A stretch of DNA of 64,000 nucleotides from Bacteroidales bacterium (GTDB lineage: Bacteria; Bacteroidota; Bacteroidia; Bacteroidales; 4484-276): NCBI GenBank assembly GCA_014860585.1, contig JACZJL010000143.1:2543-66542 (forward strand). Direction: 5' to 3'. Positions within the stretch are counted from its first letter, which is position 1. Every line of letters starts with the position of its first letter. The notes under the pieces are model-generated. The model saw nothing but the letters and a program-made list of their open reading frames with translations. It did not search any database and had not been told where the DNA came from. Below are positions 1-64,000 of this stretch, one piece after another. Both the position numbers and the translations under genes were made by a program.

Positions 1-465
1 ATCGTTGATCTGCAGGTTCATGTCTTCCATGTCGGCAAGCAGAGTCTGAATTTCAAGGTCTTTGCTTTCAACCACTGAATTTAGGTTGGCAATCATCTTT
101 TCGAGTTGTTGATTTTCGCCGGTTGTTGTTTTTAACCTTTGACTGAGAAGCTCAAGATTCTCGCGGTTTTTCCGCATGAGTTCATCAATAGCCATGATTT
201 CCTGTTTAATATCATCCACCTTATTTGTTTTGTTTTCGGTGGTTGAAGAAATTTTCAGAAGTCTTTCCTCACGGGCTCTGACATTGGTAAGATTTTCTTC
301 AATTTCGTTGAGGATTGAGATCATGCTGTTGATGTCATCTTCGCGTTGTTGCACGGTAAGCTGCAATTTTTCATTTTCTTGCTTGAGCCTGTCAACTTCC
401 TTGCGCTGGCAGGATGAAACCACGAAGGTCATTAATAATAAAGCGACTGCAATTTTTTTCATCAT
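1..465 (-). CDS. hypothetical coiled-coil lipoprotein (N-terminal 155 codons; C-terminus lies beyond the window start)
   Basis: Hand translation of the minus strand from ATG at 465-463 gives MMKKIAVALLLMTFVVSSCQRKEVDRLKQENEKLQLTVQQRE... It has a hydrophobic signal followed by Cys (lipobox-like VSSC). The frame stays open to base 1 and the rest is heptad-like E/K/L/N-rich. It is absent from the ORF track because no stop lies in the window. Confidence 0.55.
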   Translation of the reverse strand, partial: MMKKIAVALLLMTFVVSSCQRKEVDRLKQENEKLQLTVQQREDDINSMISILNEIEENLTNVRAREERLLKISSTTENKTNKVDDIKQEIMAIDELMRKNRENLELLSQRLKTTTGENQQLEKMIANLNSVVESKDLEIQTLLADMEDMNLQIND

Positions 466-634
466 TTTAATTTGTTTTAAATATTTGAACAGTCATAACG
501 TTTAAAAAGCTCAAATCGTAGGAAGAAGTGTATTTATTTTCAACATGCGTTGAGTAATGAAATTGGAGAAGTGTTGATCATCAAAAGGTTGATGTGTTAT
601 TCTGTCATTTTATTCAATTTCTTTATTTTATTTC

Positions 635-642
635 TATTTTTG
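635..642 (+). promoter_or_regulatory. Bacteroidota -7 promoter box TATTTTTG (TAnnTTTG) upstream of fabD
   Basis: Exact match to TAnnTTTG, 40 nt upstream of the fabD ATG. Confidence 0.5.
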
Positions 643-681
643 CCGCGATTAAAGAGAAGACGTTAAAACCAATTTATTTTT

Positions 682-1569
682 ATGAAAGCTTATGTTTTCC
701 CCGGTCAGGGGGCACAGTTTGTCGGGATGGGAAAGGATTTATACGAGAAGTTCCCGGCCGCGAAGGAACTCTTTGAAAAAGCCAACAAAATTCTCGGTTT
801 CAGGATAACAGATATCATGTTTGATGGAACAGATGACGATTTGAAAGAGACCAAAGTTACTCAACCTGCAATTTTTTTACACTCAGTTATTTTGGCCAGG
901 ATGCTGAAGGACAGCTTTAAACCTGATATGGTTGCAGGACACTCGTTGGGTGAGTTTTCGGCGCTGGTTTCCAATAAATCGCTTTCGTTTGAGGATGGTC
1001 TTAAGCTGGTCAGTAAAAGGGCTCAGGCCATGCAAAAAGCCTGCGAAGCTGAGCCTTCAACCATGGCTGCCATTCTTGGTCTTGATGATGCTGTTGTTGA
1101 AAAGGTTTTAAAAGACATCAACGAAATTGTTGTTCCTGCCAACTATAATAGCCCCGGGCAATTGGTTATTTCAGGTTCGGTAAAAGGTATCGAGATAGCT
1201 TGTGCAAAACTTACTGACGCAGGCGCCAAACGTGCTTTGCAATTAAAAGTAGGGGGAGCATTTCATTCGCCATTGATGGAACCTGCCAGGCTTGAGCTGT
1301 CCAAAGCTATTGAAACTACTAAGTTTGTCAAGGGAATTTGCCCTATTTATCAAAACGTAACAGCTCAACCGGTGACAGATCCGGAAATTATCAAATCGAA
1401 CCTTATCGCTCAGCTTACCGCACCGGTTCGCTGGACACAAATCATGAAGAACATGCTTGCTGATGGGGTAAAACAAGTAGTTGAGGTTGGGCCGGGAACT
1501 GTTCTTCAGGGCCTGTTTAAGAAAGTTGATCGTAACCTGGATGCCACAAGTGCTGTGATTGAGGAGTAG
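682..1569 (+). CDS. fabD: malonyl CoA-acyl carrier protein transacylase
   Basis: 295 aa. N-terminus is FPGQGAQFVGMG, the active-site motif is GHSLGEFSAL, and a later GGAFHSPLM motif is present. Confidence 0.92.
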   Translation: MKAYVFPGQGAQFVGMGKDLYEKFPAAKELFEKANKILGFRITDIMFDGTDDDLKETKVTQPAIFLHSVILARMLKDSFKPDMVAGHSLGEFSALVSNKSLSFEDGLKLVSKRAQAMQKACEAEPSTMAAILGLDDAVVEKVLKDINEIVVPANYNSPGQLVISGSVKGIEIACAKLTDAGAKRALQLKVGGAFHSPLMEPARLELSKAIETTKFVKGICPIYQNVTAQPVTDPEIIKSNLIAQLTAPVRWTQIMKNMLADGVKQVVEVGPGTVLQGLFKKVDRNLDATSAVIEE

Positions 1570-1763
1570 TAAATGAATTATTTCTTTTTGTTCAATATTG
1601 CCTGATAAAGAAATTTGAAAAAACAGGTAACTGTTAAGTTAAGGTCAGCTTGTGCCCAATTCCACTTTCATTTTTTTGTTTTGATTGAATTTGACAATTG
1701 GTCGTAAAGAAACCCTCGAAATATTTGAATCTGAACAGAACATCCTATTCCGGAAACATTCCT

Positions 1764-1771
1764 TAAATTTG
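1764..1771 (+). promoter_or_regulatory. -7 promoter box TAAATTTG upstream of nfeD
   Basis: Matches TAnnTTTG, 32 nt upstream of the ATG at 1803. Confidence 0.45.
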
Positions 1772-1802
1772 CCTGATCTTAAACTGATTAAAGCCAACGT
1801 AT

Positions 1803-3179
1803 ATGAATCGAATAGCAGTTAATTTTTTTGCCGTTTTCATCGCCCTGATTTATGCTGCTTTACCTGCCTGTGCAGAGGAGGAAGAAAATCCATTTAGCGA
1901 TAAGTCGAAAGTTTACAGGGTTTACACATTAAATATTAAGGAGATGATTGCACCTCCGGTCTGGCACTTGACAAAAAAAGCACTGCAATCAGCAAAGGAC
2001 ACCGCTGCCGATTTGATTCTGATCGATATGAATACCTATGGAGGAATGCTCGAATCGGCAGACTCGATCAGGACGGCAATTTTGCAATCATCCATTCCGG
2101 TTTGGGTTTTTATTGATAACAACGCTGCCTCTGCAGGAGCATTGATCTCTATTGCCTGCGACAGTATTTACATGCGTCCCGGAGCAAATATTGGTGCTGC
2201 TACCGTTGTTGATCAATCCGGTGAAGTTGTGCCGGACAAGTATCAATCCTACATGCGTTCGATGATGCGTGCGACGGCCGAAGCCAAAGGACGAGATCCG
2301 AAAATCGCTGAGGGTATGGTTGACCCGCGAATTAAAATCCCAGGTGTATCCGACTCGGGACAGGTAATCACCTTTACCACATCTGAAGCAATCAAATTCG
2401 GATTTTCTGAAGCTCAGGCAGAAAGTCTTCAGGATGTGCTTAATGTTGCTGGAATTAAAGAATATGAAATCATCAACCATGAGCTGACGTTTACCGACAG
2501 GATTATCCGTTTTTTAATCAGCCCTGTTGTTTCAGGAATCCTGATCATGGTGATCATCGGCGGGTTGTATTTTGAGTTACAAACACCCGGGGTAGGATTT
2601 CCAATTGCAGCCTCTATTTTGGCTGCTTTGCTCTATTTTATGCCGTTATACCTCGAAGGCATTGCAACACACTGGGAAATTATTATTTTCATCGTCGGAG
2701 TAATTCTTATTGCCCTGGAAGTGTTTGTCATACCTGGTTTTGGTGTGGCTGGTATAACGGGCATAGTGCTTGTAGTTGCCGGCCTTGCGCTTGGTATGGT
2801 TGACATCAAGGGTTTCGAGCTTGGAAGTTTCCCTTTCAGAGAACTAACAGTTTCCTTGTTCATCGTAATCATAGCCACTTTTATTTCGCTAACACTTTCG
2901 TTCTGGATCAGCCGAAAACTTTTCACAACAACAACTTTTGGGCACCTGGCACTTGCCACGACTCAGGAAAGTTCAGAGGGTTACACTTCAGCACTTGAAT
3001 CTTATACCCGTATGATTGGCCTGGAAGGCATTTCAAAAACGGTATTGAGGCCATCCGGCAAAATACTGATCGATGAAGAAACCTATGATGCTACAGCCGA
3101 GTCGGGATTTATCGAAAAAGGCGAACCAATCAAAGTTACGCGCTATATCAATTCCCAGCTGTTTGTGAGAAAACTGTAA
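1803..3179 (+). CDS. nfeD: NfeD-family membrane-bound ClpP-class serine protease
   Basis: 458 aa with a signal peptide. The ClpP/SppA-like segment reads LILIDMNTYGGMLESA...NNAASAGALISIACDSIYM. A central block of TM helices follows, then a C-terminal NfeD OB-fold-like tail (GEPIKVTRYINSQLFVRKL). Confidence 0.75.
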   Translation: MNRIAVNFFAVFIALIYAALPACAEEEENPFSDKSKVYRVYTLNIKEMIAPPVWHLTKKALQSAKDTAADLILIDMNTYGGMLESADSIRTAILQSSIPVWVFIDNNAASAGALISIACDSIYMRPGANIGAATVVDQSGEVVPDKYQSYMRSMMRATAEAKGRDPKIAEGMVDPRIKIPGVSDSGQVITFTTSEAIKFGFSEAQAESLQDVLNVAGIKEYEIINHELTFTDRIIRFLISPVVSGILIMVIIGGLYFELQTPGVGFPIAASILAALLYFMPLYLEGIATHWEIIIFIVGVILIALEVFVIPGFGVAGITGIVLVVAGLALGMVDIKGFELGSFPFRELTVSLFIVIIATFISLTLSFWISRKLFTTTTFGHLALATTQESSEGYTSALESYTRMIGLEGISKTVLRPSGKILIDEETYDATAESGFIEKGEPIKVTRYINSQLFVRKL

Positions 3180-3392
3180 CCTTAGCGTTTGCTCATTGTG
3201 ATGGATACAGAGAGCACTTGAAAGCACGAAATGCATACCCTTGCCAAAAGAAGCTAACTAGCGGAAAGCATTGATCAGACCGTAAAAATTGTATGGCGAC
3301 AGTGTTAACTGATCCATTGCTGATTTTATGCCGATGCGTTCTGTAGTGGTTTGTTTAAGGAATGGTGGTAGTCATGATCATACTGAATTAAT

Positions 3393-3400
3393 TACTTTTG
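3393..3400 (+). promoter_or_regulatory. -7 promoter box TACTTTTG (within TTACTTTTGCAAAAA) upstream of prfA
   Basis: Matches TAnnTTTG, 22 nt upstream of the ATG. The same extended TTACTTTTGCAAAAA sequence occurs upstream of greA. Confidence 0.55.
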
Positions 3401-3421
3401 CAAAAATTTTTCTAAAGATTT

Positions 3422-4498
3422 ATGCTTGACAAACTTAAAGCAATAAAAACAAAGTGGAAGGACATTGAGCAGAAAATGAATGAACCTACTGCAATGTCCG
3501 ACATGAAGATGTTCATAAAGCTGAATAAGGAATATAAAGATCTGCAACCGATCGTTGAAGCCTATGATGAGCTGAGCATGATCACCTACAATATCGAATC
3601 GACCAGGGAGATTCTAAAAAACGAGAAAGACGAAGAATTTCGCACCATGGCGAAGGAAGAACTGGCAGAATTGATTGCGCGGAGGGATACCTTGGAAGAA
3701 AAAGCACGCCTCATGCTAATTCCTGCAGACCCGATTGATGATAAGAATGCCATTATTGAAATCAGGGCTGGCACTGGGGGTGATGAAGCCAGCATTTTTG
3801 CGGGCGATCTTTACAGAATGTATGCGAAATTTGCTGAAACCAAAGGTTGGTCAGTAGAATTTGTTGACGCTGCTGAAGGCACAATGGGGGGCTTTAAGGA
3901 GATCATTTTCAATATAAAAGGGGATAAAGTTTACGGGCAAATGAAATATGAGTCCGGTGTACATCGCGTGCAAAGGGTTCCGGTGACTGAAACACAGGGC
4001 AGGGTTCATACATCAGCCTCTTCAGTTGTTGTTTTACCTGAAGCCGATGAGTTTGATATTGAGTTAAATCCTTCTGATATCCGGCGTGATGTTTTTTGCT
4101 CTTCGGGCCCGGGTGGGCAATCTGTCAATACCACTTACTCCGCTGTCAGGCTTACCCATATTCCGACAGGGATTGTGGCTTCCTGCCAGGATCAGAAATC
4201 ACAAATTAAAAACTACAATAAGGCACTTTCGGTATTACGTTCCAGAATCTATGAACTTGAACATCAGAAGTATCTTGACGTAATTTCCTCGAAAAGAAAA
4301 ACCATGGTATCGACAGGTGACCGGTCAGCCAAAATCAGAACCTACAATTATCCACAGGGAAGAGTGTCGGATCACCGGATCGGGCTGACGCTATATAACC
4401 TTCAATCCATTGTGGATGGGAATATTCAGGAGCTCATTGATCAATTACAGTTGGCCGAAAACGCCGAACGGCTCAAATCGGAAATTGAAACGGATTAA
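3422..4498 (+). CDS. prfA: peptide chain release factor 1
   Basis: 358 aa. GGQ motif (SSGPGGQSVNTT) and the RF1-type PVT anticodon tripeptide (RVPVTETQGR). No frameshift site is needed. Confidence 0.93.
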   Translation: MLDKLKAIKTKWKDIEQKMNEPTAMSDMKMFIKLNKEYKDLQPIVEAYDELSMITYNIESTREILKNEKDEEFRTMAKEELAELIARRDTLEEKARLMLIPADPIDDKNAIIEIRAGTGGDEASIFAGDLYRMYAKFAETKGWSVEFVDAAEGTMGGFKEIIFNIKGDKVYGQMKYESGVHRVQRVPVTETQGRVHTSASSVVVLPEADEFDIELNPSDIRRDVFCSSGPGGQSVNTTYSAVRLTHIPTGIVASCQDQKSQIKNYNKALSVLRSRIYELEHQKYLDVISSKRKTMVSTGDRSAKIRTYNYPQGRVSDHRIGLTLYNLQSIVDGNIQELIDQLQLAENAERLKSEIETD

Positions 4499-4540
4499 TC
4501 GTTTCGCAAAAAATCAATGTAAATAATTAACATCAAATAA

Positions 4541-5176
4541 ATGGAAAATCTGGAATACAACACTCAGCGCACGCAACTCCCATTACCGGAATATGGCAGA
4601 AATCTTCAAAAGATGGTAGATAAAGTGGTGAAAACTGAGGATAAGGAAAAAAGAACACGTTATGCCCATCAGCTGATTGAAATTATGGTTCAACTGCATA
4701 CAACGGCAAAAGACTCTCCCGAATTAAGACACAAATTATGGGATCACCTGCACATCATGTCGGATTTTAAACTCGATATCGATTCCCCATTCCCTGTACC
4801 TGACCGGGAAGTATTGACGAAAGCCCCAAGAAGGATTAGTTACCCTAAACGCAGCATGAAATACTCCTACTACGGCCGGAATATACAGATGATTATCGAA
4901 AAAGCCTGCGAAATGGAAGAAGGTCCGGACAAAGAAGAATTGACTAAAAGCATTGCCAACCAGCTAAAAAAATCTTACCTGATCTGGAACCGTGACTCAG
5001 TGGACGACAGTCTGATTGCACAGCACCTGACAGAATTGTCGAACAACAGGCTTCGTATTTCGGAAGCCCTGCAGCTTAAGCACACCAACGAAATATTGAG
5101 CCAGCAGGGAACCAAGAAAAAACCTAAACCTAAATCATCGAAGAATCAGTCGCAACGTAGGAAAGGGAAGTATTAG
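4541..5176 (+). CDS. DUF4290-like conserved hypothetical protein
   Basis: 211 aa. The N-terminus LEYNTQRTQLPLPEYGRNLQKMV matches my recollection of the DUF4290 family. The basic C-terminal tail and the position just upstream of murA are typical for Bacteroidota. Confidence 0.55.
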   Translation: MENLEYNTQRTQLPLPEYGRNLQKMVDKVVKTEDKEKRTRYAHQLIEIMVQLHTTAKDSPELRHKLWDHLHIMSDFKLDIDSPFPVPDREVLTKAPRRISYPKRSMKYSYYGRNIQMIIEKACEMEEGPDKEELTKSIANQLKKSYLIWNRDSVDDSLIAQHLTELSNNRLRISEALQLKHTNEILSQQGTKKKPKPKSSKNQSQRRKGKY

Positions 5177-5285
5177 CATTAAGGAAAATCAGGGAATTTG
5201 AAGGATAATCCATAACTAATCTTTTGCGTTGCCACAGGTGATTTTATCCTAAATATCAATTAATTTACCAAATTAAACAGCAGCT

Positions 5286-6590
5286 ATGAGTTCGTTCGTC
5301 ATTCAGGGCGGTAAGAAGTTAGGAGGTGAAATTACACCACAAGGCGCCAAAAATGAGGCACTGCAAGTAATCTGTGCTACTTTGCTTACACCTGAAAAGG
5401 TTACCATTTCCAATATTCCGCTCATCAATGATGTGATCAACCTGATTGATCTGCTTAGTGATCTGGGTGTGAAAGTGGGTAAAAAGGACAGGAATACTTT
5501 CACTTTCGAGGCAGTGCATATCAATCTCGAGTACCTGCGTTCAGACACTTTCAGGAAGAAAGGTGCAAGTCTCAGGGGCTCAATCATGATTCTTGGTCCT
5601 CTCCTCACTCGTTTCGGATTGGGTTACATTCCTCAGCCGGGTGGCGACAAAATTGGTCGCCGCCGTCTTGATACGCATTTTATTGGTTTGCAGAAACTCG
5701 GGGCAAAATTTGATCACAGTTTCGATGATAAATTTTACAAAGTAGATGCCTCAAAATTAACCGGAACCTATATGTTGCTTGACGAAGCCTCTGTGACCGG
5801 AACAGCAAACGTTTTGATGGCTGCCACACTTGCCAAAGGAACAACGACCATTTTCAATGCCGCCTGTGAGCCATACCTGGTTCAATTATGTAAAATGCTC
5901 AACCGGATGGGCGCAAAAATAACAGGGATAGGTTCTAATCTCCTCGTTATCGAAGGTGTGGAACAATTGCACGGTTGCAGTCATACTTTACTACCTGATA
6001 TGATCGAGATCGGAAGTTTCATCGGGCTTGCTGCCATGACGCAATCAGGTGTCACTATCAGAGGAGTCGACGTTAGCCAACTTGGGATCATCCCAGATGT
6101 ATTCAGGCGGCTGGGAATCATCATCGAAGAGGGCGAGAATTCGTTAATCATTCCTGAACAGGAGATTTACGAAGTGGAAACTTTTCTTGATGGCAGTATC
6201 ATGACCATTGCTGATGCACCATGGCCCGGCTTTACTCCGGACCTTATCAGTATTGCGCTGGTTGTGGCCATTCAGGCACAGGGTAGTGTACTCATCCACC
6301 AAAAGATGTTCGAAAGCCGCCTCTATTTTGTAGATAAACTTATTGACATGGGGGCACAAATCATCCTTTGTGACCCACATCGTGCAACCGTAATCGGCCT
6401 CGGCAGAAAATATAAACTTCGAGGCCTCAGGATGAGTTCACCTGACATACGGGCCGGGGTAGCACTTCTGATTGCAGCGCTTTCGGCAAATGGTGAAAGT
6501 ATTATCGACAATATTGACCAGATTGACCGTGGTTACCAGGATATTGATGTCAGGTTGAAAGCCCTGGGTGCTGATATTGTCAGGGTATAG
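5286..6590 (+). CDS. murA: UDP-N-acetylglucosamine 1-carboxyvinyltransferase
   Basis: 434 aa. GAKNEAL near the N-terminus, active-site loop PGGDKIGRRRLDTH (Asp121 where E. coli has Cys115), C-terminal IDRGY. Confidence 0.92.
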   Translation: MSSFVIQGGKKLGGEITPQGAKNEALQVICATLLTPEKVTISNIPLINDVINLIDLLSDLGVKVGKKDRNTFTFEAVHINLEYLRSDTFRKKGASLRGSIMILGPLLTRFGLGYIPQPGGDKIGRRRLDTHFIGLQKLGAKFDHSFDDKFYKVDASKLTGTYMLLDEASVTGTANVLMAATLAKGTTTIFNAACEPYLVQLCKMLNRMGAKITGIGSNLLVIEGVEQLHGCSHTLLPDMIEIGSFIGLAAMTQSGVTIRGVDVSQLGIIPDVFRRLGIIIEEGENSLIIPEQEIYEVETFLDGSIMTIADAPWPGFTPDLISIALVVAIQAQGSVLIHQKMFESRLYFVDKLIDMGAQIILCDPHRATVIGLGRKYKLRGLRMSSPDIRAGVALLIAALSANGESIIDNIDQIDRGYQDIDVRLKALGADIVRV

Positions 6591-6727
6591 GAGTTGTTGC
6601 TTTTTATCATGGAAATAAATCGCAAACTGCATACAGCAGGATCCAGAATCCGGCCTCCACAAGGAAATCTGCATTTTTATGGTCTTGTGGTCAATTGTCA
6701 GCTGTAACTTAAATATGTAACAGTATA

Positions 6728-7267
6728 ATGCTCAAAATGATCTTAAAACTTCTTTCACTCTTTCTCCTGATTCATATAGCATCTCATTCCCTGAATGCCC
6801 AGACTGGTTCATCTCCCAAAACGGGGATTGAAATTGGCAACCTTGCTCCGGACATCACCCTGAAAGATATGTACGAAAATGATTTGAGTCTTTATAATTT
6901 GAGAGGCAACATCGTCTTCATTTCTTTTTGGGCAGCCTGGTGTCGCCCGTGCAGGCATGAAAATCTTCAGATTGTTGAGATTTTCCAGACTTTTAAGGAT
7001 GTAAAATTCAGCAAGGGAGAGCGTTTCAGGATTTTTAGTGTATCCCTTGACAAAACGAGGGAGAACTGGATAAATGCCATCAACAAGGATGGTTTGGTTT
7101 GGAGTGATCATGTGAGCAGCCTCGAGGGTTGGGAGTCGCCGGTGGCAAAGACATACGATATCAGAGCAATCCCTGCCAACCTCCTGCTCGACAGCAATGG
7201 AATCATTATCGCAAAAAATCTAAAAATCGAACAGCTGAACGAACTTCTGCAAAAATTTGCGGAGTGA
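6728..7267 (+). CDS. TlpA-like periplasmic thiol:disulfide oxidoreductase (thioredoxin fold)
   Basis: 179 aa with a signal peptide and the CXXC motif FWAAWCRPCRHE. Confidence 0.8.
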   Translation: MLKMILKLLSLFLLIHIASHSLNAQTGSSPKTGIEIGNLAPDITLKDMYENDLSLYNLRGNIVFISFWAAWCRPCRHENLQIVEIFQTFKDVKFSKGERFRIFSVSLDKTRENWINAINKDGLVWSDHVSSLEGWESPVAKTYDIRAIPANLLLDSNGIIIAKNLKIEQLNELLQKFAE

Positions 7268-7320
7268 GAAGGACAAAGCTTTCAGGATCAACCGCTGACA
7301 TTCTGACGCTAAACCATTGA

Positions 7321-7340
7321 TTGGCAGAAATTTTGATAAC
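7321..7340 (+). promoter_or_regulatory. shared stress-operon motif, copy 1 (TTGGCAGAAATTTTGATAAC)
   Basis: Lies 58 nt upstream of the grpE ATG. It is 16/20 identical to the copy at 41121-41140 (groES) and 13/17 identical to the copy at 52463-52444 (trxB, minus strand). Confidence 0.45.
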
Positions 7341-7397
7341 AGATGCCCAATCTATCCAAATATATTGTAAATCATTGATTATTAATAGAGATGAATT

Positions 7398-8015
7398 ATG
7401 GTTGAAGAAAACAATTTTGATTTCACTGATCTATCCGGAGAGACGGTTGATGGCAAGGATGCCACAAGTGCAGAAAGCACGAAGGACGCACAGGCAAAAA
7501 ATGCTAAGGACCAAACCTCTAAAACACTGTTTCAAAAAGGCCACAAGGCCGTGAAGAGATATGAAGAGAAGATCAAAAGCCTCGAAGAAAAACTGGATGA
7601 ACTCAATGATAAATATTTAAGATTGTTTTCTGAGTTCGATAACTATCGCAAGAGAACAAATAAAGAGCGTCTTGATTTATTGAAGACAGCCTCCGAAGAT
7701 ACGATCATTGGTCTGTTACCTGTGCTGGATGATTTTGAAAGAGCCATTGCTGCAATGGATAAAAATGGCGCTACTGGTGTTGATGTTGATGGAATTAAAC
7801 TGATATACAATAAGTTATTAAATATTCTAACAAAAAAAGGACTTGAGTCGATGAGTTCAGCAGGACAACCGTTTGACACCGACTTTCACGAAGCATTAAC
7901 CATTATTCCCGCCCCTGACGACCAGATGAAAGGAAAAGTGATCGAAGAAATTGAAAAAGGTTACCTTCTCAACGGAAAAGTGATCAGGTTTGCCCGCGTA
8001 GTTGTGGGGCAATAA
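7398..8015 (+). CDS. grpE: nucleotide exchange factor GrpE
   Basis: 205 aa. The coiled-coil N-terminus is followed by YLRLFSEFDNYRKR and a C-terminal beta domain. The gene is followed directly by dnaJ. Confidence 0.92.
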   Translation: MVEENNFDFTDLSGETVDGKDATSAESTKDAQAKNAKDQTSKTLFQKGHKAVKRYEEKIKSLEEKLDELNDKYLRLFSEFDNYRKRTNKERLDLLKTASEDTIIGLLPVLDDFERAIAAMDKNGATGVDVDGIKLIYNKLLNILTKKGLESMSSAGQPFDTDFHEALTIIPAPDDQMKGKVIEEIEKGYLLNGKVIRFARVVVGQ

Positions 8016-8048
8016 ATGCCGGTCATTATCAAAACAAACACAAAGGAT

Positions 8049-9194
8049 ATGTCAAAAAGAGACTACTACGAAATACTTGAAGTGTCCAGAGATGCCAGCG
8101 AGGCCGATGTTAAAAAGGCTTACCGCAAGATGGCGTTGAAATTTCATCCTGATAAAAACCCTGGTGACAAAAGTGCGGAAGATAAATTTAAAGAGGCTGC
8201 CGAAGCCTATGAGGTCTTGAGCGATCCACAGAAGCGGGAACGTTACAATCGTTATGGCCATGATGGGGTGGGCAACCAGGGTGGTGGTATGTCGATGGAT
8301 GATATATTCTCTCATTTTGGTGATATTTTTGGTGGGGCATTCGGAGGGTTTGGTGGTGGTTTTGGAGGCGGTTTCAGCGGTGGAGGCACACACCGGAGGG
8401 TCAATCGGGGATCCAATCTTCGTGTTAAAGTAAAGCTGAATCTTGATGAAATTGCAAATGGAGTTGAAAAGAAAATCAAGGTAAGTAAATTTGTAAAATG
8501 CGAGCCCTGCTCAGGAACAGGCGCCCAACATGGCTCATCTTACAATACATGTCACACGTGTCATGGCTCTGGCCAGGTAACTCGGGTGACCAATACATTT
8601 TTGGGACAAATGCAAACCACATCTACCTGTCCGACTTGTGGTGGAGAAGGTCGTTCGATAACCCAGAAATGCACTTCCTGCGGTGGCGACGGCATAGTGA
8701 AAGGGGAAGAGGTGATCAGTATCAATATACCGGCTGGTGTGGCTGATGGCATGCAGCTTTCGGTGAGTGGAAAAGGAAATGCCGGTGCAAGAAGTGGTAT
8801 CAATGGCGACCTCATCATCATCATCGAAGAGAAAGAACACGAAGACCTGGTGCGTGATGGCAACAACCTGATCTATGAAAAATATATCTCCTTCCCTGAT
8901 GCAGTGCTCGGCTGTCAGGTAGAAATACCAACCCTTGAAGGAAAAGCAAGGATTACACTGGAGCCAGGAATACAAAGCGGCAAAGTACTCCGCCTCAAAG
9001 GTAAAGGACTGCCAAATATTGACCGTTACGGTAAAGGTGATCTGCTGATTAACATCAATGTATGGACTCCCGAGAGTGTAAGTAAAGAGGAAAAACTAAT
9101 CCTTGAAAAGCTGGCACTTTCGCCCAATTTCAGTCCTTCCCCTTCAAAAGGTCAGAAAAACTTCTTTAGCCGGATGAAAGAATATTTTCAGTAA
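8049..9194 (+). CDS. dnaJ: molecular chaperone DnaJ
   Basis: J domain with HPD (KFHPDKNP), a G/F-rich linker and four CxxCxGxG zinc-finger repeats. I prefer the start at [12 protein letters not shown] (ATG 8049) over the track start at 8016. Confidence 0.93.
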
Positions 9195-9278
9195 AAAATG
9201 ATACTCGTTGACGTTTTTAGAAAAATTATATGTATGGTTTAGTAAAACTATTCAGAGCCGGAGATGATTGAAAGTTAA

Positions 9279-9286
9279 TACTTTTG
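9279..9286 (+). promoter_or_regulatory. -7 promoter box TACTTTTG upstream of the ABC transporter genes
   Basis: Matches TAnnTTTG. It overlaps the track TTG start at 9284, which argues for the ATG at 9317 as the real start. Confidence 0.5.
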
Positions 9287-9316
9287 TTCCTCATAATTAA
9301 CCTAAAAGGACCTTTT

Positions 9317-10237
9317 ATGGAAACACTCAGAATCAACAATGTGAGTAAACAGTTTACCGGTCATCGTGCACTCAAGAATGTGAGTCTCACGGTTCCTCGT
9401 GGGAGCATTTTCGGGCTGCTGGGGCCAAACGGCGCCGGTAAAACCACACTGATAAGAATCATCAATCGTATTACGGCGCCCGACGAAGGGGAAGTCCTGT
9501 TTAACGGCGCCAGACTTACAAGGGAGGACGTTTCGCGGATCGGATACCTGCCGGAAGAACGCGGCCTTTATAAAAAAATGAAAGTTGGGGAGCAGGCACT
9601 CTATCTCGCTCAACTCAAAGGATTATCCAAATCAGAAGCTACAGAAAGACTGAAAGTCTGGTTTAAAAAGTTTGAGATCACCGCATGGTGGGACAAAAAA
9701 GTGGAGGAACTTTCGAAAGGGATGCAGCAAAAAATCCAGTTCGTGGTCACTGTGCTGCACAAACCTGAGCTACTGATTTTCGACGAGCCATTTAGCGGTT
9801 TCGACCCCATCAACGTCAATCTTTTAAAAGATGAAATCCTGAAAATCAAAGAAGAGGGGGGCACAATTATCTTTTCAACCCACAACATGGCTTCCGTTGA
9901 AGAACTTTGCGATCACATTGCATTGATTAATAATGCGGAGAAAATCCTTGATGGACGTGTGGATGAAATCAAACAGTCTTATAAGAAAAATCTGTTCGAA
10001 CTGACTTATGTGAAAAACAGTCATTCTTTTGCCACCAATCTGCCACAGGACTATCATCTGATTGGCGAGGAAATTGAAAATGGGTTCGCAAGGGCAAAAA
10101 TCCAGATCCCTTCCCAAACAACCCCCAACGATCTGCTGAAACTCGCCATTGCTGAGGTGGAAGTGCATGGTTTCACAGAAATACTCCCAACTATGAATGA
10201 CATTTTTATTTCAAAAGTGAACGAATACAAAAAATAA
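9317..10237 (+). CDS. ABC transporter ATP-binding protein (ABC-2/NatA-like)
   Basis: Walker A GPNGAGKTT, signature LSKGMQQK, Walker B LLIFDEP. Start chosen at METLRINNVSKQF. Confidence 0.88.
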   Translation: METLRINNVSKQFTGHRALKNVSLTVPRGSIFGLLGPNGAGKTTLIRIINRITAPDEGEVLFNGARLTREDVSRIGYLPEERGLYKKMKVGEQALYLAQLKGLSKSEATERLKVWFKKFEITAWWDKKVEELSKGMQQKIQFVVTVLHKPELLIFDEPFSGFDPINVNLLKDEILKIKEEGGTIIFSTHNMASVEELCDHIALINNAEKILDGRVDEIKQSYKKNLFELTYVKNSHSFATNLPQDYHLIGEEIENGFARAKIQIPSQTTPNDLLKLAIAEVEVHGFTEILPTMNDIFISKVNEYKK

Positions 10238-10246
10238 GTTGAAGCC

Positions 10247-11584
10247 ATGAATAAAATCAAAATCATCATTACACGCGAGTATTTGTCGAGGGTGAAGAAA
10301 AAGTCGTTCATTGTGATGACCATACTTGGCCCGATTCTAATGGCCTCCATTTGGGTACTCCCTGTTTTTTTGTCGACAATATCCACGGATGAAAAAACTA
10401 TTCAGGTGATTGACGAAACCGGCCTGTTTGCGCAACGATTTACTGACACCAAAACAATGAAGTTCATCCCCATTTCTGTTGATGTTGAAACGGCCAAGGA
10501 AAACCTGCTGAAAAGTGGCGATTACGGGTTGCTCTGGATCCCTCAAACAGAGCTTAGTGTGCCATCGGCAGGGATGTTTTATTCCACCGGTCAGCCTTCA
10601 CTTGATGTCACTTCGCATATCAAAAGTATCATGAAAAATGAGGTGGAAAGCCTCAAACTCGAGGCTTCCGGTGTGGATCCCGAAATTCTCAGGGCAATCA
10701 AATCCAACATTGTACTCAATACGATTAAAATCACCGAAAGTGGTAGTGAAGAAAAGAGCTTTACTGAAGTAAGCATGGGTGTAGGTATTGTTTCAGGTGT
10801 GCTTATTTACATGTTCATTTTTATGTTTGGAGCGCAGGTTATGCGTGGTGTGATGGAGGAAAAGACCAACCGCATTGTTGAAGTAATCATTTCTTCGGTC
10901 AAGCCATTTGAACTGATGATGGGAAAAATTGTCGGAGTAGCGCTTGTTGGGCTCACCCAGTTCATGTTGTGGATTGTGCTCACGCTCGGTATAGTCACAG
11001 TTTTGCAGGCAACCGTGCTTGATACTACCGAACTCACAAAGTCGGAACAATTATACACCGGTGGAGCAAAAGTACTTGATGCAGAACAGTTAAAGAACAT
11101 TTCGGAGCAGACACAATCGCAGGATTCATTCAATGTCCGGATTATCGAAGCCATCAGTTCGATCAATTATGGAGTGATGATTGGGGCATTCCTGTTTTTT
11201 TTCCTTGGCGGATATTTGCTTTATGCCGCACTTTTTGCTGCCATTGGATCCGCTGTTGACAACGAAACCGATTCTCAGCAATTTATGCTGCCGGTAACCA
11301 TCCCGCTCATCCTATCGATGGTAATGCTGGGTATGATCATCAATAACCCCTCAGGCCCGGTTGCTTTTTGGTTTTCAATCATCCCGCTCACCTCGCCAAT
11401 CATTATGATGCTGCGCATTCCTTTTGGTGTGCCATTATGGGAAATTGCACTTTCAGCAGGATTGCTGATTCTTGGCTTTCTTTTTACTACCTGGTTTGCT
11501 GCAAAGATTTACCGGACAGGAATTTTAATGTATGGTAAAAAAGTAAATTATGCAGAGTTATGGAAATGGATGAAGTACGAATAA
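10247..11584 (+). CDS. ABC-2 family transporter permease (NatB-like)
   Basis: 445 aa. An N-terminal TM helix is followed by a large extracytoplasmic loop and then about 5 C-terminal TM helices. It starts 10 nt after the ATPase gene. Confidence 0.75.
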   Translation: MNKIKIIITREYLSRVKKKSFIVMTILGPILMASIWVLPVFLSTISTDEKTIQVIDETGLFAQRFTDTKTMKFIPISVDVETAKENLLKSGDYGLLWIPQTELSVPSAGMFYSTGQPSLDVTSHIKSIMKNEVESLKLEASGVDPEILRAIKSNIVLNTIKITESGSEEKSFTEVSMGVGIVSGVLIYMFIFMFGAQVMRGVMEEKTNRIVEVIISSVKPFELMMGKIVGVALVGLTQFMLWIVLTLGIVTVLQATVLDTTELTKSEQLYTGGAKVLDAEQLKNISEQTQSQDSFNVRIIEAISSINYGVMIGAFLFFFLGGYLLYAALFAAIGSAVDNETDSQQFMLPVTIPLILSMVMLGMIINNPSGPVAFWFSIIPLTSPIIMMLRIPFGVPLWEIALSAGLLILGFLFTTWFAAKIYRTGILMYGKKVNYAELWKWMKYE

Positions 11585-11587
11585 CCG

Positions 11588-12421
11588 ATGAACTATTACT
11601 GCGTCAATATTTTATTTAAAGATAAATCCTCAGGTGATTACAGCGAAATTATCCCGGCATGGCTGAGCGACTGCGGTTTCGATAGTTTTACAGACGATGA
11701 CAACGGGATCAAAGCATTTATTCCAGAAACTGATTTTGATGAAAAAGCAGTGACCGAACAGCTTGAATGGATCAAACAGCAGGTTAATATTTCGTGGGAA
11801 TTCAGGTTTATACCGGACGAGAACTGGAACCGGGAGTGGGAAAAGAACTTCGATCCGGTGACCATTGCAGGCCGATGTATGGTGAGAGCACCTTTTCATC
11901 AACCCGATCCGAACATTGAGTTTGACCTCGTGATCATGCCAAAAATGTCATTTGGTACTGCTCACCATGAAACAACCCGGATGATGATTGAATTCATTCT
12001 CGAACAAGATTGGGAAGGCAAAGAGGTGCTTGATATGGGGAGCGGAACCGGAGTACTGGCCATCCTTGCTTCCAGAATGGGAGCAAAAAGAGTAGTTGCA
12101 GTTGATAATGACAGCTGGGCCTACGAGAATGCATGCGAAAACACCGAAAGAAACCTGGTAAATAATGTCACAACCCTCTTAGGTGATGAAAAAACAATAT
12201 CCGAAATGACCTTCGATGTGATCATCGCAAATATTAACCGGAATATTCTTCTCCAGCATTTGCCTTCCTACCTAAACTCACTCAAGTCAGATGGCAAGCT
12301 GTTTATGAGTGGTTTTTACGAAGAAGACATCCCCATTTTACTTGTTGAAGCTGATAAATCAGGTCTTGAATTCAAAGCTAAAAAATTGCTGAATAAGTGG
12401 GCTGCAATCATGATCGGGTAA
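11588..12421 (+). CDS. prmA: ribosomal protein L11 methyltransferase
   Basis: 277 aa. FGTAHHETT motif and the SAM-binding motif VLDMGSGTGVLAI. Confidence 0.88.
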   Translation: MNYYCVNILFKDKSSGDYSEIIPAWLSDCGFDSFTDDDNGIKAFIPETDFDEKAVTEQLEWIKQQVNISWEFRFIPDENWNREWEKNFDPVTIAGRCMVRAPFHQPDPNIEFDLVIMPKMSFGTAHHETTRMMIEFILEQDWEGKEVLDMGSGTGVLAILASRMGAKRVVAVDNDSWAYENACENTERNLVNNVTTLLGDEKTISEMTFDVIIANINRNILLQHLPSYLNSLKSDGKLFMSGFYEEDIPILLVEADKSGLEFKAKKLLNKWAAIMIG

Positions 12422-12608
12422 CAGAAAAGGCAATCATATCCAGTCATTTTTCCTGGCGATTCCTTCTTTTTCTTTCCAGGCAGGAAGCTTTGAAATGTTT
12501 ATGGGCAGTACCATTTTACTCCTTAAACTAAGTGGGCGAAAGGCAATAAAATCGCCATTTTCCCGCTATATTCATCGTTCAGTAAAAACAGGACCGATAT
12601 CGGAGAAT

Positions 12609-15600
12609 ATGTACTACAGGCTTTCAGTCGTGATTCTATTTTGTTGGCTCACCGGGCTGATGCTGAATGGCCAGCCATTGAAGTCGTTTACCCACGAGCC
12701 GGACGCATTTTTCGGGGAGTTAAATGGGATGTTCCAGTCCATACAGGTGCGTGATAACCAGCAAAAGGCTATTTCAACATTAAGCACATTTTCCGGATTG
12801 TGGAATGCCGGTAGTTTTTCGCCAGAACAGCAGCAAACTATTTATCAGACTGCTGACCTGATGTTATTACGTAAACTCAGATCATTCCCGGATTTCGAAC
12901 AATATCTCCAGACTTTAACAACCTTTAAATCGAAAAATATCGGCAACGATAATTTCGACATTTGGCTTACTGCTACCCTTCAAATGCTTGAAAGCAAAGG
13001 AAACGCCAAAGCTTTCGTTGAGTTACTTGGCTTTACCGGTGATTTTATCGAATCCGGAATACTTTATCAATCAAGGATTTTGACATGGTCAGCCGGAAAC
13101 AGCCAGTTTCGTTTTGGTTATGATTCTATTTTTTATGCTCGTTTTGATCAGTGCAATATTACCTGTTTCACAAAAAGTGATACTTCAGTGATTTACGAAA
13201 CCCGTGGTTATTATTTTCCTCTAAACCAGCATTGGAAAGGAGAAGGAGGCAAAGTCACCTGGCAACGGGCAAATTTGCCCGAAAACGAGGTTTTTGCTCA
13301 GCTTAATGATTATGAAATTGACATGAAATCTGCAAGTTTTGAAGCAAATCCTGTGGCGTTCAATCACAATAAATATTTCAGGGGTGCGCTTGTTGGTGCA
13401 CTCATTGAGCGTGTTTCCACAAATGCTGTCTCACCAGACAATGCGCTATACCCCCGCTTCGAGTCAGAGGTCCGTAATCTTATGATTACCAGCCTTTTCA
13501 GGGATGTAGACTATGAAGGCAGTTTTTCGATGAGGGGAGCAAAAATATACGGTAGTGGTGATGTGCGGACTCCTGCGAAAATTACTTTTAAACGGCCTTA
13601 CCGCGATAAAACAGGGAATTACGATTTACTTACTGCAAGATCCAATGAGTTTATTATCAGTCCTGACCGGATTACTGCTGAAACCGCCGCCATAACCATA
13701 ACCCATCAGGATGACTCTATTGTACACACAGGTCTTCAGTTTCGTTACCTTGACCAAAACAGAGAGATTTCGTTGCTCCGAATTAATCAGGGCATCGAGC
13801 AAAGCCCCTACTCAAACAGTTTTCACGATATTGAAATGGAGAGCGAAGCCATTTTCTGGAAGATGGATGAGGAGGTGATTCGGATGGGTGCGATGTATGG
13901 CTTAAAAAATCAAAGCACTGCTACTTTTACTTCGAACAAATTTTTTTCTGAGCAACAGTTCGACAACCTGATGGGAATCGACCGTAAACATCCTCTGCTT
14001 TGGCTGCACGATTACAGCAAGGAATTTAATACAAAGGAGTTTTTTATTGATCAAATGGCCACTTATATGAAGATACCGCAGAGCCAGGTGGAAGCTCAGG
14101 TCATCCGCCTGGCAACGATGGGATTTTTGCAGTATGATATAGGGAGGAAACATGCAGTTATCACCGACAAAGTGAATCACTATCTCTTTTCGAAAAGTAA
14201 ACTGAATGATTACGACGTCATCAGTTTTTTATCCAATGTTGATGACCGGATCAATGCAGAACTGAAACTCGAAAATTTTGACCTTAGTTTACGGGGAGTA
14301 CCTCAGGTGTCCATCAGCAATGCCAAAAAGGTTTCCATCCGTCCTGCAGGGCAGGAGGTAACACTTCGTAAAAACCGCGATTTTATCTTTTCAGGTTCTG
14401 TTCAGGCAGGACTGTTTGATTTTAAAGCAACAGAATGCTATTTTAATTATGACACGTTCAAACTGAATATGCCCACCGTGGATACCATGCGTTTTAAAGT
14501 ACAGTCGTTCGACATGGATCAGTTTGGCAAACACAGACTTGTTGATGTGAAGACGCCCATTACCGGAATCAGCGGTGAAATGCTGATTGACCGTCCGGGT
14601 AATAAAAGCGGACTGGTAGAATCTCCCCGTTACCCTATTTTTACGAGTACAACAGAATCTTATGTTTTTTACGATGACACGGCTAAGTTAAAGGAAGCCT
14701 ATAACCGGGAGCTGTTCTATTACTATTTGAAGCCTTTTACCCTCGAAAGCCTTGAAAACTTCGCCACAGAGTCTATTAAATTTGAAGGGTACCTGAATTC
14801 GGGAAGTATTTTCCCCGATGAAATTGATGAACCGATGGTGGTTATGCCTGACTATTCACTTGGTTTTCAAAGAAAGATCCCTGAAGCAGGTTATTCTGTT
14901 TACAAAGGAAAAGGAACCTATTATGACACCATTACGCTTAGCAAGGCAGGCCTGAGAGGAAATGGCCGGCTCGAATACCTGAACTCAGTATCAAAAAGCC
15001 AGCAGTTTATATTTTACCTCGATTCAGCGAATGCCAGCAAAGTTGAGTTTGATCTTAAGTCAAATGCGACAAGTGTTGGAGCTTTTCCGCCGGTAAAAGG
15101 GTTCAACTTAAATCAACATTGGATACCTTACAAGGATTCGATGCTGCTAAATACAACAGATTCGCCAATTGCATTGTTTAACGAAAGGGCTTTGTTATCC
15201 GGTTCTTTAACACTCACTCCAACCTTATTATCGGGCGCCGGGGAACTGGATTTCCTCAATGCTACTGCCCACTCAAATCATTATGAATTTACGGCCAACG
15301 CATTCAGTTCTGACACAACGAAGCTGGTGCTCAGAGATATTGATGTTTCCAATGTAATATTTAATACGGAAAATTACCGGGCCTATGTTGATCTGGATCA
15401 AAAAACCGGGAACTTTAAAACCAATGATATTTTTTCTAAAATTGACTTACCGGTAATTCGTTACGTTTCTTTTTTGAATGAATTCGACTGGTATTTCGAC
15501 CGCAATGAGGTTGAGTTATACAGCTATGTAAAGCCTGATTTACCGGGTCTTGACACGCTTACAATGGCTGAGCTGATTGGGAAACCGCTTCCCGGAGCTC

Positions 15601-17141
15601 AATTTATCTCCGTTCATCCGATGCAGGATTCGTTATCGTTTTATTCGCCACGTGCCAATTACAACATTACCGGGAATATCCTTACCGCGAGAGATGTTCA
15701 ACTGATCAATGTAGCCGATGCTGCCATTTTTCCAAGAGATGGCCTGGTCGAAATTCATAAAAATGGTGTAATTCAGCCGTTGATTGGGGCGACAATCATT
15801 GCCGATACATCCAACCAAAACCATATCATCACCGATGCAGAGGTTATCATTCAATCGGGAATTGACTATAAGGCCAGGGGAAAATATGCTTTTACCAATG
15901 CAATTGGTGAAGTGCACACAGTAAACTTTGATGAAATTACAGTAGATAAGGGATTTCAGACTATCGCTTCAGGAAAGGTGACCGAAGATGATCATTTTCA
16001 ACTGAGTCCCAGATTCGCTTTTAAAGGTGAGGTAACGCTGAATGCCCGCGACCCGCTGCTCGACTTTAAAGGGGGCTATATGGTCGTCCAGGACTGTGAT
16101 TCGTCGCTGTCAAGGTGGGTTGATTTCCAACAAAGAATTAGCCCTGAAGAGTTGATCATGCCCGTGCCCGAACAATTATTAGAGCAAGGTTACAAACAAC
16201 TTTACGCCGGAATTTTCCACTCAAACGAGGAAAACAGGGTTTATCCTGCGTTCCTTTCGAGGCGTTCTTATTACAGTGATTCCTTGTTGTTTTCGATGAA
16301 TGGCTTATTGAAAACCAGAAAGAAGGGTGCGGAATTACTTATTGTGAAAGCAGATCAGGCTGATTTGGGAGAAGATAGCGAACCTTCAGCACCTTTTATG
16401 AGATGGAATATTGATAATTGCACGATCAATGCGAGGGGAAAACTTTCATTCGGGCAAGATCTCGGACAGGTTAAAATGGATGTTTTCGGGCAGATTAATC
16501 ATTCCATATTCCAGGACTCAACATTTTTCGACGTGACTATTTCGGTTGATTTTTACTTCCCGGAAGAAGCCCTTGTTAAGATGGCTGAAGACCTCGGTGC
16601 AGCCAATAAACCAGCCATCGACATGAATGACCCGATGATCAGAGAATCCTTTGAAGTAATGATTGGCAAGGATGAATCCGATCAGGTCTTCGCCGATTTG
16701 AATCTGTTCGGCACAATAAAGCGAATGCCTGAGGGCTTAAAAAAGAATTTTATTTTTACCGACGTAAAAATGACTTATGACATCGATTCGCGCTCTTTCA
16801 TTTCCAAAGGAACCATCGGTGTGTTGATAATTAAGGGAAATCCTGTGTATAAGAATTTCGATGGGTATCTTCAGGTAGTAAGAAGGCGTAGTGGTGATGA
16901 ATTCAATGTTTACCTTGAACTTGAACGGGGACACTGGTATTTCTTCACTTATAAAGGGAACCTGATGCAGGCAGCCTCATCCCGGACAGATTTTAACGCA
17001 ATTCTCAGAGATATTAAGACAGAAAAAAGGCAGGATGAGCAAGGAAAAGGTGAGCCCGCCTATCGATTCACGGTTTCAGATACACAGACAAAAAATCGCT
17101 TTTTACGGAATATGCAACAAGAAGCCACTGATGATGAATAA
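12609..17141 (+). CDS. very large (about 1510 aa) hypothetical envelope protein with an N-terminal signal/anchor
   Basis: Uninterrupted ORF. I prefer the start at MYYRLSVVILFCWLTGLMLNGQ (ATG 12609; the track start 12495 adds a basic non-signal extension). I recognise no catalytic or sorting motif. The stop TAA at 17139-17141 abuts the plsY ATG at 17143. Confidence 0.7.
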   Translation: MYYRLSVVILFCWLTGLMLNGQPLKSFTHEPDAFFGELNGMFQSIQVRDNQQKAISTLSTFSGLWNAGSFSPEQQQTIYQTADLMLLRKLRSFPDFEQYLQTLTTFKSKNIGNDNFDIWLTATLQMLESKGNAKAFVELLGFTGDFIESGILYQSRILTWSAGNSQFRFGYDSIFYARFDQCNITCFTKSDTSVIYETRGYYFPLNQHWKGEGGKVTWQRANLPENEVFAQLNDYEIDMKSASFEANPVAFNHNKYFRGALVGALIERVSTNAVSPDNALYPRFESEVRNLMITSLFRDVDYEGSFSMRGAKIYGSGDVRTPAKITFKRPYRDKTGNYDLLTARSNEFIISPDRITAETAAITITHQDDSIVHTGLQFRYLDQNREISLLRINQGIEQSPYSNSFHDIEMESEAIFWKMDEEVIRMGAMYGLKNQSTATFTSNKFFSEQQFDNLMGIDRKHPLLWLHDYSKEFNTKEFFIDQMATYMKIPQSQVEAQVIRLATMGFLQYDIGRKHAVITDKVNHYLFSKSKLNDYDVISFLSNVDDRINAELKLENFDLSLRGVPQVSISNAKKVSIRPAGQEVTLRKNRDFIFSGSVQAGLFDFKATECYFNYDTFKLNMPTVDTMRFKVQSFDMDQFGKHRLVDVKTPITGISGEMLIDRPGNKSGLVESPRYPIFTSTTESYVFYDDTAKLKEAYNRELFYYYLKPFTLESLENFATESIKFEGYLNSGSIFPDEIDEPMVVMPDYSLGFQRKIPEAGYSVYKGKGTYYDTITLSKAGLRGNGRLEYLNSVSKSQQFIFYLDSANASKVEFDLKSNATSVGAFPPVKGFNLNQHWIPYKDSMLLNTTDSPIALFNERALLSGSLTLTPTLLSGAGELDFLNATAHSNHYEFTANAFSSDTTKLVLRDIDVSNVIFNTENYRAYVDLDQKTGNFKTNDIFSKIDLPVIRYVSFLNEFDWYFDRNEVELYSYVKPDLPGLDTLTMAELIGKPLPGAQFISVHPMQDSLSFYSPRANYNITGNILTARDVQLINVADAAIFPRDGLVEIHKNGVIQPLIGATIIADTSNQNHIITDAEVIIQSGIDYKARGKYAFTNAIGEVHTVNFDEITVDKGFQTIASGKVTEDDHFQLSPRFAFKGEVTLNARDPLLDFKGGYMVVQDCDSSLSRWVDFQQRISPEELIMPVPEQLLEQGYKQLYAGIFHSNEENRVYPAFLSRRSYYSDSLLFSMNGLLKTRKKGAELLIVKADQADLGEDSEPSAPFMRWNIDNCTINARGKLSFGQDLGQVKMDVFGQINHSIFQDSTFFDVTISVDFYFPEEALVKMAEDLGAANKPAIDMNDPMIRESFEVMIGKDESDQVFADLNLFGTIKRMPEGLKKNFIFTDVKMTYDIDSRSFISKGTIGVLIIKGNPVYKNFDGYLQVVRRRSGDEFNVYLELERGHWYFFTYKGNLMQAASSRTDFNAILRDIKTEKRQDEQGKGEPAYRFTVSDTQTKNRFLRNMQQEATDDE

Positions 17142-17142
17142 T

Positions 17143-17778
17143 ATGACAAACGAAATGTACATCGGTATTGGAATACTCACCGCTTACCTGGTTGGCTCAA
17201 TCCCCTCAGCTGTCTGGGTTGGGAAGATATTTTGGGGGGTTGATGTACGTAATGAGGGTAGTGGCAATGCCGGCGCCACCAACACCATCCGCGTTCTCGG
17301 GTTGAAAGCAGGAATTCCCGTGCTGCTCTTCGATGTTTTTAAAGGATGGCTGGCAGTTTACCTGGTTCACTTCCTTCCAATTGAACAATTGAGTACATTT
17401 CAGGCTGACCTGTTTAGGATATTTGTAGCTGTTGCTGTTGTCCTTGGACATGTATTTCCGGTATTTGCCGGTTTCAGGGGAGGTAAAGGAATCGCCACTC
17501 TGCTTGGTGTTGGCATCGCACTTTACCCTTATGCTGTTTTGGTAACGATTGCCATTTTCGCCCTAATGCTGATCATTTCAAAATATGTTTCCCTTTCATC
17601 CATCACCGCTGCTGTAAGTTTTCCTTTCCTTGTCTTTTTCCTTTTTAATACCGGTTCAACGCCATTGTTAATTCTTGCTGTTTTTGTCGGAATATTTGTC
17701 CCGCTGACGCATCGAAAAAACATCAAACGGTTGCTTAATCATGAGGAATCAAAGTTTAGTGTGAAAAAGAAGAAGTGA
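17143..17778 (+). CDS. plsY: glycerol-3-phosphate acyltransferase PlsY
   Basis: About 211 aa, polytopic, with the signature GSGNAGATN. Start chosen at MTNEMYIGIG; the track start 17035 would overlap the preceding gene by 107 nt. Confidence 0.88.
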   Translation: MTNEMYIGIGILTAYLVGSIPSAVWVGKIFWGVDVRNEGSGNAGATNTIRVLGLKAGIPVLLFDVFKGWLAVYLVHFLPIEQLSTFQADLFRIFVAVAVVLGHVFPVFAGFRGGKGIATLLGVGIALYPYAVLVTIAIFALMLIISKYVSLSSITAAVSFPFLVFFLFNTGSTPLLILAVFVGIFVPLTHRKNIKRLLNHEESKFSVKKKK

Positions 17779-17934
17779 CGCAATACGTTTTGACTTTTCA
17801 TTTTTAGTTCATCTCACTTTCAAAATTCCTGATTAATGAAAACTATCTTGCGAATCATGTCAAAACTGTCGACATTTTTTTATTCGTCCAAATTTTTACA
17901 AAAGAAAAACTTACTCCATTAACCGACAAGTTCT

Positions 17935-17942
17935 TATCTTTG
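17935..17942 (+). promoter_or_regulatory. possible -7 promoter box TATCTTTG upstream of dnaN
   Basis: Matches TAnnTTTG but lies 160 nt upstream of the dnaN ATG, so the assignment is tentative. Confidence 0.3.
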
Positions 17943-18103
17943 CACACGTTTTCAGGGAATTGGCTTTTGTCCTATGTTTCAACTAAACCCGTTACTAACA
18001 AAAGGTTAATGAAAAAATGACGATCATCCTGATAGCGTAAAAGCATAATTTGTAATATTGTAGCTGAAAAAAATCGTTAAACAATAATTAAATCTTTAAT
18101 CAT

Positions 18104-19231
18104 ATGAAGTTCATTGTATCCAGTACTTTTCTGCTTAAAAACCTGCAGGCAATCAGTGGTGTTCTGGGATCCAACAATTCGCTGCCCATCCTCGATGATT
18201 TTCTTTTCAATCTTGATGGAGACGATTTGAAAATTACAGCTTCTGACATTGAAACTACCATGACGGTACAACTCAAAGTGACGATGTCCGATGAACCGGG
18301 TATTGTGGCAATTCCAGCCAAAATCTTACTCGAAACCCTTAAAACACTCCCCGACGTTCCTGTAACTTTCACCGTCGATCCTTCCACATTTGCCATCGAA
18401 ATGCTTGCCGGTGAAGGTAAATACAAGATGAACGGTCACAATGGCGAGGATTTTCCCGAAACTCCTGGTGTTGAAGAGGGAAGTGAATTTAAAATCAATT
18501 CGATCGTGCTGTCAGAAGCCATTTCAAAAACCGTTTTTGCAGCCAGCAGCGACGAAATGCGCCCTGTAATGACAGGAGTTTTTCTCGATATGAAGCCCGA
18601 AAGCACTTCATTTGTGGCGACAGATGCACATAAGCTGGTGCGCTACACCAGGTTCGATATCGGTGTGGAACTTGAAGATTCGATCATTATCCCAACCAAA
18701 CCTTTAAACCAGATCAAAAATTTGCTTGGCGCAGAAGACCAGGAAGTAAACGTTGTTTACAACAAGAAAAATGCTTTTTTTGCTTTTGGAAGAATTCAAC
18801 TGATCTGTAAGCTCATCGAAGGAAAATACCCGAATTACACTGCCGTAATACCGTCAGACAATCCAAATAAACTGCAAATAGAGCGTGCTCCGCTCCTTAG
18901 CGCAATTCGCAGGGTTTCAATATTTGCCAACCAATCAACACATCAATTGCGGTTTTCGATTACCGGACGTTCTTTGGTCCTTTCAGCCGAGGACGTCGAT
19001 TATTCCAATGAGGCCCGTGAAATCCTCAATTGCAATTATGATGGCGAAGACATGGATATTGGCTTCAACTCGAAGTTTTTACATGAAATGCTTAGCAACC
19101 TTGACTCACCGGAGGTTATCTTTGAAATGTCGCAACCAAACCGCGCAGGGTTGGTAAAGCCCGTGAATGAAGAAGAGCGCCCCAACGAAGACATACTCAT
19201 GCTCATCATGCCGCTGATGCTAAACGATTAA
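18104..19231 (+). CDS. dnaN: DNA polymerase III beta subunit (sliding clamp)
   Basis: 375 aa. The N-terminus MKFIVSSTFLLKNLQAISGVL, the three-domain length and the C-terminal MPLML are typical of DnaN. Confidence 0.9.
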   Translation: MKFIVSSTFLLKNLQAISGVLGSNNSLPILDDFLFNLDGDDLKITASDIETTMTVQLKVTMSDEPGIVAIPAKILLETLKTLPDVPVTFTVDPSTFAIEMLAGEGKYKMNGHNGEDFPETPGVEEGSEFKINSIVLSEAISKTVFAASSDEMRPVMTGVFLDMKPESTSFVATDAHKLVRYTRFDIGVELEDSIIIPTKPLNQIKNLLGAEDQEVNVVYNKKNAFFAFGRIQLICKLIEGKYPNYTAVIPSDNPNKLQIERAPLLSAIRRVSIFANQSTHQLRFSITGRSLVLSAEDVDYSNEAREILNCNYDGEDMDIGFNSKFLHEMLSNLDSPEVIFEMSQPNRAGLVKPVNEEERPNEDILMLIMPLMLND

Positions 19232-19304
19232 TTCACCTGATTTTCCCGGTATTCCCAATAATCTGACAAGCGCATTCAATGCTGCGTAATCTTAACTGCA
19301 TGTC

Positions 19305-20210
19305 ATGTCTATCATTGTAAACAAGATATCAAAACTTTTCGGTGAACAAAGAGCACTTGATGAAGTGAGTTTTCACATCGAACCCGGGCAGATAGTAGGT
19401 TTTCTTGGCCCTAACGGCGCCGGAAAGTCAACGATGATGAAAATTCTCTCTTGTTTCATACCCCCAACATCCGGGCAAGCTTTAGTGAACGGATTTGATG
19501 TCATGGAGAACTCGCTCAAAGTGCGCAAGGTGTTGGGTTATCTGCCTGAGAACAACCCGCTGTATACTGAGATGTACGTCAAGGAGTACCTTGAGTTTGT
19601 CGGTGGAATCTTTAAACTGCCTAACCTTGACAAGCGCATTGAAGAGATGATTGAGATGACCGGTTTACAGGTTGAAAGACACAAAAAGATCGGAATGTTG
19701 TCTAAAGGTTATCGTCAAAGAGTAGGACTTGCCCAGGCGCTGATTCATAATCCGCAGGTACTGATACTCGATGAGCCTACTTCAGGACTTGATCCCAATC
19801 AGATTGTCGAAATCAGGAATCTGATCAAAACCATAGGTCACAATAAAACCGTAATGCTTTCCACACACATCATGCAGGAAGTAGAAGCGATCTGCGATCG
19901 GGTGATTATTATCAACAAAGGGAAAATTGTTGCTGACGGAAAAATTGAAAATCTCCAGCAACAAAGTAAGGGAAAAGAGGTGCTGCTTGTTGAATTCAGC
20001 AAAAACATTGAGCAGGCTAAAATTCAGGCCATCAGTAATGTTAAAGTTTTAGAGAAATGTGGTGAGAATACATGGAAAATAACAACCTCAGGGGGAATTG
20101 ATATCAGGCCGGCTATTTTTAAACTTGCAGTTGATCAGGACGCTACCGTGCTGACTCTTCAAAAGCAAGCCCACTCGCTGGAGCAGGTTTTCAGGGAATT
20201 GACCAATTAA
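19305..20210 (+). CDS. gldA: ABC transporter ATP-binding protein, GldA-like (gliding-motility-associated)
   Basis: Walker A GPNGAGKST, signature LSKGYRQR, Walker B VLILDEPTSGLD. The N-terminal 100 aa closely resemble Flavobacterium GldA as I remember it. gldF and gldG are not adjacent. Confidence 0.6.
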   Translation: MSIIVNKISKLFGEQRALDEVSFHIEPGQIVGFLGPNGAGKSTMMKILSCFIPPTSGQALVNGFDVMENSLKVRKVLGYLPENNPLYTEMYVKEYLEFVGGIFKLPNLDKRIEEMIEMTGLQVERHKKIGMLSKGYRQRVGLAQALIHNPQVLILDEPTSGLDPNQIVEIRNLIKTIGHNKTVMLSTHIMQEVEAICDRVIIINKGKIVADGKIENLQQQSKGKEVLLVEFSKNIEQAKIQAISNVKVLEKCGENTWKITTSGGIDIRPAIFKLAVDQDATVLTLQKQAHSLEQVFRELTN

Positions 20211-20391
20211 ATAAATTGATCGCTTCAGATACAATTAATCATAGTTTGAAATGAGTTCCTTGATGATAATACCTGTCAGTCAAACATATTTGGTGTTCAG
20301 GGTTTGCAGCAAGTTGGACATGCGACTGACTGAAAACATTCAGCTTTTTTAAAATTGTTCAATGCTTTTCCATCTTCTTATTAATTATTCC

Positions 20392-20399
20392 TATTTTTG
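20392..20399 (+). promoter_or_regulatory. -7 promoter box TATTTTTG upstream of metK
   Basis: Matches TAnnTTTG and implies a leader of about 147 nt before the metK ATG. Confidence 0.45.
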
Positions 20400-20552
20400 C
20401 AGCAGATTTTAATCTGATTTTCAGATTAAACCAATGGAGAAATTTGATTGATTGCAACCATTAAAAAAAATGCTAAAACAATTCGTTTTAACAGCCTTCC
20501 AGTCATCATTTCCTCCAATTTTCGGATAAAACAAATTTAAAATCATCAACAA

Positions 20553-21854
20553 ATGAGTTATTTATTTACGTCAGAGTCGGTGTCTGAAGGGCATCCCGAC
20601 AAAGTCGCCGATCAGATTTCAGATGCTTTACTCGATGAATTTTTACGTCATGACCCCAATTCAAAAGTTGCATGTGAAACGCTGGTTACTACTGGTTTGG
20701 TAGTACTAAGCGGTGAAGTTAAAACCAATGGTTATGTTGAAGTCCAGGATGTTGCCCGCAATGTCATTAACAAAATCGGATACACCAAGCCATCTTACCG
20801 GTTTGATGGAAATTCATGTGGTGTGATCTCAACCATTCACGAGCAATCAGGAGATATCAACCAGGGAGTCGAAAGACCTGATGAAAAAAATCAGGGCGCC
20901 GGTGACCAGGGCCTGATGTTCGGTTATGCCGTGCGTGAAATGGACAACCTGATGCCTTTGCCGATTGAACTGGCACACATTCTTATGCAGCAACTGGCAG
21001 CAATTCGTCACGAAGGAAAAGTAATGACCTACCTCGGCCCTGACTCCAAGTCGCAGGTCACCGTTGAATATGACGACGACAACACACCGGTACGCATTGA
21101 TACCATCGTAGTTTCCACACTTCACGATGAATTTGATACTGACCAGGCAATGTCCGCTAGAATCGAAGATGATGTAAGGAAATATCTGATTCCAAGGGCA
21201 GTTCAGGAAACACCGAAAAAATTCAGACATCTTTTCAAGGACGATTTTAAACTCCATATTAATCCTACGGGGAAATTTGTAACTGGTGGGCCACACGGCG
21301 ATACCGGTCTCACCGGACGCAAAATTATTGTTGACACTTACGGAGGTAGAGTAGCTCATGGCGGCGGCGCATTTTCAGGCAAGGATGCCTCGAAAGTTGA
21401 CCGTTCGGCGGCTTATGCCACTCGCCATCTGGCTAAAAACCTTGTAGCTGCAGGCGTAGCGGATGAAGTGCTGGTACAGGTGGCTTATGCCATCGGCCTT
21501 GCTAAACCAGTTGGTATTTTTATTAAAACTTTTGGAACAGCCAAAGTAACTGACGCTGACGGGAAGTTGATGAAGGACAGCCTGATCGCCAAAATTGTAG
21601 ATGAAATTTACGATCTAACGCCATACGCCATTATCAACCATTTTGGGCTGAAAAATCCTATTTTCTCCCGGACAACAACTTACGGCCACTTCGGAAGAGA
21701 TCACTACAAAGAGGATGTCGAAGTATATTTTGAAAATGACTCCACATTCAGGAAAACAGTTGACGGAAAAGAGCGGATTTTCAAAACTGTGGAGTTTTTC
21801 GGCTGGGAAAAGCTGGATTATGTGGATAAATTTAAAAAGGCGTTCAACATTTAG
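20553..21854 (+). CDS. metK: S-adenosylmethionine synthase
   Basis: 433 aa. Motifs [19 protein letters not shown] and GGGAFSGKD. Confidence 0.94.
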
Positions 21855-21855
21855 A

Positions 21856-21888
21856 TGAAAAAAACCGGTTACTGAGGCTGGTTTTTTT
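21856..21888 (+). terminator. intrinsic terminator after metK
   Basis: AAAAAACCGG-ttactgagg-CTGGTTTTTTT forms a 6-bp stem (one G-U pair) followed by a T7 run, starting 2 nt after the stop codon. Confidence 0.5.
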
Positions 21889-21999
21889 ATATGCTAAAGT
21901 ATTTTATCAGAATAATTAGAGGGTAAAACAGTCAAAAGGATTTAACCTTCAAGCGATGGCGTACAATTTTCTAATGAATAACTATTGGATGATTACGAC

Positions 22000-22467
22000 T
22001 TAATTGTAAATCCTGAGCGAAAAACCATCGTAAAAAGTCTGGTATGGAACCAGCGGATATGTTGCCGGGCCATTCTGAACTGTTCCGTCGATGATTAACC
22101 ACTTTGACCCGGAACAGGTATCGACAACGAACAAGCTCGATTCATCAACGATAACTTTGGAACAAATTCTCACCGGGTCTAAAATACAACAACTGTCTGG
22201 TTTATAGGTTGGTGTGCGCTCAAAAGCTTTAAAATCCTCCAAAGTCAGCCGATAAACCAAGATACCGCGGCTTGGCTCGTTGGCATTGATGTAAGCGTAT
22301 CCGCCAGGGCTGTTCAGAGAAATATATTCGGTGGAGTTGGGGTAAATAGTAATGTTGACGTAACCCGTCTGAATTGGGGGATCATCGTCGTTATTACACG
22401 CCGTCAGCAGGAGTAAACCCGTCAATCCCACAACTAAAAATAAACCAGTTAAAATTTTCGTTTTCAA
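22000..22467 (-). CDS. hypothetical lipoprotein
   Basis: Signal peptide plus lipobox (KTKILTGLFLVVGLTGLLLLTAC). I prefer the TTG at 22467 to the track start 22494. The mature part is Cys-containing and beta-rich, with no family I recognise. Confidence 0.55.
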   Translation of the reverse strand: MKTKILTGLFLVVGLTGLLLLTACNNDDDPPIQTGYVNITIYPNSTEYISLNSPGGYAYINANEPSRGILVYRLTLEDFKAFERTPTYKPDSCCILDPVRICSKVIVDESSLFVVDTCSGSKWLIIDGTVQNGPATYPLVPYQTFYDGFSLRIYN

Positions 22468-22534
22468 AATTATTAGTATCAGAATTTTGGTCAAACGCTA
22501 ATCCCGGTAATATATTTTTTCAATCGAATTACAG

Positions 22535-22786
22535 ATGATCAGGTGCAGAAGTGTAACTTTGCTTTTTCTCGTAATACTGCTGGTAGCTCCAGGTTGCGCA
22601 AATCAGGGTATCAAAAAGCAAAGGGAAATGGAAAAACGGCTTGAGAAGGAAGAGAATGAACGGGAAAAAGCATACAGGGAGGTTAAAAAGCAACATTATC
22701 AGATGCAGACCAGGGAAACCCAATTACGGATGAAGGAATCTGAGAAAAGGTACAAGAAACAACTCAAAAAGCGAAGAAAAAATTAA
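22535..22786 (+). CDS. small K/E/R-rich hypothetical lipoprotein
   Basis: 83 aa with an ATG start, a signal peptide and lipobox (LLVAPGC). The remainder is a highly charged, coiled-coil-like sequence. Confidence 0.4.
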   Translation: MIRCRSVTLLFLVILLVAPGCANQGIKKQREMEKRLEKEENEREKAYREVKKQHYQMQTRETQLRMKESEKRYKKQLKKRRKN

Positions 22787-22824
22787 TCTTAATTATACAG
22801 CATGGTTTCAAATACAATGCGATT

Positions 22825-25800
22825 TTGAAAAAGCCAGTATCAATAAAAATCATCTTTTTGTTTGCACAGATCATCTGTTTGAACATGGGAATAACAGCCC
22901 AAAACAGGGATTATCTCTTTGATCTGATCACTTCTGAGAAGAGAACACTCAGTAAAGGGCTTTCTCAAAATACAGTTTATGCAATCGTACAGGACAGGCA
23001 AGGTTACTTGTGGATTGGCACCTGGGATGGACTCAACAAATACGACGGACTTAAATTTACTACATACAACAAGGAAAGTGGCCTGAGCAACGAGGTCATC
23101 AATTGTCTACTTGAATCTGATGATGGGAACCTATGGATTGGTACCGAAAACGGGCTTAACTATCTTGATCGCCGCAGCGGAGTCATCACTGTTTTCCAGA
23201 ATAACCCGATTGATTCCACTACCCTGAGCGACAATTGGATAAATCACCTTTTCCAGGCGCCTTCCGGTAAAATTTATATCGGAACACGACGTGGATTTAA
23301 TGTTTTAGACCCGGAAACGGGTAAAGTACAGCGGTATCAAAGCAGGGATGCCGCAAACCGCCGAACGAAAAGTAACAATGTCAGGTTTATCAACCGGTAC
23401 AACGACGAATACCTTGTCGGGACTGATTTTGGACTCGTGAGATACAACCCGGGGACACATGAAAATATAAGATACCTCAATCGACCGGATGATTCTGCAA
23501 GCTTAAGCAATAACCAGGTAAACGTAATTTTTCCGGATTCCGGTGGTCGTGTCTGGATTGGTACAGAAAACGGGCTTAATATTCTCGATTGGGATAAAGG
23601 AACCTTCACAGTTTTTCTTCATGACCCCACTGATAACTCAAGTCTGAGTAACAATTCGGTTAAAACGATTTTTCAGGATAATGCCGGAGTGATCTGGATT
23701 GGGACTGATGGTGGCGGAATTAGTGTTTTTAATGATGATAAAAAGAATTTTAAAAGAATTATTAGTCAACCGGGATTGCCACATAGCCTTAATAATAACC
23801 GTGTTTATTCGATATTTCAGGATAAAACCGGTAATATGTGGTTTGGAACTTTTAAGGGATTGAATAAAATTAACCGGTTCACCAGGACTTTTAACTTGTT
23901 CACTCATTCACATGGCGCTCCAAATACAGTGGTGAACAACCTGATCTGGTCGTTTTGCGAAATAGAACCCGATGTGTTCTGGGTTGGAACTGATGACGGT
24001 ATCAGCATCTTCGACCGCGTAAATAATTCATTCTCCTTATTTAGCCTTAACAACGGCCTTTCCAGCAAAAGAATCAGATCTATGATATTGGATGACCTTG
24101 GGAACATGTGGATTGGTACCCGGGATGCAGGGCTTAATAAATTAAATTTGGCGACAGGCAAAATAAAGCAGTTTCAACCTTCGATCCAATACCAGAACAG
24201 CCTTACGGATAATTTTGTGATCTCTCTCTTCAGGGATAAACGAGGGAAAATATGGGCAGGAACTCAGGGCGGTCTTAATTGTATTGACCCACAGACCGAG
24301 ATAATCAAAATATTCCAAAACAATCCCGATGATAGTTCTTCCCTTTCTCATAATACAGTTTATCAGATTATTGAAGATAAAGAAGGGGTAATGTGGCTGG
24401 CGACCAATGACGGATTAAACCGCTACAACCCTGATTTGAATACTTTCACATCATTTAGGCATACAACAGGTCAGCAAGAAAATATCTCATCTAACAGGTT
24501 TTTTTGTTTGTTCGAAGACAGTGAACGGAACTTTTGGGTTGGAACTCGCGGAGGCGGGTTGTTATTATTTGACAGGGCAAGCGGCCGTTTTACTCAATCC
24601 TATACTGTTGAGGACGGATTACCTAATAATGTAATTTACGGCATTTTAGAAGATGAAGATGGTCTGTTGTGGATGAGCACCAATTGGGGGCTGTCGAGGT
24701 TTGATAAGCATAATAACATATTCGTTAATTATGATGTAACCGATGGCTTGCAAAGTAGCGAATTTAATGCACTGGCATTGCTCAAAAGCAGCAACGGACT
24801 TATGTTTTTCGGTGGAATGAATGGATTTAACCTGTTTCATCCTTCTGAAATACAAAGCAATCCTGACGTTCCGGATATCCTGATCTCAGGATTTAAATTG
24901 TTTAATATTCAGCAACCTGGTGAAATCAGGCATAAGGATACAATAGCCCTTAAAGCTGAGGATAATTTTTTCTCTTTTGAGTTTACGGCACTCGATTTTA
25001 TAAACCCCCACAAAAGCCAGTTTGCCTATATCCTCGAGAACTATAACAATGACTGGACCTATGTTGACGGATCAAAAAATTTTGCTGAATACACCAAAGT
25101 GAATCCGGGTACATATTACTTCAGGGTAATCGGTTCAAGCAGCGATGGAGTATGGAACAAAGATGGTGTTGTAATCACTGTAATTGTCAGGCCTCAATGG
25201 CATCAGACCTGGCTTTTTCGCATTTCACTTTTCCTGATCTTGATGGCAGGAATATGGTACGTTGTTTACAGGCGTTATCGCTTTTTGCAAAAAAAGAACA
25301 TGACAAACAATAAGATGTTACAAATCGAAAATCAATTGCTCGACATACAACAAAAAGCCTTGCGCCTGCAAATGAACCCGCACTTTATTTTCAATTCACT
25401 CAACTCTATCCAAAGTTTCATTTTATCCAAGGACATAGACCAAGCCGTGAACTACCTTAGCAGGTTTTCCCAACTCATGCGAATGATCATGGTCAACTCG
25501 ACCGAATCAGTAATTCCTCTTTCAGAAGAAATACTCGCTATCAGTCATTACCTCGAAATAGAGAAACTCCGTTTCGACGACAAGTTTGCTTACACAATTA
25601 GCATCGCTCCTGAAATTGATGAGGAGTTTACCGGAATACCACCAATGATTATTCAACCCTACATCGAAAATGCTATTATTCATGGATTGTTGCACAAACC
25701 CGCTAAAGGGAGGATCGATATAAATTTTGAAAAAGAGGGAAGCAGTATCCATTGTATTATTGCTGATGATGGCATTGGGAGGGCAAAAGCAGAAGAAATT

Positions 25801-25980
25801 AAGAAACAGACTGGCTTGAATCAGAAGTCGAAAGGGATGATGATCTCTAAAGAAAGGTTAGATATTTTTAATAAAAAGGACCATGACCTTTTTTCGGTTA
25901 AAGTTACTGATTTGTTGGATGAAGCTGGAAACCCAGCCGGAACCAAAGTCGAATTATTCATTGCCTATCAGGAGATTTAA
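22825..25980 (+). CDS. sensor histidine kinase: double beta-propeller (about 14 Reg_prop blades) + Y_Y_Y domain + TM + LytS/YehU-type kinase core
   Basis: 1051 aa with a signal peptide. Fourteen W(I/V)GT..GL blades (WIGTWDGLNKY ... FFGGMNGFNLF) are followed by a Y_Y_Y-like segment (YYFRVIGSSSDGVWN) and a TM helix WLFRISLFLILMAGIWYVVY. The LytS-type H-box is NPHFIFNSLNSI and the ATPase motif is IQPYIENAIIHG. TTG start. Confidence 0.85.
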   Translation: MKKPVSIKIIFLFAQIICLNMGITAQNRDYLFDLITSEKRTLSKGLSQNTVYAIVQDRQGYLWIGTWDGLNKYDGLKFTTYNKESGLSNEVINCLLESDDGNLWIGTENGLNYLDRRSGVITVFQNNPIDSTTLSDNWINHLFQAPSGKIYIGTRRGFNVLDPETGKVQRYQSRDAANRRTKSNNVRFINRYNDEYLVGTDFGLVRYNPGTHENIRYLNRPDDSASLSNNQVNVIFPDSGGRVWIGTENGLNILDWDKGTFTVFLHDPTDNSSLSNNSVKTIFQDNAGVIWIGTDGGGISVFNDDKKNFKRIISQPGLPHSLNNNRVYSIFQDKTGNMWFGTFKGLNKINRFTRTFNLFTHSHGAPNTVVNNLIWSFCEIEPDVFWVGTDDGISIFDRVNNSFSLFSLNNGLSSKRIRSMILDDLGNMWIGTRDAGLNKLNLATGKIKQFQPSIQYQNSLTDNFVISLFRDKRGKIWAGTQGGLNCIDPQTEIIKIFQNNPDDSSSLSHNTVYQIIEDKEGVMWLATNDGLNRYNPDLNTFTSFRHTTGQQENISSNRFFCLFEDSERNFWVGTRGGGLLLFDRASGRFTQSYTVEDGLPNNVIYGILEDEDGLLWMSTNWGLSRFDKHNNIFVNYDVTDGLQSSEFNALALLKSSNGLMFFGGMNGFNLFHPSEIQSNPDVPDILISGFKLFNIQQPGEIRHKDTIALKAEDNFFSFEFTALDFINPHKSQFAYILENYNNDWTYVDGSKNFAEYTKVNPGTYYFRVIGSSSDGVWNKDGVVITVIVRPQWHQTWLFRISLFLILMAGIWYVVYRRYRFLQKKNMTNNKMLQIENQLLDIQQKALRLQMNPHFIFNSLNSIQSFILSKDIDQAVNYLSRFSQLMRMIMVNSTESVIPLSEEILAISHYLEIEKLRFDDKFAYTISIAPEIDEEFTGIPPMIIQPYIENAIIHGLLHKPAKGRIDINFEKEGSSIHCIIADDGIGRAKAEEIKKQTGLNQKSKGMMISKERLDIFNKKDHDLFSVKVTDLLDEAGNPAGTKVELFIAYQEI

Positions 25981-26004
25981 AGGTTGTTCATTCCATTAAA
26001 AAGT

Positions 26005-26012
26005 TATTTTTG
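26005..26012 (+). promoter_or_regulatory. -7 promoter box TATTTTTG upstream of the LytTR regulator
   Basis: Matches TAnnTTTG, 52 nt upstream of the TTG start at 26064. Confidence 0.45.
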
Positions 26013-26063
26013 CAATAAATAATCTGCATTGTTAACTTTTTCCGCTGGGAGGAGAGCAAGAAA

Positions 26064-26816
26064 TTGATCAGAGCCGTTATCATTGATGATGAAAAGCAAT
26101 CACGCAGTACGCTGACCAGTCTGGTTGAGCGTTATTGCCACAATGTAATGCTGGTAGGCGAAGCTGATGGTGTCCGCTCCGGAATGGAGGTGATAAAGAG
26201 TACTCAGCCCGACCTTGTTTTTCTTGATATTCAGATGCAGGATGGGAGTGGTTTTAAGTTGCTCGACTACCTTGATAAAATTGATTTTCAGATAGTTTTT
26301 ACAACAGCATTTGATCAGTTTGCCATTAGGGCCTTTAAATACAATGCCCTGGATTACCTGCTTAAACCCATTATTCCTCAGGACTTGATTAATGCAGTGA
26401 ACAGGGCGGAATACATTAAGGAACAACAAAAATATCTTGAAGGACAAAATATTGACGAACTTATCGAAGCGCATAAAAAGGCGACCGATTCACAAAAGAT
26501 CACCCTCACAACTGCCGATAAAATCCATCTGATAATGGTAAACAATATAATAAGGTGTGAATCGGATAATTACTACACCAGGTTTTTCTTCACGGACGCG
26601 AAAACATTGCTTGTTTCAAAGACACTGAAGGAAACCGAAAAGTTGCTTCACGACTTCGATTTTATGCGTCCGCACAAGTCACATCTGGTAAATCTCCGCT
26701 ATATCAAAGGATTTTTAAAACATGAAGGCGGTTTTATTTTGATGTCAGATGGCACCGAAGTTCCTGTTGCCCGAAGAAAAAAAGAAATGGTTCTTAAAAT
26801 ATTAAATCAATTGTAA
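26064..26816 (+). CDS. LytR/AlgR-family response regulator (receiver + LytTR DNA-binding domain)
   Basis: 250 aa. The receiver has IIDDE, DLVFLDIQMQDGSG and LLKP. The C-terminal LytTR-like segment runs ITLTTADKIHLIMVNNIIRCESDNYYTRFFF...HKSHLVNLRYIKGF. Confidence 0.88.
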   Translation: MIRAVIIDDEKQSRSTLTSLVERYCHNVMLVGEADGVRSGMEVIKSTQPDLVFLDIQMQDGSGFKLLDYLDKIDFQIVFTTAFDQFAIRAFKYNALDYLLKPIIPQDLINAVNRAEYIKEQQKYLEGQNIDELIEAHKKATDSQKITLTTADKIHLIMVNNIIRCESDNYYTRFFFTDAKTLLVSKTLKETEKLLHDFDFMRPHKSHLVNLRYIKGFLKHEGGFILMSDGTEVPVARRKKEMVLKILNQL

Positions 26817-26990
26817 ATCAATATTATAAATAGATAATTAATACATTAACCCAGATTTGAACAAGAAAAATTTGTAAAGATATTAAAACGGCTTGTTGCA
26901 ACCAATGGCTTTAGCTTTTACATCATAAATATCATTAATACAGTGGTTTAGAGGCTAAATCGTAGTTAGGTTAAAGGGATTTCCTCTAAA

Positions 26991-27020
26991 CCGAAAACTT
27001 ACATTTAAGAGCCGAAAACT
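26991..27020 (+). promoter_or_regulatory. candidate LytTR operator: perfect 9-bp direct repeat CCGAAAACT - 12 nt - CCGAAAACT
   Basis: Repeat 1 is at 26991-26999, the spacer TACATTTAAGAG at 27000-27011, and repeat 2 at 27012-27020. The site lies 175 nt downstream of the LytTR regulator gene and 72 nt upstream of the ATG at 27092. Near-consensus -7 boxes follow at 27037-27044 (TTCATTTG) and 27052-27059 (TATTTTTA). Confidence 0.5.
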
Positions 27021-27091
27021 GATTTTTTGGACAGGGTTCATTTGTGCCTTGTATTTTTACTTGTTCAAGTTGCGAAAAATAGTTTTTCAAA

Positions 27092-27613
27092 ATGGAAGAT
27101 TACATTTACTACTTAATGCTTGTTGTTTGGCTTGTTTTCTCATTTTATCAACAGAGTCAGAAGAAGAAGCGAAAAAAAGCTGAAATGGAAGCGGCTCAGG
27201 CCAGGCAGGAGCAGAACCGGCAGTATGATGAACAGAAACCGGCAGGAGCAGGCACAGAAGCGCCGCCAGACTCAGGATTCAAAAAGATACTCGAAGAGTT
27301 ACTGGGAGAGGAAGAAGTATTAGTGCCAGAATATGAAACGAGGCCGGTTGAAGTAACCAGAAATTTTGATGAGGAGAGCGTCAGTGAAAGAAATGAATAT
27401 CAGAAATACCTTGAGAGTAAAAGTTACAAGGAGGGCGAATCACTTGAGATGGGATACTTGTCAAGGAGTAGCCTGGAAGATAAGATCGTTGAACTGGAAA
27501 AGGACATGAAACTGCAGGAACATGAGTTGGAAGTGACTGAATCTCATTATTCAAGTGCGTTTAATTTGCGTAGTGCAGTGATTTACTCAGAGGTACTGAA
27601 ACGAAAATATTAA
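27092..27613 (+). CDS. hypothetical small membrane protein (N-terminal TM helix, charged E/K/Q-rich remainder)
   Basis: 173 aa. YIYYLMLVVWLVFSFY is followed by KKKRKK. No terminator is visible before the next gene. Confidence 0.5.
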   Translation: MEDYIYYLMLVVWLVFSFYQQSQKKKRKKAEMEAAQARQEQNRQYDEQKPAGAGTEAPPDSGFKKILEELLGEEEVLVPEYETRPVEVTRNFDEESVSERNEYQKYLESKSYKEGESLEMGYLSRSSLEDKIVELEKDMKLQEHELEVTESHYSSAFNLRSAVIYSEVLKRKY

Positions 27614-27730
27614 TTAAGTATCATTTTAAATAGAGGACTAAAAGAAAAAAGGTTTGGCCGTAAGATTTTTTTATTACTAATTTTACCGCCCTTTAGCAAC
27701 AAAGTATAATCTAACGTAAAATTATATGAT

Positions 27731-30700
27731 ATGTTAAAACATTTACTTTTAACAATTGTAGGTTTGTTGGCAATCAACCTGTTGGCATTTTCCCAAACAG
27801 GCTCCATTCAAGGGCAGATACTTGATGCGGATACAAAAGAACCCATTCCGTTTGCCAACGTGGCGATTTATTCGGGAGGTAACCTTCTGACAGGTGCCAC
27901 AACCGATTTTGACGGCAAATATGCTGTCAGGTCATTAAGACCCGGTAACTATTCAGTAAGGGCTTCTTTCGTTGGCTATCAGTCTCGAGAGATATCGGGA
28001 GTAGTTGTTCGTGCGGATCAAATTACCTTTTCGGACATTGAACTAAAGGCTACGGCTGAAGTTTTAGAGACAGTAGAGGTTACTGAATACAAGATACCGC
28101 TCATCTCCAAAGACCAGACAACATCCGGCGCCACCCTGACATCCGAGGAAATTGAAAAAATGCCCAACCGGTCAGCAACCTCAATTGCTACCACGGTGGG
28201 AGGTGTTTATTCAGATGCCGACGGCGGTAGCATCAGTATCCGTGGTCAGCGGCAGGAAGGGACAGTTTATTATATTGATGGAATGCGCGTATTGGGTTCA
28301 ACCAACATGCCTGAGTCGTCCATCGAGCAGGTAGCTGTTATTCTTGGTGGTGTACCCGCTAGGTTTGGAGATGCTACGGGGGGTATTATCAGTTTGACAA
28401 CAAAAGGCCCTTCTCGCGAATTCGGTGGCGGACTGGAGTTACAAACTTCCCAGTTTCTCGATAAGTTCGGCTATAATCGTCTTGGATTTAGTTTGCAGGG
28501 ACCAATTCTGACAAAAAACCAGGATGGTAACAAATCCTCAATCCTTGGCTATTTTATTGCCGGCGATGTTGTTTACCGTGAGGATGGAAGGCCTTCAGTC
28601 AGCGGGTCGATTGACAAGGTAACGGATGAGTATCTTGCCTATTTGAAAGAAAACCCACTGCGACCCTCAGGAACAGGTTTCGGCTCATTCGATAACAGTT
28701 TGTTTACAAAAAAAGCGGATACCGAAAGCATTGAAAATACGCAGAATACAAACTCTCTTGATGTGAGTTTGTCAGGGAAAATTGATATCAAAGTTTCTCC
28801 CACGGTCAATATGTCAATTGGTGGCTCCTACAACGTACAGGATTACAAGGCGTTTCAGTATGCAGGCTCTTTGTTTAACTACGAAAATAATCCCCATGTT
28901 TACAATAATACATGGCGTGTTTATGGCAGGTTAACCCAAAGATTTTCAACTGACCGGGAGAGTAGTTCCACAATCAGGAATGTTTTTTATACGATCCAGG
29001 CCGACTACTCGAAATTTTATCAGGTGGTTGAGGATGATTCCCATCGTGACGATCTTTTCAAATATGGGTATTTGGGGAAATATGATACTTACAAGCGCAG
29101 GTCCTACGAGATTGGAACTGATACCGTTAATGGTCAGATTTATTCCAATGTTTGGGTGCAAAATGCTTTCCAGGATACTGCATTCACTTTCCAGCCTTAC
29201 GAATTTAATCCTGTAGTAGCCCGCTATACGGAGCAGTATTATGAGTTTTATCCTGAGAAAGGCGATTGGAGAGATCCAGCTAATGGATACTGGCTTAATT
29301 CCAATCAGGTGCAACTTTATGGTGGTTTACTTAATGGACAGTCGCCTGATAATGTTTACACGATGTGGCAGGGTTTAGGGGCACAATACAATGGATACTC
29401 GGTAGCAAATAACTCACAGGTGGGGATTTCTGCCAATGCATCTGCCGACATCGGAAACCACGCGATTGAGTTCGGTTTGCAATACGAACAGCGCACAAAT
29501 AGCTCTTATGGATATGGTCCTGTAGGTCTTTGGACTATGATGCGTCAGATCACCAATGCGCACATCAACGAATTGGATAAAAGCAGTGCACATCTTGTTG
29601 TGGTGGATGGTGTTTTTCAGGATACTATCAATTATGACCGACTCTATAGTTTCACGGATCAGCGGATTTTTGATATCAATCTCAGGGAAAGACTTGGATT
29701 GAATGTTCAAGGTACCGATTGGATTGACATTGATTCTTACGATCCAAACACCCAAACCATCAGTTATTTCGATGCCAATGGAAATTTAAATAAAAACATT
29801 CCTCTCAGAGGAGGTTTATCCATTGATATGTTCAGTCCCGATGAGTTGTTCAACGATGGTTTCAGCTATGTAAATTACTATGGATACGATCCTTATGGTA
29901 ATAAACAATCAAGTCGTCCCGCGTTTGATGATTTTTTCAACAAAACAGAAAGCATCTTACTACCAAACGGGCAGACCAAATTCTATAATACACGGGATAT
30001 TGGAGCATTCCAACCTATTTACATGGCAGGTTATATCCAGGATAAATTTGCATTCGACGATTTGATTTTTAACATTGGAGTTCGTGTTGACCGCTTTGAT
30101 GCCAACCAGATGGTACTGAAAGATCCTTACCTGTTCTATTCAGCATATACTGCTGATGAGGTAAAAACAGTCGGTGGAAAGCAGGTGACCCATCCGGGTA
30201 GTGTTAGCGGTGATGCAGTGGTTTATATTGATAATAAAGACAATCCTTCAGAAATATTAGGATATCGCGAAGGAAGTGTATGGTACAATGCTACCGGTAG
30301 TGTTATTCAAAACCCTGAAATACTTGATGCAGGAAATGGCATTACACCGTACCTTGTTAACCCGGGGCAAAATCAAATTACATCAGATGTTTTTAAAGAT
30401 TATGATCCTCAGGTAAGTGTAATGCCCCGTATTTCATTCTCTTTCCCGATTTCTGATGAAGCACTTTTCTTTGCTCACTACGATATTCTTACCCAGAGGC
30501 CAACTTCTGCATTGAGAATGGATCCAACGGATTATTTTTTCATTGCACAACGTGGAAGTATCAATAATCCCAATCTAAAACCTGAAAAAACCATTGATTA
30601 TGAACTGGGCTTCCAGCAAAAGATAAGCAATTCATCCTCTCTTAAATTATCAGCATTCTATCGCGAAATGCGCGATCAGATTCAATATTTCCGCTACACA

Positions 30701-31495
30701 GGTGCTTACACAGGAGCTACTTCACTTTACGATAGTTACACCAATCTCGACTTTGCAACAGTTAAAGGGTTGACTGTTGAATATGACCTGAGAAGAACAA
30801 GCAATGTTAGAGCAAGGGTAAGTTACACGCTTCAGTTTGCTGACGGAACCGGGTCAAGTCCGAATACTGCTGCTGCACTTGTCAGCGCAGGCTTACCAAA
30901 CCTCAGGCAGGTCTTCCCGTTGGATTGGGACAGGAGGCATTCTTTTAACATAAGTCTTGATTACAGGTTTGGCGAAGGGAAAGGATATACCGGGCCAACC
31001 TCTACCAAGCAGATTAAAGGTACAGAACAGGTTAAAACCATTCAATGGTTGCAAAATACAGGCGCCAACTTTACGCTTAGCGGCGGTTCGGGAACACCTT
31101 TCACAAGGTCAGATAATATCATTGGAGTGTATGCCGGTGGCGGTGGTTATCAGCTGGACGGATCCATAAATGGTTCACGTTTGCCCTGGCAGTTTCGAAT
31201 TGATGCTCGTTTAGACAGAGATATTCAGGTGTCGAAAAAGCCCAATGCTACCACATACCTTAACGTTTATCTGCAATTTTTAAACCTTCTGGATACCAAG
31301 AACATCATCAGCGTTTATCCTGCCACAGGAAGTCCGGATGATGATGGTTACCTCACTGCTCCTGAATGGCAGAGTAACATCAATACATCAACTGACCCGG
31401 AAGCTTACCGCGATCTGTATGCATTGAGGATGAATTCGCCATTTAATTACAGTTTACCCCGCCAGATAAGGCTTGGTGTTGTTTTTAACTTTTAG
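27731..31495 (+). CDS. oversized TonB-dependent-receptor-type outer-membrane barrel (carboxypeptidase-regulatory-like domain + plug + about 1000-aa barrel)
   Basis: 1254 aa with a signal peptide. The CarboxypepD_reg-like segment is GSIQGQILDADTKEPIPFANVAIY...GNYSVRASFVGYQS. The plug-like segment is TSEEIEKMPNRSATSIATTVGGVY...ISIRGQRQEGTVYYIDGMRV. The C-terminus RLGVVFNF ends in an aromatic residue. Confidence 0.8.
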   Translation: MLKHLLLTIVGLLAINLLAFSQTGSIQGQILDADTKEPIPFANVAIYSGGNLLTGATTDFDGKYAVRSLRPGNYSVRASFVGYQSREISGVVVRADQITFSDIELKATAEVLETVEVTEYKIPLISKDQTTSGATLTSEEIEKMPNRSATSIATTVGGVYSDADGGSISIRGQRQEGTVYYIDGMRVLGSTNMPESSIEQVAVILGGVPARFGDATGGIISLTTKGPSREFGGGLELQTSQFLDKFGYNRLGFSLQGPILTKNQDGNKSSILGYFIAGDVVYREDGRPSVSGSIDKVTDEYLAYLKENPLRPSGTGFGSFDNSLFTKKADTESIENTQNTNSLDVSLSGKIDIKVSPTVNMSIGGSYNVQDYKAFQYAGSLFNYENNPHVYNNTWRVYGRLTQRFSTDRESSSTIRNVFYTIQADYSKFYQVVEDDSHRDDLFKYGYLGKYDTYKRRSYEIGTDTVNGQIYSNVWVQNAFQDTAFTFQPYEFNPVVARYTEQYYEFYPEKGDWRDPANGYWLNSNQVQLYGGLLNGQSPDNVYTMWQGLGAQYNGYSVANNSQVGISANASADIGNHAIEFGLQYEQRTNSSYGYGPVGLWTMMRQITNAHINELDKSSAHLVVVDGVFQDTINYDRLYSFTDQRIFDINLRERLGLNVQGTDWIDIDSYDPNTQTISYFDANGNLNKNIPLRGGLSIDMFSPDELFNDGFSYVNYYGYDPYGNKQSSRPAFDDFFNKTESILLPNGQTKFYNTRDIGAFQPIYMAGYIQDKFAFDDLIFNIGVRVDRFDANQMVLKDPYLFYSAYTADEVKTVGGKQVTHPGSVSGDAVVYIDNKDNPSEILGYREGSVWYNATGSVIQNPEILDAGNGITPYLVNPGQNQITSDVFKDYDPQVSVMPRISFSFPISDEALFFAHYDILTQRPTSALRMDPTDYFFIAQRGSINNPNLKPEKTIDYELGFQQKISNSSSLKLSAFYREMRDQIQYFRYTGAYTGATSLYDSYTNLDFATVKGLTVEYDLRRTSNVRARVSYTLQFADGTGSSPNTAAALVSAGLPNLRQVFPLDWDRRHSFNISLDYRFGEGKGYTGPTSTKQIKGTEQVKTIQWLQNTGANFTLSGGSGTPFTRSDNIIGVYAGGGGYQLDGSINGSRLPWQFRIDARLDRDIQVSKKPNATTYLNVYLQFLNLLDTKNIISVYPATGSPDDDGYLTAPEWQSNINTSTDPEAYRDLYALRMNSPFNYSLPRQIRLGVVFNF

Positions 31496-31554
31496 ATCAA
31501 TTTTTTCAATCGCTTGATTTTATGAATAAAGCAAATAATAAAATAAGTATAGAG

Positions 31555-34500
31555 ATGAAAAACATTTTACACACGCTGTTGGTGTTTGCTGTGATGAGCT
31601 TAATTGTCCAGCAGGGCTATGCAGAAAAATATGTTAACGAAGAAAAGTCCAGGGAGATTAAAGCCAGTGCAGCAGGATGTCCTGCAGGTGCAGGTTTTGC
31701 TTTCCTTGACGTAAATAATGTTCGTGCCCGAATCAATACTGGCGGAGATATGTGGTGGAATTTCGACAGGGCACAATATTATGTACCCGCCAACACAGAA
31801 AAAACCTCCATGTTTTCTGCTTCTCTCTGGATTGGTGGTCTTGACGTTAACGGTCAGTTGAAACTTGCCGCTCAGCGTTACAGGCAGGTTGGTATTGATT
31901 ATTGGCCAGGCCCCCTTTCGATGGTTGATGCATCCATAGATGAAGAAACCTGCGCCCAGTATGATCAGATGTTCAGAATGACCCGTCAGATGGTGGATGA
32001 CTACCTTGCATGGTGGAACAGCACAAATCGTGCTGAAGAGTTTCCCGGCTATGTAATCCCCGATGAAATCCTGAATTGGCCGGCACACGGCGACGTAGCC
32101 AAAGGACAAAGTTATTACCTGGCGCCTTTTGTGGATACTGACGGTGATGGAAATTACGATCCGACACAAGGCGACTATCCCTATTATGATATAGACAATA
32201 GCCTGTGCCGCACCCAAACCCCTACAATGGATGCCCAGTTTTACCATCCTGACGATCCTGAAAACTGGAAGTATGGGATTCTTGCCGACCAGGTCATTAA
32301 AGGCGACCAAACACTTTGGTGGGTTTTTAATGATAAAGGAAATATCCACACTGAAACCAAGGGAGCGGCTATTGGTTTGGAAATCAGAGGCCAGTCTTTT
32401 GGCTTTGCTACAAATGATGAAATTAATAACATGACCTTTTACAGTTATGAAATCATTAACCGTTCAACTTTTTCGTTGACCCAAACCTATTTTAGCCAAT
32501 GGGTTGACACTGACCTTGGCTACGCCTGGGACGATTATGTAGGTTGTGATGTGGGAAGAGGACTTGGTTATTGCTACAATGGTTTCCCAATTGACGGAAC
32601 CGGTGAGGTTGAAGCCTATGGGGAACAACCTCCTGCCATCGGAGTGGACTTCTTCCAGGGGCCATATATGGATCCGGATAATACCGATAATCCAAAATTT
32701 ATTTTTGTTACCAATGCACAGGGAGATACTATTGATCAAATTCAAATTTGTGATGTAAGTATCAATGGTGTGAACTTTGGTGATGGTATTGTGGATAATG
32801 AGCGTTTTGGTATGAGAAGATATGTTTACCACAATAACACTTCACCCAACCCGGCAACTACCGACCCGAGTTTAGCACCGGAATATTACAACTACCTCAG
32901 AGGAATCTGGAAAGACAATACTAAAATGTCCTATGGCGGAACTGCACATGTGAGCGATGCAGCAGCAGTTGGTCCTGATTGTGACTTTATGTTTCCAAGC
33001 GATACTGACCCGTGCAACTGGGGTACTGGAGGCGTGCCACCCAATGATGGTTTTAACCAGGATGGCAAATACTGGACAGAAGAAACCCAAAATAATCAAC
33101 CCGGTGACCGTCGTTTCATGCAGTCTGCCGGCCCGTTTACCCTGGAACCAGGTGCTGTTAACTACATCACTGTGGGTATCCCCTGGGCACGTGCTACTAC
33201 CGGTGGTCCCTGGGCTTCAGTAGAATTATTGCGAGTGGTGGATGATAAATGCCAGGCCTTGTTTGATAACTGCTTTAAAGTGCTTGATGGGCCGGATGCT
33301 CCGGACCTTTCCTTTCTTGAAACAGATCGCAAGCTCATTGTCTTTATATCCAACCGTAAAGGATCAAACAACTACAAAGAATCTTACTCAGAAATTGATC
33401 CTAACATTCAATTATTGGAGGATTCTATCCCATTACCTCAAAATGTCGAAGATTCATTGAGAACCTATTTCTTTGAAGGTTACCAAATCTACCAGCTTCG
33501 CTACCCGGAAGTTAGTGTCGAAAGCCTTGATGATCCTGACCTGGCTCGCCTGGTGGCTCAGTATGATATCAAAAATGGAATTTCCAAGTTAGTCAACATT
33601 TATTTCGACCAGTCCATAGGGTTTAGTGTTCCGGTAGTTGAAGTTGTTGGACGTGATGAAGGGATTAGCCACTCCTTTGAATTAACACAAGACGCCTTTG
33701 CTGAAAAAGATCCTAAGTTGGTCAATCATAGGCAGTATTATTTCATGGTGTTGGCTTACGCGTTCAATGAGTATTCGCCTTACAGTGAAGAACCCGGCGT
33801 TCTTAACGGTTTGTTTGGGCAAAAAAGACCTTACCTGGCCGGAAGGAAGAACATAAAAGTTTACACGGCAATTCCTCATAAAACCGTTGGTGGAATGGAG
33901 TTGAATTCCGAATATGGAGACGGCTTCCCAATTACCCGATTGCAGGGTCAGGGTAACGCCGGTGTGGGGATTGACATGAGCCCTGAAAGCATTCAGGAAT
34001 TGCTTGCTAAACCACCTATTGAATATCCAAATTACGTTAATCCTCCCTATGGCATTAAGTCGTTGCAACAAAAACTGATTCCTTCTACGGTTATAGGCGA
34101 TGCGAACTATCCGATAGTTTACAACCCGAAATATCTTCAGGGCAAAGGTCCATTAAAAGTTAAGGTTGTAGATCCAATGAACATTAAAAGCGGGAAATTC
34201 AGGGTTGAACTTTTCGATGTGGAAATGCCATTTACAGTGTCAACTGCCAACGATACAATTTATGACACGCTTACAATTGCCAGAGCAAACTGGAGACTTA
34301 TTGATGAGGGTGGTAATAGTTGGATATCAGACACTACTATTGACCAACGAAATGAACAGATAATTCCAGAACTGGGTGTATCTGTGAATATGGAACAGAT
34401 TGCTTTCCCCGGAGAAACAAATGCTGTAAATAATGCTTTTATCAAGTCAGAGATCATCTATCAGGACAGCTCGCAGCTTTGGTTCTCTGGTGTACCTGAT

Positions 34501-35928
34501 TTTGATGTTCCTTCAAATCCGCTCAACTGGATAAGATCAGGTGTTTATGTTGACGGAAACAGCCCGTATAACGACTGGAATATGAGCGCCGACAGCCCAC
34601 TTGATGCCGGGCAGTATTATGAAAAAGTTATCCCGATGACTGTCAGGATATTTGGTGAGGACTTGACCGGAGGAACATGGGCGCCTTTCCCACTGGTTGC
34701 TACACGGATTAATATGGATTATGGTCATGGTCCTGCACCAACTGGATCAAAACCTGCAGATTTAAAAAATATTTCCAGTATTGATGTTGTACTTACAAGT
34801 GACAAATCACAATGGACCAGATGCCCGGTTGTGGAATTGTGTCCTGACCCAATGCTCGCTGAAGGAAATGCACCTCAATATACCTTGCGTCGTTCACCTT
34901 CAGTGAACAAGGATGGAGTATTTGCTGACCCGCAGGCCGCACCAAGTATGGATCCTGCTGATGCAAATTACGTCTCTGCAACAGGAATGGGCTGGTTCCC
35001 TGGTTATGCAATTAATTTGGAAACCGGTGAAAGGTTAAATGTAATGTTTGGTGAAAACTCCTGGCTTGCTGGCGACAATGGAAGGGATATGCAATGGAAC
35101 CCTACTTCCACAGTAGTAAATGAAACAAATTTTGCCCCGGTATTAGGTGGTATGCATTATCTCTATGTTATGGATAATCGCAAGGTTATCATTGGATCTG
35201 GAGCAAATGCTTTTAACTTCGATTTTACTGCCTATGATGCTGGTGTGAAACTGTATCATACGTTCAAAATCAGTTCAGACTCCCTACCTATCGGTACCGT
35301 GGTTCTCCCGGCAATTTACCAGAGTTGTCAGTGGGTTAATATCCCGTTAAAAGCTGAAAATCAACCCTGGTTGCCTGCCGGCAATGATGCAACCATAAAA
35401 ATTAGGGTTGGGAAACCATATCAGCGGTATTTATCTAGAGCAGTGGAGCCAGACAATCCTGTGAATACGAACAATTTTAATCCGGCTTATGAATTTGAGA
35501 CTACCGGAATGGAGGCTGTACCGTTCTCAGCACAACAAAATGATCAGCACCTTGACATGATCAATGTAGTACCAAATCCTTACTACGCTTATGCCGATGG
35601 GCCAGGTTATGAACGAAATCAACTGGATACCAGGGTAAAGATTATCAATCTTCCACCTCGTTGTACTGTCACAATCTACAATATCAGCGGGACACTCATA
35701 CGACAGTATAACGTTGATAAAACAGGCATTCCCAACCCACGGGCCTCCACTAATGGCGAGGATACAGATGCACAGACCTCTATTGATTGGGATCTGAAAA
35801 ACTTTGCCGGAATTCCTATTGCCGGAGGTATTTATTTGATTCATGTCAAAGAATCCGGCGGCCGCAACGGTGAGCGCGTGATCAAATGGTTTGGCACAAT
35901 GAGACCTATTGACCTGAATACGTTCTAA
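31555..35928 (+). CDS. giant secreted hypothetical protein with an atypical T9SS-like C-terminal sorting domain
   Basis: About 1457 aa from ATG 31555 (track start 31522). The signal peptide is MKNILHTLLVFAVMSLIVQQGYA. Cysteines come in pairs and there is a Ca-binding-like loop DTDGDGNYD. The last 120 aa or so read VVPNPYYAY...TVTIYNISGTLIRQY...IDWDLKNFAGIPIAGGIYLIHVKE...KWFGTMR. I recognise no catalytic motif. Confidence 0.75.
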   Translation: MKNILHTLLVFAVMSLIVQQGYAEKYVNEEKSREIKASAAGCPAGAGFAFLDVNNVRARINTGGDMWWNFDRAQYYVPANTEKTSMFSASLWIGGLDVNGQLKLAAQRYRQVGIDYWPGPLSMVDASIDEETCAQYDQMFRMTRQMVDDYLAWWNSTNRAEEFPGYVIPDEILNWPAHGDVAKGQSYYLAPFVDTDGDGNYDPTQGDYPYYDIDNSLCRTQTPTMDAQFYHPDDPENWKYGILADQVIKGDQTLWWVFNDKGNIHTETKGAAIGLEIRGQSFGFATNDEINNMTFYSYEIINRSTFSLTQTYFSQWVDTDLGYAWDDYVGCDVGRGLGYCYNGFPIDGTGEVEAYGEQPPAIGVDFFQGPYMDPDNTDNPKFIFVTNAQGDTIDQIQICDVSINGVNFGDGIVDNERFGMRRYVYHNNTSPNPATTDPSLAPEYYNYLRGIWKDNTKMSYGGTAHVSDAAAVGPDCDFMFPSDTDPCNWGTGGVPPNDGFNQDGKYWTEETQNNQPGDRRFMQSAGPFTLEPGAVNYITVGIPWARATTGGPWASVELLRVVDDKCQALFDNCFKVLDGPDAPDLSFLETDRKLIVFISNRKGSNNYKESYSEIDPNIQLLEDSIPLPQNVEDSLRTYFFEGYQIYQLRYPEVSVESLDDPDLARLVAQYDIKNGISKLVNIYFDQSIGFSVPVVEVVGRDEGISHSFELTQDAFAEKDPKLVNHRQYYFMVLAYAFNEYSPYSEEPGVLNGLFGQKRPYLAGRKNIKVYTAIPHKTVGGMELNSEYGDGFPITRLQGQGNAGVGIDMSPESIQELLAKPPIEYPNYVNPPYGIKSLQQKLIPSTVIGDANYPIVYNPKYLQGKGPLKVKVVDPMNIKSGKFRVELFDVEMPFTVSTANDTIYDTLTIARANWRLIDEGGNSWISDTTIDQRNEQIIPELGVSVNMEQIAFPGETNAVNNAFIKSEIIYQDSSQLWFSGVPDFDVPSNPLNWIRSGVYVDGNSPYNDWNMSADSPLDAGQYYEKVIPMTVRIFGEDLTGGTWAPFPLVATRINMDYGHGPAPTGSKPADLKNISSIDVVLTSDKSQWTRCPVVELCPDPMLAEGNAPQYTLRRSPSVNKDGVFADPQAAPSMDPADANYVSATGMGWFPGYAINLETGERLNVMFGENSWLAGDNGRDMQWNPTSTVVNETNFAPVLGGMHYLYVMDNRKVIIGSGANAFNFDFTAYDAGVKLYHTFKISSDSLPIGTVVLPAIYQSCQWVNIPLKAENQPWLPAGNDATIKIRVGKPYQRYLSRAVEPDNPVNTNNFNPAYEFETTGMEAVPFSAQQNDQHLDMINVVPNPYYAYADGPGYERNQLDTRVKIINLPPRCTVTIYNISGTLIRQYNVDKTGIPNPRASTNGEDTDAQTSIDWDLKNFAGIPIAGGIYLIHVKESGGRNGERVIKWFGTMRPIDLNTF

Positions 35929-35965
35929 TGATAAATAGATTGGAAATTTTAAATAACTAAGAATT

Positions 35966-37033
35966 ATGAAAAATTTTTATAGATACACAGTCGCAATTCT
36001 TTTATCGGTGGCTTTCCTGCTTCCTATCCAAAACCTGGTTGGCGGTAACCCGGACCGCTCTGGTCAGGCCGGTGCTTCTGAACTGCTGATCAACCCTTGG
36101 GTTGGAAGTTCTGGTTGGGGTGGTGCAAGTATAGCCTGTTCAAGGGGTCTTGAATCAATATATACGAACGTTGCCGGAACCGCCTTTACTAAAGGAACGG
36201 AATTGATTTTTGCCAACACCAATTATCTCAAAGGTGCTGACATCAATATTATGAACTTTGGGTTTTCACAGCGCGTTGGTGAAGCTGGCGCATTATCAAT
36301 AGCCATCATGTCAATGAACTTTGGTGATGTCAACAGAACTACCATTTTAAATCCTGATCCGACAGATGCCAATATTGGAACATTTGCACCTAACCTGCTT
36401 AACATAAGTATTGCATATGCTAAAGCATTTTCAAACAGCATATATGGCGGTTTCAACCTGAAGATTATCTCCGAATCTATCGCTGACCTGAGTGCCCAGG
36501 GTATTGCCATCGATGCAGGTATCCAATATGTAACAGGACCCCAGGAGAATGTGAAATTCGGTATTGCCCTGAAAAATGTTGGTCCTACAATGAAATTCTC
36601 AGGTGATGGATTAACCTTCAGAGGTTTCTACAATCAGTTTTCACGCACTTCACCCACTTTTGTGCAGCCATCCTCTGAATTTGAACTCCCGGCTCAACTT
36701 TCAATCGGTGGAGCTTACGACTTCCTTTTTAGCGAAAACAGATTTACTTTGGCGGGTGCTTTCATTTCAAACTCATTTACAAAAGACCAGTTTACCCTCG
36801 GTGGCGAATTTGCGCTAAAATCTTACCTTGTGCTTCGTGCAGGTTATACTTACGAAGATGGAATCACAAGTAAGAGCGAGAGGACCACAGTATTCACAGG
36901 ACCAAGTGCAGGCTTGTCAGTTCAGATTCCACTTAATAAAGAGAAAGGATCAATTTTTTCGGTTGATTATTCTTACCGTGATACCGATCCTTTCAGTGGC
37001 GTTCATAGCATTGGAGCACGAATTAGTCTTTAA
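35966..37033 (+). CDS. PorV/PorQ-superfamily-like outer-membrane beta-barrel (possible cargo-specific T9SS adaptor)
   Basis: 355 aa with a signal peptide. The N-terminal motif GQAGASELLINPWVGSSGWGGASIA...NVAGTAF has the pattern of PorV/PorQ-type barrels. The remainder is an alternating beta-strand pattern. The gene starts 37 nt after the giant CTD protein. Confidence 0.45.
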   Translation: MKNFYRYTVAILLSVAFLLPIQNLVGGNPDRSGQAGASELLINPWVGSSGWGGASIACSRGLESIYTNVAGTAFTKGTELIFANTNYLKGADINIMNFGFSQRVGEAGALSIAIMSMNFGDVNRTTILNPDPTDANIGTFAPNLLNISIAYAKAFSNSIYGGFNLKIISESIADLSAQGIAIDAGIQYVTGPQENVKFGIALKNVGPTMKFSGDGLTFRGFYNQFSRTSPTFVQPSSEFELPAQLSIGGAYDFLFSENRFTLAGAFISNSFTKDQFTLGGEFALKSYLVLRAGYTYEDGITSKSERTTVFTGPSAGLSVQIPLNKEKGSIFSVDYSYRDTDPFSGVHSIGARISL

Positions 37034-37063
37034 AAAAAAGTTGCAGCCTAGGTAAATAGTATT

Positions 37064-37071
37064 TACTTTTG
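37064..37071 (+). promoter_or_regulatory. -7 promoter box TACTTTTG (TTTACTTTTGCAAAAA) of greA
   Basis: Matches TAnnTTTG with the same extended sequence as the prfA promoter. It is the only consensus box between 37034 and the greA ATG. Confidence 0.5.
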
Positions 37072-37082
37072 CAAAAAATTTC

Positions 37083-37111
37083 AAGGCCCTTTTTTCGGAA
37101 AGGGTCTTTTT
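37083..37111 (+). terminator. intrinsic-terminator-like hairpin (3' end of the upstream operon and/or a greA leader terminator)
   Basis: AAGGCCCTTT-tttcgg-AAAGGGTCTT forms a 10-bp stem (one G-U pair) followed by TTTTTC. It lies downstream of the -7 box at 37064-37071 and 42 nt upstream of the greA ATG. Confidence 0.6.
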
Positions 37112-37152
37112 CTATTATTAAGATGAATTAAAATTCTTCAAAAATTCGGATT

Positions 37153-37626
37153 ATGACTGGAATTAAATATTATAGCGAAGAGGGCTTAAGAAAGCTTGAG
37201 GAGGAGTTGCAAAATCTTATTTCTATTGAGCGACCTGCTATCTCAAGGCAAATTGCTGAAGCACGTGACAAGGGTGATCTTTCGGAGAACGCTGAATACG
37301 ATGCTGCCAAAGAGGCACAAGGAATGCTCGAGATGAAAATTTCAAAACTTGAAGAACTGATTCGTAATGCCAGGGTCATCGATGAATCAAAACTTGACAC
37401 TTCAAAAGTCCTTATTCTTTCAAACGTCAAAATAAAAAATCTGAAAAATAATGCCCAGATGACCTACACCATCGTTCCCGAAAGTGAAGCCGACCTGAAG
37501 GCAGGAAAAATATCGGTTAATTCACCCATAGCTAAAGGTCTGTTGGGAAAAAGAGTGGGTGACACGGTTGAAATACAGGTACCTGCAGGGATGATTACCT
37601 TCGAAGTCATTGATATTTCACGATAA
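37153..37626 (+). CDS. greA: transcription elongation factor GreA
   Basis: 157 aa. The N-terminal coiled coil carries acidic tip residues (ARDKGDLSENAEYDAAKE) and a C-terminal FKBP-like domain follows. Confidence 0.92.
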   Translation: MTGIKYYSEEGLRKLEEELQNLISIERPAISRQIAEARDKGDLSENAEYDAAKEAQGMLEMKISKLEELIRNARVIDESKLDTSKVLILSNVKIKNLKNNAQMTYTIVPESEADLKAGKISVNSPIAKGLLGKRVGDTVEIQVPAGMITFEVIDISR

Positions 37627-37650
37627 TTAACCTTTTATTTTCAACATTTA

Positions 37651-37687
37651 AAATGCTAAATGATTGGTCGTTTAGCATTTTTTTTGG
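37651..37687 (+). terminator. intrinsic terminator after greA
   Basis: AAATGCTAAA-tgattggtcg-TTTAGCATTT forms a perfect 10-bp stem followed by a T run. Confidence 0.65.
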
Positions 37688-37695
37688 AATTGTGT

Positions 37696-37703
37696 TACTT
37701 TTG
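37696..37703 (+). promoter_or_regulatory. -7 promoter box TACTTTTG upstream of the HIT gene
   Basis: Matches TAnnTTTG, 26 nt upstream of the ATG at 37729. Confidence 0.5.
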
Positions 37704-37728
37704 CTAAATACAATCAAAATTACGAACC

Positions 37729-38127
37729 ATGAGCACAATTTTCACTAAAATTATCAACGGAGAAATTCCTTGCTACAAGATTGCTGAAGATGAAAAGTAC
37801 TTCGCTTTTCTGGACATTAACCCCTTGGCAAAAGGACATACCCTGGTAATTCCAAAAGCTGAGATAGATTACATCTTTGACCTCGATGAGCAAACACTGA
37901 CAGGGATGTTTGCATTTGCTCAGAAAATTGCAAAGGCCATTGAAATAGTTGTTGAGTGCCAAAAAATCGGAATTGCCGTTATTGGCCTTGAAGTGCGTCA
38001 TGCCCACGTACACCTCATCCCAATCAGCGGTATTTACGACATTGATTTCAGTAAGCCTAAACTAAAACTATCAAAAGAGGAGTTTGAATTTTTAGCTGCC
38101 AAAATACGTCAGGGTATTACACTTTAA
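37729..38127 (+). CDS. HIT-family (histidine triad) nucleotide hydrolase
   Basis: 132 aa. N-terminus IFTKIINGEIP and histidine triad HAHVHLIP. Confidence 0.88.
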   Translation: MSTIFTKIINGEIPCYKIAEDEKYFAFLDINPLAKGHTLVIPKAEIDYIFDLDEQTLTGMFAFAQKIAKAIEIVVECQKIGIAVIGLEVRHAHVHLIPISGIYDIDFSKPKLKLSKEEFEFLAAKIRQGITL

Positions 38128-38144
38128 CTGACATTAAATACGCA

Positions 38145-39740
38145 ATGAAAAGGAGATATGATTTTCTCATAATTGGCACAGGTATAGCGGGTTTGAGCTA
38201 TGCTTTAAAGGTCGCCGCATCAGGTTCCGTTTGTATTATCAGTAAAGCCGAGGCAAAAGAAACAGCAACGCGCTATGCACAGGGAGGCATTGCAGCGGTA
38301 ATGTACACACCAGATACTTACGAGAAACATATCAACGATACAATGGTGGCCGGTGATGAATTAAATGATCCGAAAATTGTTCGTATTACCATCACCGAGT
38401 CAACTGACCGGATCAAGGATTTGATAGAGTGGGGGGTGGTCTTCGACAAGACTGCTTCCGGGCGTTTCGATCTTGGGCGGGAGGGCGGCCATTCTGAACG
38501 CAGGGTCTTACATCACAAGGACAGCACGGGAATGGAAATTCAGAATGCGTTACTATATGAAGTAAAGCGCCATCCAAATATTCATTTATTCGAAAATCAT
38601 TTTGCAGTAGAAATTATCACCCAGCATCACCTCGGTCAAAAAATTACACGCCGTAGTCCGGACATTGAATGCTACGGAGCTTACGTTTTGGATGTAAAAA
38701 CCAATATTGTTGATTCTATTTTGGCTAAAGTTACCATGTTGTCGACCGGTGGTATTGGCAATGTGTACTCCTCAACAACTAATCCCACTGTAGCCACAGG
38801 AGATGGAATAGCTATGGTTTACAGGGCAAAAGGTTTGGTTGAAAACATGGAGTTTATTCAGTTTCATCCAACAGCACTATACAATCCAAAGGAGAAACCC
38901 AATTTTCTGATTACTGAGGCGCTTCGTGGATTTGGCGCAGTACTAAAAAATTCAAAAGGGCAGGAATTCATGCAAAAATATGATGAGCGTGAGTCTCTCG
39001 CACCGCGGGATATTGTTGCCAGGGCTATTGACACCGAAATGAAAATAAGTGGCTTTGATCATGTATTTCTTGATTGTCGTCATCTGAACAAAGATGATTT
39101 AATCAACCATTTTCCGACAGTTTACGCCAAATGTCTCAGTATCGGGATTGATATTACAACCTCAATGATTCCGGTTGTTCCGGCAGCACATTATATTTGT
39201 GGAGGCATAAAAGTGGATGAATATGGACGCAGTTCTATCAGGAACCTTTATGCCAGTGGAGAATGTGCTTCAACAGGATTACATGGTGCAAACAGACTTG
39301 CTTCAAATTCTTTGCTCGAGTCATTGGTTTTTTCACATAGGGCAGCCATGGATTCTATCCATGTTTTTAAGCAAATACAACTCAACGATCAAATCCCAGA
39401 CTGGTCTTATGAAGGAACTGTTATGAACGAGGAAATGGTGCTTATCACGCAAAGTATTAAGGATTTACAAACGATAATGAGCAGCTATGTTGGAATTGTG
39501 CGTTCAAACCTCAGATTAAAAAGAGCTTTCGACAGGCTCGAAATACTTTACAAAGAAACCGAAGAATTGTTTAAAAAATCAATTCTTTCACAAGATATCT
39601 GTGAGTTAAGAAACCTGATTAATGTTGCCTATCTGATTATTAAAATGGCGATGAACCGCAAAGAGAGCCGCGGTCTTCACTACTCATTGGATTATCCCCG
39701 CCAATTGCCTTCGCTCAATTTACCTCACCCAGAACCTTAA
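38145..39740 (+). CDS. nadB: L-aspartate oxidase
   Basis: 531 aa. FAD motif DFLIIGTGIAGLSYA, plus RYAQGGIAA and HGANRLASNSLLE. nadA and nadC are not adjacent. Confidence 0.88.
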   Translation: MKRRYDFLIIGTGIAGLSYALKVAASGSVCIISKAEAKETATRYAQGGIAAVMYTPDTYEKHINDTMVAGDELNDPKIVRITITESTDRIKDLIEWGVVFDKTASGRFDLGREGGHSERRVLHHKDSTGMEIQNALLYEVKRHPNIHLFENHFAVEIITQHHLGQKITRRSPDIECYGAYVLDVKTNIVDSILAKVTMLSTGGIGNVYSSTTNPTVATGDGIAMVYRAKGLVENMEFIQFHPTALYNPKEKPNFLITEALRGFGAVLKNSKGQEFMQKYDERESLAPRDIVARAIDTEMKISGFDHVFLDCRHLNKDDLINHFPTVYAKCLSIGIDITTSMIPVVPAAHYICGGIKVDEYGRSSIRNLYASGECASTGLHGANRLASNSLLESLVFSHRAAMDSIHVFKQIQLNDQIPDWSYEGTVMNEEMVLITQSIKDLQTIMSSYVGIVRSNLRLKRAFDRLEILYKETEELFKKSILSQDICELRNLINVAYLIIKMAMNRKESRGLHYSLDYPRQLPSLNLPHPEP

Positions 39741-39746
39741 CAACAA

Positions 39747-40490
39747 ATGAACCGGCATCATTTTATTGAGCTCTTAAACGACAATATGTTACTACAGCCG
39801 TCCGAGAACGACCAGTTGAAAGAGATTGTTCAGACTTATCCTTATTTTCAGTCGGCACAGGTTATGTATTTTTTATCCTTGCTTAAGAACGATAACATTC
39901 ATTATCACAACAGGTTAAAGATGGCATCTGCCTACATTGGAGACCGTGGAATATTAAGACAGCAAGTGGAGAAAATTAAAAAGAAGATAAGCTTTAGTGT
40001 TAACCAATTTGACCGCTCAACATTAGAAAATCAGCCTGCTAAAAGCATTTCAGGTAATGATGTAGATGGCACAATTAAACCTTCAGCAACTGATGCGGAT
40101 AACCTTAAGGACGTTTCAACGCTGGATGAAATCGTAAATGTTGAATCAATTATTGGAGTTCAGGACAATAGCCGGTTGACCGGTGAGCTCACAAAGACAG
40201 CAAATCAATCAAAATCTAAAGAAGAATTGATTGATCAGTTCATCGAAAATGCACCACGTATTATCCGCTCTAAGAGCGATTTTTTCGACCCGGATGAAAT
40301 TGCCAAAAGTAGTCAGAAAGATAATGAGCAGATTGTGAGTGAAACACTTGCTCAAATCTACCATAAACAAGGTAAAACGGATAAAGCAATAAAAATTTAT
40401 CGGAAATTAACTGTTACCAATCCGGAAAAAAGTAGTTACTTTGCAGCCCTAATTGAAAAAATTATAAGCGAACAAAACTTAAACACTTGA
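39747..40490 (+). CDS. hypothetical protein with a C-terminal TPR-like helix pair
   Basis: 247 aa. The C-terminus is TLAQIYHKQGKTDKAIKIYRKLTVTNPEKSSYFAALIEKI. It lies directly upstream of secG. Confidence 0.5.
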   Translation: MNRHHFIELLNDNMLLQPSENDQLKEIVQTYPYFQSAQVMYFLSLLKNDNIHYHNRLKMASAYIGDRGILRQQVEKIKKKISFSVNQFDRSTLENQPAKSISGNDVDGTIKPSATDADNLKDVSTLDEIVNVESIIGVQDNSRLTGELTKTANQSKSKEELIDQFIENAPRIIRSKSDFFDPDEIAKSSQKDNEQIVSETLAQIYHKQGKTDKAIKIYRKLTVTNPEKSSYFAALIEKIISEQNLNT

Positions 40491-40494
40491 TAAT

Positions 40495-40866
40495 ATGGGA
40501 CTTTTCATTCTTTTCACAGTAATAATCCTTATCGCAGCAGTACTTATCATTTTGGTGGTTTTGGTACAGAATTCAAAAGGAGGAGGACTTGCATCAAATT
40601 TTGCCAGCTCAAATCAATACATGGGTGTAAGAAAGACCGCCGATTTTCTGGAAAAGTCAACCTGGACTCTTGCAGTGGTAATGCTGGTTTTTGTGTTAGC
40701 CTCTTCGAAAGCAATTCCAAAATACCAAAGTACTGATGTTCAAGCAGTAGAAAGTGAAATTATCGAATCGATCGAGAAAATGCCGGTTCAGGCTACCGAG
40801 CCTTTTGATCCAGGTCAGGCTGAGCAAGGTACTAAAACTGAAGAAGTGCCAGCTGAAGAAAATTAG
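40495..40866 (+). CDS. secG: preprotein translocase subunit SecG
   Basis: 123 aa with two TM helices and the motif VLVQNSKGGGLASNF. Confidence 0.85.
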   Translation: MGLFILFTVIILIAAVLIILVVLVQNSKGGGLASNFASSNQYMGVRKTADFLEKSTWTLAVVMLVFVLASSKAIPKYQSTDVQAVESEIIESIEKMPVQATEPFDPGQAEQGTKTEEVPAEEN

Positions 40867-40898
40867 CATAAAGACATAGAGTGCTTTCGCTTTCCTTG

Positions 40899-40936
40899 AA
40901 TGTCAGAATGTCATAAACGTTCTGACATTTATATTT
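40899..40936 (+). terminator. intrinsic terminator after secG
   Basis: AATGTCAGAA-tgtcataaacg-TTCTGACATT forms a perfect 10-bp stem followed by TATATTTT. Confidence 0.6.
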
Positions 40937-41120
40937 TACCTATCTTCCCTCCCCAGTTTAACGGATACCAATCAAGACTAAATCCCTTAAGGAAAAACCT
41001 AACGATTGTCGGGTCAGACCAAGAAAGTGGTTGTCGTTATCATGACAAGGAATCAAATTCTCACTGACATGATTTCTTATGTCGATTGTCAATCAATGAT
41101 GAATACTGCCTTTTCGTGCT

Positions 41121-41140
41121 TTGGCACAAATTATGATTAG
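41121..41140 (+). promoter_or_regulatory. shared stress-operon motif, copy 2 (TTGGCACAAATTATGATTAG)
   Basis: Lies 54 nt upstream of the groES ATG. No TAnnTTTG box occurs anywhere in the 326-nt groES upstream region. Confidence 0.45.
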
Positions 41141-41193
41141 CCCGCCGCAGTCAATACTGAATAATAATTTAAACATTTTAAAAATTAACAAAT

Positions 41194-41472
41194 ATGACAA
41201 AAGTGAACATCAAACCATTAGCCGACAGGGTTGTGATTGAACCTATGCAGGCCGAGCAAAAAACCGCCGGTGGAATCATTATTCCCGACACAGCAAAAGA
41301 AAAACCACAACGCGGAACTGTTGTGGCTATAGGACCTGGTAAAAAAGATGAACCCCTTACAGTGAAAGTTGGTGATGTTGTTCTTTACGGAAAATATGCC
41401 GGAACGGAGATCAATATCAATAACAACGATTACCTGATCATGAGGGAATCAGACATTGTCGCAATCATCTAA
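41194..41472 (+). CDS. groES: co-chaperonin GroES
   Basis: 92 aa. Motifs [12 protein letters not shown] and [14 protein letters not shown]. Confidence 0.95.
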
Positions 41473-41512
41473 TCTGGAGTAATTAATTAAAAACAATAAA
41501 AATTTTATCAAA

Positions 41513-43159
41513 ATGGCAAAAGACATCATTTATAATCTCGAAGCGAGGGAAGCATTAAAAAAGGGCGTTGACGCACTATCCAATGCTGTAAAAGTAACAT
41601 TAGGCCCAAAAGGTCGTAATGTGATCATTGACAAATCATTTGGCTCACCAACTGTTACCAAAGACGGTGTTACAGTGGCAAAAGAGGTGGAGTTGAAAAA
41701 TCCTGTGGAAAACATGGGTGCTCAAATGGTAAAAGAAGTTGCATCCAAGACCAATGACCTGGCTGGTGATGGCACAACCACAGCAACTGTTCTTGCCCAA
41801 GCTATTTTTACAGCAGGGATCAAAAACGTGACTGCTGGTGCCAATCCGATGGATCTCAAGAGAGGTCTCGAAAAAGCTGTAATCGCAGTGATTGAACATT
41901 TGAAAAAGCAATCAAAAGAAGTTGGCGACAGCAACCAGATGATTGAACAGGTTGCTTCGATCTCTGCCAACAATGACCATGAAATCGGTAAACTCATTGC
42001 CGAGGCCATGTCGAAAGTAAAAAAAGAAGGTGTAATCACAATCGAACAAGCCAAGGGTACCGATACTTATGTTGACGTTGTGGAAGGGATGCAGTTTGAC
42101 CGTGGTTACATTTCTCCATACTTTGTAACCGATACAGAGAAAATGGAAGCTGTTTATGAGAACCCGTTCATTTTGATTCATGACAAGAAGATTTCTGTTA
42201 TGAAAGACCTTCTGCCAATTCTCGAAAAGGTTGTGCAGACCGGCCGTCCGTTGCTGATCATCGCCGAAGATGTTGAAACTGAAGCACTGGCTACCCTGGT
42301 GGTTAATAAACTCCGTGGTGGGCTGAAGGTTGTGGCTGTGAAAGCTCCGGGATTTGGTGACAGACGAAAAGAGATGCTTGAGGACATCGCTATTCTTACT
42401 GGCGGAACCGTAATTTCGGAAGAAAGAGGTTACAAACTTGAAGATACAACACTCGATTCACTTGGTCATGCTGAGAAGGTTACTATTGATAAAGAAAATA
42501 CGACCATTGTAAGTGGCAAAGGTGAAAAAGCTATGATTGATGGACGAGTTGCCCAGATCAAGAAACAGATTGAATCTACAACTTCGGACTATGACAAAGA
42601 AAAGTTGCAGGAAAGGCTTGCAAAACTTGCCGGTGGCGTTGCAGTGATCTATGTTGGTGCAGCCAGTGAAGTGGAAATGAAAGAGAAAAAAGATCGTTTT
42701 GACGATGCGCTTAATGCAACACGTGCTGCCATTGAAGAAGGAATAATCCCCGGCGGCGGTGTCGGTTATCTGCGTGCCATCTCATCGCTTGATAATCTCA
42801 AAGGTGAAAATGAAGACCAGACAACAGGTATTGCTATCCTCAAGAGAGCGCTTGAGGAGCCGTTGCGCCAGATCGTCGAGAATGCCGGCATGGAGGGTTC
42901 AGTGATTGTGAACAAAGTGAAAGAGGGCAAAGATGACTTTGGTTTCAATGCCCACACCGAAGTTTACGAGAGCCTCTACAAAGCGGGTGTTATTGACCCC
43001 ACTAAAGTTGCCCGTGTAGCGCTTGAAAACGCCGCATCAATTGCCGGAATGTTGCTCACTACCGAATGTGTGCTTGCCGAAAACAAGGACGATAAAGAAT
43101 CAGGAATGCCCGGTGGAATGCCCCCCGGAGGTATGGGCGGCATGGGTGGCATGTACTAA
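41513..43159 (+). CDS. groEL: chaperonin GroEL
   Basis: 548 aa. Motifs [17 protein letters not shown] and EEGIIPGGG, plus a C-terminal GGM repeat tail. Confidence 0.97.
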
Positions 43160-43180
43160 AATAATAAAACCTCCAATAAT

Positions 43181-43211
43181 AAAAAAAGCTCTCCGTCAGG
43201 AGGGCTTTTTT
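43181..43211. terminator. bidirectional intrinsic terminator between groEL and the convergent kinase gene
   Basis: AAAAAAAGCTCTCC-gtca-GGAGGGCTTTTTT forms an 8-bp stem (one G-U pair) flanked by an A run and a T run. Confidence 0.7.
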
Positions 43212-43232
43212 GATTTAAAGAAGAAAGTTTTA

Positions 43233-45293
43233 CTATTTTTCATTGCTGGCATAATGATCTCCATTGACCGGGATTTTGAATCTTATCAATGTACCTGAGA
43301 ACTCTTCGGATTCAACTTCAATGTAACCACCCATCTCCTTTGCAATTCCGAGAGAAATCGAAAGGCCCAGTCCAGTTCCCTTTCCCAGGGTTTTTGTAGT
43401 GTAAAAAGGCAGGAATATGTTTGTTTTAATCTGGTCAGGAATGCCAATACCATTGTCAATAACCTCCACATTGATGAAACCGGAATCAAGGTAACTTTTT
43501 ACCTTCATTAGTTTGTTAAATGGTTGTTTGGCAATGGAAGCTCTTTCCTCGATAGCATCTTTTGCGTTGTTGAAAAAATTGACCACAACCTGCTCAAATT
43601 TGTATGGATTACCAAGCACCTCCGGGATACTCCGGTCGAGATCAAATTCAACTTTGATCTGGTAATCTGAAAATTTAGTACGTGCCAGTATGAATGCTTT
43701 TTCGATACTTTGGTTCACATCAAAAAGTTCCTGAATTTGCATTTGCTGACCACGGGAAAACTTACTAATCTCGCTGATGATCAATTTAATCCGCTTTATA
43801 TCTTCATGAATATCAATGATGGTTTGGCTAATATAGTGGCGGTTGGGTTCAGCTTCCTGGTTTTCAAGTTGTATGCTTTCTGTGGCAAGTGATATGTTCT
43901 GAAGCGGTTGTTTGATTTCATGAGCAATGCCTGATGCCAGTTCCCCAAGCGAAGTGAGACTTGACTGATGCACAATAACTTGTTGCTGTTCATTCGCTTT
44001 TTTGACCGCGTCTGCAATTTTAATTTCAAGCTGCTTATTTACTTTTTTCTTGATGCGGTACCTCGAGTAAAATATGATCACCAAAGTGAAAACCACAAGT
44101 ATGGTCAGCCAAAAAAAAACTTGTCTTGTTTTTAATGTTTCGATAGCAACACGCTGTTCGAGGATTTCTTTCTCTTTTTTCTCCACCTCATACACGATCT
44201 GCAGGTTTTTAATTTGCATACTTTTTTCAATACTTAGCAGGCTGTCTCTTATCATTGAGGCTGCTTTGTAATATTCTAAAGCCTTCATATAATCCCCAGT
44301 GGATTCGTGCCAAGTGGAAAGATAGGTTTTAGCTTTCTGGATATTCTCTTTCGAGTCGATCAGCTCGGCAAGTTCAAGGGCTTCTTTAAAATGGCTGTAA
44401 CTTTCTGTATACATTTCCATTTTAAGCCGGGCATCACCCATGTTCAGTTTTGAAACAACAATTCCCTGTTTGTTGTCAATAGAATAGTAAAGGGCATTAC
44501 TCTTGTCGAAGTATTGCAATGCTTTATAGAAATCCCCATCCACCAGACTGATTACCCCCAGGTTAGTATAAATGGCGGCTATATTGCTGACATCACCCAT
44601 TCGCTCCTTGATGGGCAATGCTTCGTTGAAGAACTGCCTTGAATGCTCATAGTTCATCATATCCATGCTAATCACACCCAGATTTATAGAAGTGTTAGCG
44701 TAGGAGTTGGTATCGTTCATTCTCTTGTAAATTTCTCTCGACCTGATGTAGTATTCCAGGGCTTTATCATTCTCTTTCAGGTTATTGTAAATATTCCCGA
44801 TATTTAGGTACGAAATGGCAATGCCACGTGTGTTTTCAGTAGCTTCATTGGTTTTCAGCTGATTAAGGTGGTTTTGGAGCGCAAGGTCATAGTAACCCAG
44901 ACGGTTATATACTACCCCAACATTGTTATAGCTGGCGGCAAGTTCATCAGTATTATTAATCTCGATATTAATCCGGAGGGCCATTTTGAAATATTCGAGT
45001 GCATTGGCAAGGTCGCTTTGACGGTAGTATGCTTTTGCTATCTCCTTAGCAGCCGCAGCTATTAGCTTTTTATTCTGCAATTTTTCAGCTATAATCAGTG
45101 CTTCTTTTCCGTATTCAAGTGATTGACTGGCTGATGTTGGCATCTGGTGGCGCGCCAATTCAAGTAAAGCTTCAATACGGGGCTCACCGGCAAATTGATT
45201 GGAGGAGAGTAACCGTTCAAGACTGTCAACAGATGCAGAATAAGTGGCCAGAGAAGATGTAAAAAAAGTAATGATCAATATTACAAATTTCAT
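43233..45293 (-). CDS. TPR-repeat sensor histidine kinase (orphan)
   Basis: 686 aa. The order is signal peptide, about 8 TPR-like repeats, a coiled coil, TM helix VFFWLTILVVFTLVIIFY, H-box LASGIAHEIKQPL, N-box FFNNAKDA and G2 box GTGLGLSI. No response regulator gene is adjacent. Confidence 0.85.
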   Translation of the reverse strand: MKFVILIITFFTSSLATYSASVDSLERLLSSNQFAGEPRIEALLELARHQMPTSASQSLEYGKEALIIAEKLQNKKLIAAAAKEIAKAYYRQSDLANALEYFKMALRINIEINNTDELAASYNNVGVVYNRLGYYDLALQNHLNQLKTNEATENTRGIAISYLNIGNIYNNLKENDKALEYYIRSREIYKRMNDTNSYANTSINLGVISMDMMNYEHSRQFFNEALPIKERMGDVSNIAAIYTNLGVISLVDGDFYKALQYFDKSNALYYSIDNKQGIVVSKLNMGDARLKMEMYTESYSHFKEALELAELIDSKENIQKAKTYLSTWHESTGDYMKALEYYKAASMIRDSLLSIEKSMQIKNLQIVYEVEKKEKEILEQRVAIETLKTRQVFFWLTILVVFTLVIIFYSRYRIKKKVNKQLEIKIADAVKKANEQQQVIVHQSSLTSLGELASGIAHEIKQPLQNISLATESIQLENQEAEPNRHYISQTIIDIHEDIKRIKLIISEISKFSRGQQMQIQELFDVNQSIEKAFILARTKFSDYQIKVEFDLDRSIPEVLGNPYKFEQVVVNFFNNAKDAIEERASIAKQPFNKLMKVKSYLDSGFINVEVIDNGIGIPDQIKTNIFLPFYTTKTLGKGTGLGLSISLGIAKEMGGYIEVESEEFSGTLIRFKIPVNGDHYASNEK

Positions 45294-45414
45294 TTTTAAA
45301 TGTTTTATTTCAAATATTAAGAGTGTAGGATAGAGCAGCGACCTTGTATTTTATGAATAAGGACAAATTTACCATCATTTTGTAAACGGTACTTTGAAAT
45401 TAAAAAATATGCGT

Positions 45415-45422
45415 TAAATTTG
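45415..45422 (+). promoter_or_regulatory. -7 promoter box TAAATTTG upstream of ssb
   Basis: Matches TAnnTTTG, 33 nt upstream of the ATG. Confidence 0.45.
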
Positions 45423-45454
45423 TTGCTCATTATTAACCAATAAATCTTAAAACT

Positions 45455-45886
45455 ATGGCAGGAGTTAATAAAGTTATCCTCGTTGGAAATTTGGGCAAAG
45501 ACCCTGAGGTGTTAACCTTTGAGAACGGAGTAAAGAAAGCTGCATTTTCTCTGGCTACTTCCGAATCCTATAAAGATAAGGATGGCAATAAAGTTGATCA
45601 AACCGAGTGGCACAATGTAGTACTATGGCGCGGACTGGCAGAAATTGCAGAAAAATATTTGCGCAAAGGAAACTCCATCTACCTCGAGGGTAAGATCAAA
45701 ACTCGTTCTTATGAATTAAACGGAGTAAAGAAATACATCACCGAGATCTATGGTGATACAATGCAGATGCTCGGGAAGAAAGAACAGCAGGATGGAGCAC
45801 CTTACCAGCCACAAAATCTTCCCGAAAGAAATATTGAGGAATTACCTCCCCCGGAAGAAGGCCCGACAGATGATCTTCCTTTTTAG
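45455..45886 (+). CDS. ssb: single-stranded DNA-binding protein
   Basis: 143 aa. The OB-fold N-terminus is VNKVILVGNLGKDPE, with WHNVVLW and the acidic C-terminal tip DDLPF. Confidence 0.93.
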   Translation: MAGVNKVILVGNLGKDPEVLTFENGVKKAAFSLATSESYKDKDGNKVDQTEWHNVVLWRGLAEIAEKYLRKGNSIYLEGKIKTRSYELNGVKKYITEIYGDTMQMLGKKEQQDGAPYQPQNLPERNIEELPPPEEGPTDDLPF

Positions 45887-45915
45887 TTCATTTGGCATAG
45901 GTTTGCAGAAAGATG

Positions 45916-45923
45916 TATTTTTG
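45916..45923 (+). promoter_or_regulatory. -7 promoter box TATTTTTG upstream of gldE
   Basis: Matches TAnnTTTG, 44 nt upstream of the TTG start at 45967. Confidence 0.45.
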
Positions 45924-45966
45924 CACCCGCTTCAGTGCTTTTTTGTCTAACTAATTATTTGAAGTT

Positions 45967-47322
45967 TTGGAAGATACAGATAGCGATCCTTATGCGGGTA
46001 CTCTTATGATTGCAGCTGATGTAATATTTCAGCCGCTAAGTTTGCCCGTTGTCATCGGTTTGGTAGTGATGTTGATTCTTATTTTCTGTTCTGCACTCAT
46101 CTCAGGCGCCGAAGTGGCTTTCTTTTCGTTGGGTCCTTCTCAGGTCAAAACAATCCGTTCTGAAAAATTGAAAAACGGTGAAAGCCTTCTTGAGTTGCTT
46201 GAACAACCTAAAAGACTGCTGGCTACCATTTTAATTGCCAACAACTTTGTTAATGTAGCTGTCATCGTTTTATCTACTTTCATTATCTCCGATCTTGTTT
46301 ACCTGGATAGTAATCCTGTGCTAGCATTCCTCCTCCAGATTATTGCAGTTACAGCGCTGTTACTCATTTTTGGTGAAATCATGCCAAAAATCCTTGCTGC
46401 ATCCAGACCCCTGCGATTTGCCCTGATAATGACTACTCCATTCAAATTCCTGATTAATTTCTTTTACCCGTTAAGTACCTTGCTGGTAAAAAGTTCAGGA
46501 ATAGTTGACCGCCGAATCAGCCGGAAAAACAATCAGCTTTCGATGAGTGAACTCTCCCAGGCTATAGAACTCACTTCAAATGACAACTCACCAGTAGAGG
46601 AACGCAAAATACTGAAAGGGATAGTTAAATTTGGTGAAATTGAAGCCAAGGAAATCATGAAACCGCGCCTCGATGTTACTGCTACTGATATTTCGATAAC
46701 ATATCACAAACTCCTCAAAATTATCCTCAATTCAGGTTACTCCCGAATCCCTGTCTATAGGGAAAACTTTGATCAGATTGTCGGGATTCTTTATGTTAAA
46801 GACCTGCTTCCACATCTCGAAAAACCTGACAACTTTGATTGGGCCAGCCTGCTCCGACCTGCCTTCTTTGTCCCTGAAACAAAAAAAATCAATTACCTGC
46901 TCCAGGATTTCCAAAAGAAAAAAATTCACCTTGCCGTTGTTGTCGATGAATACGGTGGTACCTCAGGAATCGTGACTCTCGAAGATATCATTGAAGAGAT
47001 TGTTGGCGACATCAGTGATGAGTTTGATACCCTGGAGGATGAAGTAAGCTATTCAAAAATAGATGATTACACTTATCTTTTCGAAGGGAAAACCCTGCTA
47101 AACGACTTTTGTAAGATTATTAATATTGAGGATTCAATTTTTGAAGATATCCAAGGTGATCCTGATACCCTTGCTGGATTGATCATCGAATTGGAAGGTC
47201 GAATCCCTAAATTGAACAATAGTACTAAATTTCAGCAATTTGAGTTTAAAATAACGAAAGTTGATAACCGGCGAATCCTTCAAATCCAGGTAAACTTGCC
47301 GAAAGCAAAAGTTATTAAGTAA
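45967..47322 (+). CDS. gldE: CNNM/HlyC-CorC family membrane protein with CBS pair, GldE-like
   Basis: About 451 aa. An N-terminal DUF21-type TM block (SGAEVAFFSL) is followed by a CBS pair and a CorC_HlyC C-terminal domain. The ssb-gldE-gldD order matches the Flavobacterium johnsoniae gld locus. The start is uncertain (TTG 45967 or ATG 46006). Confidence 0.65.
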   Translation: MEDTDSDPYAGTLMIAADVIFQPLSLPVVIGLVVMLILIFCSALISGAEVAFFSLGPSQVKTIRSEKLKNGESLLELLEQPKRLLATILIANNFVNVAVIVLSTFIISDLVYLDSNPVLAFLLQIIAVTALLLIFGEIMPKILAASRPLRFALIMTTPFKFLINFFYPLSTLLVKSSGIVDRRISRKNNQLSMSELSQAIELTSNDNSPVEERKILKGIVKFGEIEAKEIMKPRLDVTATDISITYHKLLKIILNSGYSRIPVYRENFDQIVGILYVKDLLPHLEKPDNFDWASLLRPAFFVPETKKINYLLQDFQKKKIHLAVVVDEYGGTSGIVTLEDIIEEIVGDISDEFDTLEDEVSYSKIDDYTYLFEGKTLLNDFCKIINIEDSIFEDIQGDPDTLAGLIIELEGRIPKLNNSTKFQQFEFKITKVDNRRILQIQVNLPKAKVIK

Positions 47323-47330
47323 ATTCAAAC

Positions 47331-47918
47331 ATGTCCACAGCCAAGTCTTTCACTATCACTTTACTTTTATCGGTCTTTTTTTGTATTTCCTGTACCGACA
47401 ATTCTTACTTCCCACGACCTTCCGGTTATCTCCGGATTGATCTTCCCCAGGCAGCTTACCAACGATTTGACACTACTTTTCCATACTCATTTGACTATTC
47501 CAACTTTGCCCGAATTGAATTTGAAAACGACCCGCAAAGTGACCCTTTTTGGATCAACATTTCTTACCCGCGTTTTAATGGAAAGATCCATATGAGTTAC
47601 AAGGACCTTGCACACCATGATCTGTACACTCTGCATGAGGATGCCCGCAATTTCGTTTACAGACATGCCTCCAAGGCTATTGGCATCCGCGAGTCTATTG
47701 TTACTTTAACCAAGTCCAATACCTTTGGAATGGTATATTTTATTGATGGTAAAGATGCCGCTTCCCCTTTTCAATTTTGGGTAACCGATAGTGTAAATCA
47801 TTTCGTCAGAGGAGCTCTGTATTTCAACCTTTTACCCAACAACGACTCCTTAAAGCCGGTGATTGATTTTATAGTGAATGACGTAGATCATATGCTGGCA
47901 ACTTTTCAATGGAAGTAG
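47331..47918 (+). CDS. gldD: gliding-motility lipoprotein GldD-like
   Basis: 195 aa with a lipoprotein signal (FFCISC). The mature N-terminus FPRPSGYLRIDLP resembles GldD, and the gene lies immediately downstream of gldE. Confidence 0.6.
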   Translation: MSTAKSFTITLLLSVFFCISCTDNSYFPRPSGYLRIDLPQAAYQRFDTTFPYSFDYSNFARIEFENDPQSDPFWINISYPRFNGKIHMSYKDLAHHDLYTLHEDARNFVYRHASKAIGIRESIVTLTKSNTFGMVYFIDGKDAASPFQFWVTDSVNHFVRGALYFNLLPNNDSLKPVIDFIVNDVDHMLATFQWK

Positions 47919-48043
47919 GTGTAAAACAGATTAAAAATTTTATATTTGTCAAGCGTTAACAGGTAGCATGTTTTGTCTCCTTACAATTTAATTAATCAAA
48001 GCGGGATTTTTATCAGGTAAAATAATAGAAGATGTAATTTGTT

Positions 48044-48051
48044 TACATTTG
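48044..48051 (+). promoter_or_regulatory. -7 promoter box TACATTTG upstream of the decarboxylase gene
   Basis: Matches TAnnTTTG, 71 nt upstream of the GTG start. Confidence 0.4.
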
Positions 48052-48121
48052 CATTTTTGAACTAATGTAAGTAAGTTACTTCTACGCTTTAATTTCTAAT
48101 TATTCAAAAACATTTATTGAA

Positions 48122-49513
48122 GTGAAAATTAAGTACAAAGACCTAATTGAACAAACTTTCGAGTTTCCACAGGAAGAATTTGAAGTTCACGACAATGAGC
48201 TCTATTTTCATAATATCCCATTGATGGATATTATTAAACAATATGGAACGCCTGTTAAACTTACCTATTTACCTAAGATCAGTGCCCAGATTCAGAAAGC
48301 CAGAAGGTTGTTTAATGTAGCCATGGCAAAAGTGGATTACCAGGGCGACTATAAATATTGTTACTGTACAAAGAGTTCGCATTTTTCATTTATTCTGGAA
48401 GAAGCATTAAAGAACAAGATCAATCTCGAAACCTCATCTGCTTTTGACATCAACATTATTGATGAATTGTTGAATGTTGGGCTGATTAACAAGGATATTT
48501 TTATTATTTCAAACGGATTTAAACGCCCGCAATATCTTGAAAACATCGCAAGGATAATCAATGAAGGATTTGATAACACTATCCCAATTCTTGACAATAT
48601 GGATGAATTGGATTACTATACCGAAAATGTGAACGGTCATTTCAACGTTGGGATAAGAATTGCTTCGGAAGAAGAACCGATGTTTTCGTTCTACACCTCA
48701 AGACTTGGTATCCGGTACAACGACATAGTACCTTTTTACCACGAAAAAATAAAAGCTAACCCGAAGATTGGTTTGAAAATGCTTCATTTTTTCATCAATA
48801 CCGGCATCAAGGATACAGCCTATTATTGGAATGAGTTGAATAAAAGTTTGAACGTCTATGTGGAGTTAAAAAAGGTTTGCCCTGAATTGGATTCGTTTAA
48901 TATTGGTGGTGGTTTCCCAATCAAGCGCTCCCTGGGTTTTGAGTTTGATTATGAGTATATGGCTGAGGAAATAATAGCCCAGATAAAATCGGTTTGCGAG
49001 CAGCACGGAGTACCGGAACCGGACATCTTTACCGAGTTTGGATCGTTTACGGTTGGCGAAAGTGGTGCAACGCTTTATTCAGTTTTAGATCAGAAACAAC
49101 AGAACGACCGGGAGCTTTGGAACATGATAGACAGCTCATTCATGACTACACTTCCTGATTCCTGGGCTATTAACCAGCGCTTTATATTGCTCCCAATCAA
49201 CCGATGGGATGCTGAGTATCAGCGTGTATGCCTCGGAGGCCTGACTTGCGACAGCCAGGATTATTATAATGATGAGGCGCATACGAATGCTGTGTTTTTG
49301 CCAAAATTTGACAAAAATGATCCTTTGTACATTGGTTTTTTCCACACCGGCGCTTATCAGGAGTCACTGGGCGGTTATGGCGGCATTCAGCATTGTCTGA
49401 TTCCGGCTCCAAAACATATCATTATTGATCTTGACGAAAATGGCGATTATTTCCCAAAACTTTTTGCCAAAGAACAGTCATATAAATCCATGCTGAAAAC
49501 ATTGGGGTTCTGA
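48122..49513 (+). CDS. PLP-dependent (fold type III, Orn/DAP/Arg decarboxylase family) arginine-decarboxylase-like enzyme
   Basis: 463 aa with a GTG start. Glycine loop FNIGGGFPI and active-site-like GLTCDSQDYY. The N-terminus resembles the short Bacteroidota arginine decarboxylases. Confidence 0.65.
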   Translation: MKIKYKDLIEQTFEFPQEEFEVHDNELYFHNIPLMDIIKQYGTPVKLTYLPKISAQIQKARRLFNVAMAKVDYQGDYKYCYCTKSSHFSFILEEALKNKINLETSSAFDINIIDELLNVGLINKDIFIISNGFKRPQYLENIARIINEGFDNTIPILDNMDELDYYTENVNGHFNVGIRIASEEEPMFSFYTSRLGIRYNDIVPFYHEKIKANPKIGLKMLHFFINTGIKDTAYYWNELNKSLNVYVELKKVCPELDSFNIGGGFPIKRSLGFEFDYEYMAEEIIAQIKSVCEQHGVPEPDIFTEFGSFTVGESGATLYSVLDQKQQNDRELWNMIDSSFMTTLPDSWAINQRFILLPINRWDAEYQRVCLGGLTCDSQDYYNDEAHTNAVFLPKFDKNDPLYIGFFHTGAYQESLGGYGGIQHCLIPAPKHIIIDLDENGDYFPKLFAKEQSYKSMLKTLGF

Positions 49514-49580
49514 TTGTTTGATTTACAAGTTTCAATAGCGACCTTTCCAAATAATCGGAGAAAAAAATGCCGGTAAGTTT

Positions 49581-50234
49581 TTAGCCTTTTCCTGAAAATT
49601 TGTTCACTCTTAATGTGTTGCGTAGTTCCCGGAAAATAATTTGTATCATTTCATTGGGTTCACCCAGCAGATGAAAAGACATGGTCTTCCACCTTTTTGT
49701 TGCTCTTTGTTTTAATTCTTTGCTCATAAAAAAACTTCCGAGCAGGTCAAGCATTCCTAAAAATTCGATAATCAACCGTGTTTCCGTCATGGAATTTCGA
49801 CCATAGACCAATGACCGCTCCATATCAGAGATGATCGGTTTCAAATTGTCGGGATTATTCACCCTGTAACGCTTTCCCCATCTGATTCCGAGCCATTCAA
49901 TCGGAATACTGCTGATCAGATGTTGCCTTTCGAGACACCCCATCTGCAACGTGTAATATTTGTTGACATGCATAGACAATTTTGTCATCAGCCATGAGAA
50001 CTTTTTACCTTGCCACGCATTTAATTGTGTTAATAGCTCTTTAAATACAGGATCAGTAGTGTTAGTTTGTGCGACTTTTATCCTTCCTTCTTCAACCCAA
50101 AAAGCATTTTGCCGGGACAGATCAATCAACGAAGCCGCCAGTAAGGCATGGCCAATCACGCTTTTCTTCCGCACCCATCCCTTTTCGGGATGAATGCAGA
50201 GCAGGATGAGCTGATCTTTAATTGCTTTAGTCAT
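49581..50234 (-). CDS. GPP34/GOLPH3-family protein
   Basis: 217 aa. The N-terminus LILLCIHPEKGWVRKKSVIGHALLAASLIDLSRQN fits the GPP34 pattern (LLL..D..G......L.GA.L.DL). Its ATG overlaps the stop of the upstream RHH gene (ATGA, 50231-50234). Confidence 0.5.
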   Translation of the reverse strand: MTKAIKDQLILLCIHPEKGWVRKKSVIGHALLAASLIDLSRQNAFWVEEGRIKVAQTNTTDPVFKELLTQLNAWQGKKFSWLMTKLSMHVNKYYTLQMGCLERQHLISSIPIEWLGIRWGKRYRVNNPDNLKPIISDMERSLVYGRNSMTETRLIIEFLGMLDLLGSFFMSKELKQRATKRWKTMSFHLLGEPNEMIQIIFRELRNTLRVNKFSGKG

Positions 50235-50422
50235 GATTCAGGGTTTTTTTCCGTTGGTTCCTCAGTTTCATCATCTTTGCTACGCCCGGCTGTTTTCAAT
50301 GAATTGTGTAAAATCCACTCGATTTGCCCGTTGACACTACGAAATTCATCGGCAGCCCATTTCTCGAGCTTTTCCATCATTGTTGGATTGATCCTGAGAA
50401 CAAACGATTTCTTTTTCGTCAT
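50231..50422 (-). CDS. Arc/MetJ-type ribbon-helix-helix DNA-binding protein
   Basis: 63 aa. A basic N-terminus is followed by SFVLRINPTMMEKLEKWAADEFRSVNGQIEWILHNSLKTAGR, a beta-strand plus two-helix RHH pattern. It starts 8 nt after the SPFH stop. Confidence 0.65.
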   Translation of the reverse strand: MTKKKSFVLRINPTMMEKLEKWAADEFRSVNGQIEWILHNSLKTAGRSKDDETEEPTEKNPES

Positions 50423-50430
50423 TTTTTCTC

Positions 50431-51285
50431 CTATTGATGCAAAGTGCCAGTGTTGATCACCGGGCTTGCATCTTTATCCGAACACAATACTACCATCAGG
50501 TTGCTGACCATTGCGGCTTTTTTCTCTTCATCCAGTTCGATGATCTGCTTTTGTGAAAGCTGCTCAAGTGCCATTTCAACCATACTCACAGCGCCTTCGA
50601 CAATCTTTTGCCTTGCTGCAACAATGGCCGATGCCTGCTGACGGCGAAGCATAGCACCTGCGATTTCGGAAGCATAGGCAAGGTAAGCAATGCGAGCTTC
50701 CATGACATGGATGCCGGCAATTTCGAGGCGTTCGCGAAGTTCGTCTTCCAATTGCTGATTCACTTCCTCGCCACCGGCGCGTAAACTGATCTCAGCCTGG
50801 TCATCATCAAAATTGTCGTAGGGGTAAGCCCCTGCAAGTTTGCGAATTGCAGCTTCGCTTTGGATGTCCACAAACCGGATGTAATCATCCACCTCAAAGG
50901 CGGCCTTAAACGTATTTTCAACCTTCCACACCAGTACAATCCCGATCATGATCGGGTTGCCTATTTTGTCGTTTACCTTGATTGGCTCACTGTTAAGGTT
51001 GCGTGCCCGAAGCGAAATTCGCTTGCGGCTGAAAAACGGATTGATCCAGTAAAACCCATTTTTCTTCAGCGTTCCTGAGTATTTCCCAAAGAGAACCAAT
51101 ACGCAGGATTCATTGGGATTAACGATCTGCAGGCCGATCCAGCTTAACAGGTCGGGGATCAGCAGCAGCAGCCAAAAGAAATTTTTTGTAACGATGGTCA
51201 GCCACACCGGGGCGACCAGCAAGACCAGGGCTATCAGTAATCCGAAGAACCCCATCTTTGGTGATAAATGCATTTCCTTTTCCAT
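50431..51285 (-). CDS. SPFH/band-7 domain membrane protein
   Basis: 284 aa. Two N-terminal TM helices are followed by an SPFH core (VNPNESCVLVLFGKYSGTLKKNGFYWINPF ... ) and a coiled-coil/Ala-rich segment (ARIAYLAYASEIAGAMLRRQQASAIVAARQKIVEGA). Confidence 0.75.
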   Translation of the reverse strand: MEKEMHLSPKMGFFGLLIALVLLVAPVWLTIVTKNFFWLLLLIPDLLSWIGLQIVNPNESCVLVLFGKYSGTLKKNGFYWINPFFSRKRISLRARNLNSEPIKVNDKIGNPIMIGIVLVWKVENTFKAAFEVDDYIRFVDIQSEAAIRKLAGAYPYDNFDDDQAEISLRAGGEEVNQQLEDELRERLEIAGIHVMEARIAYLAYASEIAGAMLRRQQASAIVAARQKIVEGAVSMVEMALEQLSQKQIIELDEEKKAAMVSNLMVVLCSDKDASPVINTGTLHQ

Positions 51286-51287
51286 AA

Positions 51288-51314
51288 TGATAGATATTTG
51301 ATATTAAAATGATA
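51288..51314 (-). promoter_or_regulatory. three TGATA (minus strand: TATCA) repeats phased at 11 bp in the SPFH-operon leader; candidate RHH operator
   Basis: TGATA occurs at 51288-51292, 51299-51303 and 51310-51314, with a spacing of exactly 11 bp. The repeats lie between the -7 box (51318-51325) and the ATG (51285). Confidence 0.4.
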
Positions 51315-51317
51315 TCA

Positions 51318-51325
51318 CAAAAGTA
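51318..51325 (-). promoter_or_regulatory. -7 promoter box TACTTTTG of the SPFH-RHH-GPP34 operon
   Basis: The plus strand reads CAAAAGTA, the reverse complement of TACTTTTG. It lies 33 nt upstream of the ATG at 51285. Confidence 0.5.
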
Positions 51326-51392
51326 AATTAAATTTCTAACATTGCAACTTTTTTAAGATTTTTTTTGAAAGTATTTTCTTTGGTAGCCAGTC

Positions 51393-51424
51393 ATAAAAAA
51401 AAGGCCGCCCGATTGGACAGCCTT
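51393..51424 (-). terminator. intrinsic terminator after trxB
   Basis: The minus-strand RNA AAGGCUGUCC-aauc-GGGCGGCCUU forms a 10-bp stem with two G-U pairs, followed by a U run. On the plus strand the stem has C-A mismatches, so the terminator is strand-specific. Confidence 0.65.
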
Positions 51425-51446
51425 ATTTATCTTGCTAAAAGCTCTG

Positions 51447-52400
51447 TTAATCCTCATCTGCCAGAAAGCGCTCGGCTTCAAGAGCTGCCATACATCCCGT
51501 TCCGGCGGCGGTTACGGCCTGGCGGTATACTTTGTCCTGGATATCACCGGCAGCAAATACACCGGGGATTTTAGTGGCGGTGGAGTCGGGTGCGGTGATC
51601 AGGTAACCTGATTCGTCCATATCCAACTGACCTTTGAACAGATCGGAATTGGGTTTGTGACCAATGGCAACAAAAAACCCATCAATACCAATGGTTTTGT
51701 GTTCGCCGGTTTGTAAATTTTCAACATTTACTCCGGTAACTGCTTTGGAAAATCCTTCCTGTTTTCCAATGATTTCTTTTGGTACGCTGTTCCAAACAAG
51801 TTCAACATTTGGCAATTTGAACAATCTTTTTTGCATTGCTTTGGAAGCCCTTAACTCATCCCGACGATGGATAAGGTAAACTTTTTTGCACAGTTTGGCA
51901 AGATACGACGCTTCTTCAGCTGCTGTATCTCCACCTCCAACAACGGCAACCACTTTATCTTTATAGAAATATCCATCGCAGGTGGCACAGGCTGAAACAC
52001 CGTAGCCGTTGTATTCCTGTTCGGATGGCAATCCCAGCCACCTGGCAGAAGCGCCCGTGGAAATGATAATGGTTTCTGCCAAAATTTCCTTTCCGTCGTC
52101 AGCCTTTACTTTAAATGGTCGTTTCGACAAATCCACCTCTACAATTTCTCCCCAGCGGATGTCAGTGTGAAACCGTTCGGCCTGCAGTTTCAGTTCCTCC
52201 ATCATTGCCGGCCCCTGCACTCCATTGGGGTAACCGGGAAAGTTCTCTACTTCGGTGGTGATGGTCAGCTGCCCACCCGGTTGCATACCCTGATACATAA
52301 CAGGGTGGAGGTCAGCACGTGCCGCATAAATAGCAGCCGTGTAGCCGGCAGGTCCCGATCCAATGATCAGGCATTTTACTTTTTCAATCGTTTCGCTCAT
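51447..52400 (-). CDS. trxB: thioredoxin-disulfide reductase
   Basis: 317 aa. FAD motif GSGPAGYTAA, redox-active CATCDG and NADPH motif VVGGGDTAAEEA. Confidence 0.94.
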   Translation of the reverse strand: MSETIEKVKCLIIGSGPAGYTAAIYAARADLHPVMYQGMQPGGQLTITTEVENFPGYPNGVQGPAMMEELKLQAERFHTDIRWGEIVEVDLSKRPFKVKADDGKEILAETIIISTGASARWLGLPSEQEYNGYGVSACATCDGYFYKDKVVAVVGGGDTAAEEASYLAKLCKKVYLIHRRDELRASKAMQKRLFKLPNVELVWNSVPKEIIGKQEGFSKAVTGVNVENLQTGEHKTIGIDGFFVAIGHKPNSDLFKGQLDMDESGYLITAPDSTATKIPGVFAAGDIQDKVYRQAVTAAGTGCMAALEAERFLADED

Positions 52401-52443
52401 TGATTATCTGTTTTGTGTTGGTTATTTGAATAATTTTCGCTGC

Positions 52444-52463
52444 GATGTCTAAAATTGTGCCAA
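52444..52463 (-). promoter_or_regulatory. shared stress-operon motif, copy 3 (minus strand TTGGCACAATTTTAGACATC)
   Basis: Lies 43 nt upstream of the trxB ATG. The first 9 nt are identical to the groES copy. Confidence 0.4.
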
Positions 52464-52602
52464 AATAAATCGCTTTGATATCACTGATCATTTTTTATTT
52501 TAAAAGTAGAAAATGGAGTAAACTCGTTAGATAAAGACATTTTAATCCGTAAAATGCTTTCGTTTGTTTGAAAATGCTTTATAGATTGCCAACTACCAAC
52601 TT

Positions 52603-53598
52603 TTACTGATGGATATAATGGCGGAAACTTTTCATGAACTGAACGCGTTCATAAGATGCCGGGTTTGCACTTTTAGCCTGGCTCATTTTACCTCTGAACT
52701 CATCAATCCTGGAATACCCTTCGTGATCCATCCATTTTTTAACGTCTTCGAGCATTTGGGCAATATAGGTTACTCCGTGCCTGTAAAGGGTGGAGACAAC
52801 CTGGACGGCATCGGCGCCGGCAAGCAATTGTTTGATCAATGCTTCACCGTCGTGAACTCCTGTTGAGGCAGCAAGGTCGCAACTGACACGTTCTGCCATT
52901 ACAGCTATCCATCTGAGCGAAATGGCCAGATCGTGCGGATTACTCAATACATTGGTAGAAACAACCTGGTAAGTTTCCAGGTTGAAATCAGGACTGTAAA
53001 AACGGTTAAACAATGTCAATCCTTTGATTCCGGTGCTGGAGAGCTTCTGCATCATCTGCCCAAGATTGGATGCATAATAGCTGATCTTCAGTAAAACAGG
53101 GATTGTAACCACTTTAGTCACCTCGGTTACAATATCAAAATATAATTTTTCATTGTCCGCTGCAGTGCGTTCGAAGTCTGTTGGCAAGATAAAAAGATTC
53201 AGTTCAAGCGCATCGGCGCCCGCATCCTGTATCTCTTTGGCAAAATAGGTCCATTTTTGTGAGGTGACGCAGTTTATACTCGCAATTACAGGGATGTGAA
53301 CGGCATCTTTGGTTTCCCTGATCAGTCGCAAATATTTCCTTACCGTGTCCTCTTCCGGCTCTTCATCCATGTAATCGAATGTTTCGGGATAGATAAACTG
53401 GCGGGATGTCATACGGTGCATGGCTTCTTCCATCTCTGCAATGATTTCTTCTTCGAAGAGTGATTTCAGCACAACTGCTCCTGCTCCAGCCTGCTCGGCG
53501 GCTTTTACTTTGTCAACACTATCTGTTAATCCGGAACTCCCGACAATCAATGGATTCCGAAGGGTTAATCCCAAAAATTTTGTTGTAAGGTCAACCAT
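52603..53598 (-). CDS. dihydroorotate-dehydrogenase-like flavoprotein (DHOD/DPD TIM-barrel family)
   Basis: 331 aa. N-terminus LGLTLRNPLIVGSSGLT, plus VIASIN and LFNRFYSPD, which are class-1 DHOD-like motifs. Confidence 0.6.
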   Translation of the reverse strand: MVDLTTKFLGLTLRNPLIVGSSGLTDSVDKVKAAEQAGAGAVVLKSLFEEEIIAEMEEAMHRMTSRQFIYPETFDYMDEEPEEDTVRKYLRLIRETKDAVHIPVIASINCVTSQKWTYFAKEIQDAGADALELNLFILPTDFERTAADNEKLYFDIVTEVTKVVTIPVLLKISYYASNLGQMMQKLSSTGIKGLTLFNRFYSPDFNLETYQVVSTNVLSNPHDLAISLRWIAVMAERVSCDLAASTGVHDGEALIKQLLAGADAVQVVSTLYRHGVTYIAQMLEDVKKWMDHEGYSRIDEFRGKMSQAKSANPASYERVQFMKSFRHYIHQ

Positions 53599-53679
53599 AA
53601 TTGTTTATTTTGAAATGAGTAATATTTGTTCGAGAAATGTCGCCATACTTTAAAGATCAGTTGTATTCCAATCATTTTC

Positions 53680-53687
53680 CAAAAGTA
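53680..53687 (-). promoter_or_regulatory. -7 promoter box TACTTTTG for the DHOD-like gene
   Basis: The plus strand reads CAAAAGTA. It lies about 82 nt upstream of the ATG at 53598. Confidence 0.4.
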
Positions 53688-53866
53688 GAATTTTTCTTTT
53701 TAATGAGGCATCATTGTTGCCATTACAAATTCTTCTTATTGAGCATAAGGAAAGGTGTTTTCCAGAAGGTTTGCTTCAGAACTGAATCACTGAACTGGTT
53801 TAAAGTATTTTGCCAGAAAACATCAAAACGTTTGTTGATTTGTGGATGGATTTTTAAAATTTAATC

Positions 53867-53874
53867 TATTTTTG
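53867..53874 (+). promoter_or_regulatory. -7 promoter box TATTTTTG upstream of the HmuY-like/TonB receptor cluster
   Basis: Matches TAnnTTTG, about 132 nt upstream of the ATG at 54006. Confidence 0.4.
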
Positions 53875-54005
53875 CACTGAATTATTGAAATATATATTTT
53901 AGACATTTTGGAACAGGTACATTAGGATTGTTACTTTTTAAACCACTTAAAAATGCAGAATTAATATTGATTATCAAATACATAACTTAACATATTAATA
54001 TTCAA

Positions 54006-55274
54006 ATGAAAAATTTAATTCTATTACTTACGGTACAGTTTTTTGTATTTCTTCCTCATACACTTTTAAAAGCCAATCTGGTTAACGACACCATTTCGAT
54101 GGGTCCCGGCTATACCAATGATGTGTTTTATAGTCTTGAAAATGGTACAGTAAAGACAGAACCACGTAATAACTGGGATCTTGCTTTTTATACTGTAAGA
54201 TGGAGTGCCGGTGTGATGATTAACGATGGTATGGGAGTAGTACTTTACACTTATCCCTACAGTGATACAACTGGTTGGCAAACCATGGATGTAACGGATA
54301 TCGAAAGTTGGAAGCCCGTGTACAATTCTGACACCATATGGGAAGAAGGAGCATTCAACGCTAACTCGCTTGAACATCCTGACTATGGCTGGGGTGTTTA
54401 CAACATGGTTACGCACGATGTGATTGGGGATTCGTTATTTGTGCTACAACTGGCCGATGGATCGTTGAAAAAGATTTGGATTCAGCGTAAAAATTCAACC
54501 AGCAATACCTATTATTTTAAATATGCCAACATTGATGGTTCAGGTGAAGTTGCTGAGGTGTTGAATGTGAACGATTTCACTGACAAGCATTTTGTTTATT
54601 ATTCAATTAGTAACCAGTCTGTTGTTGATAGAGAACCTTCAATGGAAAGTTGGGATATACTTTTCAGCCGTTTTATGGGGACAACCTTTGATAATGAAGG
54701 GAATCCGTCGCGTTACCCCGTAGTGGGAGTGCTGAACAATCCGATGGCAGGCTCCAACCGCTTTCAACCGGTCGGACAGGATTTTGAAGACTGGAATTCT
54801 TTACCAATGATCTTCGAGCGTTCGGTAATTGGACACGACTGGAAGCAATTCGATATGGAATTGTTCCAATGGTTGCTTGCTGACGATTTAGTCTATTTTG
54901 TAAAAACAGTTCAGGAAGATGTTTATAAATTGACGTTTGACTATTTTGGGGGCACATCCAACGGAAAAACAGGTTTGCAAAAAACAGCTGTTTCCCTGGC
55001 ATCCATTGGTCAGGATATTGACAACCTGAACGGCATGAAAGTTTCACCTAATCCGGCTTCGGAGCAACTCGTTGTAAGTTTGGAAGAACAGCGGTCAACT
55101 TCAGCTACCTTCAAAATTTTTAATCAGACCGGAAGCCTTATACATAGTCAGGTAATCAATCCTTTACAAAGCACTATCAACATCTCACTTCAAAATTTCA
55201 GGAATGGGATGTATCTCATTTTGATTGACACAGAGAAAGGTCAACTTAGGGGTAAGTTTTTGGTGATCAACTAA
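54006..55274 (+). CDS. HmuY-like domain protein with a T9SS type-A C-terminal sorting domain
   Basis: 422 aa with a signal peptide but no lipobox. The HmuY-family-like segment is VFYSLENGTVKTEPRNNWDLAFYT. The last 80 aa or so read KVSPNPASEQLVVSL...FKIFNQTGSLIH...NGMYLILIDTEKGQLRGKFLVIN, a classic Por secretion tail. Confidence 0.5.
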   Translation: MKNLILLLTVQFFVFLPHTLLKANLVNDTISMGPGYTNDVFYSLENGTVKTEPRNNWDLAFYTVRWSAGVMINDGMGVVLYTYPYSDTTGWQTMDVTDIESWKPVYNSDTIWEEGAFNANSLEHPDYGWGVYNMVTHDVIGDSLFVLQLADGSLKKIWIQRKNSTSNTYYFKYANIDGSGEVAEVLNVNDFTDKHFVYYSISNQSVVDREPSMESWDILFSRFMGTTFDNEGNPSRYPVVGVLNNPMAGSNRFQPVGQDFEDWNSLPMIFERSVIGHDWKQFDMELFQWLLADDLVYFVKTVQEDVYKLTFDYFGGTSNGKTGLQKTAVSLASIGQDIDNLNGMKVSPNPASEQLVVSLEEQRSTSATFKIFNQTGSLIHSQVINPLQSTINISLQNFRNGMYLILIDTEKGQLRGKFLVIN

Positions 55275-55283
55275 GCACATCCT

Positions 55284-57509
55284 ATGACCGGTCGCAACTT
55301 AATCATACTGCTGATCCTGTTAGTTGTTACAATTAAAGGGTACGGTCAGCAACCCCGATTATTGGTCACTGATGCCCGGACCAGCAATCCCATAGCGTTT
55401 GCACATGTGGTGTTTGAATCAGCAGCCAATCAGAGCATTGGAGCTATGACGGACATCAATGGCTATGTGGATAACCCGTCACGCGAACCCATGATCATAA
55501 TGATCAGCTATGTGGGTTACAGTCCGTTGAGCGATACGGTTTATCCCGGAGAGAGCCGGACTATCCTTCTCCAGCCTGTTGTTTACAACATTGACGAAGT
55601 GGTGGTTACCGGTCAATACACACCACAGCGGGTGGATAAATCCATATACAAAGTGAAAATTATCGGATCCAGACAGATAGATCTGAAAGCAGCGAACAAC
55701 CTGAGCGACCTGATGGCCGGGGAACTGAATATCCGGGCATCGCACGACGGCGCCCTGGGCTCCAGCATCACACTGCAAGGGCTTGGTGGTGAGCACATCA
55801 AATACCTTATTGATGGCGTGCCTGTCATTGGGCGGATGAATGGTAATATTGACCTGACCCAGCTAAACCTGCACAATGTCGAACATATTGAAGTGATTGA
55901 AGGGCCGATGTCGGTGATTTATGGAAGCAATGCACTTGCCGGTGTCATCAACATCATTACCCGAAAAGACAGGCCATCCTCCTATTCGCTGTATGCTGAT
56001 TCGTATTATGAATCGGTAGGGATTTACAATTTCAGCCTTGAAGGAGCAATGAAAAAAAAGCGTTGGAGCGGCACGCTGGGTGGCGCCAGAAACTTTTTTG
56101 AGGGCTACAGCCTGGCGGATACCAGCAGGACAAAACGATGGAAACCAAAAGAGCAATACTATGCCGACGGAGGTGTTCAATATAGTTATGGAGAACTAAC
56201 TGCCCGGCTTACAACCTCCTATTTCAATGAACTGCTGCTCGACAGGGGAAATCCTGTAAAACCCTATTATGAATCAGCATTCGACAGCTATTTTTACACC
56301 AACAGATTTACCACCAACCTTGATTTGAATACACGCCTATTCAAAGACCGCTACCTGAGTGTTCTTGCTTCGCAGGCATATTACGGCAGGATTAAAAACA
56401 CCTATTTCAAAGACCTGACTACATTGGAGGAGACATTGATACCAGACAATGAAGTTCAGGACACATCCCGGTTCAATCAATATCTTATGAGGGCTACATT
56501 TAGCAAAAGCACTGAGAAAAGCCCATTCAATTATCAATTGGGTGTGGATTTGAATTACGAAAACGGGTCGGGTAAACGCATCCTTGATCAAAAACAAGCC
56601 ATTGGCGATTATGCTGCATTTCTCAGCGTTAAACTTCAACCGGCAAAAACCATTCTCTTTCAGCCCGGAGTTCGCTACAGCTACAACACCAAATATTCTG
56701 CTCCCCTTGTTTATTCGCTCAACCTGAAATATGACCTGTTCGAATCCATCAACCTCAGGGCTTCCTATTCAAAGGGTTTCAGAGCGCCCTCACTCAAGGA
56801 ATTGTATCTTGAATTCGTGGATGTAAATCATAATGTCCGCGGAAACGAAAATCTCAAAGCGGAGAATTCACAGAATATTAACCTTTCATTTGGATATCAA
56901 CATGTGAAACCCACCTATGACTGGGGTTTTGACGTAAGTGTATTTTACAACGATATTAAAAACAGTATTACCCTTGCCGCCATCGACTGGGAGGAGGGGC
57001 TATATACTTATGTTAACCTGAGCAATATGATTACAAAAGGTTACCAGGTTTCGTTCAACAACCGCATTTATCCATGGCTGCAAACCCGTTTTGGTGTCGG
57101 GACTACAGGCCGGAATCAGTTCGTTGATCAACAGTCAGACAGGGGATTTACTTACAGCACCGATTTTGTTTCCAGCGCAAATTATCTCTGGCAAAAAACA
57201 GGCATCACTACTTCGGTTTATTACAAGTACCAGGGAGAATACCCTGAAGTGTTTATCGGTCCGAATAGCCAGGTTCTGAGCACCACTATGTCAGCATATC
57301 ATACACTCGATATTACTTTGAGCCGCGGGTTTTGGAGTAACCGCCTGAACGCTCAGGTCGGTGCGAAAAACCTGTTTAATAACACCAACATTGCGATTTC
57401 AGGCGATACCGGCGGTGGCGGGATTCACTCAGGAGGCGGCACATCAGCACCCGTTGGCTGGGGGCGTACTTTTACCGCTAACATCTCATTGGCACTCAAC
57501 AAATTCTAA
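55284..57509 (+). CDS. TonB-dependent receptor (carboxypeptidase-regulatory-like N-domain + plug + barrel)
   Basis: 741 aa. The N-domain is ARTSNPIAFAHVVFE...DINGY, the plug is VVVTGQYTPQRVDKSIYKV...ITLQGLGGEHIKYLIDGVPVIGR, and the C-terminus is ANISLALNKF. Confidence 0.85.
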   Translation: MTGRNLIILLILLVVTIKGYGQQPRLLVTDARTSNPIAFAHVVFESAANQSIGAMTDINGYVDNPSREPMIIMISYVGYSPLSDTVYPGESRTILLQPVVYNIDEVVVTGQYTPQRVDKSIYKVKIIGSRQIDLKAANNLSDLMAGELNIRASHDGALGSSITLQGLGGEHIKYLIDGVPVIGRMNGNIDLTQLNLHNVEHIEVIEGPMSVIYGSNALAGVINIITRKDRPSSYSLYADSYYESVGIYNFSLEGAMKKKRWSGTLGGARNFFEGYSLADTSRTKRWKPKEQYYADGGVQYSYGELTARLTTSYFNELLLDRGNPVKPYYESAFDSYFYTNRFTTNLDLNTRLFKDRYLSVLASQAYYGRIKNTYFKDLTTLEETLIPDNEVQDTSRFNQYLMRATFSKSTEKSPFNYQLGVDLNYENGSGKRILDQKQAIGDYAAFLSVKLQPAKTILFQPGVRYSYNTKYSAPLVYSLNLKYDLFESINLRASYSKGFRAPSLKELYLEFVDVNHNVRGNENLKAENSQNINLSFGYQHVKPTYDWGFDVSVFYNDIKNSITLAAIDWEEGLYTYVNLSNMITKGYQVSFNNRIYPWLQTRFGVGTTGRNQFVDQQSDRGFTYSTDFVSSANYLWQKTGITTSVYYKYQGEYPEVFIGPNSQVLSTTMSAYHTLDITLSRGFWSNRLNAQVGAKNLFNNTNIAISGDTGGGGIHSGGGTSAPVGWGRTFTANISLALNKF

Positions 57510-57518
57510 GTTTTTGGT

Positions 57519-58532
57519 ATGAAAAAATATTATCTGTTAAGCTTTATTGCCATTTGGTTCCTCACTTCCTGTTTCAAGGAGGAAGACCCTGTTAAACCAT
57601 TTGACCGCGGCGACAGGCAGACTGCAACCATCGAAATGACCAATGACTACATTTTCCAGGTTTACTTTGATCTGGACAAGGGGGTTGAGGTGTCCACCAA
57701 CCAGAAAAATGACTACGATCTCGCATTTGATTCTTCAACGGAGGGATCAACTATTCTGGTGAATACATCCATATTTATGCAAGCCGCCCTGACGGATAAA
57801 ACCACAATGGACGAGGTAACAAGCGCATCCGGTTTGGATTTCCGGTTCGACGCATCAAGTGGGAATCCCGACTCGACGGCCATCGGGAAATGGTTTGCTA
57901 TACATGAAACGGATACAATTTTCCCTGGATTCGTGTATGTTATTAACCGGGGGATTGATTTAGCCGGCAACCCGTTAGGATTTAAAAAAATAATTTTCAC
58001 AGGGATGGAAAACCAAACCTATCATTTCCAGTATGCCGATCTTGATGGCAGCAACCACCAGGTTGGAAATATTACCAAAAGACCAGGTTATAATTTCGTC
58101 TATTATTCGTTCGATACAAAAGACGAAATCTCTACTCTTGAGCCTGAAAGAGATCAATACTCTTTACTTTTTACGCAATATACTACCCTGCTTTTCACGG
58201 ATGTGGGTGATCCCTATCCCTACCTGGTAACCGGGGTATTATTGAACAGATTTCAAACTTTGGCTGCATTGGTTCAGGATCGCAGTTTTGATGAAATTGA
58301 TCTTGGATTTGCCACCGGTTTAGAACTTTCCAGTCAAAATGACCGGATCGGCTATGACTGGAAAGAGGTGAAGGGCGACCTCGAAGGTGGGAATGTATTT
58401 TACGAGGTCTGGTCAGATTACAATTATATTATCCGCGATCACCAGGGTTTTTATTTCAAAATGCGTTTTGTTGGCTTTTACAACCAGCAGGGCGAAAAAG
58501 GTTACCCGACTTTCGAATTTCAGCGCCTTTAG
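57519..58532 (+). CDS. HmuY-like lipoprotein
   Basis: 337 aa. The lipobox is FLTSC and the HmuY-like segment is VYFDLDKGVEVSTNQKNDYDLAFDS. It starts 9 nt after the receptor gene. Confidence 0.45.
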   Translation: MKKYYLLSFIAIWFLTSCFKEEDPVKPFDRGDRQTATIEMTNDYIFQVYFDLDKGVEVSTNQKNDYDLAFDSSTEGSTILVNTSIFMQAALTDKTTMDEVTSASGLDFRFDASSGNPDSTAIGKWFAIHETDTIFPGFVYVINRGIDLAGNPLGFKKIIFTGMENQTYHFQYADLDGSNHQVGNITKRPGYNFVYYSFDTKDEISTLEPERDQYSLLFTQYTTLLFTDVGDPYPYLVTGVLLNRFQTLAALVQDRSFDEIDLGFATGLELSSQNDRIGYDWKEVKGDLEGGNVFYEVWSDYNYIIRDHQGFYFKMRFVGFYNQQGEKGYPTFEFQRL

Positions 58533-58589
58533 CAGGTTAAGAATTTGACATTAATAATCTATCCCATACCTTTTTTAAACTAACTTTTG

Positions 58590-58597
58590 TAGTTTTG
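58590..58597 (+). promoter_or_regulatory. -7 promoter box TAGTTTTG upstream of the polysaccharide genes
   Basis: Matches TAnnTTTG, 84 nt upstream of the ATG at 58681. Confidence 0.4.
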
Positions 58598-58680
58598 CAA
58601 ATCTTCCGCAGGGAAATTGCATGGGATATAATTGTTTTCAGGATTTCCAATTGATGAAGAGAATTAATTCATGAACCAGA

Positions 58681-60642
58681 ATGAACATCAGAAAATTTCT
58701 ACTTAGTTATTCAAACCGGTTTATTTCAGGGTATGTGGTTTTAGCCAGTGACATGATGATTGTTGCTGTATCCTTTGTCGCTGCCTACCTCATTCGTTTC
58801 AACTTTGTAATTACTGACATTAACCTTTGGAAACTACCTACTTTTTTACCTATTGTTTTAGTACTTTCTACGGTGGCTTTTATTCTTTCCCGTTCTTATG
58901 TCGGCATCATCCGGCATACAAGTACCGACGATGTCATCAGGATTTTCAAAGCAGTGGGCATGGTTTTTTTTACCCTCATCATACTCAATTTTCTGATTTT
59001 GCTTTACAGATGGCCGATTGCAAAGGTAATACCACTCAGTATTATCATAATCCATAGCCTTACCTCTTTGTTTTTAATGATTTTTACAAGACTTGTGGCA
59101 AAGATCATCTGGTTGAATCTGATTAAAGGCCGGAGTGAATCCACCAATGTAATTATTTATGGCGCCGGCAAGGCAGGAATACTCACGAAAAACACACTGA
59201 CGAATGACGTTGAAAATATTTACAACGTGGTGTGTTTCCTGGATGACAACCCCGGGAAAATAGGTAAAAGTATCGAGGGCGTCCCGGTCTTGGAACCTTC
59301 AGCGATTACTCCCCAATTTATCAAAAGAAAAAATATCCAGGAGGTAATCATTGCCGTTCACAATATCGACCCGGCTAAAAAACGCGAATTCGCCGATGCT
59401 TTCCTTCAGTTTAATGTCACGATAAAAAACATTCCCCCCATTGAACACTGGATAAACGGCGAACTCAAGCTGAAACAAATCCGCAGCATTCGCATCGAAG
59501 ACCTGCTGATGCGCGAACCAATCGTTTTGGACAATAACATCGTCCTTGATCAGAATAAAGACAAGGTGATATTGGTTACCGGAGCTGCAGGCAGTATTGG
59601 GAGCGAGATTGCCAGGCAACTGATGCATTGCCACGCCCGGCGCATCATCCTTTTGGATCAGGCTGAAACACCGCTGCACGAACTATCGTTAAAACTTAAA
59701 TTCACCTTTCCCGGGTATGAGGAGCGTGTTGAGATTTTCATGGCAGACATTAGTAACCCGCAGCGAATGGAGTGGGCCTTCAGTCATTTCAAACCCCAGG
59801 TGGTTTATCATGCTGCTGCTTACAAGCATGTGCCGCTGATGGAAGAAAACCCCAGTGAAGCGGTCAGGGTAATTGTTTTCGGTAGCCGCATTCTTGCCGA
59901 TGCTGCGATAAGGCATGGCGTGGAAAAGTTTGTGATGATTTCAACTGACAAGGCGGTGAAAGCAACCAATGTGATGGGCGCCGCAAAACGTATTGCTGAA
60001 ATGTATATTCAAAGCCTCAACAATCAGAATCCGGATTCAACAAAATTTATTACTACGCGCTTTGGTAATGTGCTGGGTTCGAGCGGATCGGTCATACCTC
60101 TTTTTCAAAAACAGATTGAGGAGGGAGGTCCGGTTACTGTTACTCATCCTGAGATTACCCGTTTTTTTATGACTATTCCTGAGGCGTGCCAGTTGGTTCT
60201 GGAAGCCGGTGCGATGGGGAACGGTGGTGAAATCTATATGTTTGACATGGGAAATTCAATTAAAATTGCTGATCTTGCCTCCAACATGATCCGGCTTTCG
60301 GGGCTGCAACCCGGTAAAGACATTAAGATCGTGTACACCGGTTTGAGACCCGGCGAAAAACTTTATGAAGAGTTGCTCAACAGCAGTGAAAATACTGTAC
60401 CAACCCATCACCCCAGGATTATGATTGCCAAAGTGAGCCCGCTGGATCATAACTGGATAGAAAAAAAAATTAACGAGCTTGCAGCAATCTGGCAATCCTT
60501 CGATCATTTCAAAATTGTTGGAAAGATTAAAGAAATCGTACCCGATTACCGGAGCAATAATTCAATTTACGAGTCGCTCGATGTTCCCGCTACTGCGCAG
60601 CAATCGGCCGAATTGACATCAAACCAAAAAACAGTTCAATAA
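58681..60642 (+). CDS. membrane-anchored nucleotide-sugar 4,6-dehydratase (CapD/WbpM/PglF family)
   Basis: 653 aa. Four N-terminal TM helices are followed by two Rossmann motifs (VIIYGAGKAG; VLVTGAAGSIGSE) and the SDR catalytic YHAAAYKHVP. Confidence 0.85.
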   Translation: MNIRKFLLSYSNRFISGYVVLASDMMIVAVSFVAAYLIRFNFVITDINLWKLPTFLPIVLVLSTVAFILSRSYVGIIRHTSTDDVIRIFKAVGMVFFTLIILNFLILLYRWPIAKVIPLSIIIIHSLTSLFLMIFTRLVAKIIWLNLIKGRSESTNVIIYGAGKAGILTKNTLTNDVENIYNVVCFLDDNPGKIGKSIEGVPVLEPSAITPQFIKRKNIQEVIIAVHNIDPAKKREFADAFLQFNVTIKNIPPIEHWINGELKLKQIRSIRIEDLLMREPIVLDNNIVLDQNKDKVILVTGAAGSIGSEIARQLMHCHARRIILLDQAETPLHELSLKLKFTFPGYEERVEIFMADISNPQRMEWAFSHFKPQVVYHAAAYKHVPLMEENPSEAVRVIVFGSRILADAAIRHGVEKFVMISTDKAVKATNVMGAAKRIAEMYIQSLNNQNPDSTKFITTRFGNVLGSSGSVIPLFQKQIEEGGPVTVTHPEITRFFMTIPEACQLVLEAGAMGNGGEIYMFDMGNSIKIADLASNMIRLSGLQPGKDIKIVYTGLRPGEKLYEELLNSSENTVPTHHPRIMIAKVSPLDHNWIEKKINELAAIWQSFDHFKIVGKIKEIVPDYRSNNSIYESLDVPATAQQSAELTSNQKTVQ

Positions 60643-60644
60643 TT

Positions 60645-63047
60645 ATGAAACAAAATCAAAAGAAACTCGCGAAAAAAGCACAAAAGGAACCTTTGATTAA
60701 ACCCATGGAGATGCTATTCGGGCTTGTTGTTCTTGCCTACATCTTTATTCCTACTTTCACCCCCAATTGGATGTCGCTCGATACCAACACCCCCAAGTTT
60801 TTTATGACTGCGGTGCTGAACCTTGCTGTTTTCCTTTCCTTCCTTTTTACAAGATATTTTCGTAACAACGCGCATTTTGCCAGCAGTTTCTTCACCAATC
60901 AAATCGGGTTGATTTATTCTGCTTTCCTTTTTGTAACCCTGCTTTCCTTCACACAATCAGTTAACATGCTGGAATCGGTGTTGCAATTCGCCAAGGTGTT
61001 TACCGTGTTTGCTTCGGTATTCAATCTTGCGATCATCCTGATGCACGACCTGCGTTATGTAAAACTGATTATTGTTGTCATGGCTGGCCTGTTGGTTTTC
61101 GATGCTGTATCGGTTTTCGGTAATATCAGTAAGTTTATCAGCGGGGAGATTAAGGCTATTGCAGACATTAAAACCGTTTATTCGAACAAAAATATTCTCG
61201 CTTCTGCCATTTATGTTAAGCTTCCCTTTGCCCTTTGGTTAATGGTTTTTGAAAAAAAATGGCTGAAATGGCTGGGTTGGATAGCGTTGACATTTGGTAT
61301 CACAGCCACATTTTTTATGGCTACGCGTGCCTTTTATCTTGGATTACTGGTTATTTCGATTGCATTTATTGCGTACAACCTGGTGGTGTACATCCGTCAA
61401 AAGGAGAAAAACGCACTTTGGCTGATGGGCGCCTATGTTGCAGCGTTGATGATCGCCTTTGCAGCCTTCACGTTTACCCAATCCAATTTGTACCCAAAAG
61501 CCAAGAAAAGCCGGCATACTCAGGGTGTAACCCAGCAACTGGCTTCTATAAGAGAATTTGATACATCCACCGGATTGCGAATTGATGCCTGGCGTTGGTC
61601 TTGGGAACTATTTAAAGAAAAACCGCTTCTCGGTGTGGGAAGCGGCAACTGGAAAGTGACGATCTTAAAACATGAAAACCAGAAGAATGCAGGATTTATC
61701 TATCTTTACAAAGCCCACAACGACTTCATCGAAATTACTGCCGAGACCGGTATTTTTGGCGGATTATTATTTCTTGGCCTGTTTGTCATGATCATGTGGC
61801 GATTCCTTCATCATTATTACCTAAGGGAAGAAGACCCCGAGCATCTTCACCAGTTTTTGTTTTTGGCTGCAGCAGGAATGACATTTTATGCCGTTGATGC
61901 ATTTTTCAACTTTCCGATCGACCGCCCTGAAATCACTGCGCTGTTTGCTGTTTTTGTTTCTACAGGAATTGCTGCTACTTTCCGTCATAAGGAAATGACC
62001 ATCAGCAAAGAGATCAAGGCTGAGACAAAACCGGGTATTTTTTCAAACATTTTTCTGAGTGCCGGCATCATCACCATCTCCATTGTTATCCTTGCAGCCT
62101 CCTCCTGGATTTTGTACCTGAACTTCCAATCTTCTATCACCCAGCGGATTGTTTACCAGGAGATCATGGGGGGTAAACTTAAAGAGCCCTCTGCAAAAAT
62201 CATTAGCGGATTTCCCCGGATTCCAGACGTAAGCGTTTGGGGCGAATCCATTGAGACACTGAAAGCAAGGTATTTAATCAATGAGGAGAAAAATGAAGAA
62301 GCTATTGAAGTGCTCCGCAAAGACTTTTCCAGTCCGTGGGATGCCCGAAGGGAATTTTTTATGGCCATGGCTTTCAATAGTTTAAAAGAATACGACAGCG
62401 CGCTTTATTATTCCGAAATTGCCCTAAAACTAAAACCTAACTATTTCAGGAACATACAACTGGCCGCTTCATTGCTTGAGAGGAAGGGAGAAAATGACAA
62501 AGTGGCCGATCTTTATAATGAATTCCTTGCAAAAAATAAAAAGGAAAGCCAGGCCTGGTTATATGCCAGCAACTTTTACTTTAAAAATGATGATTTATTG
62601 AAAGCCAGAGAAACCATTGATGAAGGAATAAAATATCATCGCAAAGATACACTGATGCAAAAACAACAGCGATTTCTGCATCACAAATTAGACATAGAGC
62701 CCCATTTACCCATTTTCAACAAGGCCTCAGAATTTTACCAGGCCAAAAAATATGCCCAGGCGGTCGAGCAGATGAATGAATTTCTCAAACTGGTGCCGGA
62801 CTATTCCAATGCTTACCAGATTAGGTCTTTCTCTTATTATTACCTGAAAGAGTACAAAAAAAGCATAGCCGATGCCGACCGTGCACTCGAATTGGGGCCT
62901 GTAAATCCTTCACTGATCAACCTTCGAGGGGTGTGTAAACTCGACATCAAGGAAAAAGAGGAGGCTTGTAAAGACTTTAAAAAAGCAATGGAGCTGGGAG
63001 ATAAGAGCGGGAAGACGAATTATGAGCGGTTTTGCGGGCAACAATAG
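60645..63047 (+). CDS. O-antigen ligase (Wzy_C)-like polytopic membrane protein fused to a C-terminal TPR domain
   Basis: 800 aa with about 10 or more TM helices. It has the ligase-type loop AHNDFIEITAETGIFGG and a C-terminal region of about 300 aa with TPR-like repeats. It starts 2 nt after the previous stop. Confidence 0.7.
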   Translation: MKQNQKKLAKKAQKEPLIKPMEMLFGLVVLAYIFIPTFTPNWMSLDTNTPKFFMTAVLNLAVFLSFLFTRYFRNNAHFASSFFTNQIGLIYSAFLFVTLLSFTQSVNMLESVLQFAKVFTVFASVFNLAIILMHDLRYVKLIIVVMAGLLVFDAVSVFGNISKFISGEIKAIADIKTVYSNKNILASAIYVKLPFALWLMVFEKKWLKWLGWIALTFGITATFFMATRAFYLGLLVISIAFIAYNLVVYIRQKEKNALWLMGAYVAALMIAFAAFTFTQSNLYPKAKKSRHTQGVTQQLASIREFDTSTGLRIDAWRWSWELFKEKPLLGVGSGNWKVTILKHENQKNAGFIYLYKAHNDFIEITAETGIFGGLLFLGLFVMIMWRFLHHYYLREEDPEHLHQFLFLAAAGMTFYAVDAFFNFPIDRPEITALFAVFVSTGIAATFRHKEMTISKEIKAETKPGIFSNIFLSAGIITISIVILAASSWILYLNFQSSITQRIVYQEIMGGKLKEPSAKIISGFPRIPDVSVWGESIETLKARYLINEEKNEEAIEVLRKDFSSPWDARREFFMAMAFNSLKEYDSALYYSEIALKLKPNYFRNIQLAASLLERKGENDKVADLYNEFLAKNKKESQAWLYASNFYFKNDDLLKARETIDEGIKYHRKDTLMQKQQRFLHHKLDIEPHLPIFNKASEFYQAKKYAQAVEQMNEFLKLVPDYSNAYQIRSFSYYYLKEYKKSIADADRALELGPVNPSLINLRGVCKLDIKEKEEACKDFKKAMELGDKSGKTNYERFCGQQ

Positions 63048-63056
63048 CAGGGGATA

Positions 63057-64000
63057 TTAAAGACGGGATTCGGTCGGGTTATCGTTGTTACGAATTTTGG
63101 ACCTGACAGCAAATCGCAGTGTGAGATAAACCGCTGATACGATAAGGATGAATAAAAGAAAAATTGGAAAGTTCATCATATCGTTGAGGATGAGATAAAC
63201 GACCAGCAGGTTAATGACCAATTGGGCAACTGCATAGAGAATAGAAACCTTGATATGCGGCCATTTCATCTCATTGGAAAGCAACTGGTAAAGGTGGGAG
63301 CGGTGCGCCTTAAATATGTTCTCATGCCGCAACAGGCGGAAAAAAATGGTAAATGCACTGTCGAGACCATACACAGAAAAAAGCAGTATATATTCATAGC
63401 GACCGGTTTCAAGGATCAGTGTAAGGAGCATCCAAACCAGCAAAAAAGCCATGCTTATGCTTCCCACATCACCGGCAAAAGTCCTTGCACGCTTCCGGGC
63501 ATTGAAGTAGCTGAACATGACAGCCGAAATGATCAATACTACAATCAACCCTTCATCGAAAAAAGGATAAAACTGATTGAGGACAAGAAAAGTCGCCAGG
63601 GCTGCCATGCTGTAAAATGGTGTGATGGCGTTGATACCATCCATAAAATTAAAGGCATTGATCCAATAAACCGCTAAAATTATGGCAATTACTGCATAAT
63701 ACCAAGGCAGGTGCTGAGCTTCCAACTCAGCCATCAAAAGAATGACTGCCACAAATTGTACCGGCATCCGAACGCTCCCTGGCAGCGGGTTCAGGTCATC
63801 GGTAAAACTGATGATTGCAACCAGGATTAAACCCGCAATTGCCCACACCTGATGAAACCCGTAAAAGGTAAACCAAAGCAGCGCCGCAACCGGGAAAATT
63901 ACACCCCCACCGCGAATGGTGATGTAACTGTGCGAACTCCGCTCATTGGGCTTGTCAATGATGCTGAACCGGTCGGCAATCCTGAAATAGACAAGGATTG
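63057..64000 (-). CDS. glycosyltransferase family 4 polyprenyl-phosphate sugar-1-phosphate transferase (WecA/WbpL/MraY family); the N-terminus lies beyond the window end
   Basis: The track ORF begins at an internal GTG (63848). Hand translation further upstream stays in frame: ...IDKPNERSSHSYITIRGGGVIFPVAALLWFTFYGFHQVWAIAGL... This is the family signature. The protein is polytopic throughout and convergent with the ligase gene, with a 9-nt gap. Confidence 0.75.
   Translation of the reverse strand, partial: ILVYFRIADRFSIIDKPNERSSHSYITIRGGGVIFPVAALLWFTFYGFHQVWAIAGLILVAIISFTDDLNPLPGSVRMPVQFVAVILLMAELEAQHLPWYYAVIAIILAVYWINAFNFMDGINAITPFYSMAALATFLVLNQFYPFFDEGLIVVLIISAVMFSYFNARKRARTFAGDVGSISMAFLLVWMLLTLILETGRYEYILLFSVYGLDSAFTIFFRLLRHENIFKAHRSHLYQLLSNEMKWPHIKVSILYAVAQLVINLLVVYLILNDMMNFPIFLLFILIVSAVYLTLRFAVRSKIRNNDNPTESRL

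Follow-up and report, generated by a model that had tools for sequence, protein, structure and literature searches.

The window analysed here is a 64-kb stretch (64,000 nucleotides) of a Bacteroidales genome. In it, the genes for a sensor histidine kinase and a response regulator are followed by a gene for a small protein of 173 amino acids (p173) and by genes for proteins of 1254, 1468 and 355 amino acids (Table 1). A two-part direct repeat lies between the regulator gene and p173, with 174 bp between the end of the regulator gene and the distal copy.

Table 1 Genes, repeats and promoter elements of the locus, with positions in the window
Feature	Position	Strand	Description
Sensor histidine kinase, 1051 aa	22825-25980	+	7 Reg_prop, Y_Y_Y and PF06580 His_kinase (Pfam)
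Response regulator, 250 aa, TTG start	26064-26816	+	Receiver and LytTR DNA-binding domain (Pfam)
Distal repeat CCGAAAACTTACA	26991-27003	+	9-bp core at 26991-26999
Proximal repeat CCGAAAACTGATT	27012-27024	+	Full match to the family consensus CCGwwAACTGATT
Bacteroidota-type -7 box TATTTTTA	27052-27059	+	40 bp after the start of the proximal repeat
Second, weaker -7-type box TAGTTTTT	27080-27087	+	
p173, 173 aa	27092-27613	+	Small protein; N-terminal membrane helix, charged middle
Internal canonical promoter of the outer-membrane genes	27653-27685	+	-33 TTTG at 27653-27656, 21-nt spacer, -7 TAATTTTA at 27678-27685
Outer-membrane protein, 1254 aa	27731-31495	+	CarboxypepD_reg and TonB-dependent Plug; weak TonB-dependent barrel match
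Protein of 1468 aa	31522-35928	+	No Pfam family
PorV/PorQ-family outer-membrane protein, 355 aa	35966-37033	+	NF033709, 128.9 bits (cut-off 90)
Intrinsic terminator-like hairpin	37083-37108	+	11-bp stem and T run; ends the outer-membrane unit before greA

A first reading of the DNA, made from the sequence only, had described the two regulatory genes as a LytS-type kinase and a LytTR regulator. Based on Pfam, the description stands for the signalling domains: the kinase has a PF06580 His_kinase domain and the regulator a receiver and a LytTR domain (Response_reg 5e-19, LytTR 1e-16), the combination by which LytS/LytTR two-component systems are recognized. It does not stand for the sensor. The N-terminal 800 amino acids of the kinase consist of Reg_prop repeats and Y_Y_Y, without a Pfam hit to 5TMR_LYT, and form a beta-propeller/Y_Y_Y sensor instead of a LytS-type membrane sensor. 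The regulator is encoded by the only LytTR/REC open reading frame of the window, and its translation has the receiver residues D8/D9, D55, T80/T81 and K101. The best NCBIfam matches of the regulator are BtsR (5.5e-38) and LytR (3.6e-32), at 130.7 bits against an equivalog cut-off of 246 and at 112.1 bits against a cut-off of 375, respectively. Because these scores are so far below the cut-offs, the regulator is, judged by its sequence, not an orthologue of BtsR or LytR. A sequence search of solved structures matched its receiver domain and not its LytTR domain, and the DNA-contact residues can therefore not be mapped. Conservation does not discriminate between the two domains (0.76 for LytTR, 0.77 for the receiver).

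Among the genes downstream, p173 matched no Pfam or NCBIfam family. It belongs to an uncharacterised family that comprises the product of 27092-27613 and homologues in the related loci L012, L019, L021, L022, L024 and L025. Its members share an N-terminal MEDxI.. and membrane helix, a middle region rich in Lys and Glu whose length varies, and a conserved C-terminus (..LR.AV[IV]YSEIL[NK]R[KP]Y; ..AVIYSEVLKRKY in p173 itself). The gene is always directly 5' of the 1254-aa gene, including in loci that lack the two-component system, and it is degenerate, absent or lost in L015, L016, L020 and L147. The C-terminus of the 1468-aa protein has weak, sub-threshold matches to the NCBIfam PorZ C-terminus (E 2.6e-4), to FlgD_ig (E 0.009) and to Por_Secre_tail (E 0.28). 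The NF033709 match of the 355-aa protein is the PorV/PorQ hit by which a gene cluster is assigned to type IX secretion; the L147 homologue of this protein has a faint PorV match in Pfam. Upstream of the kinase gene, a SAM-II (long-loop) riboswitch (20428-20486, 63 bits) lies directly 5' of an S-adenosylmethionine synthetase gene (20553-21854).

The sequence-only reading reported the repeat as a perfect 9-bp direct repeat with a 12-nt spacer, a distance of 21 bp between the copies and a position about 72 nt 5' of the p173 start codon. All of this is exact. The core CCGAAAACT occurs on the + strand at 26991-26999 and 27012-27020, the spacer is TACATTTAAGAG, the period is 21 bp, and 72 nt separate the end of the proximal core (27020) from the ATG at 27092. 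The region as a whole reads ...AAACCGAAAACTTACATTTAAGAGCCGAAAACTGATTTTTTGG... A further statement, that the window holds no other exact copy of the 9-mer, proved wrong: CCGAAAACT is also found at 953-961 (- strand) and at 2912-2920 (+ strand). These two copies are isolated, with no partner at 21 bp, and are most likely chance occurrences. Matches to the 9-mer with at most one mismatch are not enriched in the 64-kb window (28 found, 19 expected). Thus, the unique feature of the window is the two-part arrangement and not the 9-mer alone.

This arrangement is the only run of at least nine identical bases at an offset of 21 in the 64-kb window. Based on 20,000 shuffles of the 275-nt intergenic region, the chance of such a repeat is 0.0023 at offset 21, and 0.007 when offsets of 20-22 are allowed. 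In the alignment of orthologous sites the conserved unit has 13 nt, CCGwwAACTGATT, rather than 9, and its CCG, AAC and T are nearly invariant; in the window, the last four bases of the distal copy depart from this consensus. With a 40-nt weight matrix derived from 16 orthologous sites, position 26991 reaches 47.4 bits, and the runner-up in the window 4.7 bits. Upstream of the kinase gene the motif is absent (best matrix score -4.7 bits, near 22504), and autoregulation through a promoter of the kinase gene was dropped for this reason.

A search of the genome collection with the 1254-aa protein returned 26 loci, all from metagenome-assembled genomes of Lentimicrobiaceae or other Bacteroidales. 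The gene order kinase, regulator, p173, 1254-aa, 1468-aa, PorV-like and GreA is kept down to approximately 42% kinase identity, and a kinase orthologue (42-70% identity) is found upstream of the regulator in every locus with enough sequence. The relaxed pattern CCGnnWAC-N13-CCGnnWAC has a single match in the window and a single match per locus in 17 related genome loci, namely 16 with the regulator gene on the contig and one (L014) whose contig starts inside the locus. In the 16, the motif lies 27-177 nt past the regulator stop codon. The spacer around the two-part element is otherwise unalignable among the related genome loci.

The sequence-only reading had called for a comparison of orthologous intergenic regions, and here the repeat held up in full. 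Both copies and the 21-bp period are kept in 18 of the 18 genome loci that have the region and in all 27 regulator-linked loci among the metagenome matches listed. The same arrangement is present in L147, a 4.86-Mb contig with a 58%-identical regulator. Counting genomes, listed metagenome matches and L147 together, approximately 44 regulator-bearing loci, with regulator identities of 49-89%, all keep both copies at the 21-bp period. This conservation clearly points to a functional, conserved cis-element.

Five loci without the kinase-regulator pair (L012, L021, L022, L024 and L025) also lack the motif 5' of p173. We considered this co-loss as evidence of linkage and gave it little weight: the five loci are a single clade, and with under 180 bp between motif and regulator gene one rearrangement would remove both, functionally linked or not. 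In this clade the nearest large conserved gene 5' of the p173 module encodes S-adenosylhomocysteine hydrolase, with one or two small open reading frames in between.

Two near-consensus -7 boxes had been noted just 3' of the repeat and both are there, TATTTTTA and the weaker TAGTTTTT (Table 1). The distance of the first box from the repeat is a property of the family. Counted from the start of the proximal repeat, a -7 box (TAnnTTTA/G) begins at 40-41 bp in 15 of the 18 genome loci and, among the metagenome matches listed, at 26 of the 27 regulator-linked sites. No good -33 TTTG was found at the canonical distance from TATTTTTA, and none is conserved across sites. In Bacteroidota promoters transcription starts a few bases 3' of the -7 box. 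We infer a start for the p173 promoter at approximately 27064-27067; the repeats would then be centred near -47 (proximal) and -68 (distal) and would span about -73 to -40. The bioreactor metagenome behind the window was sequenced as DNA only. Four distantly matching metatranscriptomes were available, and their contigs do not cover 26350-27650. Because the fixed spacing, the period of two helical turns and the missing -33 element combine, the arrangement is, as far as sequence can tell, the geometry of an activator that would contact RNA polymerase.

The same geometry bears on the direction of control. By analogy with LytTR proteins that repress, such as AgrA bound 3' of the bsaA promoter (PMC4227749), the adjacent regulator might bind the repeat and repress the p173 promoter, or block read-through from its own gene as a roadblock. 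A repressor would normally bind over or 3' of the core promoter. The site here is wholly 5' of the -7 box and takes the place of the missing -33 element at rigid spacing in approximately 90 listed promoters, which is the geometry of activation. We consider repression or a roadblock very improbable.

It could also be argued that the repeat plays no part in DNA binding and is a duplication that arose by chance, a low-complexity feature or a piece of an RNA element (a terminator or leader). The 3' arm of a perfect 10-bp inverted repeat (26945-26954 and 26983-26992; arms GGTTTAGAGG and CCTCTAAACC, 28-nt loop) shares two bases with the start of the distal copy, there is a weak terminator-like hairpin at 27031-27052, and the repeat region (26930-27095) folds slightly better than shuffled sequence (z = -1.97). 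Against this, the closest relatives (L018, L096 and L001) keep neither hairpin, and the inverted repeat is probably specific to this lineage, since it is absent from all three. Rfam returned nothing relevant in the spacer, either in a scan of the window at gathering threshold or in a permissive scan of 26780-27130. The motif is 5' of the conserved -7 box and so outside the inferred transcript. The chance probability is approximately 0.002, and the repeat is kept across loci with completely diverged flanks. The RNA-element reading was rejected on the z of only -1.97 and the unconserved hairpins; for this explanation as a whole, the conservation data appear to amount to an effective refutation, and we give it almost no credence.

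The motif is not confined to this locus. A metagenome scan with the pattern CCGWWAACT-N12-CCGWWAACTGATT found at least 120 matching stretches, and by our own calculation one or two are expected by chance. Among the 120 matches listed, 27 are orthologous loci with kinase, regulator, motif, p173 and 1254-aa gene, and 8 are tandem or low-complexity repeats, which were discarded to leave 112 non-repetitive sites. At least 85 other promoters ("orphan" sites) carry the motif with no LytTR or receiver gene in the sequence covered. The sequence-only reading saw the motif as a link between this regulator and its neighbouring operon; as a private link it does not survive this count.

The orphan sites have the 21-bp period and the promoter register of the linked ones. 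A -7 box is at an offset of 40-42 in 47 of 81 distinct sites, and at nearly every other offset in three or fewer. There is a smaller peak at offset 61, one repeat period further (7 sites), which suggests arrays of three sites. One contig, L037, has three tandem copies of the 13-mer, the third a 21-bp period further.

We examined the first open reading frames 3' of the orphan sites (56, many of them truncated by contig ends). Por_Secre_tail was found in 20 and CHU_C in 3 (E <= 0.001), and CarboxypepD_reg in 10, of which 5 also have Plug; BNR/Sortilin, peptidase C10 and comparable secreted proteins are among the remainder. Since no more than a few percent of a Bacteroidota proteome consists of sorting-domain proteins, Por_Secre_tail/CHU_C proteins are strongly enriched 3' of the orphan sites. 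On the upstream side, an HMM of LytTR/REC built from the orthologues found no match beside the orphan sites among the matches listed, and a Pfam scan of 125 upstream neighbours showed no enrichment of LytTR, REC or any HTH family. The commonest upstream neighbour is DUF2461 (15 loci). Several metagenomes (e.g., Ga0208789 and Ga0172368) hold one regulator-linked site and several orphans, which looks like the pattern expected of the regulon of a single trans-acting regulator. In L120 the motif is 276 nt 5' of a 48%-identical homologue of the 1254-aa protein. The 3.9 kb upstream have no kinase or regulator gene, and L120 exemplifies a similar target that would be served in trans. Based on these promoters, this regulator family probably acts on a wider regulon, made up of type IX secretion cargo, SusC-like outer-membrane proteins and a candidate small RNA (sRNA).

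The candidate sRNA would be new and is approximately 185-193 nt long in seven orphan loci (L030, L058, L075, L087, L116, L122 and L124), with shorter variants in L072 and L076. It sits under the same two-part motif and -7 box, between the DUF2461 gene and a convergent gyrB, and starts near GATTAATTTGGTTAATTAA. It has a 5' hairpin and a long stem in which several pairs are compensatory; the stretch UUUUGGGUUAAUAAGUUGUUCGUUUAA is unpaired and invariant, and the terminator is strong. An Rfam scan of 16 orphan loci at gathering threshold found no known RNA family there, and the candidate was not found in the 64-kb window.

To which protein the repeat belongs is a matter of association. The only transcription factor gene that adjoins the motif encodes this LytTR regulator (27 sites among the 120 metagenome matches listed), and over the approximately 44 loci, listed metagenome matches included, it does so always within 180 bp. 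As the sole linked transcription factor, linked over so many loci to an element of LytTR-like architecture, it is the best candidate, and the evidence for it as the putative binder is associative. It is a point against the adjacent regulator that approximately three quarters of the listed motif sites have no regulator gene nearby.

AraC-family activators also bind direct repeats with a 21-bp period that abut the promoter. The element shares this period and promoter-proximal position with AraC/XylS-type sites, and the transcription factor linked to it here is of the LytTR type. The repeat could thus be a real activator operator bound by a factor encoded elsewhere, either a paralogous LytTR or an AraC-type protein, in a broad secretion and outer-membrane regulon to which the adjacent regulator is a neighbour by synteny only. 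Consistent with this, 85 of the 112 non-repetitive metagenome sites listed have no LytTR/REC gene in the sequence covered, and L120 has the motif before a homologue of the 1254-aa gene with no regulator beside it. No class of site shows an enrichment of AraC or another transcription factor family among its neighbours; no AraC/HTH_18 gene is found in the window neighbourhood (Pfam) or among the 25 commonest families of orphan neighbours. The sole transcription factor linked to the motif among the matches listed is again the LytTR regulator, and orphan sites are what the regulon of one regulator is expected to look like, as in the metagenomes with one linked site and several orphans. We regard a factor encoded elsewhere as unlikely, and as the strongest of the alternatives.

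The best explanation of the sequence data is that the neighbouring LytTR regulator activates the downstream genes through the repeat, and we consider this probable. The pair of CCGwwAACTGATT units at 26991-27024 would be a tandem operator to which an activator binds as a head-to-tail dimer, and the period of 21 bp, two helical turns, would place both subunits on one face of the DNA. Directly 3' of the operator would be a promoter with a good -7 box and no good -33 element. The kinase, with its beta-propeller sensor, would phosphorylate the LytTR regulator, and the phosphorylated regulator is the most likely binder of the repeats. Once bound, with the proximal subunit at approximately -47 and the distal one at approximately -68, it would recruit RNA polymerase to transcribe p173. 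As no terminator follows p173, transcription could read through into the genes for the outer-membrane, giant and PorV-like proteins.

The sequence-only reading treated 27092-37033 as one operon. The region is not one simple unit: the 1254-aa gene has a conserved canonical promoter of its own (Table 1). A search for terminators found none between p173 and this gene. This internal promoter is followed by a conserved 5' leader that runs to 27730 (..CCGCCCTTTAGCA..TAATCTAAC.TAAAATTATATG.TATG), which may have a regulatory role of its own. Promoter and leader are near-identical across Lentimicrobiaceae loci whose proteins differ by 25-30%, and a -7 box at this position is also kept in loci without the two-component system. 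These patterns suggest a constitutive-looking internal promoter that works independently of the two-component system. The dependence of the outer-membrane genes on the repeat is uncertain, because they have this promoter.

By its position, the repeat-controlled promoter would directly drive p173. It is plausible that the regulator adds to the expression of the outer-membrane genes only by read-through, given that no terminator is found 3' of p173. In four related loci that have lost p173 (L014, L015, L016 and L020), the motif and its -7 box precede the 1254-aa gene with no open reading frame in between. The 1254-aa gene is therefore the sole protein-coding output of the motif promoter in this clade, which supports read-through as a real output of the putative operator.

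We compared the locus with known LytTR systems. Published LytTR sites consist of two direct or inverted repeats of 9-11 nt, 11-13 nt apart, with no shared consensus (PMC4847170), and the AgrA repeats are directly 5' of suboptimal promoters (PMC4227749). The LytTR-type layout proposed from the sequence, perfect 9-bp repeats with a 12-nt spacer, is within the published range (PMC4847170). Like the operators of AgrA, ComE, PlnC-PlnD, BtsR (YehT) and YpdB, the element has paired repeats (PMC4847170) and a suboptimal upstream promoter element (PMC4227749), and a REC+LytTR gene adjoins the site. It differs from them in several ways. Its unit, CCGwwAACTGATT, is longer at 13 nt and has a sequence of its own, with the binding of the regulator putative; the promoter is of the Bacteroidota -33/-7 type and not -35/-10; the kinase has a periplasmic beta-propeller/Y_Y_Y sensor in place of a peptide-pheromone receptor or a 5TM-LytS; and the motif is present at many unlinked promoters. 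Escherichia coli BtsS/BtsR and Staphylococcus aureus LytS/LytR, the source of the best NCBIfam matches to the regulator, share the PF06580 phospho-acceptor domain, whereas their sensor domain and target genes are unrelated to those here.

In Porphyromonas gingivalis the PorX/PorY-SigP two-component pathway controls type IX secretion genes. The locus is similar in that here, too, a two-component pathway of Bacteroidota is tied to type IX secretion. PorX, which is not known to be a LytTR protein, controls genes of the secretion machinery, whereas the motif here precedes cargo genes, a gene cluster with a PorV-family member and an sRNA. LytTR regulators paired with beta-propeller kinases are numerous in Bacteroidota. 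In the open-access full-text literature we found no binding site or regulon for such regulators, and no paper that links LytTR regulators mechanistically to type IX secretion.

Taken by itself, the site in the window is ordinary and represents a type of operator that is already known; the greater interest lies in the regulon. We propose tentatively, and stop just short of calling it probable, that CCGwwAACTGATT-N8-CCGwwAACTGATT marks an undescribed regulon of Bacteroidales (Lentimicrobiaceae and relatives), in which one beta-propeller kinase/LytTR pair would switch on type IX cargo, SusC- and PorV-like modules and an sRNA of approximately 190 nt. With its 13-nt units, 21-bp period and 40-41 bp to the -7 box, the operator is defined precisely enough to be tested, and the locus supplies a candidate regulator for it. 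The motif is a handle for co-regulated genes in metagenomes, and these genes are rich in type IX secretion cargo. If the regulon is real, this would be the first cis-element and regulator for the control of type IX cargo outside the PorXY-SigP pathway. If the regulator binds as proposed, the element would provide a portable inducible promoter architecture for Bacteroidota, and it would show how environmental Bacteroidales turn on sets of secreted and surface proteins.

Follow-up and report, generated by a model that had tools for sequence, protein, structure and literature searches.

Three consecutive genes in a Bacteroidales genome encode an oversized TonB-dependent transporter (TBDT; ORF1), a large secreted protein of an uncharacterised family (ORF2) and an outer-membrane barrel of the PorV/PorQ family (ORF3). 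This trio is kept in the same order in related genomes and has a homologous counterpart in a second phylum. Given this conservation and the homologues in Rhodothermus, it appears to be an outer-membrane uptake complex of a kind not yet described. [quoted passage not shown] Somewhat more tentatively, we suggest that the trio could serve widely, in Bacteroidota and Rhodothermota, as an alternative to SusC/SusD, the subunit being held permanently by a dedicated third kind of PorV-family barrel via an uncleaved, extended sorting domain. The checks proposed by an earlier sequence-only reading turned out in its favour as far as they were run. That reading had called the module undescribed; our literature search found no paper describing the trio as a system, but one published gene map does contain it, as hypothetical genes only.

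Layout and conservation of the locus

The three genes lie on one strand of the window, by which we mean the whole stretch of 64,000 nucleotides that was analysed (Table 1). The reading frame of ORF2 is open from 31522 (1468 aa to 35928), and its start codon is likely M12 at 31555. The spacing is operon-like, with 26 nt between ORF1 and ORF2, or 59 nt counted from M12, and 37 nt between ORF2 and ORF3, which confirms the coordinates and gaps first given for the trio. The membrane protein gene said to precede it, ORF0, was found 117 nt upstream of ORF1, and a scan of this interval for terminator-like sites gave none. The block had also been described as closed by a hairpin and T tract; indeed, the best terminator-like site of the scanned region is a hairpin of 11 pairs at 37083-37108 with a T tract behind it, directly 3' of ORF3 and 5' of greA. 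That ORF0 is part of the module is uncertain: its Pfam match is weak and under the cut-off, no more than 26-27 of the 83 loci described below have a recognisable counterpart (26-50% identity), and small ORFs stand at its position in L001, L086 and L091.

Table 1. Features of the trio and its upstream region (positions in the window)
Feature	Position	Strand	Description
Two-component system	22825-26816	+	Pfam matches; 5' of trio
Reg_prop/Y_Y_Y sensor histidine kinase	22825-25980	+	Pfam
LytTR response regulator	26064-26816	+	Pfam
ORF0	27092-27613	+	173 aa; N-terminal transmembrane helix, charged tail (translation)
ORF1	27731-31495	+	1254 aa; oversized TonB-dependent transporter
TonB-box-like motif LETVEVTEY	28064-28090	+	ORF1 aa 112-120, between N-terminal extension and plug
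ORF2	31555-35928	+	1457 aa from M12; secreted, uncharacterised family
ORF2 conserved core	32305-33768	+	aa 251-738, DQTLWWVFND to YYFMVLAYAFN; common to R. marinus trio protein
Putative variant type-A T9SS C-terminal domain	35560-35925	+	ORF2 aa 1336-1457; conserved terminal extension KWFGTMRPIDLNTF
ORF3	35966-37033	+	355 aa; PorV/PorQ-family outer-membrane barrel
Terminator-like hairpin + T tract	37083-37118	+	11-pair stem, 4 G-C pairs, T-rich tail

Synteny was assessed in 83 related loci, whose ORF2 proteins are 43% to 88% identical to that of the window. The trio order recurs in 80-82 of them, far beyond chance: a TBDT gene lies immediately 5' of ORF2 in 82 and ORF3 follows ORF2 in 80, with median gaps of 42 and 38.5 nt. 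Order and spacing hold across roughly 80 species-level genomes and extend to a second phylum, and the overall spread is put at hundreds of Bacteroidales species. A 5.2-Mb genome, a 'Chlorobi'-labelled MAG and the cultured Lentimicrobium saccharophilum share this arrangement. The trio is strictly syntenic in other genomes, a point that the initial proposal of a module had named as a check. Locus by locus, identities to the window proteins correlate at r = 0.87-0.93 within the trio, ORF1 and ORF2 forming the tightest pair (r = 0.93), versus 0.64-0.80 with GreA. The median gap between ORF3 and greA is 108 nt, compared with about 40 nt within the trio.

The trio is flanked by genes for the sensor kinase and LytTR regulator, GreA, a HIT-family protein, L-aspartate oxidase, GroEL, MetK and DnaN, and no CAZymes or sugar catabolism genes were found in its window flanks. 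Genes for GreA and the HIT-family protein adjoin it in 75-77 of the 83 loci, and in Lentimicrobiaceae-like Bacteroidales one version of the trio is fixed beside greA in nearly every locus examined. In these loci, the trio proteins have a median identity to the window proteins of 51-56%, as against 63% (HIT) and 71% (GreA). A fairly well conserved trio at a fixed housekeeping site is unusual for a substrate-specific uptake system. The two-component system occupies the same upstream position in 32-34 of the 83 loci, and is a possible, though only sometimes linked, regulator of the trio. GldE is the only T9SS component encoded in the window, core T9SS genes not being seen within it. Directly 5' of another TBDT gene, the window also encodes a HmuY-like protein that bears a T9SS sorting domain, which makes T9SS-delivered TBDT partners plausible in this organism.

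The TonB-dependent barrel

ORF1 has a signal peptide cleaved at AFS|Q, a CarboxypepD_reg domain (66.5 bits, above the cut-off; aa 25-105), a plug (PF07715; 36.1 bits, cut-off 23.9; aa 128-219) and the C-terminus ...GVVFNF with a terminal Phe, so that the N-terminal extension, plug and final residue on which the initial TBDT assignment was based were all recovered. Its homologues carry PF00593. The AlphaFold2 (AF2) model (pLDDT 74.6, pTM 0.75) shows a large barrel of the TBDT fold, with Foldseek matches to FptA, PhuR, PirA, FpvA, OprC and FhuA (E 1e-20 to 1e-16, probability 1.0) over about 1,050 columns; the plug segment is modelled poorly (pLDDT < 50), though Pfam detects it. The motif between extension and plug is conserved, reading LExxEVVxYK in a 70-homologue consensus, and may represent the TonB box, judging by eye from its likeness to the SusC-type (D/E)EVVV(T/V)GY. 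Membership in the SusC/RagA family was rejected: the match to TIGR04056 (42.7 bits, E 2.5e-11) covers model positions 3-87 only, leaves the barrel unmatched and misses the cut-off of 368 bits. In keeping with the reported lack of a SusD-like partner, no SusD-like gene lies 3' of ORF1, and ORF2 has no SusD or RagB match in Pfam or NCBIfam.

The Myxococcus xanthus protein Oar is likewise a TBDT of large size that has a carboxypeptidase-regulatory-like domain at its N-terminus; it is not known to have a SusD partner, nor any of the T9SS or PorV-like kind. Oar is reported to be needed for protein secretion, with the PopC protease as the case in point (PMC6434023). By this likeness, ORF1 might work outward, as an Oar-like barrel for the export or assembly of something, perhaps ORF2 itself or a surface polymer, with ORF3 as the receiver, and a conserved site beside housekeeping genes would suit such a role in biogenesis. 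However, cargo with sorting domains uses the SprA/Sov translocon and not a TBDT (PMC10202324), a trio of the same annotation stands in an alginate catabolic locus (see below), and the Pfam scan of ORF1 gave CarboxypepD_reg and Plug only, with no Oar-type barrel model among the matches. We thus hold an outward-working ORF1 to be very improbable.

The secreted middle protein and its putative sorting domain

The signal peptide of ORF2 ends at about GYA|EK and lacks a lipobox cysteine, so that ORF2 is not a lipoprotein. The protein contains 14 cysteines and the loop DTDGDGNYD (residues 194-202). Its N-terminal half is highly conserved, Ig/FN3-like domains make up the middle, and a putative sorting domain forms the C-terminus. 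Signal peptide and loop had been noted from the sequence together with the absence of a familiar catalytic motif, and Pfam is indeed empty for this protein. No family in Pfam or NCBIfam matches the body of ORF2, a search of PDB sequences with a 14-sequence profile returned no match, and Foldseek gave nothing significant for the predicted structure, the top matches being antibody Fab chains; none of these four resources places ORF2 in a known enzyme or adhesin family. Confidence in the AF2 model is low over aa 35-585 and rises to a pLDDT of about 70-90 over aa ~595-1234. ORF2 has more than 6,600 homologues, the closest 120 of which align over the full length at 53-88% identity, and its N-terminal 666 aa match 6,819 clusters (50% identity clustering). 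The core listed in Table 1 ranks with the best conserved parts of the family.

The tail had been described as resembling a sorting domain. It does resemble type A and the PorZ C-terminus, which is its best NCBIfam match (25.5 bits, E 4e-6), but it scores below the cut-offs of TIGR04183 (18.6 bits, cut-off 23) and PF18962 (11.9 bits, cut-off 27). Many close homologues are named type-A sorting-domain proteins by NCBI, and 12 of 36 diverse family members match PF18962 at E <= 0.01. An extra conserved tail, RPxDLxxF, extends the domain in 119 of the 120 closest homologues and in 100 of 150 representatives. The sorting domain is conserved to the same degree as the protein core, as would be expected of a lasting contact between proteins more than of a signal that is discarded.

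Relatives with the extended tail have ORF3 directly after them, whereas neither barrel adjoins those with a canonical tail (P0289, P0410, P0395, P0391). Such canonical-tail paralogues, and one of three tandem ORF2-paralogue clusters (L085, without a TBDT; the others are L017 and L087), clearly indicate that ORF2-type proteins work without a TBDT elsewhere. Some family members furthermore contain PKD, cadherin or Big_9 domains, as is typical of adhesins. These observations speak for ORF2 as a self-sufficient surface protein (an adhesin, a coat or S-layer-like protein, or an enzyme) anchored by ORF3, with the TBDT merely co-expressed, in the same pathway at most and making no contact. Yet the TBDT gene is directly 5' of ORF2 in all but one of the 83 loci with gaps of ~42 nt, the pairing persists across phyla in Rhodothermus marinus, and ORF1 and ORF2 are the most tightly correlated pair. 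A stand-alone ORF2 therefore appears unlikely to us, without being far-fetched.

The PorV/PorQ-family barrel

ORF3 scores 128.9 bits against NF033709 (PorV_fam; cut-off 90), with aa 37-353 aligned to model positions 4-324 of 326. The PorV/PorQ-type barrel proposed at the outset is thereby substantiated, and ORF3 is neither a generic FadL nor an OmpA-type porin. More specific assignments were rejected, namely PorQ proper (NF033711; 77 bits vs 220, N-terminal half only), PorV proper (NF033710; 50.8 bits vs an equivalog cut-off of 250) and PorP/SprF (PF11751; 17 bits vs a gathering cut-off of 22.3). The ORF3 homologue in L001 passes Pfam PorV (32.8 bits vs 27).

PorV-family paralogues are common in Bacteroidota, and ORF3 might be just an extra general PorV/PorQ paralogue whose adjacency to the other two genes is meaningless. 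This we consider next to impossible: the PorV and PorQ equivalog cut-offs are missed by a wide margin, ORF3 was closer to the barrel of an R. marinus trio (E 7e-17) than to Parabacteroides PorQ (E 3e-7) in one search, and the synteny across genomes and phyla effectively rules out a meaningless adjacency. That cognate PorV-like barrels protect and hold uncleaved sorting domains has been put forward for PorQ with PorZ and for PorP with type-B cargo (PMC10202324), and we propose ORF3 as the cognate anchor of the ORF2 sorting domain.

Related trios in Rhodothermus marinus

Plasmid pRMAR01 of R. marinus carries a trio (RMAR_RS14120/14115/14110) in the gene order of the window. Its TBDT is 31% identical to ORF1 (E 3e-30) and its barrel 27% identical to ORF3 (E 2e-24); its middle protein, WP_144295523.1, aligns with the ORF2 core in hhalign (probability 97.3%, E 2.2e-11, 396 columns), the C-terminal domains being 32% identical (E 6e-14). 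A second locus, for alginate utilisation, holds tonB-hypA-hypB, given there only as hypothetical genes (PMC9530828). By its annotation as TBDT, T9SS type-A protein and PorV-PorQ protein, this trio is likened to that of the window, and its place within the alginate locus ties the architecture to nutrient uptake. There are differences: the R. marinus TBDT is of normal size (897 aa, versus 1254 aa in ORF1), the middle proteins are shorter (1132 aa on the plasmid, ~726 aa for HypA) with a sorting domain that lacks the extension, and the R. marinus trios adjoin catabolic or hydrolytic genes, whereas that of the window adjoins housekeeping genes. The label PUL-like fails for the present locus with its CAZyme-free flanks, although the same-annotation trio of Rhodothermus does lie in an alginate PUL.

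After the pRMAR01 trio come genes for an Amidase_2 protein and for a serine hydrolase resembling class-A beta-lactamases, a hint at substrates derived from peptidoglycan. Together with the fixed place beside greA and the HIT-family gene and the only moderately faster divergence of the trio than of these neighbours, this lends some weight to the view that the trio is an envelope-maintenance machine of its clade, dealing for instance with lipid, LPS, peptidoglycan fragments or signalling, and not a nutrient importer in the PUL sense. Against it, no trio protein has an envelope-biogenesis domain in Pfam or NCBIfam, and the second R. marinus trio stands in the alginate locus; we judge a maintenance role quite improbable.

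A putative import complex and known systems

How might the three proteins work together? It is from their gene neighbourhood that we infer a physical and functional coupling. Under the favoured reading of an import station, the three genes of one operon would yield an outer-membrane complex of three parts that performs TonB-energised uptake. ORF1, with its plug, putative TonB box and SusC-style N-terminal extension, would be the gated channel, transporting inward. ORF2 would be the extracellular working subunit, crossing the inner membrane via Sec and depending on T9SS for the outer membrane. Its sorting domain would stay uncleaved and bound to the dedicated barrel ORF3, in a possible parallel to PorZ on PorQ and PorU on PorV. 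Held beside the transporter and in contact with it, ORF2 may capture, and perhaps process, substrate for ORF1, thereby taking the role that SusD, BtuG, XusB or HmuY lipoproteins have at other Bacteroidota TBDTs. Counting against this reading are the below-cut-off scores of the ORF2 tail, the absence of core T9SS genes from the window and of catabolic genes from the trio flanks, the conserved housekeeping site, the poorly modelled plug and the ORF2-type proteins that do without a TBDT elsewhere.

SusC/SusD, RagAB, BtuB-BtuG, XusA-XusB and HmuR-HmuY likewise combine a TonB-dependent barrel and CarboxypepD_reg-like extension with a surface partner encoded alongside, and by analogy the trio likely follows the same logic, the partner capturing substrate for the barrel. 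However, ORF2, ~1,450 aa long, is unrelated to SusD, BtuG and HmuY, bears a putative T9SS sorting domain and is accompanied by a third gene, which encodes a PorV-like barrel of its own. The pairing of such a barrel with a T9SS-type exported protein resembles PorQ-PorZ and PorV-PorU, in which the retained sorting domain serves as the anchor (PMC10202324); unlike PorZ and PorU, ORF2 lacks both a propeller and a C25 peptidase domain, carries the extra RPxDLxxF tail and is encoded, with its barrel, together with a TBDT. In SprB-SprF and type-B cargo, too, the cargo gene is directly followed by one for a dedicated anchoring barrel, but the ORF2 tail is type-A-like and not type B, gliding adhesin repeats are missing and ORF3 is of the PorV/PorQ family. 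BamG-BamH offers a further precedent, the extracellular loops of a FadL/PorV-like barrel holding a protein exposed on the surface as part of a larger outer-membrane assembly (PMC12578637); there, BamH is a lipoprotein, the complex is built around BamA, and sequence kinship with ORF2 or ORF3 does not go beyond fold class.

If the proposed complex is real, it would link TonB-dependent uptake and type IX secretion, which are normally treated apart, and assign the PorV family a new function, that of permanently anchoring a transporter subunit. It would also explain how relatives lacking SusD, such as Rhodothermus, equip their uptake loci, and would provide a role for a protein family thousands strong that has neither annotation nor structural model. 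The trio is accessible in culture, in Lentimicrobium saccharophilum and R. marinus.

Conservation and layout of the three-gene unit

What can be discerned from genome comparison about three same-strand genes encoding an oversized TonB-dependent transporter (TBDT; ORF1), a large secreted protein (ORF2) and a PorV/PorQ-family barrel (ORF3)? In 82 of 83 fetched loci carrying ORF2 relatives, ORF1 immediately precedes ORF2, and in 80 ORF3 immediately follows it; the small number of cases in which one of these neighbours is missing are mostly at contig ends. The trio is thus conserved as neighbours, which the sequence-only reading had named as a check, and that the adjacency of the three genes is meaningless seems to us exceedingly improbable. 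Median gaps across the loci are 42 nt between ORF1 and ORF2, 38.5 nt between ORF2 and ORF3 and 108 nt between ORF3 and greA. The housekeeping gene greA and a HIT-family gene stand 3' of the trio in 75-77 of the 83 loci, a two-component system of a Y_Y_Y kinase and a LytTR regulator 5' of it in 32-34, and ORF0, a small membrane ORF 5' of ORF1, is detectable in 26-27. The trio also occurs in a 5.2-Mb genome, in a Chlorobi-labelled MAG and in the cultured Lentimicrobium saccharophilum. With median identities to the window proteins of 51-56%, next to 63% for HIT and 71% for GreA, it appears well conserved for outer-membrane and surface proteins. Locus by locus, these identities correlate with r = 0.87-0.93 within the trio but with 0.64-0.80 between the trio and GreA, shared phylogeny accounting for part of this pattern. 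Trio genes 41-57% identical to those of the window were also met in bins labelled Omnitrophica WOR_2, Chloroflexota and Chlorobi (L038, P0220, P0396), labels that are probably binning or labelling errors; full trios are present in L038 and L086.

In the window, the positions and strand of the four ORFs are as first read from the sequence (see table), and so are the short gaps of 26 nt between ORF1 and ORF2 and 37 nt between ORF2 and ORF3. The start of ORF2 is most likely M12 (31555), ahead of a typical signal peptide, MKNILHTLLVFAVMSLIVQQGYA/EK; counted from there, the first gap is 59 nt. No lipobox cysteine is present in the signal peptide region. The transcription signals likewise follow the pattern described before, with no terminator-like site found between ORF0 and ORF1 and an 11-pair hairpin with a T tract directly 3' of ORF3 and 5' of greA. 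A sigma-70-like promoter match (TTTACC-17-TATAAT, 10/12) in the ORF0-ORF1 interval may give ORF1 its own transcription start, but the match is weak, as the Bacteroidota consensus differs. A minus-strand ORF inside ORF2 was taken as a chance ORF.

Features of the window discussed in the text
Feature	Position	Strand	Size or remark
ABC ATPase with GldA-like match and adjoining ABC-2 permease	9284-11584		
ORF without family match	12495-17141	+	1548 aa
ORF0	27092-27613	+	173 aa
Promoter match	27682-27710		
ORF1	27731-31495	+	1254 aa
ORF2	31522-35928	+	1468 aa as open frame
Chance ORF inside ORF2	31600-32349	-	249 aa
RPxDLxxF extension	35899-35925		end of ORF2
ORF3	35966-37033	+	355 aa
Hairpin and T tract	37083-37108		
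GldE	45967-47322	+	
HmuY-like/TBDT locus	54006-58532	+	

ORF1, an oversized TonB-dependent transporter

The signatures that had marked ORF1 as a TBDT hold: its CarboxypepD_reg-like N-terminal domain (66.5 bits) and plug (36.1 bits) both exceed the Pfam cut-offs, and its last residue is Phe. A TonB-box-like LETVEVTEY, kept in homologues, lies between the two domains. The start of the SusC/RagA model matches the first ~90 residues (E 2.5e-11), with no match of the barrel to this model, and PDB sequence searches with ORF1 and with ORF3 gave nothing useful. The AF2 model of residues 108-1254 (pLDDT 74.6, pTM 0.75; barrel mostly 85-95) retrieved FptA, PhuR, PirA, FpvA, OprC and FhuA in Foldseek (E 3e-20 to 1e-16, probability 1.0). 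As these classic structures measure 630-770 residues, ORF1 is truly oversized, in keeping with its earlier description as much larger than ordinary TBDTs. Relative to an 897-aa Rhodothermus homologue, ORF1 has ~320 additional residues after the plug and before the C-terminal third of the barrel; the model renders these residues as very long strands together with two subdomains in loops. The plug (model residues 1-118, ORF1 aa 108-225) has a pLDDT <50 in contrast to the confident barrel, while Pfam detects it clearly; the low confidence may stem from the alignment at the trimmed N-terminus. That ORF1 is an Oar-like barrel acting outward strikes us as distinctly improbable.

ORF2, a large protein of no recognised family

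The sequence-only reading had recognised no catalytic motif in ORF2, and the searches made here assign its body to no known family. Neither Pfam nor NCBIfam contains a family for this body, and a profile built from 14 sequences retrieved nothing from PDB sequences at E <= 1. When 36 diverse members of the family were scanned with Pfam, no family was assigned to their core; all matches fell in tails or in additional Ig, PKD or cadherin domains. The AF2 model of aa 35-1234 has a pLDDT of 59.7 overall and <50 in the conserved N-terminal half, probably because the 78 sequences of its alignment are all >=58% identical; Ig/FN3-like domains further along have moderate confidence. Foldseek against the PDB yielded nothing significant, the best matches being antibody Fab chains. 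PorU and PorZ were rejected as identities, since both the C25 peptidase domain and the propeller are absent.

The family is large, with >6,600 homologues; the N-terminal 666 residues alone retrieve 6,819 clusters (50% identity), E being <= 1e-30 for 2,049, and at least 595 relatives were confirmed in a scan that took a single genome from each species. The nearest 120 homologues are full-length and 53-88% identical, from Bacteroidales and Lentimicrobiaceae genomes and metagenomes; among the matches listed, ORF2 identity is 83% for the closest locus and ~64% for Lentimicrobiaceae loci, the window itself being from an uncultured Bacteroidales bacterium. The 14-sequence alignment has a mean column identity of 64%, very high for a surface protein. 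Another large ORF of the window, 1548 aa and among housekeeping genes, has no Pfam or NCBIfam match.

The tail of ORF2 and its link with ORF3

ORF3 exceeds the NCBIfam cut-off for the PorV/PorQ family (128.9 bits against 90), as its sequence had first suggested, and falls below the equivalog cut-offs for PorQ (77 against 220) and PorV (50.8 against 250), as well as the Pfam PorP/SprF cut-off; PorV2 (NF052325) was rejected at 41 bits against 325. It is therefore a separate member of the PorV family.

Of the sorting-domain-like tail earlier ascribed to ORF2, the likeness stands: the C-terminal ~120 residues resemble a type-A T9SS sorting domain, with the PorZ C-terminus as best match (E 4e-6). 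The TIGR04183 score, however, is 18.6, below the cut-off of 23. Nearly all close relatives end in the consensus ...GGxYLIHV..GEKVxKWFGxxRPxDLxxF, in which the sorting-domain sandwich is followed, after its last strand, by a conserved ~10-residue extension with a terminal aromatic residue. This RPxDLxxF extension is found in 119 of the 120 closest homologues and is absent from the Rhodothermus homologue and from relatives with a canonical tail; it may insert into the ORF3 barrel. Among extended-tail members, conservation of the tail equals that of the core.

In a minority of the family the tail is of canonical type A (PF18962), and in a few members it is of type B (CHU_C). The four canonical-tail members with readable context (L084, L085, L088, L089) have no adjacent TBDT or PorV-like gene, whereas both adjoin the extended-tail members (L001-L083, L086, L087, L091). 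The exception is an extended-tail paralogue in L085, which heads a tandem cluster without a TBDT on a contig that stops before a possible ORF3. The extended tail and ORF3 thus go together. Copy number varies: in L085 three paralogues with differing tail types stand in tandem without a TBDT, L017 has a second ORF2 copy after greA, and L087 has the order ORF2-ORF3-ORF2.

Homologues in Rhodothermus marinus

A protein search of plasmids with ORF3 led to Rhodothermus marinus pRMAR01 (L090, record 8638-21117), and a tblastn of the ORF2 core against plasmids gave no match. There, a T9SS-tailed FG-GAP protein is followed in order by a TonB-dependent receptor of 897 aa, a hypothetical protein of 1132 aa, a PorV/PorQ family member of 355 aa, an Amidase_2 (N-acetylmuramoyl-L-alanine amidase-domain) protein and a class-A beta-lactamase-like serine hydrolase. 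The receptor is 31% identical to ORF1 over the N-terminal domain, plug and C-terminal barrel (E 3e-30), and the barrel 27% identical to ORF3 (E 2e-24); the middle protein aligns with ORF2 residues 251-738 (hhalign probability 97.3%, E 2e-11) and, in its unextended tail, is 32% identical to that of ORF2 (E 6e-14). All three proteins are thus homologous to those of the window. The flanking amidase and serine hydrolase suggest that the substrate is related to peptidoglycan. Within a few kb there is also a type I-U CRISPR-Cas set.

In the R. marinus alginate utilisation locus, a trio of matching annotation was treated by the authors as hypothetical genes (PMC9530828); its hypA is a putative homologue of ORF2. 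A full-text literature search found no description of the three-gene unit as a system, this gene map being the only match.

A model for the trio and its relation to known systems

In our best-supported model, to which we give about even weight for and against, the trio is a TonB-energised import station of three proteins. ORF1 would be its gated channel, and ORF2, passing first through Sec and next through the T9SS, would keep its tail uncleaved, stay on ORF3 and, held beside ORF1, capture or process the substrate; the ORF1-ORF2 and ORF2-ORF3 contacts are predicted. Such retained-tail logic is exemplified by PorZ on PorQ and PorU on PorV, and has been proposed generally for cognate PorV-like barrels (PMC10202324). 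The trio would work in the manner of a SusCD-type or BtuBG-type pair, here joined to an anchor of the PorQ-PorZ type. It has neither the SusC barrel signature nor a SusD, ORF2 is no lipoprotein as the partners in those pairs are, and ORF3 is none of PorV, PorQ, PorV2 and PorP. By these comparisons the trio belongs to none of the SusCD, BtuBG and PorQ-PorZ families; Bacteroidota BAM accessory proteins, also considered for its parts, have no sequence relation to them.

Several points weaken the import model. The ORF2 tail of the window scores below the sorting-domain threshold, and stand-alone family members exist. In the window, the genes flanking the trio are not catabolic, and a substrate-specific system would not usually keep so fixed a place by housekeeping genes. 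Among the rival readings, we judge it unlikely that ORF2 acts by itself at the cell surface with the TBDT just expressed alongside, and a role of the trio in envelope maintenance we consider rather improbable. An uptake role is supported by the alginate-locus trio and by a precedent within the window, where T9SS cargo is again paired with a TBDT. There, a 422-aa HmuY-like protein with a bona fide type-A sorting domain (PF14064 36 bits, TIGR04183 36.6 bits) stands 9 nt ahead of a heme/B12-type TBDT (741 aa, CarbopepD_reg_2 N-terminal domain), after which lies a second HmuY-like protein (337 aa), with no PorV-like gene at this locus. The trio itself is real and widespread, and the model can be tested in cultured organisms.

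Elsewhere in the window, GldE (539.8 bits against an NCBIfam cut-off of 376) and an ABC ATPase with a sub-threshold GldA match, adjoining an ABC-2 permease, hint that the organism has a gliding/T9SS gene set.
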